From: Scenedesmus sp. PABB004
Taxonomy: Eukaryota
Direction of reading: 5' to 3'
Assembly (NCBI GenBank): GCA_014905635.1
Contig: CM026547.1
Location: forward strand, 2,542,001-2,606,000
Length of the DNA: 64,000 bases
Shown one piece after another: positions 1 to 64,000 of the stretch. The position numbers and the translations under genes were made by a program. Positions within the stretch are counted from its first letter, which is position 1, and the number at the start of each line of letters is the position of its first letter. A model generated the notes under the pieces. That model worked only from the letters and a program-made list of their open reading frames with translations. It had not been told where the DNA came from and searched no databases.

Positions 1-329
1 AGCACGGCGGCGCGCACGGGCGCGCGTTGGCGGCCGGCCGCCGCCCCGGCGACGGCGGCCTGCGCCAACCGCCGCCCGCGGGCGGCGCGCCGGCGCGGGC
101 GCCCGCACCTGGCGTCCCAGAGCTCGTTCCAGGTCAGCTGCGCCGGCTCCAGCTCCTCCTCGCCGCTGCCGCCCGCGCCCTCGTCGCCGCACACGCCCGC
201 CGCCGCGAGCAGCGCGAGGCGGTGCTGCCGCTGCTCCTCCTGCGCGCGCGCCAGCTGCTGCGCGAAGGCGCTGCCCTCACCCAGCAGCCGCGCCCTGCTG
301 ACATGGCCCTCCCGCGCCTGGCCGGCCAT
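1..329 (-). CDS. Hypothetical protein, first exon only (329-109); gene runs off the left edge
   Basis: ATG at 329 opens MAGQAREGHVSRARLLGEGSAFAQQLARAQEEQ...LEPAQLTWNELWDA with coding-like codon use, ending at an AG|GTGCGG donor at 108. No family recognised. Confidence 0.45.
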   Translation of the reverse strand, partial: MAGQAREGHVSRARLLGEGSAFAQQLARAQEEQRQHRLALLAAAGVCGDEGAGGSGEEELEPAQLTWNELWDARCGRPRRRAARGRRLAQAAVAGAAAGRQRAPVRAAV

Positions 330-688
330 GGCGGGCCGGCGCCGCCGCGCCGGGCGCCGCGCAGCGGCTGCTGCTCACGCCGCTGTGCCGCGCCCGGCGC
401 CGAAGCAGGGCCGCCGCCGCCGCGGCGTGGCGTGCGCCATCGCAGCCCGGAGTGAGGTCCGGCCGGGAAGGGGGGGGGGCGGGGCGACGCGGCGCGCGAC
501 GGCAGCGCTGCGGCGCCGCAAAGCCGCGGCGGCTTTGCAGCGCACGGGCCGGTCCAGGGTGCGCGCTCCAGCTGTCCGTTTCGACGACACGGCGCGCCTG
601 TCAACCGCCGGCAGCTGACGACACGCTCTGCACACCCCCACCTCGCGCGCCGCTGCCGCTGCCGACTGCGCGCCGCCGCCGCGGCGCG

Positions 689-1581
689 ATGCTGCCGGTG
701 TTCGTGCTGGGCGCGCTGGGTGGGCTGCTGGCGGGCTTGGTCAAGCACAGACTGCTCCCGGGCGGCGGCGGCGAGCCGCCGGCCGGCGACGGTGGCGAGC
801 CGAGCGGTAGCAGCGCTGCTGGCAGCAGCAGAGGCGGCCGCCGGCGTCTGCTGGACGGCCGCCTGGGTGCGGCGGGCGCCTGCACGGCGGCAGCGGCGGC
901 AGCTGCGGCGGCGGCTTTCGTGGTCGCGCGGGCGCGGCGGCGCGGGCGCGGCGGCGGCGCCGCGGCGCGGGCGCGGCGGCAGGTGCGCGAGGGGCGCATC
1001 CCGCTGCCGGACCTCGTCCGCTTCAAGGAGCGGCAGTGGTTTGTGGAGGAGCTAGAGGTGCGCACACTCCCGCGCGTTGGCGGCGGCGGCGGCGGCGGCC
1101 GGCGGGCAGCGCACGCACTCGCGACGCGGGCGGCGCGCGCCCGGTCGCGCACGCAGAACGCGCGCGACGCCGACCCCAACGCGATGCTGCGCCTGGCCAA
1201 GATGTACCTGCAGGGCCAGGGCTGCCAGCGCAACGTCGCGCTGGCGCAGGAGTGGGTGCGCAAGGCGAGGTGCGTGCCCGCGCCGCGCGGGCGGGCTCGC
1301 GGGCGGGCGGGCGCGCCGCGGCGGCGCTGCGCGCCTGCTGGCCGGCAGGTCCCACAGAGCGGCGGCGGCGGCGGCGGCGACGCAGGTCGATGGGCGTCGC
1401 GGCGAGCCTGGACGAGCTGTTTGCGACGGACGACCCCGACCCGCGCGGCAAGCTGCGCGCGCTCGCGGCGCAGGAGGAGCGCCGGCGCGCGCTGCGGCGC
1501 GGCGCGCCGGCGGGCGGGGGCGGCGCGCCGCGGCCCCCGCCGCATGCGCTCGCGCCGGGCGGCGCCGGCCCCGCAGCGTAG
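689..1581 (+). CDS. Small SEL1-like repeat protein with a hydrophobic N-terminus (spliced)
   Basis: MLPVFVLGALGGLLAGLVK is signal/TM-like. Exon 1157-1269 encodes DADPNAMLRLAKMYLQGQGCQRNVALAQEWVRKA, which matches the SEL1 consensus. GT-AG introns 1058-1156 and 1270-1385; stop TAG 1579-1581. Confidence 0.7.
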
Positions 1582-1609
1582 CGGGCGCTCGAGGCCGTGC
1601 AACGCGCCG

Positions 1610-4600
1610 TCACAGCCGCCCGCACACGTCGGCCGCGTTGCGCGCCGCCCACGCGGCCGTCGACCACGCCGCGCCCAGGAGCTCCTGCAGTTGCCGCCGC
1701 CGCTGCGCGTCGAGCGCGGCCGCGCCGTCCGCCACCGCCTGCTCGCGCTGCAGCTCGCGCGCCGCCCAGGCCGCGAGCGCCTGGCACTGCGCCGCGCTCG
1801 AGGCCTCCGCCGCCGCCACCGCCTGCAGCACCCGCCAGGCCGTGTTGTGCCCGAGCGCCGCGACCACGTGTGGCCAGCTCTGCATTAAAAAGCCGCCCAC
1901 GCCCGCGGGGCCGGGCGTTGCGCCGCCGCGCGGCTGCGGCCGGCTGCGAGCCACCGAGCGGCTGACCAGCAGCGCCAGCTCCTCCGCGTGTGCAGACGGG
2001 GGGATGCCGCACACGGGCGCGCCGCCCGCGGCGCCCGCCCACGACGGGCGCGCGCCCGGCAGCGGCATGGCCAGCAGCAGCGCGAGCAGCGCCTGCCACG
2101 ACGCGGCGTCGGCGGAGCCCTCGGTGGCGTGCGCAAGCGCAAAGGCCGCGCCATGGGCCACCGCGGGGCTCGGGGACGCCTCGTACAGCTGCCACAGCAG
2201 CTGCAGCAGCTCCTCCGCTGCGTGGCGGCGTGGCGCGCAGTGGAGCTGCGTGCGCTGCGCCGCCTGCGCCGCCAGCCAACCCCACCCCCCGCGCCTGCTC
2301 ACCTGGCATGTCCAGCTCGCAGCCGGGCGGCCGGGCGGCTGCGACGTTGAGCGCCGCGTCCCGGACGTCAGGGTGCAGCGCCGCCAGCAGCTCCGGCGCG
2401 CCTCCCCTCGCCGCCGCGGCGGCGGCGTTGACCGCTCCACACAGCCGCGCCGCGACGTCAGCGTCGGCCAGGCCTGCGGCGGTGACCAGCGGCCCCAGCG
2501 CGACCGCGCCCAGAAACGCGCCGGGCGTCCCGGGCGGCTCGGGTGAGCCAGCGGACGACGGCCCAGCGGCGCCAAAGGCGCTGAGCGCGGCCAGCGCCAC
2601 GGGGCGCAGCGCGCGCCCCGCCTCGGCCTGCAGCGCGGCCGAGCACGACGCGTTGCCGCTTGCCGCCAGGCGGGCGGACAGCTCCGACAGGTGTGGCAGC
2701 AGGGGCGCCAGCAGCGAGTAGCTCAGCTCGCCGAGCAGCGCGCTGTCGCCGGCTGCCGCGGCGGCAGCGGCGGCCGCCGCCGCCGCGCGCACTGCTCCCA
2801 CGACCTCCCACGCCGCGCCCTCGCTAAACGCCGACAGTCCGAGGTCCGCCTGGTCCTGCAGCAGCTTGGCAGCGGTGAGGAGCAGCAGGTCACGCTCGCC
2901 TGCTGCCGCGCCCCCGCCGCGCGCATTGCCGGCTCGCAGCAGCGGCATCAGCTGCTCCGCGACCCACGCCCGCACGGCGGCGCGCTGCTCTGGCGCGTGC
3001 AGCGACCAGTGGAGGCCCCAGCCGCCGGCGCCGTCCAGCACCAGCAACGGCCCCCGCGTGGGCGCAGCTGCGGCGCCAGCGGCCGCAGCCGCGGCGGCAA
3101 TGCAGCTGCCCTCGGGCAGCTCCAGCTGCTGCGCGTCGCGCATCACCACCACCCACGCGCCACAAACGCCACTGGCGTTGGCGGCGCCGCTGGCGTTGAG
3201 GGACGGCAGCGCCCGCAGCAGCAAGGGCGTCCACGGCACGGCGCGCTCGCCGTCGCCGGCGACCGCAGGGCAGACCAGCGCCGCCGCTGAGCCGCCTGGG
3301 CCGCCGTCGGTGCCGGGACCCAGGTCTGGCGGCGGCGCGTCCGCGCCAGCCGCCAGCAGCGCGTCCAGCGCCGGCTCCGACAGCAGGCCTTGGCTGCAGA
3401 AGCGGTGCTGCCGGACCTGCAGCGTGCCCTGCGCCGGTGCCGGGGCAGACAGGGCGTCGCGCCCTCGCCGCACCGGCGCGCCGCCGCACGCTGCCCCCAC
3501 AGAGCCCCGCACCTCGCCGGCGCCCCGCTCCAGCGCAATGACCGGCGCGCCCGGCGACAGCCACCCGGCCATCACCGCGGCGGCGCTGCCCGACAGCGCC
3601 GGCGGGGTCAGCGCGAGAAACGTGCCGAGCACCTCCTGCGCCGTGGCCGTCCCGTACAGCCGCCCACGGAGGAGCTGGCCGAGCGCGGCGGCCGCCGGCC
3701 CCGCGCCCAGCGCGGCGACGGGGCCGCCGGCCAGCGCCGCGGGCGCGGCCGCGGCCGCGGGGTCGGCGGCGGCCGCAAAGACGGCCAGGCTGCCCATGAC
3801 CGCCGCGGCCTGTGAGTACACGACCGCGTCAAAGCGCACCTCCCCGCCCGCGGCGCCGCCGAGCAACGGCGCGGCGCCGGGGAGCGCGCCGTGAGCGAGC
3901 GCCCTGCTGAACGGCCCTGCGCGCGCAGGCGGTGCGCGGGGCGGGCGGGCCGTGCGCGTGTGCGCGCGCGTCAAGGCGGGCGCGGGCGCGTGCGCGCGCG
4001 GGCGCTGGCGCACCCTCGTGCACGCCCGGCGCGCGGCCGTGCGGTAGCACAGCGCGCGCCATGGCCGCCGCCGCGCCGCGCGGGCCGAGGGCGGGCAGGA
4101 CGTCGGCGATGCAGCCATACTCGAGCAGGCTGGCGAGTCCCTCATTGACCAGGAGGTCGGACCACGACGCGGCGGTCACGAGGTTGCCCACCCACTGGTG
4201 CGCGACCTCGTGGCACACCACGTCGGCGGCGCGCAGCACGGCCCACGCGCCCGCGCTGCCCGGCAGCAGCCTGCGCGCGGGCCGCGGGCAGTGCGGCGGC
4301 AGCGCGGCGCGGCGCGGCGCGTGGGCGGGGCGCGCACGGCGGCGGCCCCGCCGGCGGGGCCCCTCTCGCCTGTCGACGTCCATTGCCAGCAGGCCCCAGT
4401 TTTCGACCGCGCCGCGCTTGCCCGGCACGGCGACTAGGTCAAACTTGGGCAGGGGCTGCGGGATGCCGGTGAGGCGGGCAAAGTGGTCCAGCGCGCCCAC
4501 CGCCAGGTGCAGCGGCAGCGCCGACGCCGCCTGCCAGCCCGCGACCGCGGGCGCCCACACGCGCACGAGCTGCCTGTGGCAGTGCGGGGCGCCCCTGAGG

Positions 4601-5990
4601 AACCGATTGGGCGGCACGGGTGCGCGGCGCGCGGGCCGCGCGCGCTGGCGACCCGGCCGCACCCGGTGCTGGTGTTGCCGACCGCGGCGGCCATGTGGCC
4701 CACGGCCAGGGCCACGAGGTACGTCGACATCGGCGGGGTGGGCAGGAACTCGACCTCGCTGCGCGGCCCGCCGCTGCCGGGGGCGAGGCTCACGCGGCGC
4801 GCCGCCTCGGGCATGTTTGACAGGATCGCGAGGTGCGACGGCGCGGCGACGACGACCACCACCGTCGCCTTGGCGCGCGGCTCGTCGACGCAGGGGAAGA
4901 CGCGCCGCGCGCCGCGCGGCTCGAGCTGCGTGTTGACCACCACCTGGCGCGCGGGCGGCCCGGCGTCGGGCGTGAACGGCGCCGAGCGCGACACGTCCTG
5001 CCCGTCCGCGCCAAACGCCGCGCGGTAGGTGGCGGCCAGCAGCAGCGAGCTGCCCGCGGGCGCGACCAGGGGGCCGAGGCTCAGCAGCCACGCGCCGCGC
5101 TCGCCCCCTGCGGCGGCGCGGCGCCGCGCAGCGGGGGGTCACGCGGCGGCGCCGCACCGCGCGGCGGCCGGGCGGCGCAGCCTGCGCGCACCTGGGTCGG
5201 GCCTGAAGAGCCGGCCGCAGCTGTCCGTCGCGCAGCCGGGCGCGGCGCCGCACAGACACACGGCGCCCCGGGGCGGCGGCGGCGCGGCCGCGGCGCCGCC
5301 GGGGCTGAGCACGAGGCTTGCGGTCACGCTGTGAAACGCGAGGCCCTCGGCGTGCAGGCGCACGCACGAGGTCTCCTCCGCGACCGCGAGCGTGACGTTG
5401 GCGGCCGCCTCAAAGCCCGCCGCCGCGGCGGCCGCCGCGGCGTCGCCGTCGGCGAAAAAGTGTGCGTCGTCGAACGACACGCGCAGCCGGTAGCTGAGGG
5501 GCGTGGCGGGCTCGCGCGCGGGCCCGCCCGGCGCCGCCCGGTCGGACACGCGGCAGCCGCCGGCCGGCTCCAGCCAGGGCGCGTCAGGGAAGGGCCGCGC
5601 CCCCGGCGGCGCCGCAGCGGCCGCCCGCCGCCACGCGCCGACCGCCAGCGCCGCGGCCGCCGCCAGCACGACTGCGAACGCCGCCGCGCCGAGCCAGAGC
5701 AGGCGCTGGCACCGCGGCTGCTCCAGCAGCTCGCGCGCGCCTGGCAGGCGCCTGCGGGCGGCAGCGGCGGCGGCGGCAACGGCGGCCTGGAACGTCGCAG
5801 CAGGGAGCGCCGGCCGTGCTGCCGTGTGCCCCGCCTGCCCGCGCGCGCCCCCGCACCAGCGCCTGCGCGTGCCGGCGCGGGCGTCGCCGAGCGGCGCGGA
5901 GCCCTCGCCGCCGTGCACGGGCTGCAGCTCCAGCTCTGCATCCTCGTCGAGGCTCGAGTAGGGACGCAGCAGGCGCGAGAGCGGGTGCAT
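1610..5990 (-). CDS. M1-family zinc aminopeptidase (aminopeptidase N-like), type II membrane-anchored, spliced
   Basis: TQLEPRGARRVFPCVDEP, LSNMP, TPPMSTYLVA, GAVENWGL (GAMEN-like), HEVAH-x18-E (HEVAH at 4212-4198) and FDAVVY (catalytic Tyr region). N-terminal TM LLWLGAAAFAVVLAAAAALAVGAW. Confidence 0.9.
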
Positions 5991-6356
5991 GGCGCGCCGC
6001 CGACCAGCGCGCCGCTGCTGCCGCCGCCGCGCGCGCCCGAGCCGCGGCGGCGTGGCGGGCGGGCCCACGGCTCACCCGGGTGTGGGCCACGTCGCAGAAC
6101 CGGAGAGCCAGCGCCGCGGCGGTTGAACTGCAGCTGTGGGTGCAGGGCGCGACGCTGCCGGCGCGCGCAGGGCCGACGGCGGCGCCAGGCCGTTCAAGAG
6201 ACGGCCCTCCGCGGCCGCGTGTCAGCGCCGCCGCCGCCAGCACAGCCGTCGCGCGCTGCGGCAGCGGCGGCGGCGGCGGCAGCAGCAGCGGCAGGCAGCG
6301 CCGCTGCTGGCAGCGGCAGCGACGCGCACGGCAAGCGGTCCAGACCAGTTGAGGCC

Positions 6357-6769
6357 ATGACCGACTGCTCGTCGCTGCTGGGGCTGCCGGACGCGCTGCT
6401 GCTCGCCATACTCGGGCGCCTGGAGCCGGTCGCCCTCTGCGCCGCGTCGCGCGCGTGCCCGGCGCTGCTGAAGCTCGCGAGCCACCCGTCGCTCTGGCCG
6501 TCGTTCGTCCCCGACGCCCTCGCCGCCGCGGCGGACGTGCGCTGCGTGCTCGCGCGGGCGCTGCACCTCCCGCCGCAGGTGCTGCAGGTGCAGGTCGACG
6601 TCGCGCGTTCGCGCCGCTTCCCGATAGTCGTTCCCCTCTTCAACCTGCGGCCGCTCCTGGCCGTGTCGGACAGCGAGGGCCTGGCCGAGCGCCTCGCCGC
6701 CGCGGTGCAGGTGCGCGGCGCGCGGCGCACGCGTTCCGCTCGCGCGCGCTCGGCCGAGCGCGCGCGGGC

Positions 6770-6803
<34 letters not shown>

Positions 6804-7975
6804 GCAGGAGCGCGTGGCACGGTCAGCACGGCTTTGGGCGTGCGCGGGCGGCTGGCGCGCGCTGCCGCCGGCGGCGACGATCGCGGTGTGCCGCGCGGAC
6901 CGCGCGACCGTGCGCGCGAGCCTGCGCCCGGAGGCCGTGGTGCCGGGGCTGGTCGCGGAGCTTCAAGCGGCGGGCTGGCCGCCCGACCCAGCAGCAGCAG
7001 GGACAGCAGACGGAGCAGCAGGCGAGGCAGCAGCGGCAGCACAGGGCCGCGGGCGGCCGCCGGCGCAGCGAGCCGTGCGGATCGCGACCGGGCAGGCCGA
7101 GGCCGCCGCGGGCGTGCTGTGGCACGCGCTGCCGATCGTGCCGGCGCCGCCGTCGCAGCCACGGGCGGCGGAGCCTGCCACACCCTGCAGCGTCGCGGCG
7201 GCCATGGCCGCGTGCATGCAGGTCTGCCGCGCCCGCCTGGAGCAGCTGGACGGGGGCGGCCTGCCGCAGCTCGCGGCGCTGGCCGGCGGCAGCCGCGCCG
7301 CGTCGCCGCTCGGCAGCGGCTGCGAGCCGCGCGAGCGGCTGGCGGGGCGGCAGCACGCGGCGGCCGCGGCCCCGCACGCGGCCGCCACCGCCGCCAAGCT
7401 GCCGGGCCTCGCCGCAGTGCGCGGCGCGGCGGAGGAGGTGCTGCAGGGCCTCGGCGCCGACGGCGCGGGGGCCCGCCCGCGCGCGCGGCCGCGCGCGCGC
7501 GGCGCGCCGAGGCGGCGGTCCGCGTCGTGTGCGTCGCCGCCGCGGCCGACCCGGCGAGCGTCGCGAACACGCTGCCAGGCAGCGCCCCCGGGTGGCGCGC
7601 GCTGCTCGGCATGGCCTGCCGAGCGCTGGCGCGCGCCGACGCACTGCCGAGGGCGGCGCCGCCGGCGGGCGCGCTGGAGGGGCCTGGGGCGCGTGCGGCG
7701 CCGCCGAGCTGCAGCTGGCTCTTGCGGGCCTGCACGCGTTCGGCTGCGCCCTGCGCGCGAGCCGCGCCAGCGGGCCACAGCCGCTGCTGCGCGCGCTGGG
7801 CGAGCTGGAGGCGGCGGCGGCCGAGTACGGCCTCGCCGCGCCCGGCCTGGCCGCGCTCTGCCTGAGCGACGCCTCGGCCGGCCCGCACGCCCGGGCGCTC
7901 GTGCGCGCCGCGCTGGGCGTCGAGACGCGCCGCGCGCTGAGCTGGTGCCTCTGGCTCCTCGGCGCGGAGCCGTGA
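6357..7975 (+). CDS. F-box protein; the 3' part needs two frame changes (see findings)
   Basis: N-terminus MTDCSSLLGLPDALLLAILGRLEPVALCAASRACPALLKLASHPSLW is a canonical F-box. Intron 6711-6807. The C-terminal coding-like frame ends at TGA 7973-7975. Confidence 0.65.
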
Positions 7976-8163
7976 AGGCACGCTTCGCGTGCCAGGGCTC
8001 GGGGCGCCACTGAAGCGCCGCCGCCCGCCGGGGCGCCGTGAAGCGCCGCCTTCCCGTCCCGCTCCCGCTGCGCCACACTGCGACGCACCGCACCCCTCGC
8101 CCAGCCACCGCTCGCCCAGCCAGCGCCCAGGCAGCGCCCAGCCGTTTGCAGGTCGGGAGCAGC

Positions 8164-8806
8164 ATGGCGGAGCAGCCCGAGCAGCAGCCGCCCAGCGAGG
8201 CGCCCAGCAAGCCCTCGCGGCGCTTCAAGATCGCGGGCCACATCGTCATGGCCATGCGCCGCCTCCAAGGTGCGGCCTCTCGGCGAGGCTGGACGGCCCC
8301 GCCCCGCCCCGGCGCCACCGACCCGCGCCGGGCCGTGCCGGTCCGCCCCGCAGCGTCGCTTAACCCCACCTACCAGTACGGCAAGCGCGCATCCGACTCG
8401 GAGGCCGCAGAGGTGGTGAGGGGGACATGCGGGGCAGTCGCTGGCCCAGTGCGGCGCCCCCGCTGCCGGGGCGGCCTGGCACTCCTGGCCGGGCCGCGCG
8501 CAGGGCACCCGGGCAGCTCAGGGGGCGGCGGCGCGGCGCCGCGGGCGGCGCGCCGCCCCCTGGGCCAGCTCACGCGCCCGCTGCTCCGCCGCACCCCGCG
8601 CGCCCGCGGCGCAGGTGGACCCGCACAGCCACCGCGTGACGGTGCAGCCCAAGCAGCTGTCCGGCCGCGCGACGAGCGGGCGCACGACGAGCGGGCGCAC
8701 GATCAGCGGGCGGCCCACGTCGGCGGCGCAGCACCACGGCCACAAGGGCAGCCTGCTGTTCCGCTCGCTGCCAGAGCCCGACACCGCCGCCGTGAAGAGC
8801 GGCTAG
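8164..8806 (+). CDS. Small (~119 aa) basic, probably disordered protein with a 1-8-14 calmodulin-binding-like helix
   Basis: Exons 8164-8269, 8354-8415 and 8615-8806 join in frame through GT-AG introns. A TGTAA poly(A) signal lies downstream at 9068. Confidence 0.7.
8660..8722 (+). repeat. Coding 15-nt tandem repeat x4 (SGRAT-SGRTT-SGRTI-SGRPT)
   Basis: Imperfect agcgggcgcacgacg units read directly. Confidence 0.8.
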
Positions 8807-9067
8807 GACCCGCGCAGCGCGACAGGAAACCCTCATCCCCCGCAGCAGGGCGCGCGCCGGCGCGCGCGGCACACGCCGCGCGGCGCGCCGGCACGCCCCT
8901 GCGGCGCGCATTGTGGCCCTGCGGCCTGACCGACTGTATTTGTAGCCCAGGCAGACTGACCCCGGCTTGGGGGCGGCGGCGGCGGCGGTGGCGGCGACGA
9001 TGCGCGGCTGGCGCGCGCGCGCGCGCGGTCGCCTCTCTTCTTGACGGCGTCGGGCCGACGCCCGTCG

Positions 9068-9089
9068 TGTAACGAATCATGTTATTACA
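9068..9089. terminator. Back-to-back UGUAA polyadenylation signals of two convergent genes
   Basis: TGTAA at 9068-9072 (+) and TTACA at 9085-9089 (TGTAA on -). UGUAA is the established chlorophyte poly(A) signal. Confidence 0.7.
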
Positions 9090-9142
9090 CGCCGCACTCG
9101 CTCCTGCAGCTGCTCCTGCTCGCCCACTCGCGGGCCGCCCCG

Positions 9143-10615
9143 TCACAGGAGCTTGACGATCTCCGCCTCGAGCTGCTCCGGGGTCGTGGTGCTGCCAAAC
9201 CTGCGCGGCGGCGGCGGCGGCGGTGGGCGCACCCGGTCAGCTCGCTGCGGCGGGGCCGCCGCGCACGTGCGGCCCGGCCAGGCAGCCCGGCTAGTGGGGC
9301 TGCGCGGCGAGCTGGCCCAGCCCGCCACGCGCGTGCGGCCCCGCCGGCCCGCCGCCCCCAGCCCGCCGCACCGGCCAACGACCGCGCCCTCGCGGTTGAT
9401 CAAGAACTTGCTGAAGTTCCATTTCAACTCACTGTTGAAAATGCCACCCTTCTCCTTTTTCAGCCTACCAAAAGAGGAGGGAGGGGAGGGAGGCGGCGTT
9501 GAGCAGCGGCGCCGGCGGCGGCGGGGGCGCCCCGCGGCGCGGGTGGAGGCGCGCGGTGCGCAGCGCGGCTTGCGCTCGCTCACCAGTCGAACACCGGATC
9601 CGCGCCGCTGCCGTTGACCTCCACCTGCGGCGGCGTGGGCGCTGGTGTTCACGCCAGGCGCGGGGGCTCCTGCAGTGGCGCGCGCGGGGCTCGCCGCACC
9701 TTGCTCATGAGGTCAAACGTGACGCCGTAGTTCTTCTTGGCAAAGCTCTGCGCAGCAAGCACCCGGCAACGGGGCGGTGAGGGGGCGGCCGCGGCTGTGG
9801 CACCGCCGCCGCTGCGGCCGCGCGCGGCCGCAGCGCCGGCGCGGGGGCGCGCCTTGATGTCGCCGTTGCTGCCGGGCTCCTGCGCCCCAAACTGGTTGCC
9901 TGCGCGGCGCGCGCGCACGTGCGGCGAGCGGGCGGTCAGCCAGCCCCCTCGCGGCGGGCTCGCCGCCGCGCGCAGCACGTGCGCCTGCCGCGCTGCAGCC
10001 TCACAGGGGAAGCCGAGCACGACGAGGCCCTTGGACTTGTACTTGTCGTACAGCTCCTGCAAACCAGCGTACTGAGGCGTGAACCCGCAGGCGGACGCGA
10101 GGTTCACAACGAGCGCAACCTGCGACGCGTGGTGGTGACCGCTGGGCACACGCAAGCCGCGCTGGCAGGCGCACGCTGGCCGCCCCGCCGCCGCGCTGGC
10201 GGCCCGGCCGCCGCGCCGGCCCAGCGCACCTTGCCCGCGTACTTGCTGAGCTTGACCGGCCGGCCGTCGATGTCGGTGACCTGGCGGGCGGCGGGCGGGC
10301 GTCGGACCTGGCAGCGGCGCGGGCGGCGCTGCGCCGCCCCTGGCCGGCGCGCGCCCCCACGCCCAGCACGTGGCGGGCGTGCGACACTGCAGCAGTCCGT
10401 GGGCGGCGGCGCAGCCGGCGGGCGCCCCCGCAGCGCGGGCGTGGGACGCTGCGGGCCACAGGATTCGTCCACGCCCGCACCTGGAACGAGTAGAACTCGC
10501 TGCCCTTGGTGGCGGTGCTGCTGCTCGACTTGAAGAAGGCGCGCGTCACGCAGGCGCTGCGCGAGCGCGCGGCGGCCACACGCGGCGGCGCCGAGCAGCG
10601 GGCGGCGGCGAGCAT
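9143..10615 (-). CDS. GPX: Glutathione/thioredoxin peroxidase, Cys-type (non-selenium), with an organellar transit peptide; 8 exons
   Basis: [14 protein letters not shown] (peroxidatic Cys is TGC), [14 protein letters not shown] and [14 protein letters not shown]-terminus [26 protein letters not shown] resembles a plastid transit peptide. One GC donor at 9852. Confidence 0.95.
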
Positions 10616-11462
10616 CGTGCCGTGCGTGGGCCTGCGGGGTCTGGTCTGGTCGCGGGGGGAGAGCTCCTGGACGAGCGGTGTGGCAGCGACCGGCGGCAGC
10701 GCTGGCGCGAGCTCTGCTGCGCGGAGGCGGTCTGCGTCCTCGAGGTTTTGCGGCGTCGCGGCGCAGCGCGATCCAACACGGCCGTTTGCCAGGGCGCACG
10801 CCCGCGATGCGCAGGCTTGATTGGGCGCCAAGCGATGACTGCAACGACGACACGGCGCACACACCACTGGATGCAACACGCCGACTCGCACCGACAGACC
10901 AGTGCTGTGTGCGAGGCACGCACGCACAACACGCTCTCCGATCGCCACCCGCCGCCGCGCGGCGCGCGGGGCACAACAGCAGCGGCGCCCGCGCGCGCGC
11001 CGCACACTCGATGCCCGCCCCGCCCCGCCCCGGCCGCCCCGCCCCTCCTGGCTGCCCGCTCCCTGCCGCAGCGAGCGCCGCCGCCGCGCCGCGCCACAGT
11101 GCGAAGAAGTACAAGAAACAGAGACGGCGCCCGCGTCACGTCGCTACGCTGCCTGGACCGCGCGCGCGCGCGCGCCGCGGGCTAGTATACATCGGCCCCC
11201 CGAGCTGCCGGGCCGCTCCCCGCTGCTCCCTCCCCTGGCCCCCCTCCCTTCCCCGCCGCCGCGCGGAGGCGCGGCAGGCGGCGCGCGGTCGGCCGGCGCG
11301 CAACACACAATCAATCAATCGGCATCACAGGTCCCTGCGCGGGGCACAGAGAGGCGGCGGCGGGCGCCGGGTCGGCGGCGCGCGCGCGCGCGGGGGCCGC
11401 CGAGCCGCGCCGCCGCCGCGCCCGCCGCCGAGTCGCGCCGCGCCGCGCCGCGCCGCGCGCGC

Positions 11463-12163
11463 TCACTTGCGGATGGTGACCTTGATCGGCACCGCCGTGC
11501 CGCCGCCGCGGCAGTAGCGGCAGCTCGTGACGCCCGTGCGGTTGCAGCTGCCGCAGCCCGCGTCGCCGTCGGACCAGCGCTGGCACATGCACGCCTCCAC
11601 GCCGCTGCCGCCGCAGCCGGGGCAGGGCCGCCGGTTGATGCCGCTGTCGCCCGCCTCCATCTGGTCCTGCGCCGGCGCGCGGCGCGCGGGGGCGGGCGGG
11701 GGTTGGCGCGCGCGCGACGGCGCCGGCGACCGCGCGGCGCGCGGCGCGTCGCCGCCGCCCGGCCGGCCGGCCGCGCCGCGCTCCGGCGCGGGCGCGGCGC
11801 GGGTCGCCCGGATCAGGCGGCGCCGGGCCCCGGGGCGGCGCGGGCGCGCGGGGCGGGCGGGGCACGCGCCCGCGGCGAGGCGCCCCGCACCGCGCCCGCT
11901 GCGCCTGCGCCCGCGCCGGGGCGGCCGCGGCCTCTTCGCACCTGCTCCAGGGCCATCTGCTGGCTCAGCAGCCAGGCGCCCACCGCGGCCGCGGCGGTGG
12001 ACACGAGCGTCGCGCCCAGCGCCTGCGTGGCCACGCCGCGGCCGCCGGGGCCGCCGGGCCCTGCCCAGCCGGGCGTCACGGGGCGAAGGCCGCCGCGCGA
12101 GGGCAGGCGCGGGGCCGCGCCCGCGAGGCGCGAGTTGGCGCCCATCCCCCGCGTCGCGAGCAT
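11463..12163 (-). CDS. Plastid-type DnaJ-like zinc-finger (CxxCxGxG) protein with one TM helix; exons 12163-11942 and 11666-11463
   Basis: CPGCGGSG..CMCQRWSDGDAGCGSCNRTG..CRYCRGGG. Transit-peptide-like N-terminus and hydrophobic LVSTAAAAVGAWLL. No J domain. Confidence 0.8.
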
Positions 12164-12700
12164 GGGGCCGCGCCGCGCAGCTGGGAAGCCCGCCGCGTCG
12201 CCTCCTAGGTGGTGGCGATGCGCGGGTGGGCGCGCGTGCGTGGCGCTGCGGGGTCGGGCTGCGAGCGGTCTCCTCCGGCTAGGTGGCGAGCGCGCGGGGG
12301 GTCCAGAGGGAGCGAGAGGTGCGTGCGTGCGTGGGTCGGGTCCGGTCTGTGGGCGGGCGGGCGGGCGGCGCGGCCGTGTCCGCCGCACCGGCGGGTTTGG
12401 CAGAGCAGCGCGGTCTCGCCGAGCCCCGGCGGTCCACCCCAAGCCGGCACGCTGCCCGCGCGCACGGCCCGACATCCAGTCGCTCGCCGCTGGCCGCTGG
12501 GCGCCGCTCGCCGCCGCACGGTCGCCGCTGTCGCGCGCGCGGCGCCGCCGCCGCCGTGGCCGGGCCGCCGGGGGCGTGTGCCGACCCACCCCCGGGACGG
12601 CCAACCAGCCGACGCTGGGAGCGGCGCCCTCTCCATTTCTTCGAGCCGCACCGCCGCCGGCGCCGGCGCTGCTCACGCTGCACGCGCCGCGCCGCGCGCG

Positions 12701-15700
12701 ATGGCGCGGCCGGCCTTCGCGCCGCCCGACGACGGCGTGGCGCTGACCGAGGGCCGCCACCGCACGCTCGCGGTGTCGCCGCGGCTGCCGGAGGCGCTCG
12801 CGCGCTCCCGACCCGACGGCGTGTGGTGCGCGCGCCGCGCGCGCCGCGGCCCACGAGCGTCCGCGAGCTCAGGCAGCGCCACGCCGCGCGCGCAGGGCGC
12901 TGGAGCAGTTTGAGCTCCGCCGGGAGCTGTACCGGGGGCGCTGCTCGCAGCTGCACGAGGCGCGCGACCGCGGCAGCGGGCTGACGCTCGCGGTGAAGAG
13001 CTACCGCAAAGCCGCGCTCTCGCCGCTCAACCGGTGCGCGCGCGCGCGACGGGCGGCGCTGCGCGCGCTTGCTCCGGGCCGGGCTCCGCTCTCGAGCGCG
13101 CCCCCCGCCGCGCCGCGCCCGCCCGCCGCCGCGCGCCAGGTACCAGGTCGAGCGCGAGGTGCGCATCCACGTGACCCTGCACCACCCCCACATCATCGCG
13201 CTGCACGCGGCGTTCGAGGACCCCGGCAGCGTGCACCTCGTGCAGGTGGGCGGCGCGGCGCAACGCAGGGCGCGGCGCGGGGCGCGGCGCGGCTCGTGGC
13301 GCAGCCGCCCGCGCCGCGCGGGTCGCCGAGGCGCGCGCCGCGCGCGCAGGAGTATGCGCCCGGCGGCGACCTGTTTGAGGCGCTCAAGCGCCAGCCGGGC
13401 ATGGCGTACGGCGAGGACGGGGCGCGGCGCGTGCTCGCGCCCGTGCTCGCCGCGCTCGCGTACCTCCACGACCGGGTGCGGCGCCGCCACGGCCGCACGC
13501 GGAGCGCGCGTCGCGCCGCGCGCGCCGCCCCCCCCCCCCCCCCCCTCTTCCAGCGCGCGCCCAGCGGCGGCGGCGGTTGCGGCGCCCCCGCAGGGCGTGC
13601 TGCACCGCGACGTCAAGCCGGAGAACATCCTGCAGGGCGAGCGCGGCGCGCTGAAGCTCGCCGACTTTGGGCTCGCTGTCGACACGGCCGCGGAGCGCCC
13701 CGTCACGCGGCTGGGCACGCTCGACTACATGGCCCCCGAGGTGCTCGCCAGCCCCGACAAGCGCCTGCCGGCCGAGAACAAGGACAGCGCCTGCCTCGCG
13801 TACGACCACAGGGCGAGCGCGGCGCGCCGCCGCGCGGGCGCGCGGGGGTGTGCAGGCCGCGGGGCGCGCCGGAGGCCGCCGTGGCGGCGCTGCCGCGGGG
13901 CGCGCGCCGCCGCTCGAGCGCGGCCGCGCCGCGCCGTGCCGCGCCCGCCCAGGTCGACGCGTGGGCGGCGTGCTGCCTGGCGGCGGAGCTCGTCGGCGGC
14001 GCGCCGCCGTTTGAGGCGGACGCGCGCTCCGCCACGTGCCAGGCGATCATGTACCGCGCGCCACACCTGCCGCCCCAGCTCAGCCCCGCCGCGCGCGCGT
14101 TCATGGCCGGCGGCCTGGCCAAGGACCCGCGGCAGCGCAGCTCGGTGCACCAGCTGCTGGCGCACGAGTGGCTCGCCGGTGAGCGCGCGGGGGCGCCGCC
14201 CGCGTGCGCCGGCGGCGAGGCGCCGGCGGCGGGAGCGTCGCCCGCGGCTGGCGACGGCAGCGGCGGCGCCAGCAGCAGCAGCGCCAGAAGCAGCAGCGGC
14301 TGCAGCGGCAGCAGCGGCAGCAGTGCCAGAAGCAGCAGCGGCAGGAGTGTCAGAAGCAGCAGCGGCAGCAGCGGCAGCGCGGGGACGGAGGCTGACCATG
14401 CGGCGCAGCCAGCGCTGCCAGCGCAGCCGCAGCCGCAGCTGGAGCAGCAGCCACTGGAGCAGCAGCCGCTGGAGCAGCAGCCACTGGAGCAACAGCCACT
14501 GGAGTGGCCATTGGAGCAGCCGCATCCATTGCTGGAGCAGCAGCCGACGTTGGCGGTGGCGGCGCCGCCCGGCTGCGCCGCCGCCGCGGCGTCGGACGAG
14601 CCTGGCTCGAGGCTGGCGCGCGCGAGCAGCGGTCACCGCCTGCACAAGCTGTTTTTTCCCCACGACAAGCACCGCCGCTCAAGCTTTGTGAACAGCTGGA
14701 GCAGGAGCGGCTGGGACGACGCGATCGAGACGTCGGCGCACAGCTTCAGCGCCGCCGCCGCCGCAGGCGCGCTGGCAGACGGCGCGGGGCTGACGCCCCG
14801 AGGCGGCAGCTTCAGCGCCGCAGCGGCGCCGGAGGAGGAAGAGACGTGCGCCGGCGCCGCACTGTCGTTTGAGGCGGGCCTGGCGGCGCTGCCCGACGCC
14901 CCGGCGGCGGTCGTGTCTGCCGTGCTGGCGAGGAGCGCGTCGCACGCGCTGCACCTGCTGCCGACGAGCGACCTGGAGGACCTCATCGCCCCCACCGCCA
15001 CGCCCCACGCGGCGCTAACCGGCCTGCGCCTGGCGGCGCCCGCCGAGCCGGGCGCGGCGGAGGCCTCCGGCGCCAGCTTCACGGGCCGGCTATCGCTCGG
15101 CGGCAGCTTCAGCGCCGCGGCGGGCGGCGGCGGGCGGCTCTCGCTCGGCGGCAGCTTCAGCGCCGCGGCGGCGGGTGGCGGCGGGCGGCCCTCGCTCGTC
15201 GGCAGCGTCGACGCGGCGGTCGGCGGCAGCTTGGAGGATTACATCGCCACCAGCGCGGCGCCCGCCGGCATGCTCAGCTGCGCCACCCTCATTGTCCACA
15301 GCGCGGCGTCGCCGCCCGCGACGCCCAGCCCTCGGGCCGTGCTCGGGCAGGGCGGCGGCAGCACGGCGGGCCGGACCGGCATTCTGCGGGCGCGCTCGGG
15401 CGCGGGCCTGAGCTTGCTGGTGCCGGGCGGCTGGGACGGCGAGGCATCGCCGCCCGGAGGCTGCGACGAGCAGCCGCCGAGCTGCTGCACGCCCTCTGGC
15501 AGGCGCGTAGCGTTTGCAGACGGCCCTCCGGCCGCGGAGCCACTCCAGTCGCCGGGCGCGGCACGCGCGGGCTCCTCGAACGCGCCGGGCCTGGACCCGA
15601 GGGACACCGGCGCCGGGCTGGCGGCGCCGGGCGACGGCACGACCCGCACGGCGAGCCCGCCCCGCAGTGCGGCGTCGGGTCACGAGCACAACGAGGGCCA

Positions 15701-16214
15701 GCTGCACCTGCAGCAGGCGGCGGCCTGCACGTGGGCGAGCCACGCGGCCCCGTCGCCGCGCGGCGGGCAGGCCAGCGTGCCGCCCGCTGCCGCCGACGGC
15801 GCGGTGCCGCGGCGGCGGCCGTTCGTCACGCCCCCAGCTGGCGTGCTCTCCGGCGACGTCGGGCTGGCCTGCTCGCGCAGGCCCGCCGGCACGGCCCAGC
15901 ACGCCCTGGCCGCGCGGGCGGCGCCCACCGGCTTGCTGTCGGTCCGGCTGAGCGGCTGTCTGAGCCCCGTGGGTGGCGGTCAGGACGCCCGGCTGTCCAG
16001 GTCCTTCACCGCCGGCTCGACGCTGGGGGCACTGCGAGCGGCCGGGGGCGCCCTTGCCGGGCCCGCCAGCGCGCGGCGCAGCAGCAGCAGCGGCAGCGCG
16101 CTGACGCCCACCTGCGTCAAAACGGCGGCTGCCGCGGCGCTGGCAGGCGGGCGCGGCGCGGGCGGGCCCCGCGTCCGCAGCGCGTCGGCGTCGGGCGCGT
16201 CTCGGGGTGCCTGA
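12701..16214 (+). CDS. Aurora-like Ser/Thr kinase with a long low-complexity C-terminal tail; 6 exons
   Basis: AVK, QVEREVRIH..LHHPHII, EYAPGGDLF, HRDVKPENIL, LADFG, GTLDYMAPE and VDAWA. GC donor at 13813; stop TGA 16212-16214. Confidence 0.9.
14439..14546 (+). repeat. Coding 15-nt minisatellite (LEQQP)x4 plus degenerate copies in the kinase tail
   Basis: ctggagcagcagcc(a/g) units read directly. Confidence 0.85.
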
Positions 16215-16502
16215 TGCGACGGCCGCGCGAGTGCGCGCAGGCCGCGCGGGCCGCGCACGAGGGGAGCACTGCACTGCGCTGGCTGGCGCTCGGGAAGGGG
16301 TGTCTCAAACTCGTGTTTCTTACTTATGGGCCCACCAAACTGAACTGGGTCCAGGCCACGCCTTCAAGCAGCTGCGTGGCGCGCGGGGCTTTGCCCCGCG
16401 GGCGTGAGGGCCGCGTGCGGCCGCGGGTGACCGGCCGGCGGCGCTCGCCGCGGCGCGCGAGGCAGTCCAGCCGGCACGTGCCCGCCCTGCCCCGCCCGTG
16501 GC

Positions 16503-17129
16503 TCAGCACACCCCCCGCCGCGCGTACACGGGCGACATGCTCGGCGCGGGCGTGGCGAGCGCGGCCGCGACGGCGGCCGCCACCTCGGCCGGGGCCGCGG
16601 GGCGCGGCGGCGCCGTGAAGTAGGGGTGCTCCAGCGCGGCCGCGGCGCTCAGCCGGCGGGCGGGGTCGTACGCGACGAGCGCCGCCAGCAGCGCGAGCGC
16701 GTCGGGCGGCGCGTCGGGCAGCAGCGCCGCGAGCGGGCGGCCCGGGCAGGGCGCGAAGCTGATCTTGTGCCAGTCGGGCAGCGCCGCCGCGCCCGGCCAG
16801 TCGGCGGGGCTGATGCTGCCCAGCGCCTGCTGCATGCGCGAGAGCTGGTCGATGTCGCTCACGCCCGGCAGCAGCGGCGCGAGGCCGAGCGCCTCGGCCA
16901 GCACCAGGCCCGCCGCCCACACGTCCACGGGCGGCCCGTAGTCGGTCGCGCCGTACAGCAGCTCCGGGGCGCGGTACCAGCGCGTGCCCTGCGCCGCGGT
17001 CAGGCCGCCGCCGCCGCCGCCGCTGCAGGCGCCGGCGCCGCCGCTGAGGCGCGGCGCCCGCCGCCGCTGCTCTGGCGGCTCTGGCGGCTCTGGCGGCGGC
17101 GCTTGAAGCTCCTGCTCCTGCTGCTGCTG

Positions 17130-17160
<31 letters not shown>

Positions 17161-17759
17161 ACGTCGCCCAGGCCGAGCTGCGCGCCCAGCTCTGCGGCCA
17201 GGTCCCGCTGCTGCGCGCCCGGGGGTGGGCAGCCGCCGTCGCCGTCAGCGCGCGTGCTCCGTGCCAGCCCAAAGTCGGCGAGCTTCACCTCACCGGCGTG
17301 GGTGATGAGCAGGTTGGCGGGCTTGACATCCCGGTGCACCAGGCCGCGCGCGTGCACCGCCGCCAGGCCGCGCAGCAGGCCGCGCAGCAGCGCCTTCACC
17401 ACGCTCGGCGGCAGCGCGCCGCTCGTGGCGGCGAGCACCGCGCCCAGGTCTGTCGCGGCGAGCTCCAGCACCAGGAAGAGCGCCGGCCCGCTGCGCGCGA
17501 CGTCCAGCAGCGCCACGACGTTGGGCTCGCCCGCGAGCGCGCGCAGCGCGTGCAGCTCGCGCGCCACGCGCTGCGGCAGCGCGCCGCCGCCCCCGCCGTC
17601 GGCGCCAAGCCACAGCTGCTTGGCCGCCACGCGCCGCCCGCTGCCCAGCTCCTCCGCCAGCAGCACCTCGCCAAACGCGCCGTGCCCGAGCGCTCGAACG
17701 CGCCGATACGCGCGCCCGCTGGCGGCGCTCACGAAGGCGTCCTCTTCAAGCAGCGGCAT
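16503..17759 (-). CDS. LF2: Cyclin-dependent kinase of the CCRK/CDK20 (Chlamydomonas LF2) type; single open reading frame, 418 aa
   Basis: GHGAFGEV, RELHAL, HRDVKPAN, LADFGLAR, TRWYRAPELLYGA, AEALGLAPLLPGVSDIDQL and LPDWHKISF are CCRK/LF2/CDKF-type signatures (from recall of these families). The symbol is tentative. Confidence 0.8.
17110..17160 (-). repeat. (CAG)n polyglutamine tract inside the kinase activation-segment insert
   Basis: A (ctg)n run on + translates as QQQQQQQQQEQQQQEQE on -. Confidence 0.85.
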
Positions 17760-18042
17760 GGGGCCCTCCCTGTGTTCCGGGATCGCGGGCGGGCGGGCTT
17801 GTGGCGGCGGCGCGTGTTTTTGCAGCAGCGCGGCTGGGCGGGCGCCCGGGTCGATTCGGGCGCGTGCTCATGCGCCACTCCGCGATACCTGCGAGTCCCC
17901 GACAGCCCGCCGGCCAACGCCGACGGCCGCGGCGGCCGCGCCGAGCGCCGGCGGGCTTGTCGCGGCTGCTGCGCCGCCGCCGCGCTGCGGTACCCCTCCA
18001 ACCAGTCCCTCTCGTCACTCCGGCTGATTTCTCTCGATCGAC

Positions 18043-19267
18043 ATGTCGGGTCCGCCGGGGCGCCGGTGGCTCGCCTGGCTGCTGCTGGCGGCAGCGGGCG
18101 CGCAGCAGCAGGCCGCGGGCCCGGGCTACCCCGAGTGCCCGGGCATCCCCGACGACTGGATGCCCGAGTGCTGGGAAGCTACGTACGCACGTATCCAGTT
18201 CGGCGGCGACAGGTGGGGCACGGGCCAGGCGCGGCCGCGTTGGGCCGGCGCACGGCGGCCAGCGCACGCCGCGCACGGCGGCCGGCGCACGTCGAGCCGC
18301 CGCCGCCGCCGCCGGCGCAGGACGCTGTACCACACGCCCTTTACGTCGCGCCGCTGGGGCAACGCGCTCTCGCCGTACTGGCAAGCGCGGGCGCTCGCCG
18401 TGGTCGCTGGGCAGGGATTTAACGCGTTTGGCGGCTTCAGCGGCGCGAGCTGGCTCGCGTACCTGCCCAAGAAGCTGCCCCCGACCACCTGCCCCCAGCC
18501 GGACCGGTTCCGGCAGGCGTGTGACATGTGTGCGTGCCGGCGGGGCCGGCAGGCGCACCGGCCGTGGCGCTCACGCGCCGCCCTGGCGCTCACGCGCCGC
18601 CCTGGCGCTCGCGCGCCGCCCGGCCGCAGGCGACGACTCCTGGGCCTACGCGCACCGCTGCAGCGGCGCGTGGACGGGCATACGGCCGACGATCATAGCC
18701 GACACGCATGCCGCGATGACGGCCTGGGCGGCGGCGTCGGGCGCGCGCCTGCCGACGTTCAGCGACCGCGACGTGGTCATTCAAAGCCGCTGCAGCACGG
18801 ACACGGTGCTTTCGCACCCCGAGTACGGCCCAGCGGCGTTCAGCTTCTACGCCGCCGTGCCCACAGACGCGGCGTCCATCCTCGTCGTCGCCGACCCGCG
18901 CGACGCGCTGCCGCTGTGCGCCGCGATCCGCGCGGCCAAGGTCGCCTGGCTGCGTGCGCGGCACCCGGGCGCGCGCGTCGCCGTGGTCGGCGGCACGCTC
19001 TCCCAGGACTGGGCGCGCCTCGTGCTCGCGCCGCGGCTGTTCAAGGACGCGCAGAGCTCCCTGGGCCTCTGGGCGGCCCTCGCCAACAAGGGCGAGGTGT
19101 GGTCGGTGCCGATGCTCCCGGAGTTCACGCGCAACCGGACCACGCCCGACCTGGGGCCCCGCTGGCACTGGGTGCACGCGCCCGTGCTGCTGCCCCACGT
19201 CGCCGAGGCGGCCGGCATCGAGCGGGAGGACACCGCTGCCATCGTGCGCTGGCTCGAGGCGCACTGA
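18043..19267 (+). CDS. Secretory-pathway protein, putative divergent GT11-like (GT-B fold) glycosyltransferase; exons 18043-18212, 18321-18529, 18630-19267
   Basis: Signal peptide [20 protein letters not shown]. Motifs RWGNAL, VVIQSRC and [19 protein letters not shown] occur in the order of the GT11 motifs. The gene model is solid; the function is inferred. Confidence 0.6.
18565..18621 (+). repeat. Intronic 19-bp tandem repeat x3 (tggcgctc(a/g)cgcgccgccc)
   Basis: Read directly. It ends 8 nt before the end of the intron (CAG acceptor at 18629). Confidence 0.85.
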
Positions 19268-19435
19268 CCCCGGCGCGCGGCGCGGCCGCCGGCGCTGAAA
19301 GAGTGCGCTGCGGGGCTGCCCGCGCGGGCGGGGGGGGGGGGGGGGATTTGCGAGCGGACTGACCGGGGACGCGTCACGCAACGACATTGCAGGGCAAGCG
19401 TCCGTGTCGCGCCTGCGCGCGCGCACACCCGTTGG

Positions 19436-20978
19436 TCACAGCTTGCTCCGGGCGCCGCCGCCGCCGCCGCCGCTGCCGCCGCCGGGCGCGGCCGTGCCGA
19501 CCGCTCTGCTCTTGGACTCGACCGTGCGCGACAGCTGCGACACCATGTGCCGCGGCACGAGCTGCGGGCGGTGCAGCCACGCCGCGCCGTCCACCACCAG
19601 CGTCTCGCCCGACACGTACCTGCGCAGGCGGCGGCGGCGGCGGCGCACGCGCGCTGTCGGCGCACGCTGGCCGCGTCGCGCCGCGCCCCGCCGCCCGCAC
19701 CCAGCCGCCTGCGACGCGCCCCGCCGCCCGCGGCCGCGCGCGCGCGCGCACCGCGCCGCGTCGGACGCGAGGAAGACGCAGGCGAGCGCGATGTCTGCCT
19801 TCTCGCCCATGCGCCCGAGCGGCACCGCCGCCCTGACCACCTCCTCCATGCGCCCCTCCTCGCCCGGCGCGAGCTTGGACATGCCTGCGCCCGCGCGGCG
19901 CGCGCGCGCACCGGGCTCGGCGCCGCGTCGCGGGCGGCGCGGCGCGCCCCCGCGGCGCGGCGCGGCGCGGCGCGGGCACGGGCGCGGCGCGCACCCGCCG
20001 TGCCGCGGATCGGCCCCGGCGCGACGCCGTTGACGCGGATGCCAAACTCGCCCCACTCGAGCGCCAGGCTGCGCGTGATGGAGTCGACCGCGGCCTTGGC
20101 CGCCGACGCGTGCACCTGCGCGCCGGCGGGCGGGCGCGTCGGCGCGCGCCGGCCGCGCGCGCGCGGCTGAGCTGCGGGCGCGCGCGCCGCCCCGGCGCCG
20201 CGGGCGCGCCCGCCCGCGGGCGCGCCTGGTACCAGGTCGCGCCGTAGTGCAGCGTGGCCGAGATGTTGATGATCACGCCGCCGCGCGCCGCGGCGAGCGC
20301 GTCAAACGCGGCGCGGCTCATGCTGAACGTGCCCACCGCGTCAATCTCCATCACTGCCCGGCGCGCGCGCGCGGACGCGGGCGCGGGCGTGGGCGTGGGC
20401 GGCGCGACGCGGCCAGCCGGGCGCGGCCGCCCGGCGCCCGGCCGCCCGCCGGCGGCGCACACGCGGCGCCCGCCCCCCACCTGTGCGGAAGCCGCCCTGG
20501 CTGAGCTCCGCCGCGTTGGCCAGGAAGTTGCCGGCGGCGCAGTTGACGAGGATGTGCAGCGCGCCGTGCATCGTGACCGTCGTCGCGACCCAGTCGGCGC
20601 ACGCGGCCGCGTTGCGCACGTCGCCCTGCAGCCCCGCCGCGTTGACGCCCGCCGCGCGCAGCTCCGCGACCGCGCCGTCCAGCACGTCCTTGCGCCGCCC
20701 CGTGATGACCACGGCCGCGCCGTGCAGGCCTGGCGCGGCGCAGGCGCGGGCGCGGTCGGCCGCCTGCACCGCCCAGCCGGCTGCGCGCCGTGCGCGGCGG
20801 CTCACCCAGCTGGCGCGTGATCTCCAGGCCGATGCCGGAGCTGCCGCCGGTGATGAGCGCGACCTGGGGACGGCGGCGCGCGCGCGTGTGGCAGCGGCGC
20901 TGCTGAGCGGGCACCGCCGCGAGCAGCCCGCGGCCGCACCTTGCCCGCAAGCACGTCGCTCTTGAACGGCGAGGCCAT
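19436..20978 (-). CDS. DECR2: Peroxisomal 2,4-dienoyl-CoA reductase (SDR family); 7 exons
   Basis: [68 protein letters not shown] and C-terminal PTS1 -SKL. GC donor at 20225. Confidence 0.93.
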
Positions 20979-21381
20979 GACGGCGTGGCGGGGCCCCGCC
21001 TGGCGAGCTGGGGCGGCGGCAGCGGCGGGGCCGCGCTGGCGCTGCGCTGGCGGCGGGCGGCAGCGAGCGCGCGTGCCGGCCAGCAGCGGTGCGCGTGGCG
21101 ATGCCGGGACGGTGCCGGCCGGCGGGGTGCACGGGCATGCCAGGCCGCGAGACCTGCGCCCCAGCCTTGCGAGCTCCCTTCGTGCGCCCCTCCAAAAGCC
21201 CGGTGCTCACGCTGCCCGGACTGCGATCGGCGCCCTGGCCCGCGCGCTGCAGCACACAGAGGCACAGTCGCCCACGCAGCAGCGGCGGATGCGCGGCGCC
21301 GCGCACCCGCCGCCGTGCCGTCGCAGCGGCGCCGCCGCAGGCCCCGCCCCGGACGCGCTGATGACCGCCTGACCCGCCAGC

Positions 21382-24300
21382 ATGACGGTGGCGCCCGAGG
21401 ACCCGGCGCCGGCCTGGCCGGCGGCGGAGGCGAAGGTGCTGCTGCACCTGCTGCTCGACGCGAGCCCCGAGGCCGTGTTCGAGGACCTCTTCGGCTCCTA
21501 CCCCGCCCTGCAGGTGGGCGCGCCCGCTGGCGCCCGGGAGCGCCGCGCGTCGGCGCGTGCGCCGCGCGCGAGCGCCGCCGCCGCGCGTCGCCGCCGCCGC
21601 AGGCGAAGCTGCACAAGCTCCGTGGCGACACCAACTGCGCCGAGTCGCCCTGGGTGTCCAGCCGCGGCGAGCTGCCGGCGCAGGTGTTTGTGTGGCCGGC
21701 GCCGCCCGCGGGCGCCGACCCGGGCACGCCGCGCGCGGGCGCGGTGCGCAAGGTGCGCTTCGACGCGCCCGCGTCGCTCGCGAGCAAGGCGTTCTCCAGC
21801 GAGGAGGTCCAGCGCGTGCTGCATCACGCGCCGGGGGCGTACGCGGTGGAGGTGGCGGTCGACACGAGCGCGATGTACGGCGACCAGTTCACCATCCTCG
21901 CGCGCGCGGTCATCGTGTCGCGCGGCGCCCGCCAGACGCAGCTCCACCTCTCCTACGCGGTCGCGTTCAAGCCCTCCCTCAGCCGCCTGCTGCGCCCCAT
22001 GGTCGCCAAGGGCGTCGACGGTGCGCCGCCGGCGCCGGCGGCGGCGGCCCTGCGCGGCGCGGCGCGCGCCAACGGCGCCGGCTGCAGCAGCGGTTTGGTG
22101 GTGGTCCCCTCCCCCTCTCCCCCCCCCCCCACCCCGTTTGCTGACCGCCCCCCCCCTGTGCCCGTGCGCGCGCAGGCGGCATCCGCGCCACCTACGCCCT
22201 CATCAAGCGCCTCCTGCAGGAGCAGTACACCGCGCGCGACCTCCCCGACGCCGCGCCGCCGCCGGCGCTGCCGGGCGGCGCGGGCGCCGCGCCGCGCGCC
22301 GGCGCCGGCGCCGCGGACGCGGGCCCGGCGCCGGCGCCGGCGCCGCGGGCCGCCGCCGCGGTCGGCGGCGGCGGGGGGCTGGCGGGCGGGCCGCTGCTGG
22401 GGCTGGCCGATTACCTGGTGTATCGGGAGCTTGTGGCGCGCCTGCTGGCGCTGCCCGACCCCGCGCTGCTGGCCAGGGCGCTCGCGCTGTGCCTCACGCT
22501 CGGCACGGTGCACGCGCTGCTCGGCGCGCTCGCGCCGCTTGCCGCGGCGTGCGCCGGCGCGCAGCGCGGCGCGCCCGCGGCGCTGCTCTGCTGGCCGCTC
22601 GCGGCGCTGGGCGTGCCGCGCAGCGTCGGCGAGGTCGTGGCCGCGATGCTGCTCGTGGCCGCGGCCAACCGCCTGCTCATGCTCGGCGCCTCGGCGGCCG
22701 CGGCCTGGCTCGAGGCGACCGGCGGGCGCGCCGCCGCGGCGCCCGGCGCGGCGCTGGCCGAGCCGGCTGCGGCGGCGGCGGCCAACGGCGAGGAGGCCGC
22801 GCCGCGCGCCGGCGGCGGCGCCGCGGACGAGCGCGGGGGCGGCCCGGCGCGGCGCGGCCGCGCGGCGCCGGGCGGCGGCTCCGCGCCGGTGCCCATCCCC
22901 GGCCGCAGCGCCGCCGACGGTGCGGGCCCCGGCAGCGGCGGCGGCAGCGGCAGCGGCGAGGGCCTGCTGGGCGTGATGACGGGCTGGGGGCGCAACCTGC
23001 TGGGCGCCAACGTCGTCGACTCGCTCGCCGCCAACGAGGGACTCAAAGCCTTCATGGCAGGTGGGCCCCTGCCCTGCCTGCCAGCTCAAGGCTCGCCAGC
23101 CAGTCCTGGCCCCGCAGCCTGCGCGCGCGCCGCACGGCCCCGCGCCGGCCGTGCGCAGCGGCCGACCGCCGCCGCCGCCGCCGCCGCCGCGCGCAGGCTC
23201 GTGGCAGCGCCCCGGCGTGCTGGCGGAGGGCGGCGCGGACGGCGGCGGCGCGGCGCCCGGCCGCGCGAAGCGGCCGTCGCGGGCGCCGGCGCCGCCGGCG
23301 GCCAACGGCGCCCCGAGCGGCAGCAGCAGCAGCGGCGCGGCGGGCGGCGGCAGCCGGTCGCACCGCAAGACGAGCAGCTTCACCGCGAGCATGGACCCGT
23401 CGGGTCTGAACATCATCGAGGACTACGCCGCCACCGCGCCCACGCCCCCGCCGCCGCCGCCGCTGCCGCGCCTGCCCGAGGAGCGCGGCTCGCCGGCGTC
23501 GCCGGCGGGGCTGGCGCGCGCGCTCAGCAGCGTGTCGGCGGCGGCGGCCGAGGCGCCGGCGCCTGCGCGCGGCGGCAGCGCCGCCGCGTCGTCGCCCGCG
23601 TCGGCGGGCAGCCCCGGCAGCCGCAGCCGCAGCCCCAGCCCCAGCCCCGCCAAGCCGCCCGGCAGCAGGCCGGGCAGCCGGCTGTCCGGGGCCGCCGCGC
23701 CTGCGGCGGCGGCCAAGGCCTCCGACACCGAGCCCGCCTCGGCGGACGGCGCCAGCCGGCAGCCGCTGCTGGCCGACAGCGCCGTGGCGGACGAGGGCGG
23801 CGAGGAGGCGGGCGAGCGCGCCGGCGGCGCCGGCCCGGCGCCGGCGCGCGCAGGCAGCGCCGGCAGCCGCGCCGTCGCGCGCAGCCCGGGCGCCGGCGGC
23901 AGCGGCGGCGGCTCGCCCGGGCGCGCAAGCTCCGCGACCAAGGCCGTGGCCTTTGCCCGCCCGCCGCTGGACAAGCAGGCGAGCAGCTTCAGCGCGGGCA
24001 GCGCGGGCAGCCGCGGCAGTGGCGACGCGCCGCCCTTGCTCGCGCGCCGCTCCGCCAGCCCCGCGCTGTGGGGCGACGGCGGGCTGTTTGGCAGCAGCCC
24101 GCTCGGCGGCCGCCCCGGCAGCGCGGGCCGGCGCAGCGACGGCCTGGCGTGCGAGGGCCTCGGCCCGGGCGGCTACGACGCGCTGAGCCCCGGCAGCGCG
24201 GGGCCGGGCGTGGTGCCTGGCGAGGAGGAGGCGGACGAGGTCGAGGTGGAGGTGTTTGAGCACGAGCGCCACCAGCCCTTCCGCGGCTGGGGCCACTCCT

Positions 24301-26389
24301 GGCCCGGCCACTTCCTGCCCAGCGACCGGGTGCGTTCGCCGGGGGGACGCAGGGCGCGCCGCCAGCGCCGCCGCCGTCGCCGCCGCCGGCTGCCGACGGC
24401 CGCCGCGCCGACGCGCGCGCGCGCGCGCCGCGGCCGCCGCAGGTGGGCCACTGGGGCGACCGCTGGGGCGCGCCCGGCGGCGCGCCGTCGATGCTCTTTG
24501 ACCGCGTCGCGCCGAAACTGCCCGTCGGCTGGGGCTGGGCGGAGGGCAGCGAGTGGGGCGTCGACATGACCGGGATCGAGGCGGAGGCGTGTGACGCTGA
24601 GGGCTGGGCCTACTCCATGGACTTCTCCTGGTTCGACTGGCCCCCCGCGCCGCAGCAGGGCCGGCCGGGCATCAAGAGCTTTGTGCGGCGGCGGCGCTGG
24701 GCGCGCACGCGCGTGCGCCTGCCGCCGGGGACCTACGACCCCGCGCCGCCCGAGCCGGAGCCGGCGCTGCTGCCGGCGTCGCTCGGCCGCCACGCGAGCG
24801 GCGGCAGCGAGGGCGGGCTCATGGCCGGCCTGGGCGCGGGCCTGGGCCTGGCCGGCGTGGGCGACGGCGGCGCGGCGGCCGCCGCGACCGCCGCAGCCGC
24901 GGCGGCGAGCGCGATGATGGCCCGCTTCGTGCGCGCCGTGAGCGACCTGCCCAGCCCCGGCGGCGCCGGCGCCGACGCGCCCGCCGACGCGCCCGCGCCG
25001 CCGGGCGGCGACGGCGCCGGCCCCGGCAGCAGCAGCAGCGCCAGCGAGAGCGCCGGCCGGGGGCCGGCGCCGGGCGAGAGCGGCAACGCCAGCGACAGTG
25101 ACGACAGCAGCAGCGTGGACAGCGAGTCGCCGCCGCCGCGGCCCCCGTTCCCGCCGCCGCTGGAGGGCGTGGCCGCCGCGGGCAGCCCCGGCGCGGGCAG
25201 CGAGGTCGGGCTGCCTTGTGCGCTGGCGCAGCCTGCGGCGGCAGCCGAGGAGGGCGGCGGCGGCGCTGGGCTGCGCGAGCCGCTGGCTGCCGAGCCTGCC
25301 GCGCCGACGCCGACGCCGGCGGACGCGGCGGCTGCAGCCGGGGCGGCTGAGGGGCCGGGCGCGGCGATGGCCGCAGCGGCGGTGGCCGCGGTCACGGCGG
25401 CGGCGGCGGCGGCAGTCGAGGCGGAGCAGCAGGCGGCCGCGGCAGTGGCGGGAGCAGCGGCGCAGCAGCCCACGGAGGAGGCCGCGGCGCCAGAGCTGGC
25501 GGCGGTCGAGGACCCGGCCCAGCCGCCGCCGGCAGCAGAGCGGGCGCCAGCCGCAGCTGCTGCGGACGCGGAGGGGGCTGGCGCGCCTGCCGACGTGCGG
25601 GCGGGCCGCGTGACATTGGGCAGCGGCGAGTGGGTCTGGTCGTCAGCGGAGCCCGCTGCCCCGCCTGCCGCTGCGAGCGCTGCGAGCGAGCCGCCCGCGG
25701 CGGCTGGGGAGGCCGGCGAGCTGCCGGCGTCGCCACCAGCGCCACAGGCGGCGGCGGCGGCAGAGGCGCAGCTGGCGTCGCCGCCCGACGTGCTGGCGGC
25801 GCGCAGCACCGAGCCTCCGACTGTCGGGGCCGGCCCTGCCGGCGTGCCGATCGGCAGCCTCAGGCGGCTGACCTCGCAGGGCAGCGGCGCTGGCAGCGCG
25901 GGCGCCGCGCAGAGCCCGCGCGTGGGCGCGGGCAGGGGCGGGCGCCAGCGCAGCGCCCGCGGCAAGCTCGGCGCGGTGAGCCTGCGCCAGAGCGGAGAGG
26001 GCGCGCTGCGCGGCGCTGGCTCAGGCGCCATGAGCCCCACCGGCGCGCTCAGCCCCACGAGCAGCGGCGTGGGCTCGGGCGCCTCGCAGCCGCCGGCAGC
26101 CGTCGCCGCCGCGGTGACGAGCCCGCCGCCGCCCGCCGAGCTTGGCGGCGGCGGCGGCCCCGCTCGGCCGGCCGCTCGCTCGGCGCCGAAGCCGGCGGCC
26201 ACGGCTGCGGCCGCCGGCGGTGACGAGCTGGGCAGCGGGCTGGCATGGGGCGGCGCGCCGACCGAGGTGCCCCTGGCCGACGCACCCGGCCACGGCGGCG
26301 GCGACGGCAGCGACGGCCCGCCCTGCCCCGCCAGCCCGGGCGCACCGCGCGAGGGCAGCGGGCAGGGCGAGGAGTGGACGGCCTGGTGA
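21382..26389 (+). CDS. VASt (StARkin lipid-transfer) domain + hydrophobic membrane segment + dysferlin (DysF/Pex24p-like) domain protein with long disordered linkers
   Basis: N-terminal VFEDLFG..SPW..RKVRF..EEVQRV..YAVEV..MYGDQFTI..TQLHLSYAVAF pattern (VASt). Hydrophobic stretches at about 22440-22710. EVFEHERHQPFRGW..LPVGWGW..WGVD..EGWAYSMDF..FVRRRRWAR (DysF, about 24240-24720). Stop TGA 26387-26389. Confidence 0.75.
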
Positions 26390-26794
26390 GCGAGCTCGAG
26401 CCCGAGCGCGTGCGCAGCAGGGCGTCGGGCCGTTGAGGCGCGGCGGCAGCAGGATGCGGCGGCGGCGTTGGCACGGGATGGGATGGGGAGGGAGGGGGCT
26501 GTACACCAGGTGACGACAGCGTGTCCACGGGCGGCGGGCGCTGAAATGCGCGTGGCGGCTGTGCCGGGTCGGGCGCGGGGCGGTGCACGACGTCGGCGTG
26601 GTTGCGATGGAGCTTAACCGAACGAAAGCGGTCCCATGCCCCTGCGCCGCCGTCAGCGTCGCTGCCGTTGATCCCAGCTGCCGCACGTGCACGTGCGCGC
26701 ACCCAGTCGTCGCTGCCGTCACCGCTGCTGCCCGCTGCTGCCGCTCGCTGGTCGCTGACCGTGCCCCCGCCCCCGCCGCCGCCCCCGCGCGTGG

Positions 26795-28104
26795 TCAGCT
26801 GAAGAACTGCGCGTTGACCTCCTCCAGCAGCACGCTCGCCTCGCGCGTCGCCGCCGCGAGCGACGCGTCCGAGCTCGTGCCCGCCGGCGCGGCGCCGGGC
26901 GCGGTCTCCTGCAGGCGGCGCGCGAGGATGTCGCGCGCCTCGCGCAGGTTGAGGCGCAGCATGCCCGCGCGCGCGGGGTCGGCGTTGGCGCGCAGGCCCT
27001 CCAGCGCCGCCTTGACGCCGCTCACGGCGACCTTGATCTCACTCATCTCAGACGCTGGCGGCACCAGGCGCCATACCACACGGGGCACACGGGCGGGCGG
27101 GCGGGCGGGCGGGGCATATATGAGAGGGGCGGCGGGGCGGGCAGGAGCGGGGAACGAGCGAGCGAGCGAGCGAGCCGGGGCGGCGGCGGCGCGACGACGC
27201 GCGGGGCGCACCGATCTGGTTCTCCAGCACCGCGTCGGCGGTGTAGATGACCGCCGGCTCGCCGCCGTCCTCCTCGGGCACCGGCGGCGGCGGCGCGTTG
27301 TTGCTCGGCGGCGGCGGGATGAGGCCGTCGAGCTGCGCGACGACGTCGGGCGGCAGCACGACCTTGAGGTTGGCCAGGATGTCCGCCTCCACGCCCGCGC
27401 CGCGCTCCAGGAACGTCACCAGCGTGTCCTCCACCTCCTGCACGGCCGCGAGCACGCGCGGGCGTGGGCGCGCCGCGGGCGTGGGCGCGCCGGCTGCGCC
27501 TCCCCCGCCGGTCGCTCGGCGCGCCCCCCGCTGCGCCGCGCCCACACCTGCAGCACTATCTGCTGCTTCTCCTCCGCCGGCCGCGGGTCCTGCACCAGCG
27601 CTGACACGCGCTCCACGTCCGTCGGCCTGCGCGCCGGCGCGCGCGGCCGGCCGGGGTGAGTGCGCGGCGCGCCGCTGGGCACGCGCGCCCCGCCCGCCGC
27701 CCGCGCCTCACAGCGTCTGCAGCCGCTCCGGCAGCGAGATGAGCGCGCCGAACGCGGCGCGGGCGCCGAACGTGGCAAAGTCCCAGGGCGTCTGGAGCCA
27801 GCGCTCCACCTTGGCGCCTGCGGCCAGCGGCGGCGGCAGCGCCGGTCGCTCGCGGGCCCCCGATCGGGCGGAGGCGCGGCCCAGCAGACGCTGGAGCGGT
27901 CCAGCTTGCGTTGCGTGGCAGGCGTCGGCGACGCCACGCCCGCCATGCGCCAGGGCGGGCGCGGGCGCTGCTGGCATCGCGACCGCGCGCCCCCGCCCCC
28001 GATCGCCACGCGCCTGGCAAGCTGCTGTTGGCCGCATGCACCATGACAGCCCGGGAGCGCGGCGCCGGCCGCGCCAGGCCCGGTCTGCTGGCCGCCAGCT
28101 GCAT
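26795..28104 (-). CDS. Unknown, probably plastid-targeted, helical protein (about 5 exons)
   Basis: MQLAASRPGLARPAPRSRAVMVHA resembles a transit peptide. Exons GAKVERWLQTPWDFATFG.., PTDVERVSALVQDPRP.., EVEDTLVTFLERG.. and ASEMSEIK..EEVNAQFFS* join at canonical-looking sites. The first junction is uncertain. Confidence 0.7.
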
Positions 28105-28299
28105 TTTTCGGCGGGCGGCGCTGCTGCTGCGACGGCCGCGGCGGCGGGCGTGCGATCTGGGCGCGTCGGAGGCTAGCAATGCCTGCAACCAAGCGCTGTG
28201 AGGGCGCCGGCGGCGGCGACGGTGGAGGCCGTGCGCGGCGGCTGCGAGGGGTTGCAGAGCCCTGCGCATGACGGAGCACGGGTGTCACAGCGCTCGCGT

Positions 28300-28304
28300 T
28301 TACA
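28300..28304 (-). terminator. UGUAA poly(A) signal of the kinesin gene
   Basis: TTACA on + about 60 nt beyond the kinesin stop codon. Confidence 0.55.
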
Positions 28305-28365
28305 GTCGGCCGGCTCAACCCACGACCAACGGCCGGGCATGCGCCCACGGCCAGCCCTCGCCCGC

Positions 28366-29189
28366 CTACTGCGCCAGCCCGCCCGCGCGCCGCGACGCCG
28401 CGAGGCGCGCCGTGGCGGTGAGGCCGAGGCGCGGGCTGCCGCCGCCGCTGCTGCCGGCGGGCGAGCCGCCCGCGGCGGGCGAGCCGCCGCCGGTGGCGGA
28501 CGAGCGCGCGGCGCCGAGCTCGACCTTGCGCGCGCGCGCGGCAAACTCGAGGCTGCAGCGGCTCTCGCCCGCGTTCTCGGCGGCGGGGCTGACGCAGCAG
28601 ACCACGAGCGTCTTGGCGCTGCCGCCGAGGCTGTCCTCCAGCAGGCGCGTGAGCTTGGAGTTGCGGTACGGCACGTGCGCCGCGCGCGCCTGCAGCGCCG
28701 CGACGACGTCGCCGAGCGCGGAGAGGCTCCTGTTGATCGCCGCCGCCTCGCGCAGCCGCTCGCCCTCGGCGCCGCTGCGCGACACGCGCTCGCTGCCGGC
28801 GAGGTCGATGAGGTGCAGCCGGCTCGCCCACGACGCGCCTGCGCGGCGGCGTGCGGGGGCAGGCGGTGGGGAGGGCGGGCGAGGGCACGGGTCGGGCGGG
28901 CTCCCGCGCAGTCAACGAGCGAGCTCAAGCTCGAGCTCGAGCCCAGACCCTGCGGCGCGCCAGCCGGCAGCGCGGCGCACCCTTGACGAGGTCTGTGGCG
29001 GCGATGTAGACGGTGAGCACCTGGTGGCTGCGGGAGGAGTGCTCGTTCATGTTGGTCGCAAAGGTGCTGCGGTGCTGCTTGGCCTTCTGCAGCAGCGCCC
29101 CCACGTCCTCGCACGCCAGCACCGGCTCGACGCGCAGGCCGGGCACAAAGAGGCCGCCGGGGCCCTCCTTGACGTCCAGTTTGTCGCCT

Positions 29190-29229
<40 letters not shown>

Positions 29230-31947
29230 GGATCCGCGCGTGACGTGACATGTGCGTGGAGCGCGTGTGACGCGCACGCAGGGGTGCCAGACAGCGCCAG
29301 GGGCGGCGCGCGGCCCGCAGGCGCGCGCGGCGCGCGCACCCGAGTCCTTGGAGCCGGCGAGGAGGTCAATGATCTGCTCGTTGTAGATCTCCAGCACGCT
29401 GGCAGACAGGGAATAAGTCACCTGCCCCTTGCGCTCGGCCGCGGCGCGGAAGAGCTCAGCGAGCGCGCGCGAGTTGACGCCCGGGTCCGCAGGGGGGCCC
29501 TCGATTGTGTGCGTCTTGCCGCTGCCCGTCTGGCCGTACGCCAAGATGCAGGCGTTGAAGCCGTCCAGGCTGCTCGTCACGAGGCCGGAGACCTCGTCAA
29601 ACACCTGCGACGCCGCGCGTGTGCGAGTGTGTATGTGTGGGGAGGGGGGGGGGACGGGGGCACACACCGCCAGCGCGCCGGCCCCACCGCTGGCGCCCGT
29701 TGACCGCCCGGCTGGTCGCGCGCGCACCTGGGCCTGGCTGTCGCCGGGGCCGAGCACGCGGTCAAACTCGTACTCGCGCGGCGGCGCGCCGGGGAGCGCC
29801 ACGCACACCGTGTCGGCGTCCAGCGGGCGCACCGCGGGGTCGGCACTGCCGCCGGTCGCGTGCTCCTTCTCCAGCATCGGCCGCACGCGCGCGATGACCC
29901 GGATGTTGCCCTTGAGCTCCACCACCTGGTCGTGCAGCTTGCGCCGGCGCTCGTACTCGTCGCGCCACTTGGCCGTGATGGCCGCAACCTGCGCCGCCGC
30001 CGCCGCGGCCGCCTCGGCGACGCGCCGGTCAGCGTCGCCGCGCGCCGCCGCGAGCTGCGCGGTGGCGCCGTCCAGCGCCTCCTGCAGCCCCCGGGCCTGC
30101 TCCGCCGCCGCGCGCTGCGCCTTCTGGTGCTCCGCCTGCAGCGCCGACGCGCGCCACTGCTGCTTCTGGGCCTCCGCCTTGGCAGCGGCCAGCTCAGCGG
30201 CCGCGTCCTGCGCCTGCCGCGCCGCCGCCGCGAGCTCGGCCTCCAGGCGCCGCGCGGCGCTGCCGGCCGCCGCCGCCGCCGCCTTGGACAGCGCCGCCTT
30301 GTCGGCGTCCAGGCCCGCGGCCTCGGCCCGCAGCGCCTCGCGCTCGGCCGCGTGCCGCGCCTCCGCGTCGGCGAGCTGCCGCCGCAGCTCCGCCGTCTGC
30401 TCCGCGAGCGCCGCGTGCGCAGCGGCCGCGGCCGCGGCGGCCTCGCCGCTGGCGGCCAGCCGGCCGTCGGCGTGCACGCACTGCGCCTGCAGCCGCAGCT
30501 TGGCGTCCTCCAGCGCCTCGCACCGCGCCGACAGCTCCGCCTGCGCCGCCGCCGCCGCGCCCAGCTGCGCCTGCAGCCCCGCCTGGCGGTCGGCCGCGTC
30601 CGCGGCGGCCGCAGCCGCCGCCGCCTCGAGCTCGGCGACGCGGCCCGCCAGCGCCGCCGCGCGGCCGGCCGCCTGCTCGCTGACCGCGGCCACCGCCGCA
30701 GCGGCGCTGTCCTGGGCGTCGTGCTGCGCGCGGATGGCGTCGCACTGCCCCTGCACCTCGCGCTCCGCGGCGAGCAGCTGCGCGTTGAGCGCGTGCACCT
30801 CGCGCTTGAGCGCCTGCACCTCCTGCTGCGCCTGCGCCAGCACCGCCACGCTCGCGCCCGCGTCCTGCTGCGCCGCGCCGCACGCGTCCGAGAGCGCCGC
30901 AAGCTGCACGCGGAACGCGGCCTCCGCCGACTCGTGCGCCCGCAGCTCCGCCGCCTGTGCCGCCTGCGCGGCCGAGAGCGCCGCCATCTTGGCCGTCAGC
31001 TGCTGCGTCAGCTCCGACGCCGCGCCCAGCGCCGCCTCCTTGGCCGCCGCCGCGGCCGTCAGCTGCGCGACCTGCGCGCGCAGCGCCGCCGCCTCGCGCC
31101 GCTCGGCCTGCAGCGACTGCGCGGCGCTCGCCTCCTGCGCGGCCGCGCGGTCACGCGTCGCCTGCTGCAGCAGCTGCACCTGCGAGATCGCCTTCTCCAG
31201 CTTGCCCTCCATCTTGCGCAGCGCCGCCGCGTGCTGCCGCTCCAGCTCCGCCTGCGGCGGCGCTGCCGCGGCCGCCCCGCCGGCGCTGCGCCGGCGCAGC
31301 GAGCCCATGCCGCGCAGGAGCAGGTCGATCTGGTGCTGCTGGTCCACCAGCAGCTCCGCCACCTCCTCCGCGGCGGCCGCGTCGCCGAGCGCCGCCGCGA
31401 GGCGCGGCGCCGCCGCGTCGACCCGGGCCCTCAGCGCCGCAGCCGCGCGCGCCGCGCCGCCGCCGCCGCCGCCGCCCGCGCCGCCGCTGCTGCCGCCGGC
31501 CGCGGCGGGGTAGTAGGCGCCAATGCCCCCAGCGTCGTCGTCGCCGTCGTCCGGCGCCCCCTCCAGCAGCGCGGCGCCGTCGTCGTCGGCCGCGTCCGCG
31601 AGGCCCTGGTCCGAGGCGGGCGGGCGGGCGGCGCGCGCGCGTCAGCCGCGCGCAGCCCGACGGCAGCTCGGAGCAGTTCGGCCGCAGCTCGGGCGGCAGC
31701 TTCCAGGTGCCGCACCAGCTCCACCAGCAGCTGGCGGTCCGCGGCGGTCGGGCTGCTGCTGCTCTTGCCCGCCCGCGCGGCGCCGCCGTCGGCGCCGCCG
31801 CCCAGCGGCGCCTTGCCCGCCAGCATGCCGGGCGCGCACTCCTGCGGGCGCGGGGCGAGTGAGCGCGCGCGCGCGGAGAGGGCGGGCCGCGGGCCTCTAC
31901 TGCGCGCACGCGGGGCCGACCTTGGAGCGCTTGAACACTGGCGGCAT
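28366..31947 (-). CDS. Kinesin-14 (C-terminal motor) with a long N-terminal coiled coil
   Basis: Neck ELKGNIRVIARVRP, P-loop AYGQTGSGKT, NEHSSRSH, LIDLAGSER and HVPYRNSKLTRLLEDSLGG. About 480 aa Ala/Gln/Glu-rich coiled coil. Short first exon MPPVFKRSK. Confidence 0.93.
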
Positions 31948-32256
31948 GGCGCTGGTCGGTCGGAGCGATGGCGGAGCCCCCGAAAACCGACTGCGCGGCG
32001 GCGAGCGGTGCTCGCCAGCCGCGAGAGGCCGTCTATCGAAAGCGGGTTCTGCTCCCCCGCTGCGCACCCACCGACCAGCGCTGCTCGGGTCGCTCAGTTC
32101 CAAGCACGCCGCTTCTCCGCCGGCGCAGCGAGCTTGCTGGCGCGCCCAGCCGCTGGCGCCGCTCGTCCACCGCCTGCGCTGCTCGCCGCCGCCCGTCCGG
32201 GCCGCCCCCGCACCGTGATGAGCGCCGCCGCCTGACGAACAAAGGCGCCTCCCGCC
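31948..32256. promoter_or_regulatory. Putative bidirectional promoter and 5'UTRs between kinesin-14 and dynein alpha
   Basis: 309 bp between divergent start codons. Position-based inference only. Confidence 0.5.
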
Positions 32257-35200
32257 ATGGTGCGGCGCCGGCCGGGGCGCTGGCGTCGCACGCGGCGGCG
32301 GCGGCGGCGCGGCGATTCTGCGCTGACCGCGCGCGCCGCTCGCAGTCGGTGTCCTGGGAAGAGCCCGCGGCCAGCGGGACGCCGCCCTGCGCGCGCTCGG
32401 GGCACACCTTCACCGCCGTGGGCGGCCGCTTCCTGCTGTTTGGCGGCACGGGCCGCGCCGACGGTGCGACAGCGCCGCTGCGCCGCGCCGCGGGCGCCGC
32501 TGCGCCGCGCCGCGGGCGCCGCCGCGCCGCAACACCGCGCGCGCCCGGCAGGCAAGGCCCAGACCTTCAACGACCTCTACGAGCTCGACACGAGCTGCGC
32601 GGACGAGTACAAGTGGCGCCAGATCGCGACGCCGACCGCGCCGCCGCCGCGCGCGCGGCACTGCGCGGCCGCGGTGCGCGGGCGGCGGCCGCGGTGGCAG
32701 CGGGCCGGGCAGCCGCGGCTGTGTCACAAGCGCCCACCCCCAGCCGCCCCGCGCAAGGGCGCCTGCTCAGCCGCCGCCCGTGCGCCGCGCCCCGCCCGCC
32801 CGCCTGCCGCCGCGCGGCGGCGGCCCGCAGGTCGGCGAGCGCCACCTGCTGGTCTTTGGCGGGCTCGACAAGCGCACGCGCTACGACGACGCCTGGCTCT
32901 TCTCCCTGGACGAGGGCGCCTGGGCGCCGCTCGCGCTGCCCGAGGGCGCGCCGCGCCCCGCGCCGCGCGCGCACGCGACCGCGACGCGCGTCGGCGGGCG
33001 GCTGCTGCTCTTCGGCGGCTACGGCGGCGGCGGCGCGGTCTTCAACGACCTCTGGGCGCTGCACCTGCCCGCGCCGGGCGGCGGGCCCGCCGCCGCCGGC
33101 CGCGCCGCGGGCGGCAGCGCCTTCCGCTGGGAAGAGCTGTCGCCCGCCGGCGTCGCGCCGAGCCCGCGCTTCGACCACGCGGCGTTCGCCTTCCCCGTCG
33201 CACCAAGCAGCGACGCGTGCGACAAGCTCTGCGTCGCGGGCGGCCGCGACCTCGGCGCGATGCTGGCGGACGCGCACGTGCTCGACCTCGCGACGCTCAG
33301 CTGGAGCGCCGAGGGCGCGCCCGCGCTGCCGTACGAGGCCTGCAACGGGCTGTGCGACGGCGTGGAGAGCGTGCCGCACCACAAGGTCTTTGCCTTTGGC
33401 GGCAAGCGCGGCATGATGGACTTCAACGCCGCCGTGGAGGTCATGGACGCGGGCAGCCAGCTCTGGACCACGCCGCCGGTGGAGCCGGGCGGCGCGGCGC
33501 CCTGCGGCAGGCGCGCGGCGCGGCGGCGCAGCGCATGCGGCGGCGGCGCAGCGCGCGCGTCGGCGGCGCGCGCGCGCAAGGCCACACGCGCCCGCTCCCG
33601 CGCGCGCCCCTGCCTCCAGGGAGGACACCGCGTGGGTGTACGACGCGCGCAGCAGCAGCCTGCTCGTGTTTGGCGGCTGGGCCAGCCGCTGGCTCGGCGA
33701 CCTGGTCAGGCTCAACGTCTCCGCCATCATCGGCCCGCCCTACGCCTGCACGAGTGCGTGCCCCGCCATGCTGCCGGCCCGCCCAGCGGCGGCCGCCGCC
33801 GCGCCGCGCTGCCGGCCCGCCCGCCTGCGGCCGCCGCTGACGACGCGGCGCCTGTCGGCCTCTGCCACCGCCGCGCGCAGGCATCACCCCCGCCGCGGGG
33901 CCGGTGTTTGGCGGCACACCCATCACGATCAAGGGCCTGCGCTTCCGGCCGGGCAAGGTGCAGGTCCGCTTTGGCAGCACCGAGCGCAGCCAGGTGGTCG
34001 TGGACGGCGAGTACGTCGACGCGGAGACCATCACCGTGCGCAGCGCGAGCGCCGAGGCCTTTGGCGCGGGCGCGGCGGACGTGCGTGTGTGCATCAACGG
34101 CGAGGGCTGGACCGTGGGGCGCCTGTCGTTTGCCTACTTCGCCAACACCGCCGCCGCGCACTGCCTCGCGTTTGGCCCCGGCGTGCTGCCGAGCGTCGCC
34201 GCGGGGGTGGAGGTGCCCTTCCTCATCCAAGCGCGCGACACGCTCGGCGAGCGCCGCACGAGCGGCGGCGACACCTTTGCCGTGCGCGTCGCGAGCCCCG
34301 ACGGCGCCACGCTCGGCGAGGCGGCGGTGTCCGACCTCGGGGACGGGCGGTACGAGGTGCGCTACTGTGTGCCCCGCCCCGGGCCCTACCTCGTCCACAT
34401 CGGCCACGCCGACCTGGGCGGCGGCGCCGAGGCGCTGCCGCTGCGGGGCAGCCCCTTCCGCGTCGAGGCGGCCGACCCCTGGACGCGGCACCGCGTGCTC
34501 GGCGCGGCGCCGGCCAGGCGCAAGGTGCGCGCTGACGAGGGCGGGGGCGGGCGCCCGTGCGAGCTTCTGGGTGGCGCGCGCGCCCGCGGACAGGCTGCAC
34601 CTCACGCGCCCCTGCGCCGCCGCCGCCGCTGCGCCGCCGCCGGCGCCGCTTCCAGGGCGCGACGCTGTCGGCGCTCAACGGCGAGCTGGTGCTCTTTGGG
34701 GGCGACAGGTCCGGCGTCAGCGTGTGCAGCGCGGCGTCGGCGGAGTGGCGCTGGGCCGCCGTGGAGCCGTCCGGGTCGCCGCCGCCGGACCGCGCCGCGC
34801 ACAGCGCGGTTGTCGCGGGCGGGCAGGTGGTCATGTTTGGCGGCGCCGCGCTCGCCGACGGCGCGGAGCTCGGCGACCTGTTCTGGCTGAAGAAGCTGCC
34901 CAGCGGCGGCTGGGCGTGGGGCGGGCCGCAGAGCCAGACGCCCTACGTCAGGTGCGGGCGCCGGGTGTGCCGCCGCTGCCGCTGCGCCGCGCGCGCCTCG
35001 CATACCTCGGGGCCGCCGCCCATGCGCGCCACCCGCCGCTGCCGCAGGCACTCCGCGCCCGCGGCGGGCGCGGAGCCCGACGACGCGCCGCGCCCCGTCG
35101 CGCCGCGCGCCAGCCACGCGGCGGTTGCCCTGGACCAGCAGCTGATGCTGCTCGGCGGCGAGAGCGGGGGCTCGCTCATCTCAGAGCTCTGCATGACCGA

Positions 35201-38200
35201 GACTAACGTCCCGGTGCGCGCCGCCGACGAGCGCGCATGCAGGGGCCGGGGCCGCTCCGCCAGCGCGCGCGTCGCGCGCGGTGCCCCACGCGCCCGCGCC
35301 CGCCGCCGCCGCACCGGCGCGCGCAGGTCGCGCACTGGGTGGAGCCCGTGCTGCGCGGCGACGTCCCCGCGCCGCGCAAGGGCGCGGCGGTGGCGACCAG
35401 CAACGGCCGCATCATCATGTTTGGCGGCGTCGCCGAGCGCGGCGACGAGCCCGCGGCGCTGCTGGACGAGCTGGTCATGTTTGACGTCGAGGGCAAGCAC
35501 GCGCTCGCGTGCACGGTGGCGCCCGAGGTGTCGGGCCCGCGCCCGCCGGCGCGCAGCGGCGCGACGCTGCTGGAGTTTGAGCCTGGCAGCCTGCTGCTGT
35601 ACGGCGGGCTCGGCGCGGACGGGCGGCCGCTGCACGACGCGTGGCTGCTGGACGTCGACGCGCTCGCATGGCGCAAGGTCTACAGCGGGCACCCCGACGC
35701 CGTGGGCCCGTCGGGTGCGGCCCAGCGGGCGCGCCGCGCGCCTGCGCCGCAGCGGCGTGCCGCGCCGCGCCGCGCCGCCGGCCTGCGCCCCGGCCGAGCG
35801 GCCGCGTCCCGCGCGCCGCTGCGCGCAGGCGCGCTGGCCGCCCTGGTCAACAGCCGGCTCGTGCTCGTGGACTCGGCGCCGGCGTCCAGCAAGCTCGACG
35901 CCGTGAACTCGATCGACCTCCTGGGTGCGGCGGCGGGGTATGCCTTTGGCACCAACATGCGCACCGACGCCGTGGCGCTGCTGGAGGGCCTGGAGGCCTG
36001 GGCGGACCGCACGGCGGCGAGCATGGAGCTCGCGGCGCACCCTGACCGGCTCGGCGCGAGCTTTGACGCGCTGCTGCGGGTCATGGACGCCCTGCACCAG
36101 GTGCGCGCGCGCACATGCGCGGCGCGGCGCGGTGCGCCGTGTCAGCCAGGTGCCGTTGCGGCGGCTGGCCGGGCCCACACGCCGCGCCGCCGCCGCCGCT
36201 CTCCCGCCTCGCGCCAGGTCAAGGCGAAGCGCGGCAGCACCGACCTGCTGGTTGAGCAGCTGCGCGAGACGCTGCGCGCGCTGGCGGCGGACAAGATGGC
36301 GACCGCCAAGCTCGAGAAGCGGCTGGAGGACGCCGCGCACAAGTGGGACGGCATCAAGAAGCTGCAGCCGCAGGTCAAGAGCGGCGTGGAGCCGATACAG
36401 GTGCGCACACGCGGGCGCGGTGTGGCTCGAGCGCTGCGGCGGACCGGCGCCGCCGCGCCGCGCCGCCGCGCCGCCGCGCCCGCCCTGCCCACCTGCCCTG
36501 CCCGCCCGCCCGCCCCTCCGCGCCCGTGCGTGCGCGCAGGCTGTGCAGGGCGCGCGCATCCGGCGGGACATCGAGGCCTTCACGTCGCGCGTGGCCGCGC
36601 AGCAGGCCGCCTTCCGCGCGCGCCCGCTGTTCAGGGCCGCCACGGGCGTTGCCGCCGCGCGTGGCCTGCTCGACGGCGCCGCGGCGGAGCTGGCCAAGCT
36701 GCGCAAGGAGGCAGCGGCGTTTGGTGAGCTCGCGATCGTCTTTGAGCTGAGCGACGCAATGGCCTCGGTCAGCGCGACGCTCGCGGAGCTGCAGGAGGAC
36801 CTGGCGGCGGCCAAGGAGGTGTGGGACGTCACGGTGGCGTGCGAGGCGCAGTTCCAGGTGCGGCTGCCGGCCCGCGCACGCGGGGACGCATCGGGGGGCA
36901 GCTGCCGACGCTGCGCGGCCGGCGCCGCCGCTGACGCTGGCACCGCCACCGCCCCGCGCACGCGCGCAGGCGTGGCGCCAGACCCTATGGAGCGGCATCA
37001 GCACGCAGGAGATGGAGGAGGGCGCCAAGCAGTTTGTCAAGGACGTCAAGGCCCTGCCCAAGCGGGTGCGGCAGCGGCCGGCACGCGCCACCGCGGCAGC
37101 GCCGGCCCGGGCTGGCCCCCGGCTGGCCGGCGGGCGGGAGCGGCGGCCGAGGGCGGCGCACACTCCGCCCGCCCCTGCCCTGCTCCGCCCTCACGCGCCG
37201 CGCGCGGCCCGTCTGCCCGCCGTGTCTGCTGTCAGGTGCGCGGGGAGGATGTGTTCAAGGGCCTCGACGCGATGGTCAAGAACTTCCTGGTCTCGGTGCC
37301 GCTCGTGGCAGACCTGCGCAGCCCCGCGATGCGCGAGCGCCACTGGCAGCAGCTCATGGACGCCACCAAGGCGCGCGGCGCGGCGCGGGGAGGCGGCCTG
37401 CTGCCCGTGGTCGAAGCCGGGGGGCAGAAGAGGCCTGACCGCCGCCGCGCCGCGCGCCGTGCGTGCGGCGCAGGTGCCGATCAAGGTCGGCGACCCCGGC
37501 TTCAAGCTGGACGACCTGCTGGCGCTGGAGCTGCACCGCTTTGAGGAGGAGGTGGGCGAGATCGTCGACCGCGCGCAGAAGGAGGAGAAGATGGAGAATG
37601 GGCTGGCCAAGCTGTCCGAGGCGTGGGCGCGCGTCGCGTTTGTCTTCACGCGGCACAAGGACAGCGACGTCCACACCGCCAAGATGGCGGAGGAGGACTT
37701 TGAGGCGCGGCGGAGCCGGCCGGCGCTGCGGGGGGCTGGCCGCTGGCCGGCAGCTCGCGAGGCTGCGATCGCAGCCCCGGCCTGCGCGCGTCGCCGCCCG
37801 CCCGCTGACCGCGCGCGTGGCCGCCCGCGGCTGCCGGCGCCGCCCGCAGATGCTGGAGGACAACCAGGTGCTGGTGCAGGGCATGATGGCCAACCGCTAC
37901 ATGGCGACCTTTCGGGACGACGTGCTCGCGTGGAACCGCAAGCTCATGGCCGTCGCGGACGTGGTCGGCGCGCTGACCGAGATCCAGCGCACCTGGGCCT
38001 ACCTGGAGAGCCTCTTTGTCGCGAGCGAGGAGGTCAAGCGCGAGCTCCCCGAGGCGGCGCGGCGCTTCGCGGGCATCGACGCCGACGTCAAGGCCGTGCT
38101 GGCGGAGTTCAAGGCCGTGCAGAACGCGGTCGCGTGCTGCGGCAAGGAGGGGCTGCTCAAGTTCCTGGAGAAGCAGCAGCGCGAGCTCGAGGTCCGCGGC

Positions 38201-41200
38201 GCGACACCGCGGGCGGCGCGCGGCGCTGCGGCGCGCGGACGGGCGCGCCGCCGGCAGGCGCGCCGCCGCGCGGGCACGGCGCCGACCGACCCGCCGCCGC
38301 CGCCGCGTGCGCGTGCGCGGCGCGCAGGTGTGCGAGAAGGCGCTGGCGGACTACATGGAGAGCAAGCGCCGCGCCTTCCCGCGCTTCTACTTCGTCTCAA
38401 CCGCCGACCTGCTGGACATACTCTCAAACGGCAACAGCCCCGTCAAGGCGCGCCGCCGCGCGCAGCGCGCAGCACGGGCCGGCGGCGCCCAGGCTGGCCG
38501 GAGGGCGGGCGCGCCCACGCCCGGCGCCGCCTGCACGCGCCCGCGCCCCGCAGGTGATGCAGCACATGTCCAAATGCTTCCAGGCGATCGACAAGCTGCG
38601 CCTCGACACCGACGTGCCGGCGGCGGGGCAGCGCCCGCGCGGGCTGGGCATGGTGTCGTGCGTGGGCGACGAGTTCGTCGCCTTCAAGCGCCCCCTGCCG
38701 CTCGAGGACAAGGCGCGCCTCCGCGCGCGTCAGCTGACGCGCGGCGCCGGGCCGGGGGCGCGCGCGGCGAGAGCGCTGGCGCCAGCGTTTGCGTGCGCGT
38801 GCGCCGCCCTCACCCTCGCCCTCACCCGCGCGCCGCCGCCCCTTCCTCCCTGCCCGTGCCGCCCGCGCCGCAGGTGGAGCGGTACATGTACGACATCGTG
38901 GCCAAGATGCGCAGCGAGCTGCGCGACGTGCTGCGCGACAGCGTGGCCGACTATGCGGCCAAGCCGCGCGACCGCTGGCTCTTTGACTGGCCCAGCCAGA
39001 TCATCCTCGTGGTCAACCAGATCTTCTGGTGCCAGGAGGTGGAGCAGGTGCGCCGCCGCCGCGGGGCCGGGCAGGGAGGGCCGCAGGGCGCGGGGCTCGC
39101 GCGCCGCGCGAGCGCGCGACCCCGCGGCGGCGGGCGTTCCCTCAGGCGCGCGCGCGCTGCTGCGGCGCGCCGCCGCGGCGGCAGGCCTTCCACGCGATGG
39201 CGCGCGGCGACGCCGGCGCGATGGCCAAGTACAACGAGCTGCAGGTCAAGCAGCTCACGCGGCTCATCGAGGTCACGCGCACGCTGCTGCCCAAGCCGGA
39301 CCGCCAGAAGGTGACGCAGAGCGCGCGCCCGCCTGCCTGCCTGCCCGCGCGCCGGCGCGCCGCCGCCCTTGGCTGCCTGGCGCCCGCCCCTCTCACGCCC
39401 GCCGCCGCTGGCTGCGCTGCTGGGCCTACCTCAGGTGATGAACATGATCACCATCGACGCGCACAGCCGCGACATCGTGGCCAACGTCGTCGCCGCGGGC
39501 AACGACAAGCCCGACTGCTTCCTCTGGATGTGCCAGCTGCGCAGCTACTGGGATGCGTCCATCTCGGACTGCCGCATCCGCATCTGCGACGCCTCCTTCC
39601 CCTACGGTGCGCGCGCGGCGCGGCGCGGCGCGGCGCGGGAGGGCGGCGGTCGCGGCGGCTAGAGGGCGGGGACAGACGGCGCGCGCCAGCCGGCCGGCCG
39701 GCCGAGCCCCGGCCCGCCCCGCCGCGGCTGACCGACTCCTGCCTGCCTGCGCGCTGCGTGCGCGTGGGGCTGCAGGCTACGAGTACCTCGGCAACGGGCC
39801 GCGCCTCGTCATCACGCCCCTGACCGACCGCATCTACATCACCGCCACCCAGGCCTGCTGGCTCTGCCTCGGCACCGCGCCCGCGGGGCCCGCGGGTGCG
39901 AGCCGCGCCGCGCCGCGCCGCGCCGCGTGCCGGCCGCAGTGGTCGCCGGCTGCCCCGCCCGCGCGCGCGCACGCGTCGCGAGCGCGCCGCCGCGCCCGCG
40001 CTGCCGCGCCCGCGCGCCGCGCGCCAGGCACGGGCAAGACGGAGACGACCAAGGACCTCAGCGCGCAGCTCGGCAAGAGCGTGTACGTGTTCAACTGCTC
40101 GCCCGAGATGGACTTCCGCACCATGGGCGACATCTTCAAGGGCCTCGCCGCGAGCGGCAGCTGGGGCTGCTTCGACGAGTTCAACCGCCTCATCCCCGAG
40201 GTGCTCAGCGTGTGCAGCGTGCAGTACAAGTGCGTCACCGACGCGCAGAAGCGCAAGTCGCTCCTGCCCGGACGGTGCGGCGCGGCGCGGCGCGGGCGCT
40301 GCCGCCGGGGGGGGGGGGGGGGCGCCGCCGCGGGGCGCGGTGGCGCTGCCGCAGCACGCGCGCGCGCGCGCGCGCGTGCGCGTGCGGGGCCGCGGGCGGG
40401 CAGGGCCAGCCGCCGCGCCGGCGGCCCGCCGTCGCCCACCGCCGCCGCCGTGCCGCGCCGCGCAGGGGCCTTGAGTACGTCGACCGCGACGGCGGCAAGC
40501 ACGCGGCGGTGTCGGCGTGGACCTTCACCGCGGCGGACGGCGTTGAGATGCCGCTGGAGGAGGGCGCGAGCGCGTTCATCACGATGAACCCCGGCTACAT
40601 CGGCCGCGCGGAGCTGCCCGAGAGCCTCAAGGCGCTCTTCCGGCCCATCACGGTCGTCGTGCCGGACCGGCAGCTCATCATGGAGAACATGCTCATGGCT
40701 GAGGTGAGGGGCGGGCCTGGCTGCAGGGTGGGCGGGTAACCTCGAGGCAGGCGGGCGGGTGTCTGGGTGTGACGCGCGGGGCGCGGCGTGACGCGGGAGT
40801 TGGGCGCGCGACCCCGCACACGCGCCACGCCGTGCCGCGCCCTCGCAGGGCTTTGTTGAGGCCAAGGTTCTGGCCAAGAAGTTTGCCAGCCTCTACTTCC
40901 TGCTGGAGGACCTGCTCTCACCGCAGAAGCACTACGGCGAGCGGGCGGGCCGCGCGGGGGCGGGCGGGGCGGCGGCGGGCGCGCGGGCAGGAGGCGCGCC
41001 CCGGGCCGCGCGTGCGCGCCTGGGCCGGCGCGCGCCCGAACCCTGCGCGGGGTGCCGGCCGCCGCCGCAGACTGGGGCCTGCGCGCGATCAAGTCGGTGC
41101 TGGTCGTTGCGGGCAGCATGCTGCGCGCGGAGGAGGGCCAGGTGGAGAGCCACGTGCTGTTCCGCGCGCTCCGCGACTTCAACGTCCCCAAGATCCTCGA

Positions 41201-44200
41201 CCAGGCGCGGCGGCGGCGGCGGCGCCCTGCTGCGCACGCGGGCTCGGCTGCCCCACGCGCGCGCGCGCTTGCGCGTGCGCCTGGCGCGACGCCCCCGCCC
41301 GCCCGCCCGCCCGCCCCTCCGCCGTTTGCCTGCCGCCTGCCGCCGCCGCGCGCGTGACCACCGCAGGACGTGGTCATCTTCATGGGCCTCCTGGGCGACC
41401 TCTTCCCCGGCGTCGACCCGCCGCGCAAGCGCGACCCCGCGTTTGAGGCCGTCATCGCGCAGGTCACCGCCGAGATGAAGCTCACGCCCGACCCCGACTT
41501 CACGCTGCGCGTGGTGCAGCTCAGCGAGCTGCTCGCCATCCGGCACTGCGTCTTCCTGGTGCGCCCGCGCGCGCGCACGCTCGCCGCGCGGCGGCCGGCC
41601 GCGGCCACGGCGTGCGCCGCCGCCCACGCCCACCACGCCCGCGCGCGCCCGCCGCCGCCGCCGCGGCCGGCCTGCTTGCAGATGGGCCCGACCGGCAGCG
41701 GCCGCACCGAGGTTTACAAGGTGCTCGCGCGCGCGATCGCGCGCGGCTGCGCGTCGCCCGTGAACGACTACCTGGCCATGACCAACCGCAAGAAGGTGGT
41801 CCTGCGCGACATCGACCCCAAGGCCGTGAGCACGCAGGAGCTGTACGGCTTCGTCAACATGGCCACGCGCGAGTGGAAGGTGCGGCGCGGGCGGGGCAGG
41901 GGCGGGCGCGCGGAACGGCTGCTGCGCGCGCGACACGCGTGCTGCGCGTGCTGCGCGCGCTGGGCGTGCTGCGCGTGCAACGCGCACCCACCCTTTTGCC
42001 GCGCCGCGCCGCGCCGCAGGACGGGCTGCTGTCGTACACCATGCGCGAGCTGGCCAACGCGGCCGACGACAACCCCAAGTGGATCCTGCTCGACGGCGAC
42101 CTCGACGCCAACTGGGTGGAGAGCATGAACAGCGTCATGGACGACTCCCGCCTGCTCACGCTGCCCAGCAACGAGCGCATCCGGCTGCTGCCGCACATGA
42201 AGATGATCTTTGAGATGCGCGACCTCAAGTACGCCACGCCCGCGACCGCGACGCGCGCGGGCATCCTCTACGTCAGCGAGGGCCGCCAGTGGCACAACAT
42301 GGTCGCCTCCTGGCTCACGCGCGTCGCGCGGCCCTACGCGGAGCGCGCCAAGTGGAAGGCGCGGCGCCGCGCCGCGCGGCCGAGGGGGCGCCGCCGCGGC
42401 AGCCGCAGCGGCCGCGGCAGCAGCCGCCGCAGCCGCCGCAGCAGCAGCCGCAGCCGCCGCCGCAGCCGCCGCGCCGGCCCTGACCCACACGCCGCGCGCC
42501 GCAGGACCCCGGTCAGCCGGTGGCGTGGCTGACGGAGCTGTTTGACAAGTACGTCCCCGCGACGCTCGCGGAGCTGGCGCGGTCGTACCGCCACGTGACG
42601 CCGCTGAGCGCGATGAACTTTGTCACCACGCTGACCAACATCCTGGAGGGCGTGCTGCGCCCCGACACGCTCTCCGCGCGCGCGGAGCAGGCGGCGTTCG
42701 AGGCGTACTTTGTCTTTGCCTCGGTCTGGGCCTTTGGCGGCGCGCTGGTCGAGCGCGACGGCGTCAACTACCGCCGCAACTTTGACAAGTGGTGGAAGGC
42801 GACCTGGACGACGGTCAAGTTCCCGGGTGCGGCGGCGCGCGGGGGCGGCACTGGGCGCGGCGGCTGGGGCGGCCGCCGGCGGCGCAGGCCGGCTCCGGCG
42901 GCCAGGGCGGCTGCGGCGGCTGGCGGCCGGTTGGCTGCCCCGCCAGCGCCGCGCCCGCGCCGCGCCCTCACGCCATGCCGCGGCCTGTCACGCGCAGGCA
43001 AGGGCAGCGTGTACGACTACTACGTCAACCCCAAGACCGGCAAGTTTGCGCCGTGGAGCGAGCTCGTCGCGCAGGTCACGTACGACGGCGGGCGCGCCAT
43101 GGGGTCGCTCTTCGTGCCCACCGCGGAGACGAGCTCGCTGCGCTTCTTCCTGGACATGATGGTCGACCTGCGCAAGCCCATCATGTTTGTCGGAGGTGCG
43201 GCGCGCAGCGGGGGCTGTCCGGGGCGGCGGCGCCGGCACGCGCGCCGCGCTGCGCCGCGCCGAGCACGCCCAACCGCCGCAGGCGCGGGCGTGGGCAAGA
43301 CGCAGCTGGTCAAGGGCAAGCTCGCGGGGCTGCCCGAGGAGGTGATGAGCCTGAGCATCGCGTTCAACTACTTCACCGACGTCGCGTCCTTCCAAAAGGC
43401 GAGCCCCTCGCGGCGGCGCGCACAGCGCTGTGCTCTGCAGTGCGGCAGCCAGCGCGCGGGGCGCGGCGCCCTGGCGCCTGACACGCCCGCCACCGCGGGC
43501 CGCCGCCGCCGCGCAGGTGCTGGAGTCGCCGCTGGAGAAGAAGGCGGGCGTGAACTACGGCCCGCCGGGCAGCAAGTCGCTCATTTACTTTGTGGACGAC
43601 CTCAACATGCCCCGCCTCGACGCGTACGAGACGGCCATGCCCATCAGCCTCATCCGCCAGCACCTCGGCTGGGGCCACTGGTGCGCCGCGGCGCGGCGCG
43701 CAGCACACAGCACACAGCGCGGCGCCGACCACCACACCGCCCCGCCGCGCGGCGCGCGCCAGGTTTGACCGGGCCAAGCTGACGCAGAAGAGCATCAACA
43801 ACACGCAGTACGTGGCCTGCATGAACCCGACCGCCGGCAGCTTCACGATCAACCCGCGCCTGCAGCGCCTCTTCTGCACGCTCGCGGTCGACACGCCCGG
43901 CCAGGACAGCCTCATGACCATCTACGGCACCTTCCTGCAGGCACGGCCGCGAGGGGGGCCGCAGCAGTGTGGCTGCGGCAGCGGCCAGCGCCGCGCGGCC
44001 GGCCGGCCGCCGACAGCCGCGCGCCTGGGGGCGCGCGCGCGCGCCGCAGGGCCACCTCAAGCGCTTCAAGGAGGACGTGCAGGAGCTGGGGACCAAGATC
44101 CTGCAGGCCGCGCTCGCGCTCCACGACCGCGTGAGCAGCACGTTCAGGAAGACGGCCGTCAACTTCCACTACGAGGCGCGAGCATGAGCGCTGCGCCGCC

Positions 44201-47200
44201 GCCGCGCGCGGCGGCTGCTGATGGCGCGCTGGGCGGCCACTGACGCGCCCGGCGCTGCCCTGCTCCGCCGCCGCCGCCGCCGCCGCCGCCGTCCGCGCAG
44301 TTCACCGTGCGGCACCTGGCCAACGTCTTCCAGGGGCTGCTGATGTCGTCGCCCGACGTGATCAACACGCCCGCCAAGTGGGGCAAGCTCTGGCTGCACG
44401 AGAGCGAGCGCATCTACGCCGACCGCCTCGTCTCCGCGCAGGCGCGCGCCGCGCGCAGCGCGCCGTCCACCCGCTCGCTGCACGCCTCGCACGCGCCCCC
44501 TGATCATGACTCGCCCCGCGTGCCTCCCGCGCTGCCCCGCGCCGCGCCGCCAGGACCTGGAGTCGTACACCAAGGCCGCCCTGGGCGTGGCCAAGAAGTA
44601 CTTTGACATCCCCGACATCAACGACCACTACCGCAAGAAGGACCCCCGCCCCCTCATCTTCTGCCACTTTGCGCGCGGCCTCGCAGACAAGACCTACGAC
44701 GAGGCGCGCCGCCGCGACGCCGCGCGGCGCGGCGCGGCTGCGTGGCCGGGCGGCGTGCCGGGCAGAGCGCCGCCGCGCGCGCTGCGCTCAGCCCCTGCGC
44801 CCGCCCTCTCTCTCCCCCCCCCCCCCCCCCCGCAGGTGCCTGACTACCAGCACATGGCCCGCGTGCTCACCGAGGCGCTGCTCGAGTACAACGAGACCAA
44901 CGCGGGCATGAGCCTGGTGCTGTTTGAGGACGCGATGAAGCACGTCGCGCGCATCGTGCGCATCTGCACCAGCCCCGGCGGCCACGCCCTGCTCGTCGGC
45001 GTCGGCGGCAGCGGGAAGCAGTCGCTCGCGCGGTGCGTGCGCGGCGCGGCGCGCCGGCGGCGCCGGCTCCGGCTCGGCGCGGCGCCGTAGCTCAGCCCTG
45101 TGCCGCCGGCCGGCTGCGGCACGCCGACGCACGCCCGCCGCCCGCCGCCCTGCGCCGCGCCCGGCCGGTCGCCGCCGCGCGTGCTCCGCGCCGCTCCGCC
45201 CGCAGCCTGGCGGCGTTCATCTGCGGCTACACCACCGTCACGATCGTTATCAGCGGCAACTACAGCCTCGCCAACTTCCGGGAGGACCTGGCGAAGATGT
45301 ACCGCCGCGCGGGGCTCAAGGGCGAGGGCCTGCTCTTCCTGCTCACCGACAGCCAGGTCGTGGACGAGCGCATGCTGGTCTACGTCAACGACCTCCTCGC
45401 GAGCGGGGAGATACCAGACCTCTTTGCCCAGGCGCGCGCGCGGCCTCGGGCGCGCGGCCGAGGGCGCGCGGCCTGGGGCGCGCCGCTCGCGCACCGCCGG
45501 CCCAGCCCGGCCGCCCTGCCACCGCGCCGTCGCCGCGCAGGAGGAGCGCGACGAGATCATCAACGCCATCCGCGGCGAAACCAAGTCGCGGGGCCTCGCC
45601 GACACGCCCGAGAACTGCTGGGCGACCTTCATCGGCAACGTCAAGACCAACCTACACGTCGCGTTCACCGCGAGCCCCGTCGGCGAGGCGTTCCGCGTGC
45701 GCAGCCAGCGCTTCCTGGCCACCATCAGCGCGACCGTGATCGACTGGTTCCAGCCCTGGCCCGAGGCGAGCCTGCTGAGCGTCGCGCGCAAGTTCCTGGA
45801 CGACTGCGAGCTCGACAGCGAGGCGGTGCGCAGCGCGGTGGTGGAGTTCATGCCGTTCAGCTTTGCCGCCGTCAACAAGGTGCGCGCGCGGGCGCGGGCG
45901 CGGGCGCGCTGCGCGGCACGGCGGCGTGGGCGGCAGGCCCCAGGGCGCCCGCGCCGGCCGGCGCGCCCCTCGCCGCCCACACTCCACCGCGGCGCCGCAG
46001 GCGAGCAAGGCGTTCTACGAGGCCGAGCGGCGGCACAACTACACGACGCCCAAGACCTTCCTGGAGCTGATCAAGCTCTACAAGAGCGTGCTGACCGGCA
46101 AGCGCAGGCAGAGCCAGGAGGCCATCGACAGGCGCGCGCACGCGCGCGCGGCTTTGGGAGGGGGGCTGGCGCGCTGGCCTCGCGCACACGCCGCCCGCCG
46201 CCCCCTGCTACCGCCGCTGCGCGCGCGCAGGCTGGAGAACGGGCTGAGCAAGCTGCACAAGACTCAGAGCGAGGTGGACGTGCTGGTGGAGAACGCGCGC
46301 GCGATGGCAATCGAGGTGGAGCACAAGGTCGCCAGCGCCAACGCGTTTGCCGAGCAGGTGCGCATGCGCCCGGGGGGGCTGCGCGCGAGCAGTGGCAGCC
46401 TTGGGCGGCTGCGGCGGCGCCGCGCAGCCCACCGCGCGCTCGCGCGCCCGCACGGGTAGGTCGGCGTTGAGAAGGAGAAGGTGGCGGCCGAGAACGACTC
46501 GGCCAAGGTGGAGGCCGACAAGTGCGCCGTGATCGCCAAGGAGGTGTCCGAGAAGCAGGCGGTCTGCGAGCGCGAGCTGGCGGCGGCGGAGCCGCTCGTC
46601 GCGCAGGCCGAGGCGGCGCTGGACACTCTGAACAAGAAGGACCTGGGCGAGACCAAGTCGCTGAAGAAGCCGCCGCCCGGTGCGCGCGCGGGACGGGGCG
46701 GGCCGGGGCGGGCCGGGCTGGGGCGGCTGCCCGCCCGCCTGCCCAAGGGAGCCTGCGCGCTGCCAGCGCGCTGCGCGGCGCGTCGAAGAAGGAAGGGGCC
46801 CGCGCGCGCGACCGCGCCGCCGCCCGCCCGCCGCGCCGCGCTGCGCACGCGCGTGGCAGGCGTGGACGACATCACCGCGGTCGTCATCATCCTGCTGGAG
46901 GGCAGCCCCAAGGACAAGAGCTGGGCCGCCGCGGCAAAGCTCATGGCCAACGTCGACAAGTTCCTGGACCGCCTGCGCGGCTTCAAGGCGGTCATCGACC
47001 AGGGCCAGGCGCGCAGGGCCAGGGCCTGCAGCCGCAGCGCGGCGCGCGGCGCGGGGCGGCGCTGCGCGGCGCGGTGTGCAGCCCGCGGCGTGCCGCCGAG
47101 AGGGGCCGCGCGCCCCGTGTGCCGCGGCGCGGCGCGTGCAGGTGGCCAAGAAGACGGTGGAGGCGTGCCGCAGCTACCTGGAGCTGCCGCACTTCAACAA

Positions 47201-50200
47201 GGAGGCCATCTACACCAAGTCGCGCGCCGCGGCGGGGCTGTGCGAGTGGGCCGTCAACATCGTCAAGTACTTCGACGTCGTCAGCGAGGTCGAGCCCAAG
47301 CGCCAGGAGCTGGCCGCCGCAAACGCCAAGCTGCAGGAGGCCAACACGACGCTCGCGGCGGTGCAGCAAAAGGTGGCGGAGCTCAACGCCAAGGTCGGCG
47401 AGCTCGAGGCGCAGTTCAACGCCGCGGTGGAGGAGAAGGAGGCGGCGATCAGGGAGAGCGAGCGCTGCCAGCTCAAGCTGCAGCTCGCCAACCGCCTCAT
47501 CAACGCGCTCGCCTCCGAGGGTGCGCGCCGCGCGCGCTGCCGGCCGGGCGGCCGGGGGCGCGCCATGCCCGCCGCGCGCGCCCTGACCCGCCGGCGCGGC
47601 TGCCGCCGCCGCGCACGCACGCGCGCAGGCGAGCGCTGGGCGCGCACGGTGGAGTCGCTGCGCGCGGGGTACGGCGTGCTGACGGGCGACATGCTGCTGG
47701 CGGCGGCGTTTGTGTCGTACGCGGGGCCCTTCACCTCCAAGTTCAGGGCGGGGCTGACCAGGGACTGGATCAAGTTCCTCAGCGACAAGGGCACGCCCAT
47801 GACGCCCGGCATCAAGGGTGCGCGCGCGCGCGTCAGCGGGGGCGCGGCGGCGCCGTGTGCGCGGCCGCGCGGCCGCGCGGCCGCGCCGCCGGCGGCCGCT
47901 GCCGACGCGGCGCGCCCGCCGCCGTCGGCCCCAGACCCGCTGTCGCTGCTGGTGGACGCGGCCACGGTGGCGAGCTGGGTGCGGCAGGGCCTGCCGTCCG
48001 ACCCGACGAGCGTGCAGAACGGCGGCATCCTCACCAACAGCGAGCGCTGGCCGCTGATGATGGACCCGCAGCTCCAGGGCGTGGTCTGGGTCAAGGAGCG
48101 CGAGGCAAACCACAACCTGCAGGCGCGTGTGCTGCGGCTGCCGCGCTGCGCGGCGCGACGGGCCGCCGCGCCCGGCTGCGCCAGGCTGCGCGGCGCCAGC
48201 CTCGGACGCCCGCGCGCGCGCCACGCGCGACGCCACGCCTGACGCCGTGCCGCGCCGCCGCAGGTCATCCGCATGGGCGCGGACAACATGACGTCCGTGA
48301 TGGAGCGCGCGATCGAGACGGGGCACTCGGTGCTGATCGAGAACATGGGCGAGGCGATTGACGCGGTGCTGGGCCCCGTGATCACGCGGTTGACGTTCAA
48401 GAAGGGCCGCAGCCTGTACGTGAAGCTCGGCGACAAGGACGTCGAGTACAGCCCCGCATTCCGCCTCTTCCTGCACACCAAGCTCTCCAACCCGCACTTC
48501 CCGCCAGAGGTGCAGGCGGAGCTGACGCTCATCAACTTCACCGTCACCGAGCAGGTCAGGGGGCCGCCGCAGGGGGCGCTGCGCAGGCCTGGGCCGTGCT
48601 GGCTGCCGCGGCGCTCGGGGGCGGTCGGCGCGGGCGGCTGGCGGCGGCCTGCCCGAGCACGCGCGCCGGCGCCCTGCCTGCCCGCCGCGCGCGCGGCGCA
48701 GGGCCTGGAGGACCAGCTGCTCGCGCTGGTGGTGAACAAGGAGCGCCCCGACCTGGAGGAGACCAAGACGCAGGTGTGGGGCGCTGCAGCGCTCGGGGCG
48801 CCGCGCGCGGCGGCGGGGCGCCCGCGCCCACGCGCGTGCGCGCCCCTCTCTCTTGCCGCAGCTCATCATCACCAACACCGAGTTCACGATCAAGCTCAAG
48901 CAGCTGGAGGACGAGCTGCTCTACAAGCTCTCCACCGCGGAGGGCGACATCACGGGTGCGCCCGCCCCGCCCGCCGCAGCGCCGGCGCGCAGCCCTCGGA
49001 CTAGGGCCGCCCCGGTCGCCGCCGCGCGACGGCCCCGACCCCGCCGCCGCGTCGCCCGCGGCCGCAGAGGACGTCGCGCTGATCGAGAGCCTGGAGGAGA
49101 GCAAGCGCGTGGCCGTGGAGATCGGGGAGAAGGTGGTCGAGGCGCGCGCGACGGAGGGCGCGATCAACACGTCGCGCGACGGCTACCGCCCCGTCGCGGG
49201 GCGCGGCGCGCTGCTCTTCTTCCTGCTCAACAGCCTGCACTCCATCCACGCCTTCTACCAGTTCAGCCTCAACGCCTTTGTCGCCGTGTTCAGCCGCGGC
49301 CTCGACGCCGCGCCGGGCGGGCCGCGGCGGCGCGAGCCCGTCACGCTGCGCGCGCTGCAGAAGCGCCTGAGCGGCAACGCGGCCGACTACGACGAGGTCA
49401 TCAGGAAGGCCAAGCGCGCGAGCTCCAACGCGGGCGGCCGGCGCAGCAAGCGCACGACCGCGCAGTTGGGGCACAGCGCCGCGCACGGTGCGCGCGCGCC
49501 GCGGCCGGGCTGGCGGCACCGCTCCGCGCCCGCTGGTGGTGGTGGGGGGCGCTTCTGACCGAGCGCCACGCGCCCTGGCCGCCCGCCCCCTGCCGCCCGT
49601 CCGCCAGGCGGCCTGGCCAGCAGTAGCATGACGGGCGAGCCGATCGAGGAGGACGAGGAGGAGGGCGGCGAGCTCAGCCCCGAGGCGCTCGCCGCGCGCA
49701 TCGCGGCGCTGCTGGACAGCTGCACCTACACCGTGTACAGCCACACGCGGCGGGGGCTGTTTGACCGCGACAAGCTCATCGTGCTCAGCCTGCTCACCTT
49801 CCAGATCCTGCTGCGCGACGGCCGCGTCGAGCCGGGCGAGTACGAGGCGCTCTGCCGCGGCGCGCGCAGCGTGGCGCCGCCGCCCGTCACCGACGACCTC
49901 AGCCGCTGGATGAGCGAGGCGCAGTGGGCCGCCGTCGACGCGCTGACGACCGTGCCGGGTGCGCGCGCGCGCGCGCGCGCGCGCACGGGGCTTGGCCGCG
50001 CCGCGCCGCCGCCGGGCGGCGCTCGCGCCGGCCCGCCCCGAGCTCACCGTCCCCGCCCCTCCCGCGGCGCGGCGCAGGCTTTGGCAGCCTGGCCAAGGAC
50101 CTGGAGAAGAGCAGCGACGAGTGGTGCACCTGGTGCACGGCCGAGGCGCCCGAGCGCGGCGTCATGCCGGGCGAGTGGGGCCGCATGAGCGAGTTCAAGG

Positions 50201-52345
50201 TGCGCGCCGCGCGCGCACACGCGCCCTGGGGGCAGTGCAGGCGGGCCCGCCCAGCCGGCGGCCGCGCCCGCCCTGACGCCGCGCCCGCGCCCACGCCGCC
50301 CGCGCCCGCGCCCGCGCAGCAACTGCTGCTGCTGCGCGCGCTGCGGCCCGACCGCGTGACCAACGCGCTGCAGCGCTTCTGCGAGGCCGCGATGGGCCCG
50401 CGCTACGTCAACCAGGAGCCCTTTGACCCCGCCACGGTCATCGCCGAGAGCAGCAGGCGCGGCGGCAGGCCACGCTCAGCCGCGCCGGCGCGGGGCCGGC
50501 GGGCCGGGCCGCGCGCAGCGCTCGCGCCGCTCTGCGCCGCGCCACCCATCTCCCCCCATTCACGTGTTCTCTTGCGTCCGTGCCCGCCCTCGCCCCCCTG
50601 CATGCGCGCGCAGCGGCACGCCCATCTTCTTCACCCTGTTCCCCGGCTACTCGCCGTCCAAGGAGCTCGAGGCCTACGCCGGCCGCGCGGGGCACACCGT
50701 GGCGGGCGGCAACCTCACGCTCATCTCCATGGGCCAGGGCCAGGAGGGGCCCGCGGAGGCGGTGCTCGACAGGCGAGCCACGCGGGCGGCGCGCCCGGCG
50801 CAGCGGGGCGGTGCCGGCCGCGCTGCGCCGCCGCCCACGCTGCGCCACGCGCCGCCCTGCCGCCCGCCCGCCCCAGGTACATGCGCGAGGGCGGCTGGGT
50901 GTTCCTGGACAACGTCCACCTCATGCAGGGCTGGATCCCGCGCCTCGAGGGCAAGCTGGAGGCCGCCGCGGAGGCCGCGCACCCCGGCTTCCGCTGCTTC
51001 CTCTCGGCCGAGCCCATCAACGGCGCGCCGCAGGTGCGGCGGCGCGCGCGCCGGCACGCGGCGCAGGCGCCGGCGCCGTGCCAGCCCAGCCGCCGAGCCC
51101 GCGGCGCGCCGCCCGCCCGGCCGCCCCGCCCGCTCCCGCGCGCGCGCGCGGCCGCGCAGGCGGCCATCATCCCCGAGGCCATCCTGCAGACGTGCATCAA
51201 GGTCTCCAACGAGCCGCCGTCCGACATGCGCAGCAACATGCGCCGCGCGCTGGGCGCGTTTGCGCCGGACGCCGAGGAGCGGCTGTCGCGCCCCGGGCAG
51301 CGCGCGGCGTACCGCAGCATCCTGTTTGGCCTGGCCTTCTACCACTCGCTGCTGCTGGGGCGCAAGAAGTTTGGCACCGGCATCGGCGCGGGCGCGGGCA
51401 GCGGGCTGGGCTTCTGCCGCGGCTACTCGTTCAACCTCGGTGACCTCACGACCTGCGGCGACGTGCTGCTCAACTACCTGGAGGCCTACGCGACCGTGCC
51501 CTGGGACGACCTGCGCTACATGTTTGGCGAGGTCTTTTACGGCGGCCACATCACCGACGCGTACGACCGCCGCGCCTGCACGACCTACCTCTCCGTCCTC
51601 ATCACGCCCGCCATCCTGCCGGCCGGCCCGCTCGACGACCCCGCGGCCTGGGGCCCGCCGGCGCTGCATCTCGCGCCCGGCTTCACCGCGCCGCTGCCGC
51701 GCAGCTTCGACGCGCTGCGGGAGCATATCGAGGCCGCGTTGCCGGCGGAGAGCCCGGTCGTGTACGGGATGCACCCCAACGCCGAGCTCAGCCTGCTCAC
51801 CAGCCTCGGCGAGACGCTCTTCCGCACGATCACCACCGTCACCGGCGGCGGCGGCGGTGCGGGGCGCGCGCGCGCGCGCGCAGCGCGGCGCGGCGCGGTG
51901 CGGCGCGGCGCGGCGCGGCGGTGCCGGGGCCCTGCGAGGCCCTGCGGCGCGGGCGCGCCGCGCGCAAGCGACGCCCGCGCCCGTTGCGCCCGCTCACGCG
52001 CCCGTGAGCGCGCCCGCGCGCCTGCAGGCGTCGGCGGCGGCGCGGGCGGCGAGGGCGCCGTGCGCGGGCCGCTGCGCGACTACATGGACCGCCTGCCGCC
52101 GCTGTTTGCGCTGGCGGAGATTGAGTCGCGCGTGCGCGACAAGACGCCGTACGTCATGGTCGCGCTGCAGGAGGCGGGGCGCATGAACGCGCTGCTGGCG
52201 GAGATGGGCCGCAGCATGGAGGAGCTGCAGCTCGGCCTCGACGGCGCGCTCAACATGAGCGACGCGATGGAGGCCCTCGCGCGCGGCATCGCCACAAACA
52301 CGGTGCGCCGCCCGCGCCGCGTGCGGCGGCGGCGGCGGCGGCGGC

Positions 52346-52420
<75 letters not shown>

Positions 52421-53359
52421 TCTGCGTCTTGTGGGGCCGCCGCGCGCGGCCCACGCCCCGCGCTGCGCCGCGGCCGCGCCAGGTGCCGGCGCTGTGGATG
52501 TCGGTCATGTCGACGCGCGTGCAGGAGGTGCTCAGCCTCAGCGCGTGGTTTGCCGACGTGCTGCGCCGCCACGAGCAGCTCGCGTCGTGGACCGCGGGCT
52601 CGCTGACCCCGCCGCACAGCGTGTGGCTGAGCGGGCTGTTCAACCCCAAGGCTTTCCTCACCGCGGTGCGCGCCGCGCGGCTGGGCGCAGGGCGCCGCGC
52701 GCGGGGCTGGGCTGGGCACGCGGCGCGCGGCAGCTCGCCGAGTGCGCGGGCCTGCGGCCTCGCCCCGACCGCCCGCGTCCCTCGCGGCGGCGCGGCGTGC
52801 GCGCAGGTGATGCAGACATACGCGCGGCGCGTGGGCCTGCCGCTGGACGTGATGCGCCTCATGACACAGGTCACGGGCAAGAGCGTGGACCAGGTCACCG
52901 CCCCCGCGCCGACCGGCTGCTACGTGCACGGCCTCGTGATCGAGGGCGCGCGGTGCGCGCGCACGGCGCGGGCGGTGCTGCGCGGCGGGGGGGGGGGGGG
53001 GCTGGCAGCCAGCCTGCCGAGCGCGCGCGCGCGGCGTGTCCTGGCCGCCCGCCGAGCGCCCCGCGCCCGCGGCGCCGCGCGCGCGCGCCCCCCGCAGGTG
53101 GGACAAGGAGGAGGGCGTGCTGCGCGACTCGCTGCCGGGCGAGCTGCACCAGGCGCTGCCGGTGGTGCAGGTGCTGCCGGTCACGGCGGACGACTACAGC
53201 ACGGACGGCTTCTACGAGTGCCCCGTGTACACCAACATGCAGCGCGCCAACGTCTACGCGCCCGCGGTCGGCGCGTTCACGCTGCGCACGGCCGACCCGC
53301 CCCACAAGTGGGTGCTCGCGTCGGTCGCGCTGCTGCTGCAGGACGACCTCGCCGCGTGA
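32257..53359 (+). CDS. ODA11: Axonemal outer-arm dynein alpha heavy chain (ODA11/DHC13 ortholog), about 61 coding exons, reading frame intact
   Basis: N-terminus [28 protein letters not shown], followed by kelch repeats, an IPT/TIG-like ([13 protein letters not shown]) and a filamin-like domain; this architecture is specific to the alpha chain. Motor: [50 protein letters not shown], stalk/MTBD, AAA5 [12 protein letters not shown]6 SMGQGQ and C-terminal [19 protein letters not shown] traced all 60 junctions in frame. Confidence 0.97.
52323..52420 (+). repeat. Intronic (GGC)n microsatellite, about 32 units with one interruption
   Basis: Read directly in dynein intron 52303-52482. A shorter (GGC)n run lies at about 29190-29228 in a kinesin intron. 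Confidence 0.95.
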
Positions 53360-53457
53360 CCCGGCGGCCGGCGGCCGGCGGCCGGCGCGCGGCGGCGGGG
53401 GTAACGAGGGCTTACCAGTGCGGCGCCCAGGCAAGCGTGTGCGCGTCTGCGCAGCGC

Positions 53458-54665
53458 TCAGCGGCGCAGGTCCTTCCACATGATGCGGTGCCCCGGGTCG
53501 ATGCCCTCAAAGTCCTCAAACCCGTTGCGCTCGGGGCAGCTCGGGTGCTGCTTGTAGCCGAGCCGCCCGTAGAACGCGTGCGCGCCGCCGTTGCTGCGCT
53601 GCACCGTGAGCAGCACCGCATGCAGCTTGAACTTGAGCGCCTGCGCCGGGGCGCGGCGTGGCGGGCCGCGCGGCGCTGAGCGGCGGCACACGCGCGCGCG
53701 CAGCGCGCGCGGCCGCCGCTGGCTCCCGCGCGGCCGCTGGCCCCCGCGCGGCCGCTGGCCCCCGCGCCGCCGCACCACGAGCTCCAGCAGCTGCATGAGG
53801 CGGCGGCCGACGCCCTTGCGGCGCGCGGGCGGCGCGGCCTGGAGCTCGTAGCAGTAGAGCACGGGGCTGTACCGCGGCAGCGCGGCCGCGGCCAGCTCCT
53901 CCGCCTCCAGCAGGTTCTCCTCAACCTCAAACCTGCGCCGCCGCGGCGGCGGCGCCAGCGGCCAGCGCGTGACGGCCGGCGCGTGGTCGCCCCGCGCGCG
54001 ACGGCGCCGTGCCGCGCTGCGGCTGGCGGGCGCCCGGCCCCGCGGGCGCGCCTGAAGTGCGTGAAGGCCAGCAGCTCGCCCTGCTCGTCGGTCATTAGGA
54101 AGTAGCGCGCGTCGTCCTGCGCCGGCGCAGCGCGCGGCGCGGCGTGCGCGGGGTGGTGCGCCCGTGCCGCCGCCTGCCGCCGGCGGCGGTCGGCCGTTGC
54201 CCGGTGCACGCGCCGCGCGGCGTGGCGGCGCGGCGCACGTGGAAGAGCTCGCGGCGCTTGGCGCGCGGCTGCCACTTCTGGGCGTCCGCCTCGTACACGG
54301 CCGCCATGTTGGCCTCGAACAGCGCCCACACGCCGTCGCGCTCGGCGGGCGTCAGCTGCTCCGCGTGCTTGAACGCGATGCGCGCGGCGAGGCCGTCCTT
54401 GGCGTACGCCGCAAACGGCGCCGGGAACAGGCCCAGCAGGTCGCCCTCCGCGGCGGCGGGGCGCAGCAGCTGCTGCACGCTCTGCAGGAGCTCCGTGTCG
54501 GCGCCGCGCTGCGGGCGGGCGCGCGCCGGCAGCGGCGGTCGGCGTCGGGCTGCGTGGGACAGCCGGCCGCGCCGGCTCCGCGGGCGGCGCCCCACGCACC
54601 TGGCCCTTGGCCTTGGCGCTCGCCATCTGGTCCGGCCGGCGCGCCACGACGTCGGGCGCAGGCAT
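53458..54665 (-). CDS. NAA40: N-alpha-acetyltransferase 40 (NatD)-like GNAT; 5 exons
   Basis: LFEANMAAVYE..W..KRRELFHDDARYFL, AFTHFRF, VLYCYELQ..RRKGVGRRLMQLLEL and LTVQRSNGGAHAFY. GC donor at 54051. Confidence 0.85.
53715..53767 (+). repeat. Intronic 18-bp tandem repeat x3 (ccgctggc(t/c)cccgcgcgg)
   Basis: Read directly in the last NAA40 intron. Confidence 0.8.
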
Positions 54666-54992
54666 GGGCGCGGCGGCGGCGAGCGCGGCGCGGGCCGGCA
54701 GCTTTTTGAACTGTTTTGACGCGGGAGCTCCCGTCGCGGCAGCCTCGAGCGCTGATCGGCGGGAGGGAGGGCTCTGGCGGGCGGCGAGGGCGCGGTGGAG
54801 CCGGTGCGCGGCGGCGGGTGGGCTGCGCCGCATTTGACGACGCGCCGAGCCCTGCGGCGCCGCGTGGTTGCGTGCGCACTGCGAGAGCCGTCGCGCGGGG
54901 TGGAGTGCTCCTCCCGGCCACGCGTGCGCACACGCACAGCACCGCAGCCCGCCCCGCGCGGCCGCGCCGCTGTCGCCAGCTCCGCGGGCGCC

Positions 54993-57528
54993 ATGGCGGC
55001 CGCCGACCTGGAGGAGCAGAAGAAGCTGCTGCTGCCCATCCTGCAGGTGCGCCTCGCGCGGGCAGCAGCGCCGGCGCAACTGCACGCGGCGGGGGCAGCC
55101 CGGCGTCGCGCCGCTGCTCGCCGCGCCGAGCCCGCGGCGCCGCGCCGAGCCCGCGGCGCCGCGCCGAGCCCGCGGCGCCGCGCGCCGCCGCGGTCGCAGC
55201 GCGCGGAGGAGATCCAGGCCGTGGAGCCGCGCATGGCGTACTACTGCCGCCTGTACGCGATCAAGAAGGTGCGGGGGCGCCGCCCGCCGGGCGAGGCGAG
55301 GCGCGGCGCGCAGCGGCAGCGGCGAGCAGCGGCGGCGCTGCCGGGCAGCGACGACGGCAGGCCAGCCGGCGGCGGCAGTGGCGCCAGACGGCGGGGCGTC
55401 GCCGCCCGCCGGGCGCATGCATGCGCCGCAGGCTGCGCGCCCAGCCCCCGCGCGCGCCGCCGACCCTCTCTGCCCCCCGCCGCGCGCGCAACCAGGGCCT
55501 GGAGATCCCCGCGCCGACGCGCGAGATCAGCGGGCTCATCAAGGCCACGTTTGCGCAGTGCGAGAAGGACAAGCCGGCGGTCAAGCCGGCCGCGGCGGAG
55601 GACCGGGCGTACTGCGAGGCCTTTGCGCTGACGGTGTTCCGCCGCGCCGACAAGGTCGACCGCGCGGGGCGGGCGGACATCAACACCTGCAAGGCCTTCT
55701 ACGCCGCCGCCATCTTCCTGCAGGCGCGCCGCAGCCGCGCGGGCGGGCGCGGCCGGCAGGCGGGGCGGCGCCGGCGGGCGCTGCGGCCCGGCAGCGCGCG
55801 TGGCTGACGGGGACGCCGGCCCGCGCCGCCGCGCGCTGCTCTGCGCACGCGCCAGGTGCTGGAGCAGTTTCTTGAGAGCGGGGAGGAGCAGGAGGTCGCG
55901 GCGCCCGACCTGCTGGAGAAGACGCGCTACGCGCTCTGGCGCGCGGCAGAGATACGCAAGGCCCTGCGCGAGGGCCGCGCGCCCGCGCCGCCGCCCGACA
56001 TCGGCGCGCAGCCCGGCGGCGACCTCTTTGCCGGCCCCGCGTTCGACCCCGCCGCGCCGCAGCCCGACGCGCCGCCGCCCGACGCGGCGCCGCCGCCGGC
56101 GGGTGCGCGCCGCTGCGCGCAGGGGAGGTGTCGCCCGCGCGCGGCCGCCGGGGCGCGCGGGGCGCTGCTGCTGCCGCTGCTGCGGCCGCGCCGCTGCGCT
56201 CAGCGCGCCCCGCGCCGCGCGCCCCGCGCAGGCGGCGCGCCCCTGGACAGCGTGGCCTCGTCCGCCGACGACTTCCTGAGCCTGCCCCGCCCGCCCAGCA
56301 CGACGCCGCCCGCGGGCACGCGCGGCCTCGTCGCGCCCGCGGCGGCGGCGGGGCCGCGCTTCCGCCCCGGCTCGCGCGTGTGGGCGGTGACGCACTGCGA
56401 GGCCGACGGCGTGGGGCTGCCCGAGGAGGGGACGGTCGGCATGCTGGTCAGCGCCAGCGGCGGCCCCGGCGGCCAGGCGGTGTACAAGGTGCGGCGCAGC
56501 GGGGGCGGCGCGCCGCACCACTAGCGGGCAGCGCGCGCAGCGGCGTCGCTGCCAGCAGCAGCGGCTGGCGCGCGGCGTCTGCGCCCCTCCTCCTCCACCA
56601 ACCTTGCCTTCCCCCCTCCGTCCCCCGCGCCCGCAGGTGGCGCTGCGTGACCGGCTGGAGGAGCTGCACGACAGCCAGCTCGCGCCCGCGGCGGGCGCCG
56701 GCGAGCGCGTGAGCCTCGTCGCGGCGCACGGCGAGTGGCCGCAGCCCGCGAGCGTCATCGCCGCCAACTGCGAGCGCTGGTGCGCGCCTGCCGCCTCGGG
56801 CGCCCTCCGCTCGCACGGCCGCCGCTGCGCGGCGCGCCGACGCTGCTGGCTGCGCCCGCCCCCTGGGCCGTCCCGCGCCAGGCCCTGCACCTACCTACTT
56901 CAGCTCGACAGCGGCGCCACGCTCGACACCGACGGCGGGCACGTCACCCCGCTCGCGCCAGGCGAGGCGGCCGTGGCGCCGCCCGAGCCGGCGGCGGCAC
57001 CAGCAGGTGGCCCCCTGCGCGGCCGCGCCGCCGCTGCCGCGGCCTCGCCCCAACAACGCTCAGCGCCTGCCCCCGCGCCCCGCCCCGCCCTGCTCAGGTG
57101 GCGCATACCCAGCAGTCGGCGGGCCGCCGCCGCGCGCGCCGCCGCTGGTGGGCCCGCCGGTGCCGCAGCAGCCGCCGCCGCCGCAGCCCGTGGCGCCGCC
57201 GCCGCCCCCGCAGCAGCCCGTGGCGCCGCCGCCGCCGCCGCCGGCGGCGCAGCCGCGCGCCGCTGCCAGCTACCCGGGCCAGCCGGCGCCGCGCGGCGCG
57301 GCGGCGCACGCGGCGCCGCCGCACGCGTCGCACGGCGGCGCGCCGGCGGGCGGCGCGGCGCCCGCGGGCGGCGCTGGCGCGTTTGCGCCGTCGCCGTCTG
57401 CGATCACCGAGGCCCAGAAGTACGCCAAGTATGCAGCGAGCAGCCTGGCGTTTGACGACGTGGCGGGCGCGGTGAAGTACCTGAGCGACGCGCTGCGCCT
57501 GCTCACGGGCCCGGCGGCGGCGCGGTGA
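54993..57528 (+). CDS. VTA1: VTA1/LIP5 (VPS4 cofactor, ESCRT) with an extra internal domain
   Basis: MIT region LLLPILQRAEEIQ..MAYYCRLYA, FALTVFRRADKVDRAGRAD..KAFYAAAIFLQVL and RYALWRAAEIRKALREGR. C-terminal VSL domain AITEAQKYAKYAASSLAFDDVAGAVKYLSDALRLL. GC donor at 55724. Confidence 0.92.
55121..55177 (+). repeat. Intronic 19-bp tandem repeat x3 (ccgcgccgagcccgcggcg)
   Basis: Read directly in VTA1 intron 1. Confidence 0.85.
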
Positions 57529-57783
57529 CGCACAGCTGCGGGGGCTGGTGTGTGTGTGTGGGGGGGGGGGCATGGCGGCCGCGCGCGCGGCCGGCGTCGC
57601 GGCTGGGGGGACGCAGCGTGAGGGGGCGTGGAAACTGTTTCGACCGGCTGCGACGGCGGCCGCGGGCAGCGCGGTCGGTCAACCGGGGTTGATCAACCGC
57701 GGTCAACGCTCAGGCCCCCCGCCCCCTCGCTCGGCTCGGCTGCCCGGGGGGCAGCACAACCCAACGCAACAGACGCGCGCGCC

Positions 57784-60700
57784 TCATGCCGCGGGGTTGC
57801 GCCAGGCGCGCGTGCGCGCCATCTCAACGTGCAGGTTGCGCGGGTGCGGCGCGCGCGGCGCGGGCTCGACGTGCCAGCCCATGCCCGGCGGCTGCTCGGT
57901 GTCGTCGGTGGCGAGCCCGACCGCCGTGACGAGCGGGCCGTAGTCGGGGCGCGGCAGGCGGAAGCGCAGCGACGCGGAGAGGTTGTGGAAGGTCGCGTAC
58001 GCCGCCGAGTGCGTGACGCCCCACGCCGCGTCGCCGGAGGCCTCAAACGGCCGCGTGCCGAGGCCGAGGGCGATGTCGGTGAAGAGGTTGGCGTAGGGAG
58101 ACGAGCGGTGGGCGTCGAGGTTGAGGTCCAGCCCCCGCCCGCCGCTGAACACGGACCCGTGCTCCGTGCCCGCGACCGTGACGTCGTGCACGAAGCGGTG
58201 CGTGATCACAAAGCTGCGCGCGGCGCAGGGCCGCGGCGTGAGCGCAGCCGGCGGCTGAGGCCGGTGGCCGGCGGCCGCCCGGTGCCCGACCGGGCGCGCC
58301 ACGCTGCGTGCTGCGGCCCCACTTTTTGACGAGGCAGTCGCTGCCGTGCTCCATCCAGATGCCGCGGTGCCCATTGAGCCAGCCGCGCGGCGCCGAGTTG
58401 GAGAGGCGCAGGTCGTCGATGGTGGTGAAGGTGCAGCCCCAGAGGTAGACGCCCATGTCGCTGTTGTTCACGCCCACCCCCCGCACCCAGCCGTGGGACA
58501 CCTGGTTGAGGTGCAGACCGTTCCAGCCCCGCTCCTGCGCGGCGCGCCGCCGCGGGGTGGTGGGGGTGGTGCGCGCGGCACGGCGCCGGACCCCGGCGGC
58601 CCTCGCGCCGCGCGCTGTGTGCCGCGCGCGGCGCACACCTTGAAGTGCCCCTCGTACGGCGTCCAGGGGAAGTCGAGCGTGAAGTTCTCAAACCCCGCGT
58701 CGGTGAACATCGGCGCGTAGCGGTGAAGCTCGGGCGACCAGCGCAGGTCGACCTGCGCGCGCGGCGCGGCTCGGCGCGGCCCGGCGCTGCGCGGCGCGGC
58801 GTGCCGGCAGGGTCGGCGGTGCGCTCACAGTCCCGCGGTCGCGCACCTTGACCGGCACCGCGCGCTCGGTGCGCACCCAGTCGGGCCCCGCCGCGACGAC
58901 GCGCGTGAGGAAGCGCACGGGGTCGGGCGCCCCGCGCTGCGCGGGCGTCGCGGGCACGAGGCCGCCGTTGAGCTCGGCAATGAGCGACCCGTCCCCCGGG
59001 TCACGCATCAGCAGGCGGTACCACGAGCCCACCGCCAGCCCCGCGGTCGACGCGACGCGCAGCACGCGCTCGCCGCGCGCCGCGCCCTGCGGCGGCGCCA
59101 GCGGCGGCACCGGCGGCGGTCGCGGCGGCCGGCGTGGGCGGCACGCGCGGCGAGGGTTCAGGGGCAGCCAGGCGGCGGCGCCAGCCCGCACCGCGGTGAC
59201 GGCGGTGAGCCGCGTGAAGTCGCGCCCGGTGGGGTCCCAGCCGCCCATGTTGATGAGCCCCGTGCCGTGGCTGTACTGGCTCACGCCCTTCCAGGAGCCC
59301 TCGGTCCAGGTGTTGCCGTAGAGGTCGGTGAGGGACTTGGGGAAGCGCAGCACCGTGCGGTCGCGGCCCTCGCCGCGCAGCACGAGGGGCTTGCGGATGT
59401 TGATGACCGACGTCAGCACGTACACGCCTGTGGCCGCGGGGGGGGGGGGGGGGAGCCGCGGGGCGCCGCGGCGCGAGCGACGCGCGGGGGCGTGAGGCGG
59501 TGAGCTCGAGCGTGGCGCCGGCGGCTGGGCTGCCATGGCCGGCCGTGGCGCCGCGCAGCACGCGCCGCACCCACCGGCGGGCATGAAGATGGCGCCGCTG
59601 GGCGTGGCCTCGATCGCGCGCAGCAGCGCCGACGTGTCGTCGGTCGTGCCGTCGCCGCGCGCGCCAAACTGCGTCTTCAGGTTGACCGCCACCGGCAGCA
59701 CCGGCGGCGTCGCGCCAAAGCGGTAGCCCGCCCAGCCCCAGTCATAGCCGAGGCGGCCCCGGGGGCTCCACAGCTCGCCCTGTGCGAGCGAGGGCGGCGG
59801 CCGGCCGCTGAGTGCCGGGGCCAGGGGCGGCGGCGAGGGCGGCGGCGAGGGGCGGCCGCGCGCGCGCTCTCTGCGCGCGCCGCGCGGCGCACGTTGCAGC
59901 CCCACAGGATCGACGGCGCGCCGGCGTCGGGCGGGCAGCGCGGGCAGGCGGGGTCGGTGGTCGCGAAGCAGCACTTGGTGCCGTTGGAAAGGCAGCCGTA
60001 CCCCGGGCCGCGCACGACCGGCGCGACGGGCGTCGGCAGCGGGCGGCCGCGCGCCCGGCGCTGCGCGGCCCACAGGTCGTACGGCCACACGTCCGGCCGG
60101 CTCTCCACGTACCAGCCCGCCTCCACGCCGCCGGCGGGCTGCGCAGCGCGCGTGGCGGGTCAGCGCCGCGAGGCTGCCGGGGGCTAGGGACGGCTCGGCC
60201 GCTCCCCACAGGGGGGCAGCCGCGCCGTCAGCGGCGCCGAGCGCCTGCCGCGCCGCGCGTGCAGGCGGGCGGGCGCCGCACCATCGCCGCGTTCTCCGCG
60301 CCCACCCAGGTCGTGGCGGGCGCCCAGCCCGGCGGCGGCAGCACGAGCGAGTCGTTGGCGGTGCGCACGTTCCAGAGGGTGTTGCGCCCCGCCGCGTCCT
60401 GCCCGCGCGCGACCCAGCCAAAGGGCGCCGACGCGGCGCCGAGGTGTATGTTGGTGAAGAGGTTGCCCGCCGGCGCGCCGTACTGCAGGTCCAGGCTGAC
60501 GTCGGTGCCGCGCCCGTTGGCGACGACGTTGCCGACCGCAAAGCTGCTCGTCGTCACCGAGCCGACGAAGCGCGTGCGGAAGTCAAAGCCGTTGACCAGG
60601 TTGTCAGAGGTGCCCTGCGCGCAAACGCGCGCCGCGCCGGCGTCGGCGGCTCGGCACGCGGGCGCGTGCGCGCGGCGGCGCGCAGCGGGCGGCCGGGCGG

Positions 60701-62615
60701 GGCGGCCGGGCCGGCGGCGCGCCTTGTTCCAGATGCCGCGCGTGCCGGTGAACGGCGCGGCCGGCGTCACGGGGCGGGTGGAGGTGAAGGTCACGTTCTC
60801 GACGCTGTTGAACGCGCCCGAGTCAAACACGACGCCCAGCTCCGCGTTCTCAAACACCACGTTGCGCACCCAGCTGTGCGCGGTGCTATAAAAGTAGAGG
60901 CCGTTGTGGCCCGCCTCCTTGTACTCGCCGGCAAAGGGCGCGGCGCCGGGGAAGCTGGGCAGCGCGCGCGGGTGTGAGCGGCGCGTGGGTGTGTGGGCGG
61001 CGGCGCGGCGGCGGCGCGGCATCAGCGCGGCGGCGGCGCAGCAGCGCGCCGCGCACCGCAGCGTCATGTCTGCGACGCCCGTGAAGTTCCGCTTCATGCC
61101 GCCGCGCTCGCTGACCCAGTCGTGCATCTCGGGGCGCCACGCGGTGCTCACGCTGAACGGCAGCGCCCGCTCCAGCTCGATGCGGGGCGGGTTGGACAGC
61201 ACCGCCTTGACGCGGCTCGCCCACCGGATGGCGGCGGCGCGGTTGTTCAGCGCCGCGGTCGGCTCCGCCAGGCCCTGGTTGAGGCTGCGCAGCAGGCCGC
61301 CGTCCACGTTGTCCATCACGATGCGCACCACCTGCGCGCCGCCGGCACGGCGCCGTGCGCACGGCCAGCGGCAGCTGGGCGCCAGGGCCCGGGGGCGGCG
61401 GCGGCGCGCGCGCGCCGACCGCGCGTCGCGCGCGCCGACCCGGCGCCACCCGCGGCCGCGCGCGCACCATGCCCGGCTGCAGCCCGGTGAGCGCGTCCAC
61501 GGCGAGCACGGTGGCGCCGGCGTACGCGTTTGCGGTGACGGCCGCGAGGCGCGTGCTGGGGTCGGGGGCGCCGCCGCCGTTGAAGTTTATGAACCCTGGG
61601 CCCCACCCGTACTGGCTCACGCCGCCCGGCCAGGTGTTGCCGTACACCTCGCCCAGGGAGCGCGGGAAGGACAGCACCGTCGCGCCCGCGCCCGCGCCCT
61701 GCAGGAAGATGCGCTTGTCGATGTCCAGCCGCTGCGGCGCGGCGCGGCGGCGGCGCGGCAGCGGCGGCGGCGCGCGGGTGAGCCGGCGGCCCCCCGGCGA
61801 GCGGGGCGCAGCGCGCGCGCGCTGCGGCGGGCGGGCGCGCACGCGGGTGATGATGTAGGTGCCCGCCGGCACCACGAGCGTGCCGTCGGCGGTGATCGTC
61901 TGCAGCGCGAGCTCAAACGCGGCGGTGTCGTCGGCAACGCCTGCGCGCGATCGCGCCGCCGCCGCCGCTCAGCCGCCGTGCGGCGCGGCCGGCGCGCCCC
62001 GCCGGCCGCGCGGCCGGCGCGCACCGTCGCCGCGCGCGCCAAACACGGTCTTGACGTTGGCCATCTCTGGCAGGCGCGGGAGGGCGTAGTCACCGTACGA
62101 CATGCCCGCGAACGACCAGTCGGCCAGGCGGCTGCTCGGCCGCACCCACAGCTCGCCGGCGCAGCCAAAGAGTGGTGACGGCGCTGGCGCGGCGGCAGGG
62201 GGAGCGGGAGCGGGGGCGGGGGTGAGCCGCCTCGGCGGCGGCCTGGCGGCGGCCTGGCGGTGCGTGCGGCGGCGGGCCGGCCGGTGACGCCGGCGGCGCT
62301 CACTCGGCGCGCCCGGCGGGCAGGGCGGACAGCCGGGCCACGCGCCCGCGACCGTGCAGCACTTGGCGCCGCCGGCGGCGGGGTCGCAGCCGTAGGCCGC
62401 TGCGGCGCGGCGCGGCGCACGGCGTGAGGTCGTGCCGCAGCCGGGGGCCGGCGGCGCCCTGCGCCGGCAGCGCGCTCACGTGCGCTCTGAGCGCTGCACA
62501 CGCCCGCGCTGCCGTCGCACGTCGCCTGGCCCGCTGCGCGGCCCGCCGCCGCCAGCAACACCACCAGCGCTGCCAGGGGCCCTGCTGCCGCACCGGCCGG
62601 TCGGTGGCGGCGCAT
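57784..62615 (-). CDS. Secreted protein with two tandem pectate_lyase_3/GH55-like right-handed beta-helix modules
   Basis: Signal peptide ([17 protein letters not shown]). Module 1: DWSFAG..NVKTVFGARGDGVADDTAAF..VPAGTY..LQGAG. Module 2: DWGWAGY..NLKTQFGARGDGTTDDTSAL..MPAGVY..LRGEG. Both end in NLFTxI-type coils. The frame is continuous across about 14 introns; stop at 57784. Confidence 0.8.
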
Positions 62616-63097
62616 GGCTGCGGGCGGCAGGCTCGCGCCGGTCGCGCGCGGGCGTGGACTCGCAGTCAACGCCGCGTCGGGCGAGGTGCGCGGGCTGCGG
62701 GAAGCTGCCGGTGTGGCCCAGAACGGTGAACTCAGGCGGCAGCGCAGCCCCTGGGCGGGATGCGGGTCGGTTGCGACGCCGCCGGTGGGCGACGAACTGC
62801 CGTCAGGGCAGGGCTCCGCCGGCGGTTGAGGGTGGCCCGGCGCCTGCGGCCCGGCACAGGCGCCGTCGATCGCTGCCGCTCGGGCGTAGCAGACCGGGCG
62901 TAGCAGGCCGGACGGGGAGGAGGTGCTCAAACACTGCGCGCCAGCTGTCTCCCTGCCCAGGCCGCGCCCGCTGGCGCCCGGCGAGGAGCGAGCTGATCCA
63001 GAGGTCTCGGCACCGCCACGCCCGCGGCCAGCTGAACGGCAGCCCGCCCGCAGCAGCAGCAGCAGCAGGCAGCTCTGCACACGCGGCTGGGGCAGCC

Positions 63098-64000
63098 ATG
63101 GCGCCCTCGCGACCGCCCGACGACCTGAGCGCCCAGGAGGAGGCGGCGCTGCACGCCAGCCTGTGCCTGCTCGACGCCGCGGGCAGCGAGGGCGGCAAGG
63201 GGCTGGACTGGGGGCGCGGCGTGTTCCGCAAGCCCAACCCCCGCGCCCTGGAGGCCCTGCTCTTCCACTGCTGCGCCGTAGTGAAGGGCAAGGCCGCCGC
63301 CAAGAAGGTGCGGCCGCGTCGGCGCCGGCCAGCGCGCAGCGCGCGGCGGCGGCGCTGGGTGCGCGCTCCCACCGCCCGACCCTACGCGCGCGCAGCACTT
63401 CAAGGGCTGCTGGCCGCTGCTGGACAAGGACCGCAAGCAGGCCAAGGACTTTTACCAGGTGCGCCGCCGCGACAGGGCTGCCGCCACGCCGCCGCGCGGC
63501 GCCGCTCACGGCGGCCGCGGCCGCTCGGCGCCGCTGTCGCAGAAAGCCCAGGACTGGCTCAAGGAGGCGGGGCAGCTGGACGCGCACGGCCACTCGCTGG
63601 CGCCCTTCCAGCGCAACCCGTCGGGGCCCAAGTGAGACCCCTGCAGAGCGCGGGCGCGGCCGCCCGTCCCCAGCCGCGCCCGGGCTCACGCAGAGAGGCG
63701 CCCCGCGCCGCGCCGCAGGCTCGTCTCCTTCCTGTGTGACCTCACGTTCTGGGCCCTCGGCGTGCAGCACGAGCGCATGTACCCGGACGACGCGCCGCCG
63801 GGCCGCGACGTCGGGGACGACGCCGCGCTGCTTGCAGCGCTGGCGGAGCCGCTGGTCACCGCGGCGCGGGCTCAGAACCAGCGCCAGGTGCAGCGCCTGC
63901 TGGCGGCGTGCCAGGCGGGCGCGCAGGTGCAGGCGCAGGCGGAGGCGGCCGCCGCACAGCTGCGGGACATGTACTACGCCCTCACCGCGCAGCTCAAGGA
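63098..64000 (+). CDS. HAUS6: Augmin/HAUS subunit 6 N-terminal region (runs off the right edge)
   Basis: EAALHASLCLL..VFRKPNPRALEALLF..FKGCWPLLD..QAKDF..GPKLVSFLCDLTFWAL matches the HAUS6_N pattern (FRxxN, WPxxD..xxDFR, GxxFVxLL). Confidence 0.75.

What the first reader, a model, noticed from the sequence alone, without database searches (positions are those of the whole stretch)
33511..50774. About one third of the dynein introns use a GC 5' splice site (GC-AG), far above the usual ~1%
Seen: keeping the conserved dynein frame intact requires GC donors at 33511, 37371, 37705, 38448, 38713, 40937, 41205, 42359, 43399, 43941, 44176, 44442, 44704, 45432, 46132, 47009, 48123, 50457 and 50773. That is 19 of the 60 introns traced. 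Several sit in invariant motifs with no usable GT nearby (QKHYD/WGLR, NFHYE/FTVRH, PCGR/EDTAW). Eighteen of the 19 have exonic AG before the junction, mostly AG|GCGCG; the exception (40937) has the stronger intronic GCGAG. GT donors tolerate weaker exon ends. GC donors also occur in the M1 peptidase (4369), GPX (9852), Aurora-like kinase (13813), DECR2 (20225), NAA40 (54051), VTA1 (55724) and the beta-helix gene (60722). Known: GC-AG introns are typically about 1% or less of introns in animals and plants. Inference: this lineage has relaxed or shifted recognition of the +2 position, with exon-side compensation, possibly through U1/U5/U6 snRNA or U1C/LUC7 changes, under extreme GC pressure.
Basis: partly seen in the sequence, partly recalled or inferred. 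Interest (0 to 1): 0.85.

Follow-up and report, generated by a model that had tools for sequence, protein, structure and literature searches.

The report
One-third GC-AG introns, algal dynein gene
In this extremely GC-rich green-alga dynein gene about a third of the introns really do begin with GC instead of GT, a trait already described in a few other GC-rich algae, so it is a solid new example rather than a new kind of splicing.

Summary
The window (78.4% G+C) carries an outer-arm dynein alpha heavy-chain gene of a Sphaeropleales-like green alga. I rebuilt the gene with my own protein-to-DNA spliced aligner against five relatives' proteins. I then listed every possible junction with no constraint on the dinucleotides. 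GT alternatives are absent or cost 28-124 alignment points. A cross-validated ab initio predictor that uses no homology recovers all 19. In lower-GC relatives from metagenomes the same gene has 0 of 31 and 1 (dubious) of 28 GC donors. Seven window GC introns sit at positions shared with a 62%-GC relative, where all seven are GT. GC donors carry A at -2 in 18 of 19 cases, against 17 of 37 for GT donors. No RNA data and no whole genome were available, so splicing itself and the genome-wide rate remain unshown. Abundant GC-AG introns are already published for Emiliania, Aureococcus and Micromonas pusilla. This is a new member of a known kind.

The parts
32257..53356 (+). Outer-arm dynein alpha heavy-chain gene: spliced CDS of about 4430 codons, 60 introns (59 aligned plus an ATG-proximal one)
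   Evidence: Spliced alignments to P0187, P0185, P0004, P0002 and P0001. The joined CDS of 13,296 nt has no in-frame stop. The best named hit is 'dynein alpha flagellar outer arm [Raphidocelis subcapitata]'. The ATG|GTGCGG first intron at 32260-32345 was read directly.
33511..33619 (+). GC-AG intron (cag|GCGCGC), phase 2
   Evidence: GC is 4 below the best score and the best GT-AG is 30 below. Recovered ab initio.
37371..37473 (+). GC-AG intron (aag|GCGCGC); the position is shared with L044, where the donor is GTACGAG
   Evidence: (GC 0, GT -40).
37705..37849 (+). GC-AG intron (gag|GCGCGG); the position is shared with L044 (GTGGGTA)
   Evidence: (GC 0, no GT-AG in range).
38448..38553 (+). GC-AG intron (aag|GCGCGC)
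   Evidence: GC 0, GT -28.
38713..38873 (+). GC-AG intron (aag|GCGCGC); the position is shared with L044 (GTACGTG)
   Evidence: (GC 0, no GT).
40937..41070 (+). GC-AG intron (acg|GCGAGC), the one GC donor without A at -2; it has A at +4
   Evidence: GC 0, GT -42.
41205..41366 (+). GC-AG intron (cag|GCGCGG)
   Evidence: GC -6, GT -44.
42359..42504 (+). GC-AG intron (aag|GCGCGG)
   Evidence: GC 0, no GT.
43399..43516 (+). GC-AG intron (aag|GCGAGC); the position is shared with L044 (GTGCGTA)
   Evidence: 5 of 6 references favour it. The annotated Raphidocelis protein P0185 alone favours GT at 43381, which drops six conserved residues..
43941..44049 (+). GC-AG intron (cag|GCACGG); the position is shared with L044 (GTGCGCA)
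   Evidence: (GC 0, no GT).
44176..44300 (+). GC-AG intron (gag|GCGCGA) inside the NFHYE/FTVRH motif
   Evidence: GC 0, GT -104.
44442..44553 (+). GC-AG intron (cag|GCGCGC)
   Evidence: GC -4, GT -43.
44704..44835 (+). GC-AG intron (gag|GCGCGC)
   Evidence: GC 0, GT -54.
45432..45540 (+). GC-AG intron (cag|GCGCGC)
   Evidence: GC 0, no GT.
46132..46230 (+). GC-AG intron (cag|GCGCGC), phase 2
   Evidence: GC 0, no GT.
47009..47141 (+). GC-AG intron (cag|GCGCGC); the position is shared with L044 (GTGCGTA)
   Evidence: (GC 0, GT -124; a GT-only model needs a 27-codon insertion).
48123..48263 (+). GC-AG intron (cag|GCGCGT); the position is shared with L044 (GTGGGCG) and L048 (GTGGGGG). An in-frame GT lies at 48129.
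   Evidence: (GC 0; GT at 48129 costs -36 and adds 2 codons).
50457..50613 (+). GC-AG intron (cag|GCGCGG), phase 2
   Evidence: (GC 0, no GT; a GT-only model needs a 25-codon insertion).
50773..50876 (+). GC-AG intron (cag|GCGAGC), phase 2
   Evidence: (GC 0, GT -97; a GT-only model deletes 8 residues).
55724..55855 (+). Probable GC-AG intron in the VTA1 gene (cag|GCGCGC)
   Evidence: The flanking exons match Pfam Vta1 profile positions 42-113 and 114-145. Predicted ab initio.
20116..20225 (-). Probable GC-AG intron in the short-chain dehydrogenase (DECR-like) gene (cag|GCGCGC)
   Evidence: Predicted ab initio. The adh_short profile coordinates of the flanking exons abut (about 146 to 147) once the predicted acceptor is used; this is arithmetic, so an inference.
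4271..4369 (-). Probable GC-AG intron in the M1 peptidase gene (cag|GCGAGA)
   Evidence: Three divergent references place a donor at 4369 when GC is allowed, with the acceptor at 4271 or 4256. Predicted ab initio with 4271.
9748..9852 (-). Predicted GC-AG intron in the glutathione peroxidase gene (aag|GCGCGC)
   Evidence: Ab initio only; gene identity from Pfam GSHPx.
13813..13952 (+). Predicted GC-AG intron in a protein kinase gene (agg|GCGAGC)
   Evidence: Ab initio only. The Pkinase profile coordinates across the junction are not decisive.
53933..54051 (-). Predicted GC-AG intron in a GNAT acetyltransferase gene (cag|GCGCGC)
   Evidence: Ab initio only.
60615..60722 (-). Predicted GC-AG intron in the pectate-lyase-like beta-helix gene (aag|GCGCGC)
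   Evidence: Ab initio only.

Best explanation
These are ordinary major-spliceosome (U2-type) introns whose donor has changed from GT to GC. The lineage is under very strong pressure towards G and C: the window is 78.4% G+C, GC3 is 97% and introns are 87-88% G+C. That pressure has pushed every degenerate position of the 5' splice site to G or C. The consensus runs AG|GTAAG in a 49%-GC relative, AG|GTG(C/G)G in a 62%-GC relative and G|G(T/C)GCG here. T-to-C changes at +2 become fixed where the rest of the site still offers enough pairing to the U1 5' end. In practice that means A at -2 together with G at -1, +1, +3 and +5. Shown: the GC donors, their context, GT at orthologous introns in relatives, and the absence of GC donors in lower-GC relatives. 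Inferred: that the introns are spliced at these sites, that the direction of change was GT to GC, that the driver is mutation or gene-conversion bias, and that the spliceosome itself is unchanged.
For: (1) Junctions. Unconstrained enumeration supports 19 GC-AG introns. A GT-only alignment to the transcript-derived protein P0001 scores 5441. GT+GC scores 5613 and unconstrained donors score 5629. The GT-only model needs 25-27-codon insertions or an 8-residue deletion at 47009, 50457 and 50773.
(2) Independent of homology. A content-plus-signal predictor trained on one half of the gene recovers 30 of 30 introns in the other half and 24 of 29 in the reverse test. These include all 19 GC donors.
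(3) Same signal class. GT and GC donors share G at +3 (35 of 37; 18 of 19), C at +4 (33 of 37; 16 of 19) and G at +5 (36 of 37; 19 of 19). They have the same acceptor (C/G)CAG|G, the same length (133 against 127 nt) and the same G+C.
(4) Compensation. A at -2 occurs in 18 of 19 GC donors against 17 of 37 GT donors, P = 3.3e-4. Matches to the recalled U1-complementary consensus, counted over all nine positions including +2, average 5.68 for GC donors and 6.0 for GT donors. Since every GT donor matches at +2 and no GC donor does, the other eight positions give 5.68 against 5.0.
(5) Comparative. L078 (49% G+C) has 31 GT and 0 GC donors. L044 (62%) has 27 GT and 1 dubious GC donor, with GC allowed at no cost. 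Of 10 intron positions shared between the window and L044, 7 are GC here and all 7 are GT in L044. L048 also has GT at the orthologue of 48123.
(6) Precedent. GC-AG fractions of 22-64% are reported in GC-rich algae and ascribed to G+C content (PMC3033335, PMC4815162, PMC4028052; passages read). A stronger remaining consensus at GC donors is reported in PMC3167603 (passages).
Against: There is no RNA from this organism: no RNA holder was listed and no transcript was laid, so no junction is shown at the RNA level. P0001 is a transcript of a relative, and its protein is 93% identical in only one exon. Only one gene is solidly modelled. Outside the dynein gene the safely countable rate looks lower: about 7 well-formed GC donors among roughly 50-60 plausible introns, read by eye. 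The ab initio model also overcalls GC donors: 5 false GC calls in cross-validation, and GC was the majority when the model ran over wrong-strand DNA. G+C content alone does not explain such rates elsewhere: Micromonas RCC299 at 64% G+C has 1.5-2.7% (PMC3033335, PMC4815162). C at +4 in 49 of 56 donors exceeds what composition gives (P = 4e-11). It is a mismatch to the canonical U1, which leaves room for a lineage-specific reader. Three introns are unresolved.
Confidence: 0.72

Rival explanations
1. The lineage has a changed 5' splice-site reader, so that T and C at +2 are equivalent and GC donors are not merely tolerated. The change could be in the U1 5' end, the U6 ACAGAGA region, U5 loop 1, U1C, or LUC7-type proteins.
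For: A third of donors are GC in this gene. The 5' splice-site consensus departs from the canonical one, with C at +4 in 49 of 56 donors, more than composition predicts. Iwata and Gotoh call the origin of abundant GC-AG introns 'an enigma' and suggest base modification or U1 snRNP proteins (PMC3033335).
Against: GC donors still need A at -2 (18 of 19 against 17 of 37). That is what a costly mismatch to an unchanged U1 predicts, and it would not be needed if +2 were no longer read. In Aureococcus and Micromonas pusilla the U1 5' end is the canonical 11-mer (PMC3033335). Nothing could be tested here: there is no snRNA in the window and no genome.
Confidence: 0.13
2. The GC donors were brought in by a family of mobile introns (introner elements) that carry GC at their 5' end, as in Micromonas pusilla D-IE1.
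For: Intron positions turn over fast: only 10 of 49 positions are shared with L044 and 1 of 23 with L078. Introns are uniform in length and signals. In M. pusilla 79% of GC donors lie in D-IE1 introns (PMC4815162).
Against: An all-against-all comparison of the 59 intron interiors gives only low-complexity matches. The best is 79% identity over 89 nt. There were 533 pairs against 110-145 in mononucleotide shuffles, and no family separates GC from GT introns. GC donors are enriched among the introns shared with L044, i.e. the older ones: 7 of 10 against 11 of 39, P = 0.025. That is the opposite of what recent insertions predict.
Confidence: 0.05
3. Artefact. Either GC is so common here (19.7% of dinucleotides) that a frame-keeping GC can always be found, or the assembly has T-to-C errors at +2.
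For: Allowing other common dinucleotides as donors also recovers much of the lost alignment score (GT+CG 5562, GT+GG 5538, against GT+GC 5613 and GT only 5441). With a distant reference the aligner made false GC calls. The ab initio model overcalls GC.
Against: Exact tie-set analysis shows 15 of 16 non-GT donors paired with an AG acceptor are GC (P = 3.4e-10). The specific context is AG|GCGCG. Orthologous introns sit at the same positions in L044 and L048. The same aligner of 31 GC donors in L078. The metagenome contigs laid on the gene list no T at any +2 site among the differences shown; contigs matching with 0-2 differences cover 37705, 44442 and 48123. Coverage is thin and 38 differences were not shown.
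Confidence: 0.05

Closest known systems
GC splice donors of Micromonas pusilla CCMP1545 (van Baren et al. 2016, PMC4815162; Iwata and Gotoh 2011, PMC3033335)
   Same: It is a green alga with a GC-rich genome in which about a quarter of donors are GC (25.6% and 22.2% in the two papers). Acceptors remain AG. The sites were missed by GT-only gene predictors.
   Different: There, 79% of GC donors lie in one introner family (D-IE1), and ordinary introns have 9.7%. Here no intron family is seen and GC donors are enriched at conserved positions. The alga there is a prasinophyte at 65.9% G+C; this one is Sphaeropleales-like at 78% G+C.
GC-AG majority in Emiliania huxleyi (Feldmesser et al. 2014, PMC4028052) and 39.6% in Aureococcus anophagefferens (PMC3033335)
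   Same: GC-AG introns are abundant in GC-rich algal genomes, the authors ascribe this to G+C content, and the acceptors are canonical.
   Different: They are unrelated lineages (a haptophyte and a pelagophyte). Their rates are genome-wide and backed by RNA; here there is one gene and no RNA. This window's G+C (78%) is well above theirs (65% and 69.5%), yet its rate is not higher.
Ordinary U2-type GC-AG introns of animals and plants, about 1% (Kralovicova et al. 2011, PMC3167603; Sheth et al. 2006, PMC1557818, search listing only)
   Same: The rest of the 5' splice site is closer to consensus than in GT donors, compensating for the +2 mismatch with U1. The acceptor and overall architecture are the same.
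   Different: The frequency here is about thirty times higher. The compensation sits almost wholly at -2, because +3, +4 and +6 are fixed as G, C and C/G in both classes.

Membership tests
U2-type GC-AG introns | The intron begins with GC and ends with AG at boundaries fixed by the coding sequence | tested here: met
   19 introns. 15 are in the unconstrained best tie set, 3 lie within 4-6 points of it, and 1 was resolved with extra references.
U2-type GC-AG introns | Apart from +2, the 5' splice site is that of the species' GT introns, and the other positions are nearer to consensus | tested here: met
   +3 G, +4 C and +5 G are shared. A at -2 occurs in 18 of 19 against 17 of 37, P = 3.3e-4.
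U2-type GC-AG introns | No U12-type donor (RTATCCTT) | tested here: met
   All 19 donors read GCGCG, GCGAG or GCACG. The U12 motif is recalled and is quoted as ATATCC in PMC3033335.
U2-type GC-AG introns | Removal from the mRNA at exactly these sites | not testable with these tools
   No RNA run was listed for this DNA. The only transcript-derived sequence is a relative's protein, P0001.
GC-rich algal genomes with abundant GC-AG introns | A genome-wide GC-AG fraction far above 1-2% | not testable with these tools
   No whole genome is held. Within the window, 19 of 60 dynein introns are GC-AG. Seven more candidates lie in seven other genes, and three of those have some homology support.
GC-rich algal genomes with abundant GC-AG introns | High genomic G+C | tested here: met
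   78.4% over 64 kb and 73-84% in every 2-kb bin. This covers the window only.
Introner-element introns | Introns are copies of one or a few repeated sequence families | tested here: not met
   Only low-complexity similarity was found among 59 introns, the best being 79% over 89 nt. This was tested within one gene only.
Outer-arm dynein alpha heavy chain (ODA11-like) | An N-terminal Kelch / IPT / filamin region followed by the DHC_N2 and AAA motor domains, with the best hits named alpha outer-arm dynein | tested here: met
   The window protein aligns end to end with P0187 (precomputed Pfam: Kelch, TIG/IPT, filamin, DHC_N2), P0185 and P0002. P0002 is named 'dynein alpha flagellar outer arm [Raphidocelis subcapitata]'. 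The link to Chlamydomonas ODA11 is recalled and was not tested.

The most novel reading that the evidence does not exclude
In this lineage the +2 position of the 5' splice site is close to neutral because the 5' splice-site reader itself has shifted. A U1 or U6 variant, or a U1 snRNP protein, would be tuned to G|GYGCG, which would also explain the otherwise unexplained C at +4. GC donors would then accumulate with intron age, so that old introns are mostly GC and young ones GT. This would make it a clade in which the GT rule is being replaced.
Probability: 0.12. Interest if true: 0.65.

Novelty: new member of a known kind. Interest (0 to 1): 0.35.

Why it matters
Practical: gene finders that insist on GT-AG will mis-model about a third of the introns of such genes in very GC-rich algal genomes and metagenome bins. 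The annotated Raphidocelis protein P0185 lacks six conserved residues exactly upstream of one of these donors. That looks like such an error.

Evolutionary: the gene offers a clean series of relatives at 49%, 62% and 78% G+C. Across it the 5' splice site drifts step by step, and GT-to-GC changes can be placed at orthologous introns. This bears on the question, left open by Iwata and Gotoh, of why GC-AG introns are so abundant in some GC-rich algae. The window's G+C also exceeds the 72.4% reported as the highest among Sphaeropleales genomes (PMC7354681).

Tried and rejected
- No whole genome is held, so there was no genome-wide donor table and no snRNA search.
- The run search listed no RNA holder. 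It found only three freshwater-metagenome DNA runs with small shares.
- Laying their contigs gave short, thin pieces. No +2 difference is listed among the differences shown, but 38 rows were not shown and the runs may include the window's source. It is therefore weak support only.
- Rfam on the window gave no match.
- Earlier scan notes held nothing for this genome, and the word search found three unrelated Ostreococcus notes.
- tblastn, gapped or ungapped, runs through introns because stop codons are rare. I wrote a spliced aligner instead.
- The distant reference P0075 gave false GC calls in diverged stretches. It was superseded by closer references.
- The global test with control dinucleotides discriminated poorly. 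It was replaced by the tie-set test.
- The M1 peptidase references were too distant (alignment scores 339-400) to model that gene.
- The ab initio model run over the whole window chained everything into one 'gene' and overcalled GC donors. Its non-dynein counts of 56 GT and 48 GC are therefore not used as a rate.
- I considered and rejected U12-type introns, introner elements, assembly error and chance (see the rival explanations).
- Searches for GC-AG reports in this group found none. These were 'GC-AG' with Raphidocelis, Monoraphidium, Chlamydomonas, Chromochloris and Scenedesmus (none of the 25 listed papers contains the term, but 3,216 papers matched, so the listing is not exhaustive), and 'GC-AG' with Chlorophyceae (one unrelated paper).
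- Supplementary tables of PMC3033335, which hold the per-species fractions, were not opened.

Full report
WHAT THE WINDOW IS. The window is 78.4% G+C, and every 2-kb bin is 73-84%. A 125-residue exon (47148-47522) is 93% identical to a transcript-derived protein of a relative (P0001, eukprot TSA). It is 86% identical to 'dynein alpha flagellar outer arm' of Raphidocelis subcapitata (P0002) and 82% identical to a Monoraphidium neglectum dynein (P0004). The organism is therefore a Sphaeropleales-like chlorophycean alga. The only public runs holding parts of the stretch are three freshwater-metagenome DNA runs. No whole genome is held and no RNA run was listed.

GENE MODEL. Stop codons are so rare here that open frames and tblastn run straight through introns. 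I therefore wrote a protein-to-DNA spliced aligner that handles all three intron phases and lets the allowed splice dinucleotides be set freely. I used five references. P0187 covers the N-terminal part, with Kelch, IPT, filamin and DHC_N2 domains. P0185 is the Raphidocelis middle part. P0004, P0002 and P0001 cover the rest. With these the gene runs from 32340 to 53353 with 59 introns. The joined CDS is 13,296 nt with no in-frame stop, although that is weak evidence in this composition. Upstream, ATG|GTGCGG at 32257-32262 and an acceptor CAG ending at 32345 give a probable sixtieth intron, read directly.

TESTING THE GC DONORS WITHOUT ASSUMING THEM. For each intron I scored every in-frame pair of donor and acceptor positions within 75 nt, whatever the dinucleotides, against all references that cover it.
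- In 49 of 59 introns the best-scoring tie set contains a placement with an AG acceptor. Those sets hold 50 such placements, with donors GT 33, GC 16 and AC 1. The AC belongs to an unresolved intron, and one GC placement ties with a GT placement at 36101.
- With GC at 19.7% of dinucleotides, 15 or more GC among 16 non-GT donors has P = 3.4e-10.
- 33511, 41205 and 44442 are 4-6 points below it, while their best GT-AG alternatives cost 30-44.
- At 43399 the Raphidocelis protein alone prefers a GT 18 nt upstream. Five of six references contain the six residues that only the GC donor retains.
- GT-AG alternatives are absent in range for 7 sites and cost 28-124 points for 11.
- Against P0001, a GT-only model scores 5441, GT+GC 5613 and unconstrained donors 5629. 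The GT-only model needs 27- and 25-codon insertions and an 8-residue deletion.
It adds two codons that three references lack (minus 36).
- Three introns (35235, 49488/92, 51857/66) lie in poorly conserved stretches and stay open. The ab initio model prefers GT for each.

The result is 19 GC-AG of 60 introns (32%), with 38 GT-AG and 3 unresolved.

A CHECK THAT USES NO HOMOLOGY. I built a small predictor from codon log-odds plus donor and acceptor weight matrices. T and C at +2 were scored by their log-odds. Trained on one half of the gene and tested on the other, it recovers 30 of 30 introns in the second half, including 11 of 11 GC donors. In the first half it recovers 24 of 29, including all 8 confirmed GC donors. 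It made 9 false calls, 5 of them GC. So it confirms the 19, but it overcalls GC donors.

ARTEFACTS. Contigs of the three metagenome runs laid on the gene list no T at any +2 position among the differences shown. Contigs matching with 0-2 differences cover 37705, 44442 and 48123. Cover is thin, 38 rows were not shown, and the runs may not be independent of the assembly. The A at -2 bias is itself hard to reconcile with sequencing error.

ANATOMY OF THE SITES. GT and GC donors share G at +3, C at +4 and G at +5. They also share the acceptor (C/G)CAG|G, the length (133 against 127 nt) and the G+C (88% against 87%). They differ at -2, where A occurs in 18 of 19 GC donors and 17 of 37 GT donors (P = 3.3e-4). 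The one exception (40937) has A at +4. Matches to the U1-complementary consensus (a recalled motif), counted over all nine positions including +2, average 5.68 for GC donors and 6.0 for GT donors. Every GT donor matches at +2 and no GC donor does, so the other eight positions give 5.68 against 5.0. This is the compensation described for GC donors in general (PMC3167603, passages). C at +4 in 49 of 56 donors is more than composition gives (P = 4e-11) and is not explained by pairing to a canonical U1.

RELATIVES. A scan of metagenome contigs returned 80 loci. Most are intron-free prasinophyte-like copies, and a few are intron-rich close relatives. I aligned the window's own protein to them with GC donors allowed at no cost:
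- L078 (49% G+C): 31 GT and 0 GC donors.
- L044 (62% G+C): 27 GT and 1 GC donor, in a diverged stretch and dubious.
- L074: 6 GT. L048: 2 GT.
- L075 and L080, which resemble L078, gave 2 GC calls each at poorly aligned places.

Of the 49 window introns within the L044 alignment, 10 share the exact position. Seven of those are GC here, and all seven are GT in L044 with the same exon ends. L048 also has GT at the orthologue of 48123. GC donors are commoner among shared positions (7 of 10) than unshared ones (11 of 39; P = 0.025). This is a small sample, and the counts treat two unresolved introns as GT. The donor consensus moves with G+C, from AG|GTAAG (L078) to AG|GTG(C/G)G (L044) to G|G(T/C)GCG in the window. 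Intron interiors show only low-complexity similarity and no family.

OTHER GENES. Pfam identifies M1 peptidase, F-box, glutathione peroxidase, two kinases, a short-chain dehydrogenase, a VASt protein, kinesin, a GNAT, VTA1 and a pectate-lyase-like protein.
- 55724 is supported by Vta1 profile continuity, 113 to 114.
- 20225 is supported by arithmetic on the adh_short coordinates, which is an inference.
- 4369 is supported by three distant references.
- The other four rest on prediction alone.

The model's raw non-dynein tally of 56 GT and 48 GC is inflated by false GC calls, so I do not use it as a rate. Counting only well-formed AG|GCG sites suggests a lower share outside the dynein gene, but still far above 1%.

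WHAT IS KNOWN. Abundant GC-AG introns in GC-rich algae are in print:
- Aureococcus 39.6%, Micromonas pusilla 22.2% and Chlorella 7.7%, with the remark that high G+C seems responsible but is not the whole story (PMC3033335, abstract and passages).
- M. pusilla CCMP1545 25.6%, with RNA-seq support (PMC4815162, passages).
- Emiliania huxleyi 56-64%, with RT-PCR checks (PMC4028052, passages).

In Aureococcus and M. pusilla the U1 5' end is canonical. I found no report for Chlorophyceae in two searches, which are not exhaustive. Mychonastes, at 72.4% G+C, was described in 2020 as the highest among Sphaeropleales (PMC7354681). This window is well above that.

VERDICT. The best explanation is tolerated T-to-C decay at +2 of ordinary U2-type introns under extreme GC pressure, limited to sites with A at -2. 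A changed spliceosome is not excluded but has no support. It is a new, well-documented member of a known kind. The comparative series and the age trend are its most useful parts.

Noticed in passing
window 1-64000: G+C is 78.4% overall, GC3 is 97% in the dynein CDS and introns are 87-88% G+C. This is well above the 72.4% that PMC7354681 gives as the highest Sphaeropleales genome. If it is typical of the genome, it would be among the most GC-rich eukaryotic nuclear genomes.
   Followed up: partly
window 32340-53353 against L044 and L078: Intron positions turn over very fast. Only 10 of 49 window intron positions are shared with L044 and 1 of 23 with L078, although the proteins are about 80% or more identical in their best segments. 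Each relative has many introns of its own.
   Followed up: partly
window donors; L044 and L078 donors: C at +4 of the donor occurs in 49 of 56 introns, more than composition predicts, and it is a mismatch to the canonical U1 5' end. The 62%-GC relative has C or G there and the 49%-GC relative has A.
   Followed up: partly
window 43381-43398 against P0185: The annotated Raphidocelis subcapitata dynein protein lacks exactly the six residues that precede the window's GC donor at 43399. P0185 and P0004 also carry short odd insertions elsewhere. These look like GT-only gene-prediction errors in published annotations.
   Followed up: partly
window 32257-32345: The first coding exon of the dynein gene appears to be the ATG alone, followed at once by a GT donor (ATG|GTGCGG) and an 86-nt intron.
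   Followed up: no
window 40706-40846 and 40917-41074: One contig in each of runs X1 and X2 matches three neighbouring exons but not the introns between them, and it carries about 9 differences in 41105-41153. A related strain or species with diverged introns is present in the same waters.
   Followed up: no
window 26550-31900 (-), 57750-62200 (-), 21300-25250 (+): The neighbouring genes include a kinesin with a Microtub_bd domain, a pectate-lyase-like beta-helix protein of at least 12 exons, and a VASt-domain protein. Their long low-complexity stretches could not be modelled.
   Followed up: no
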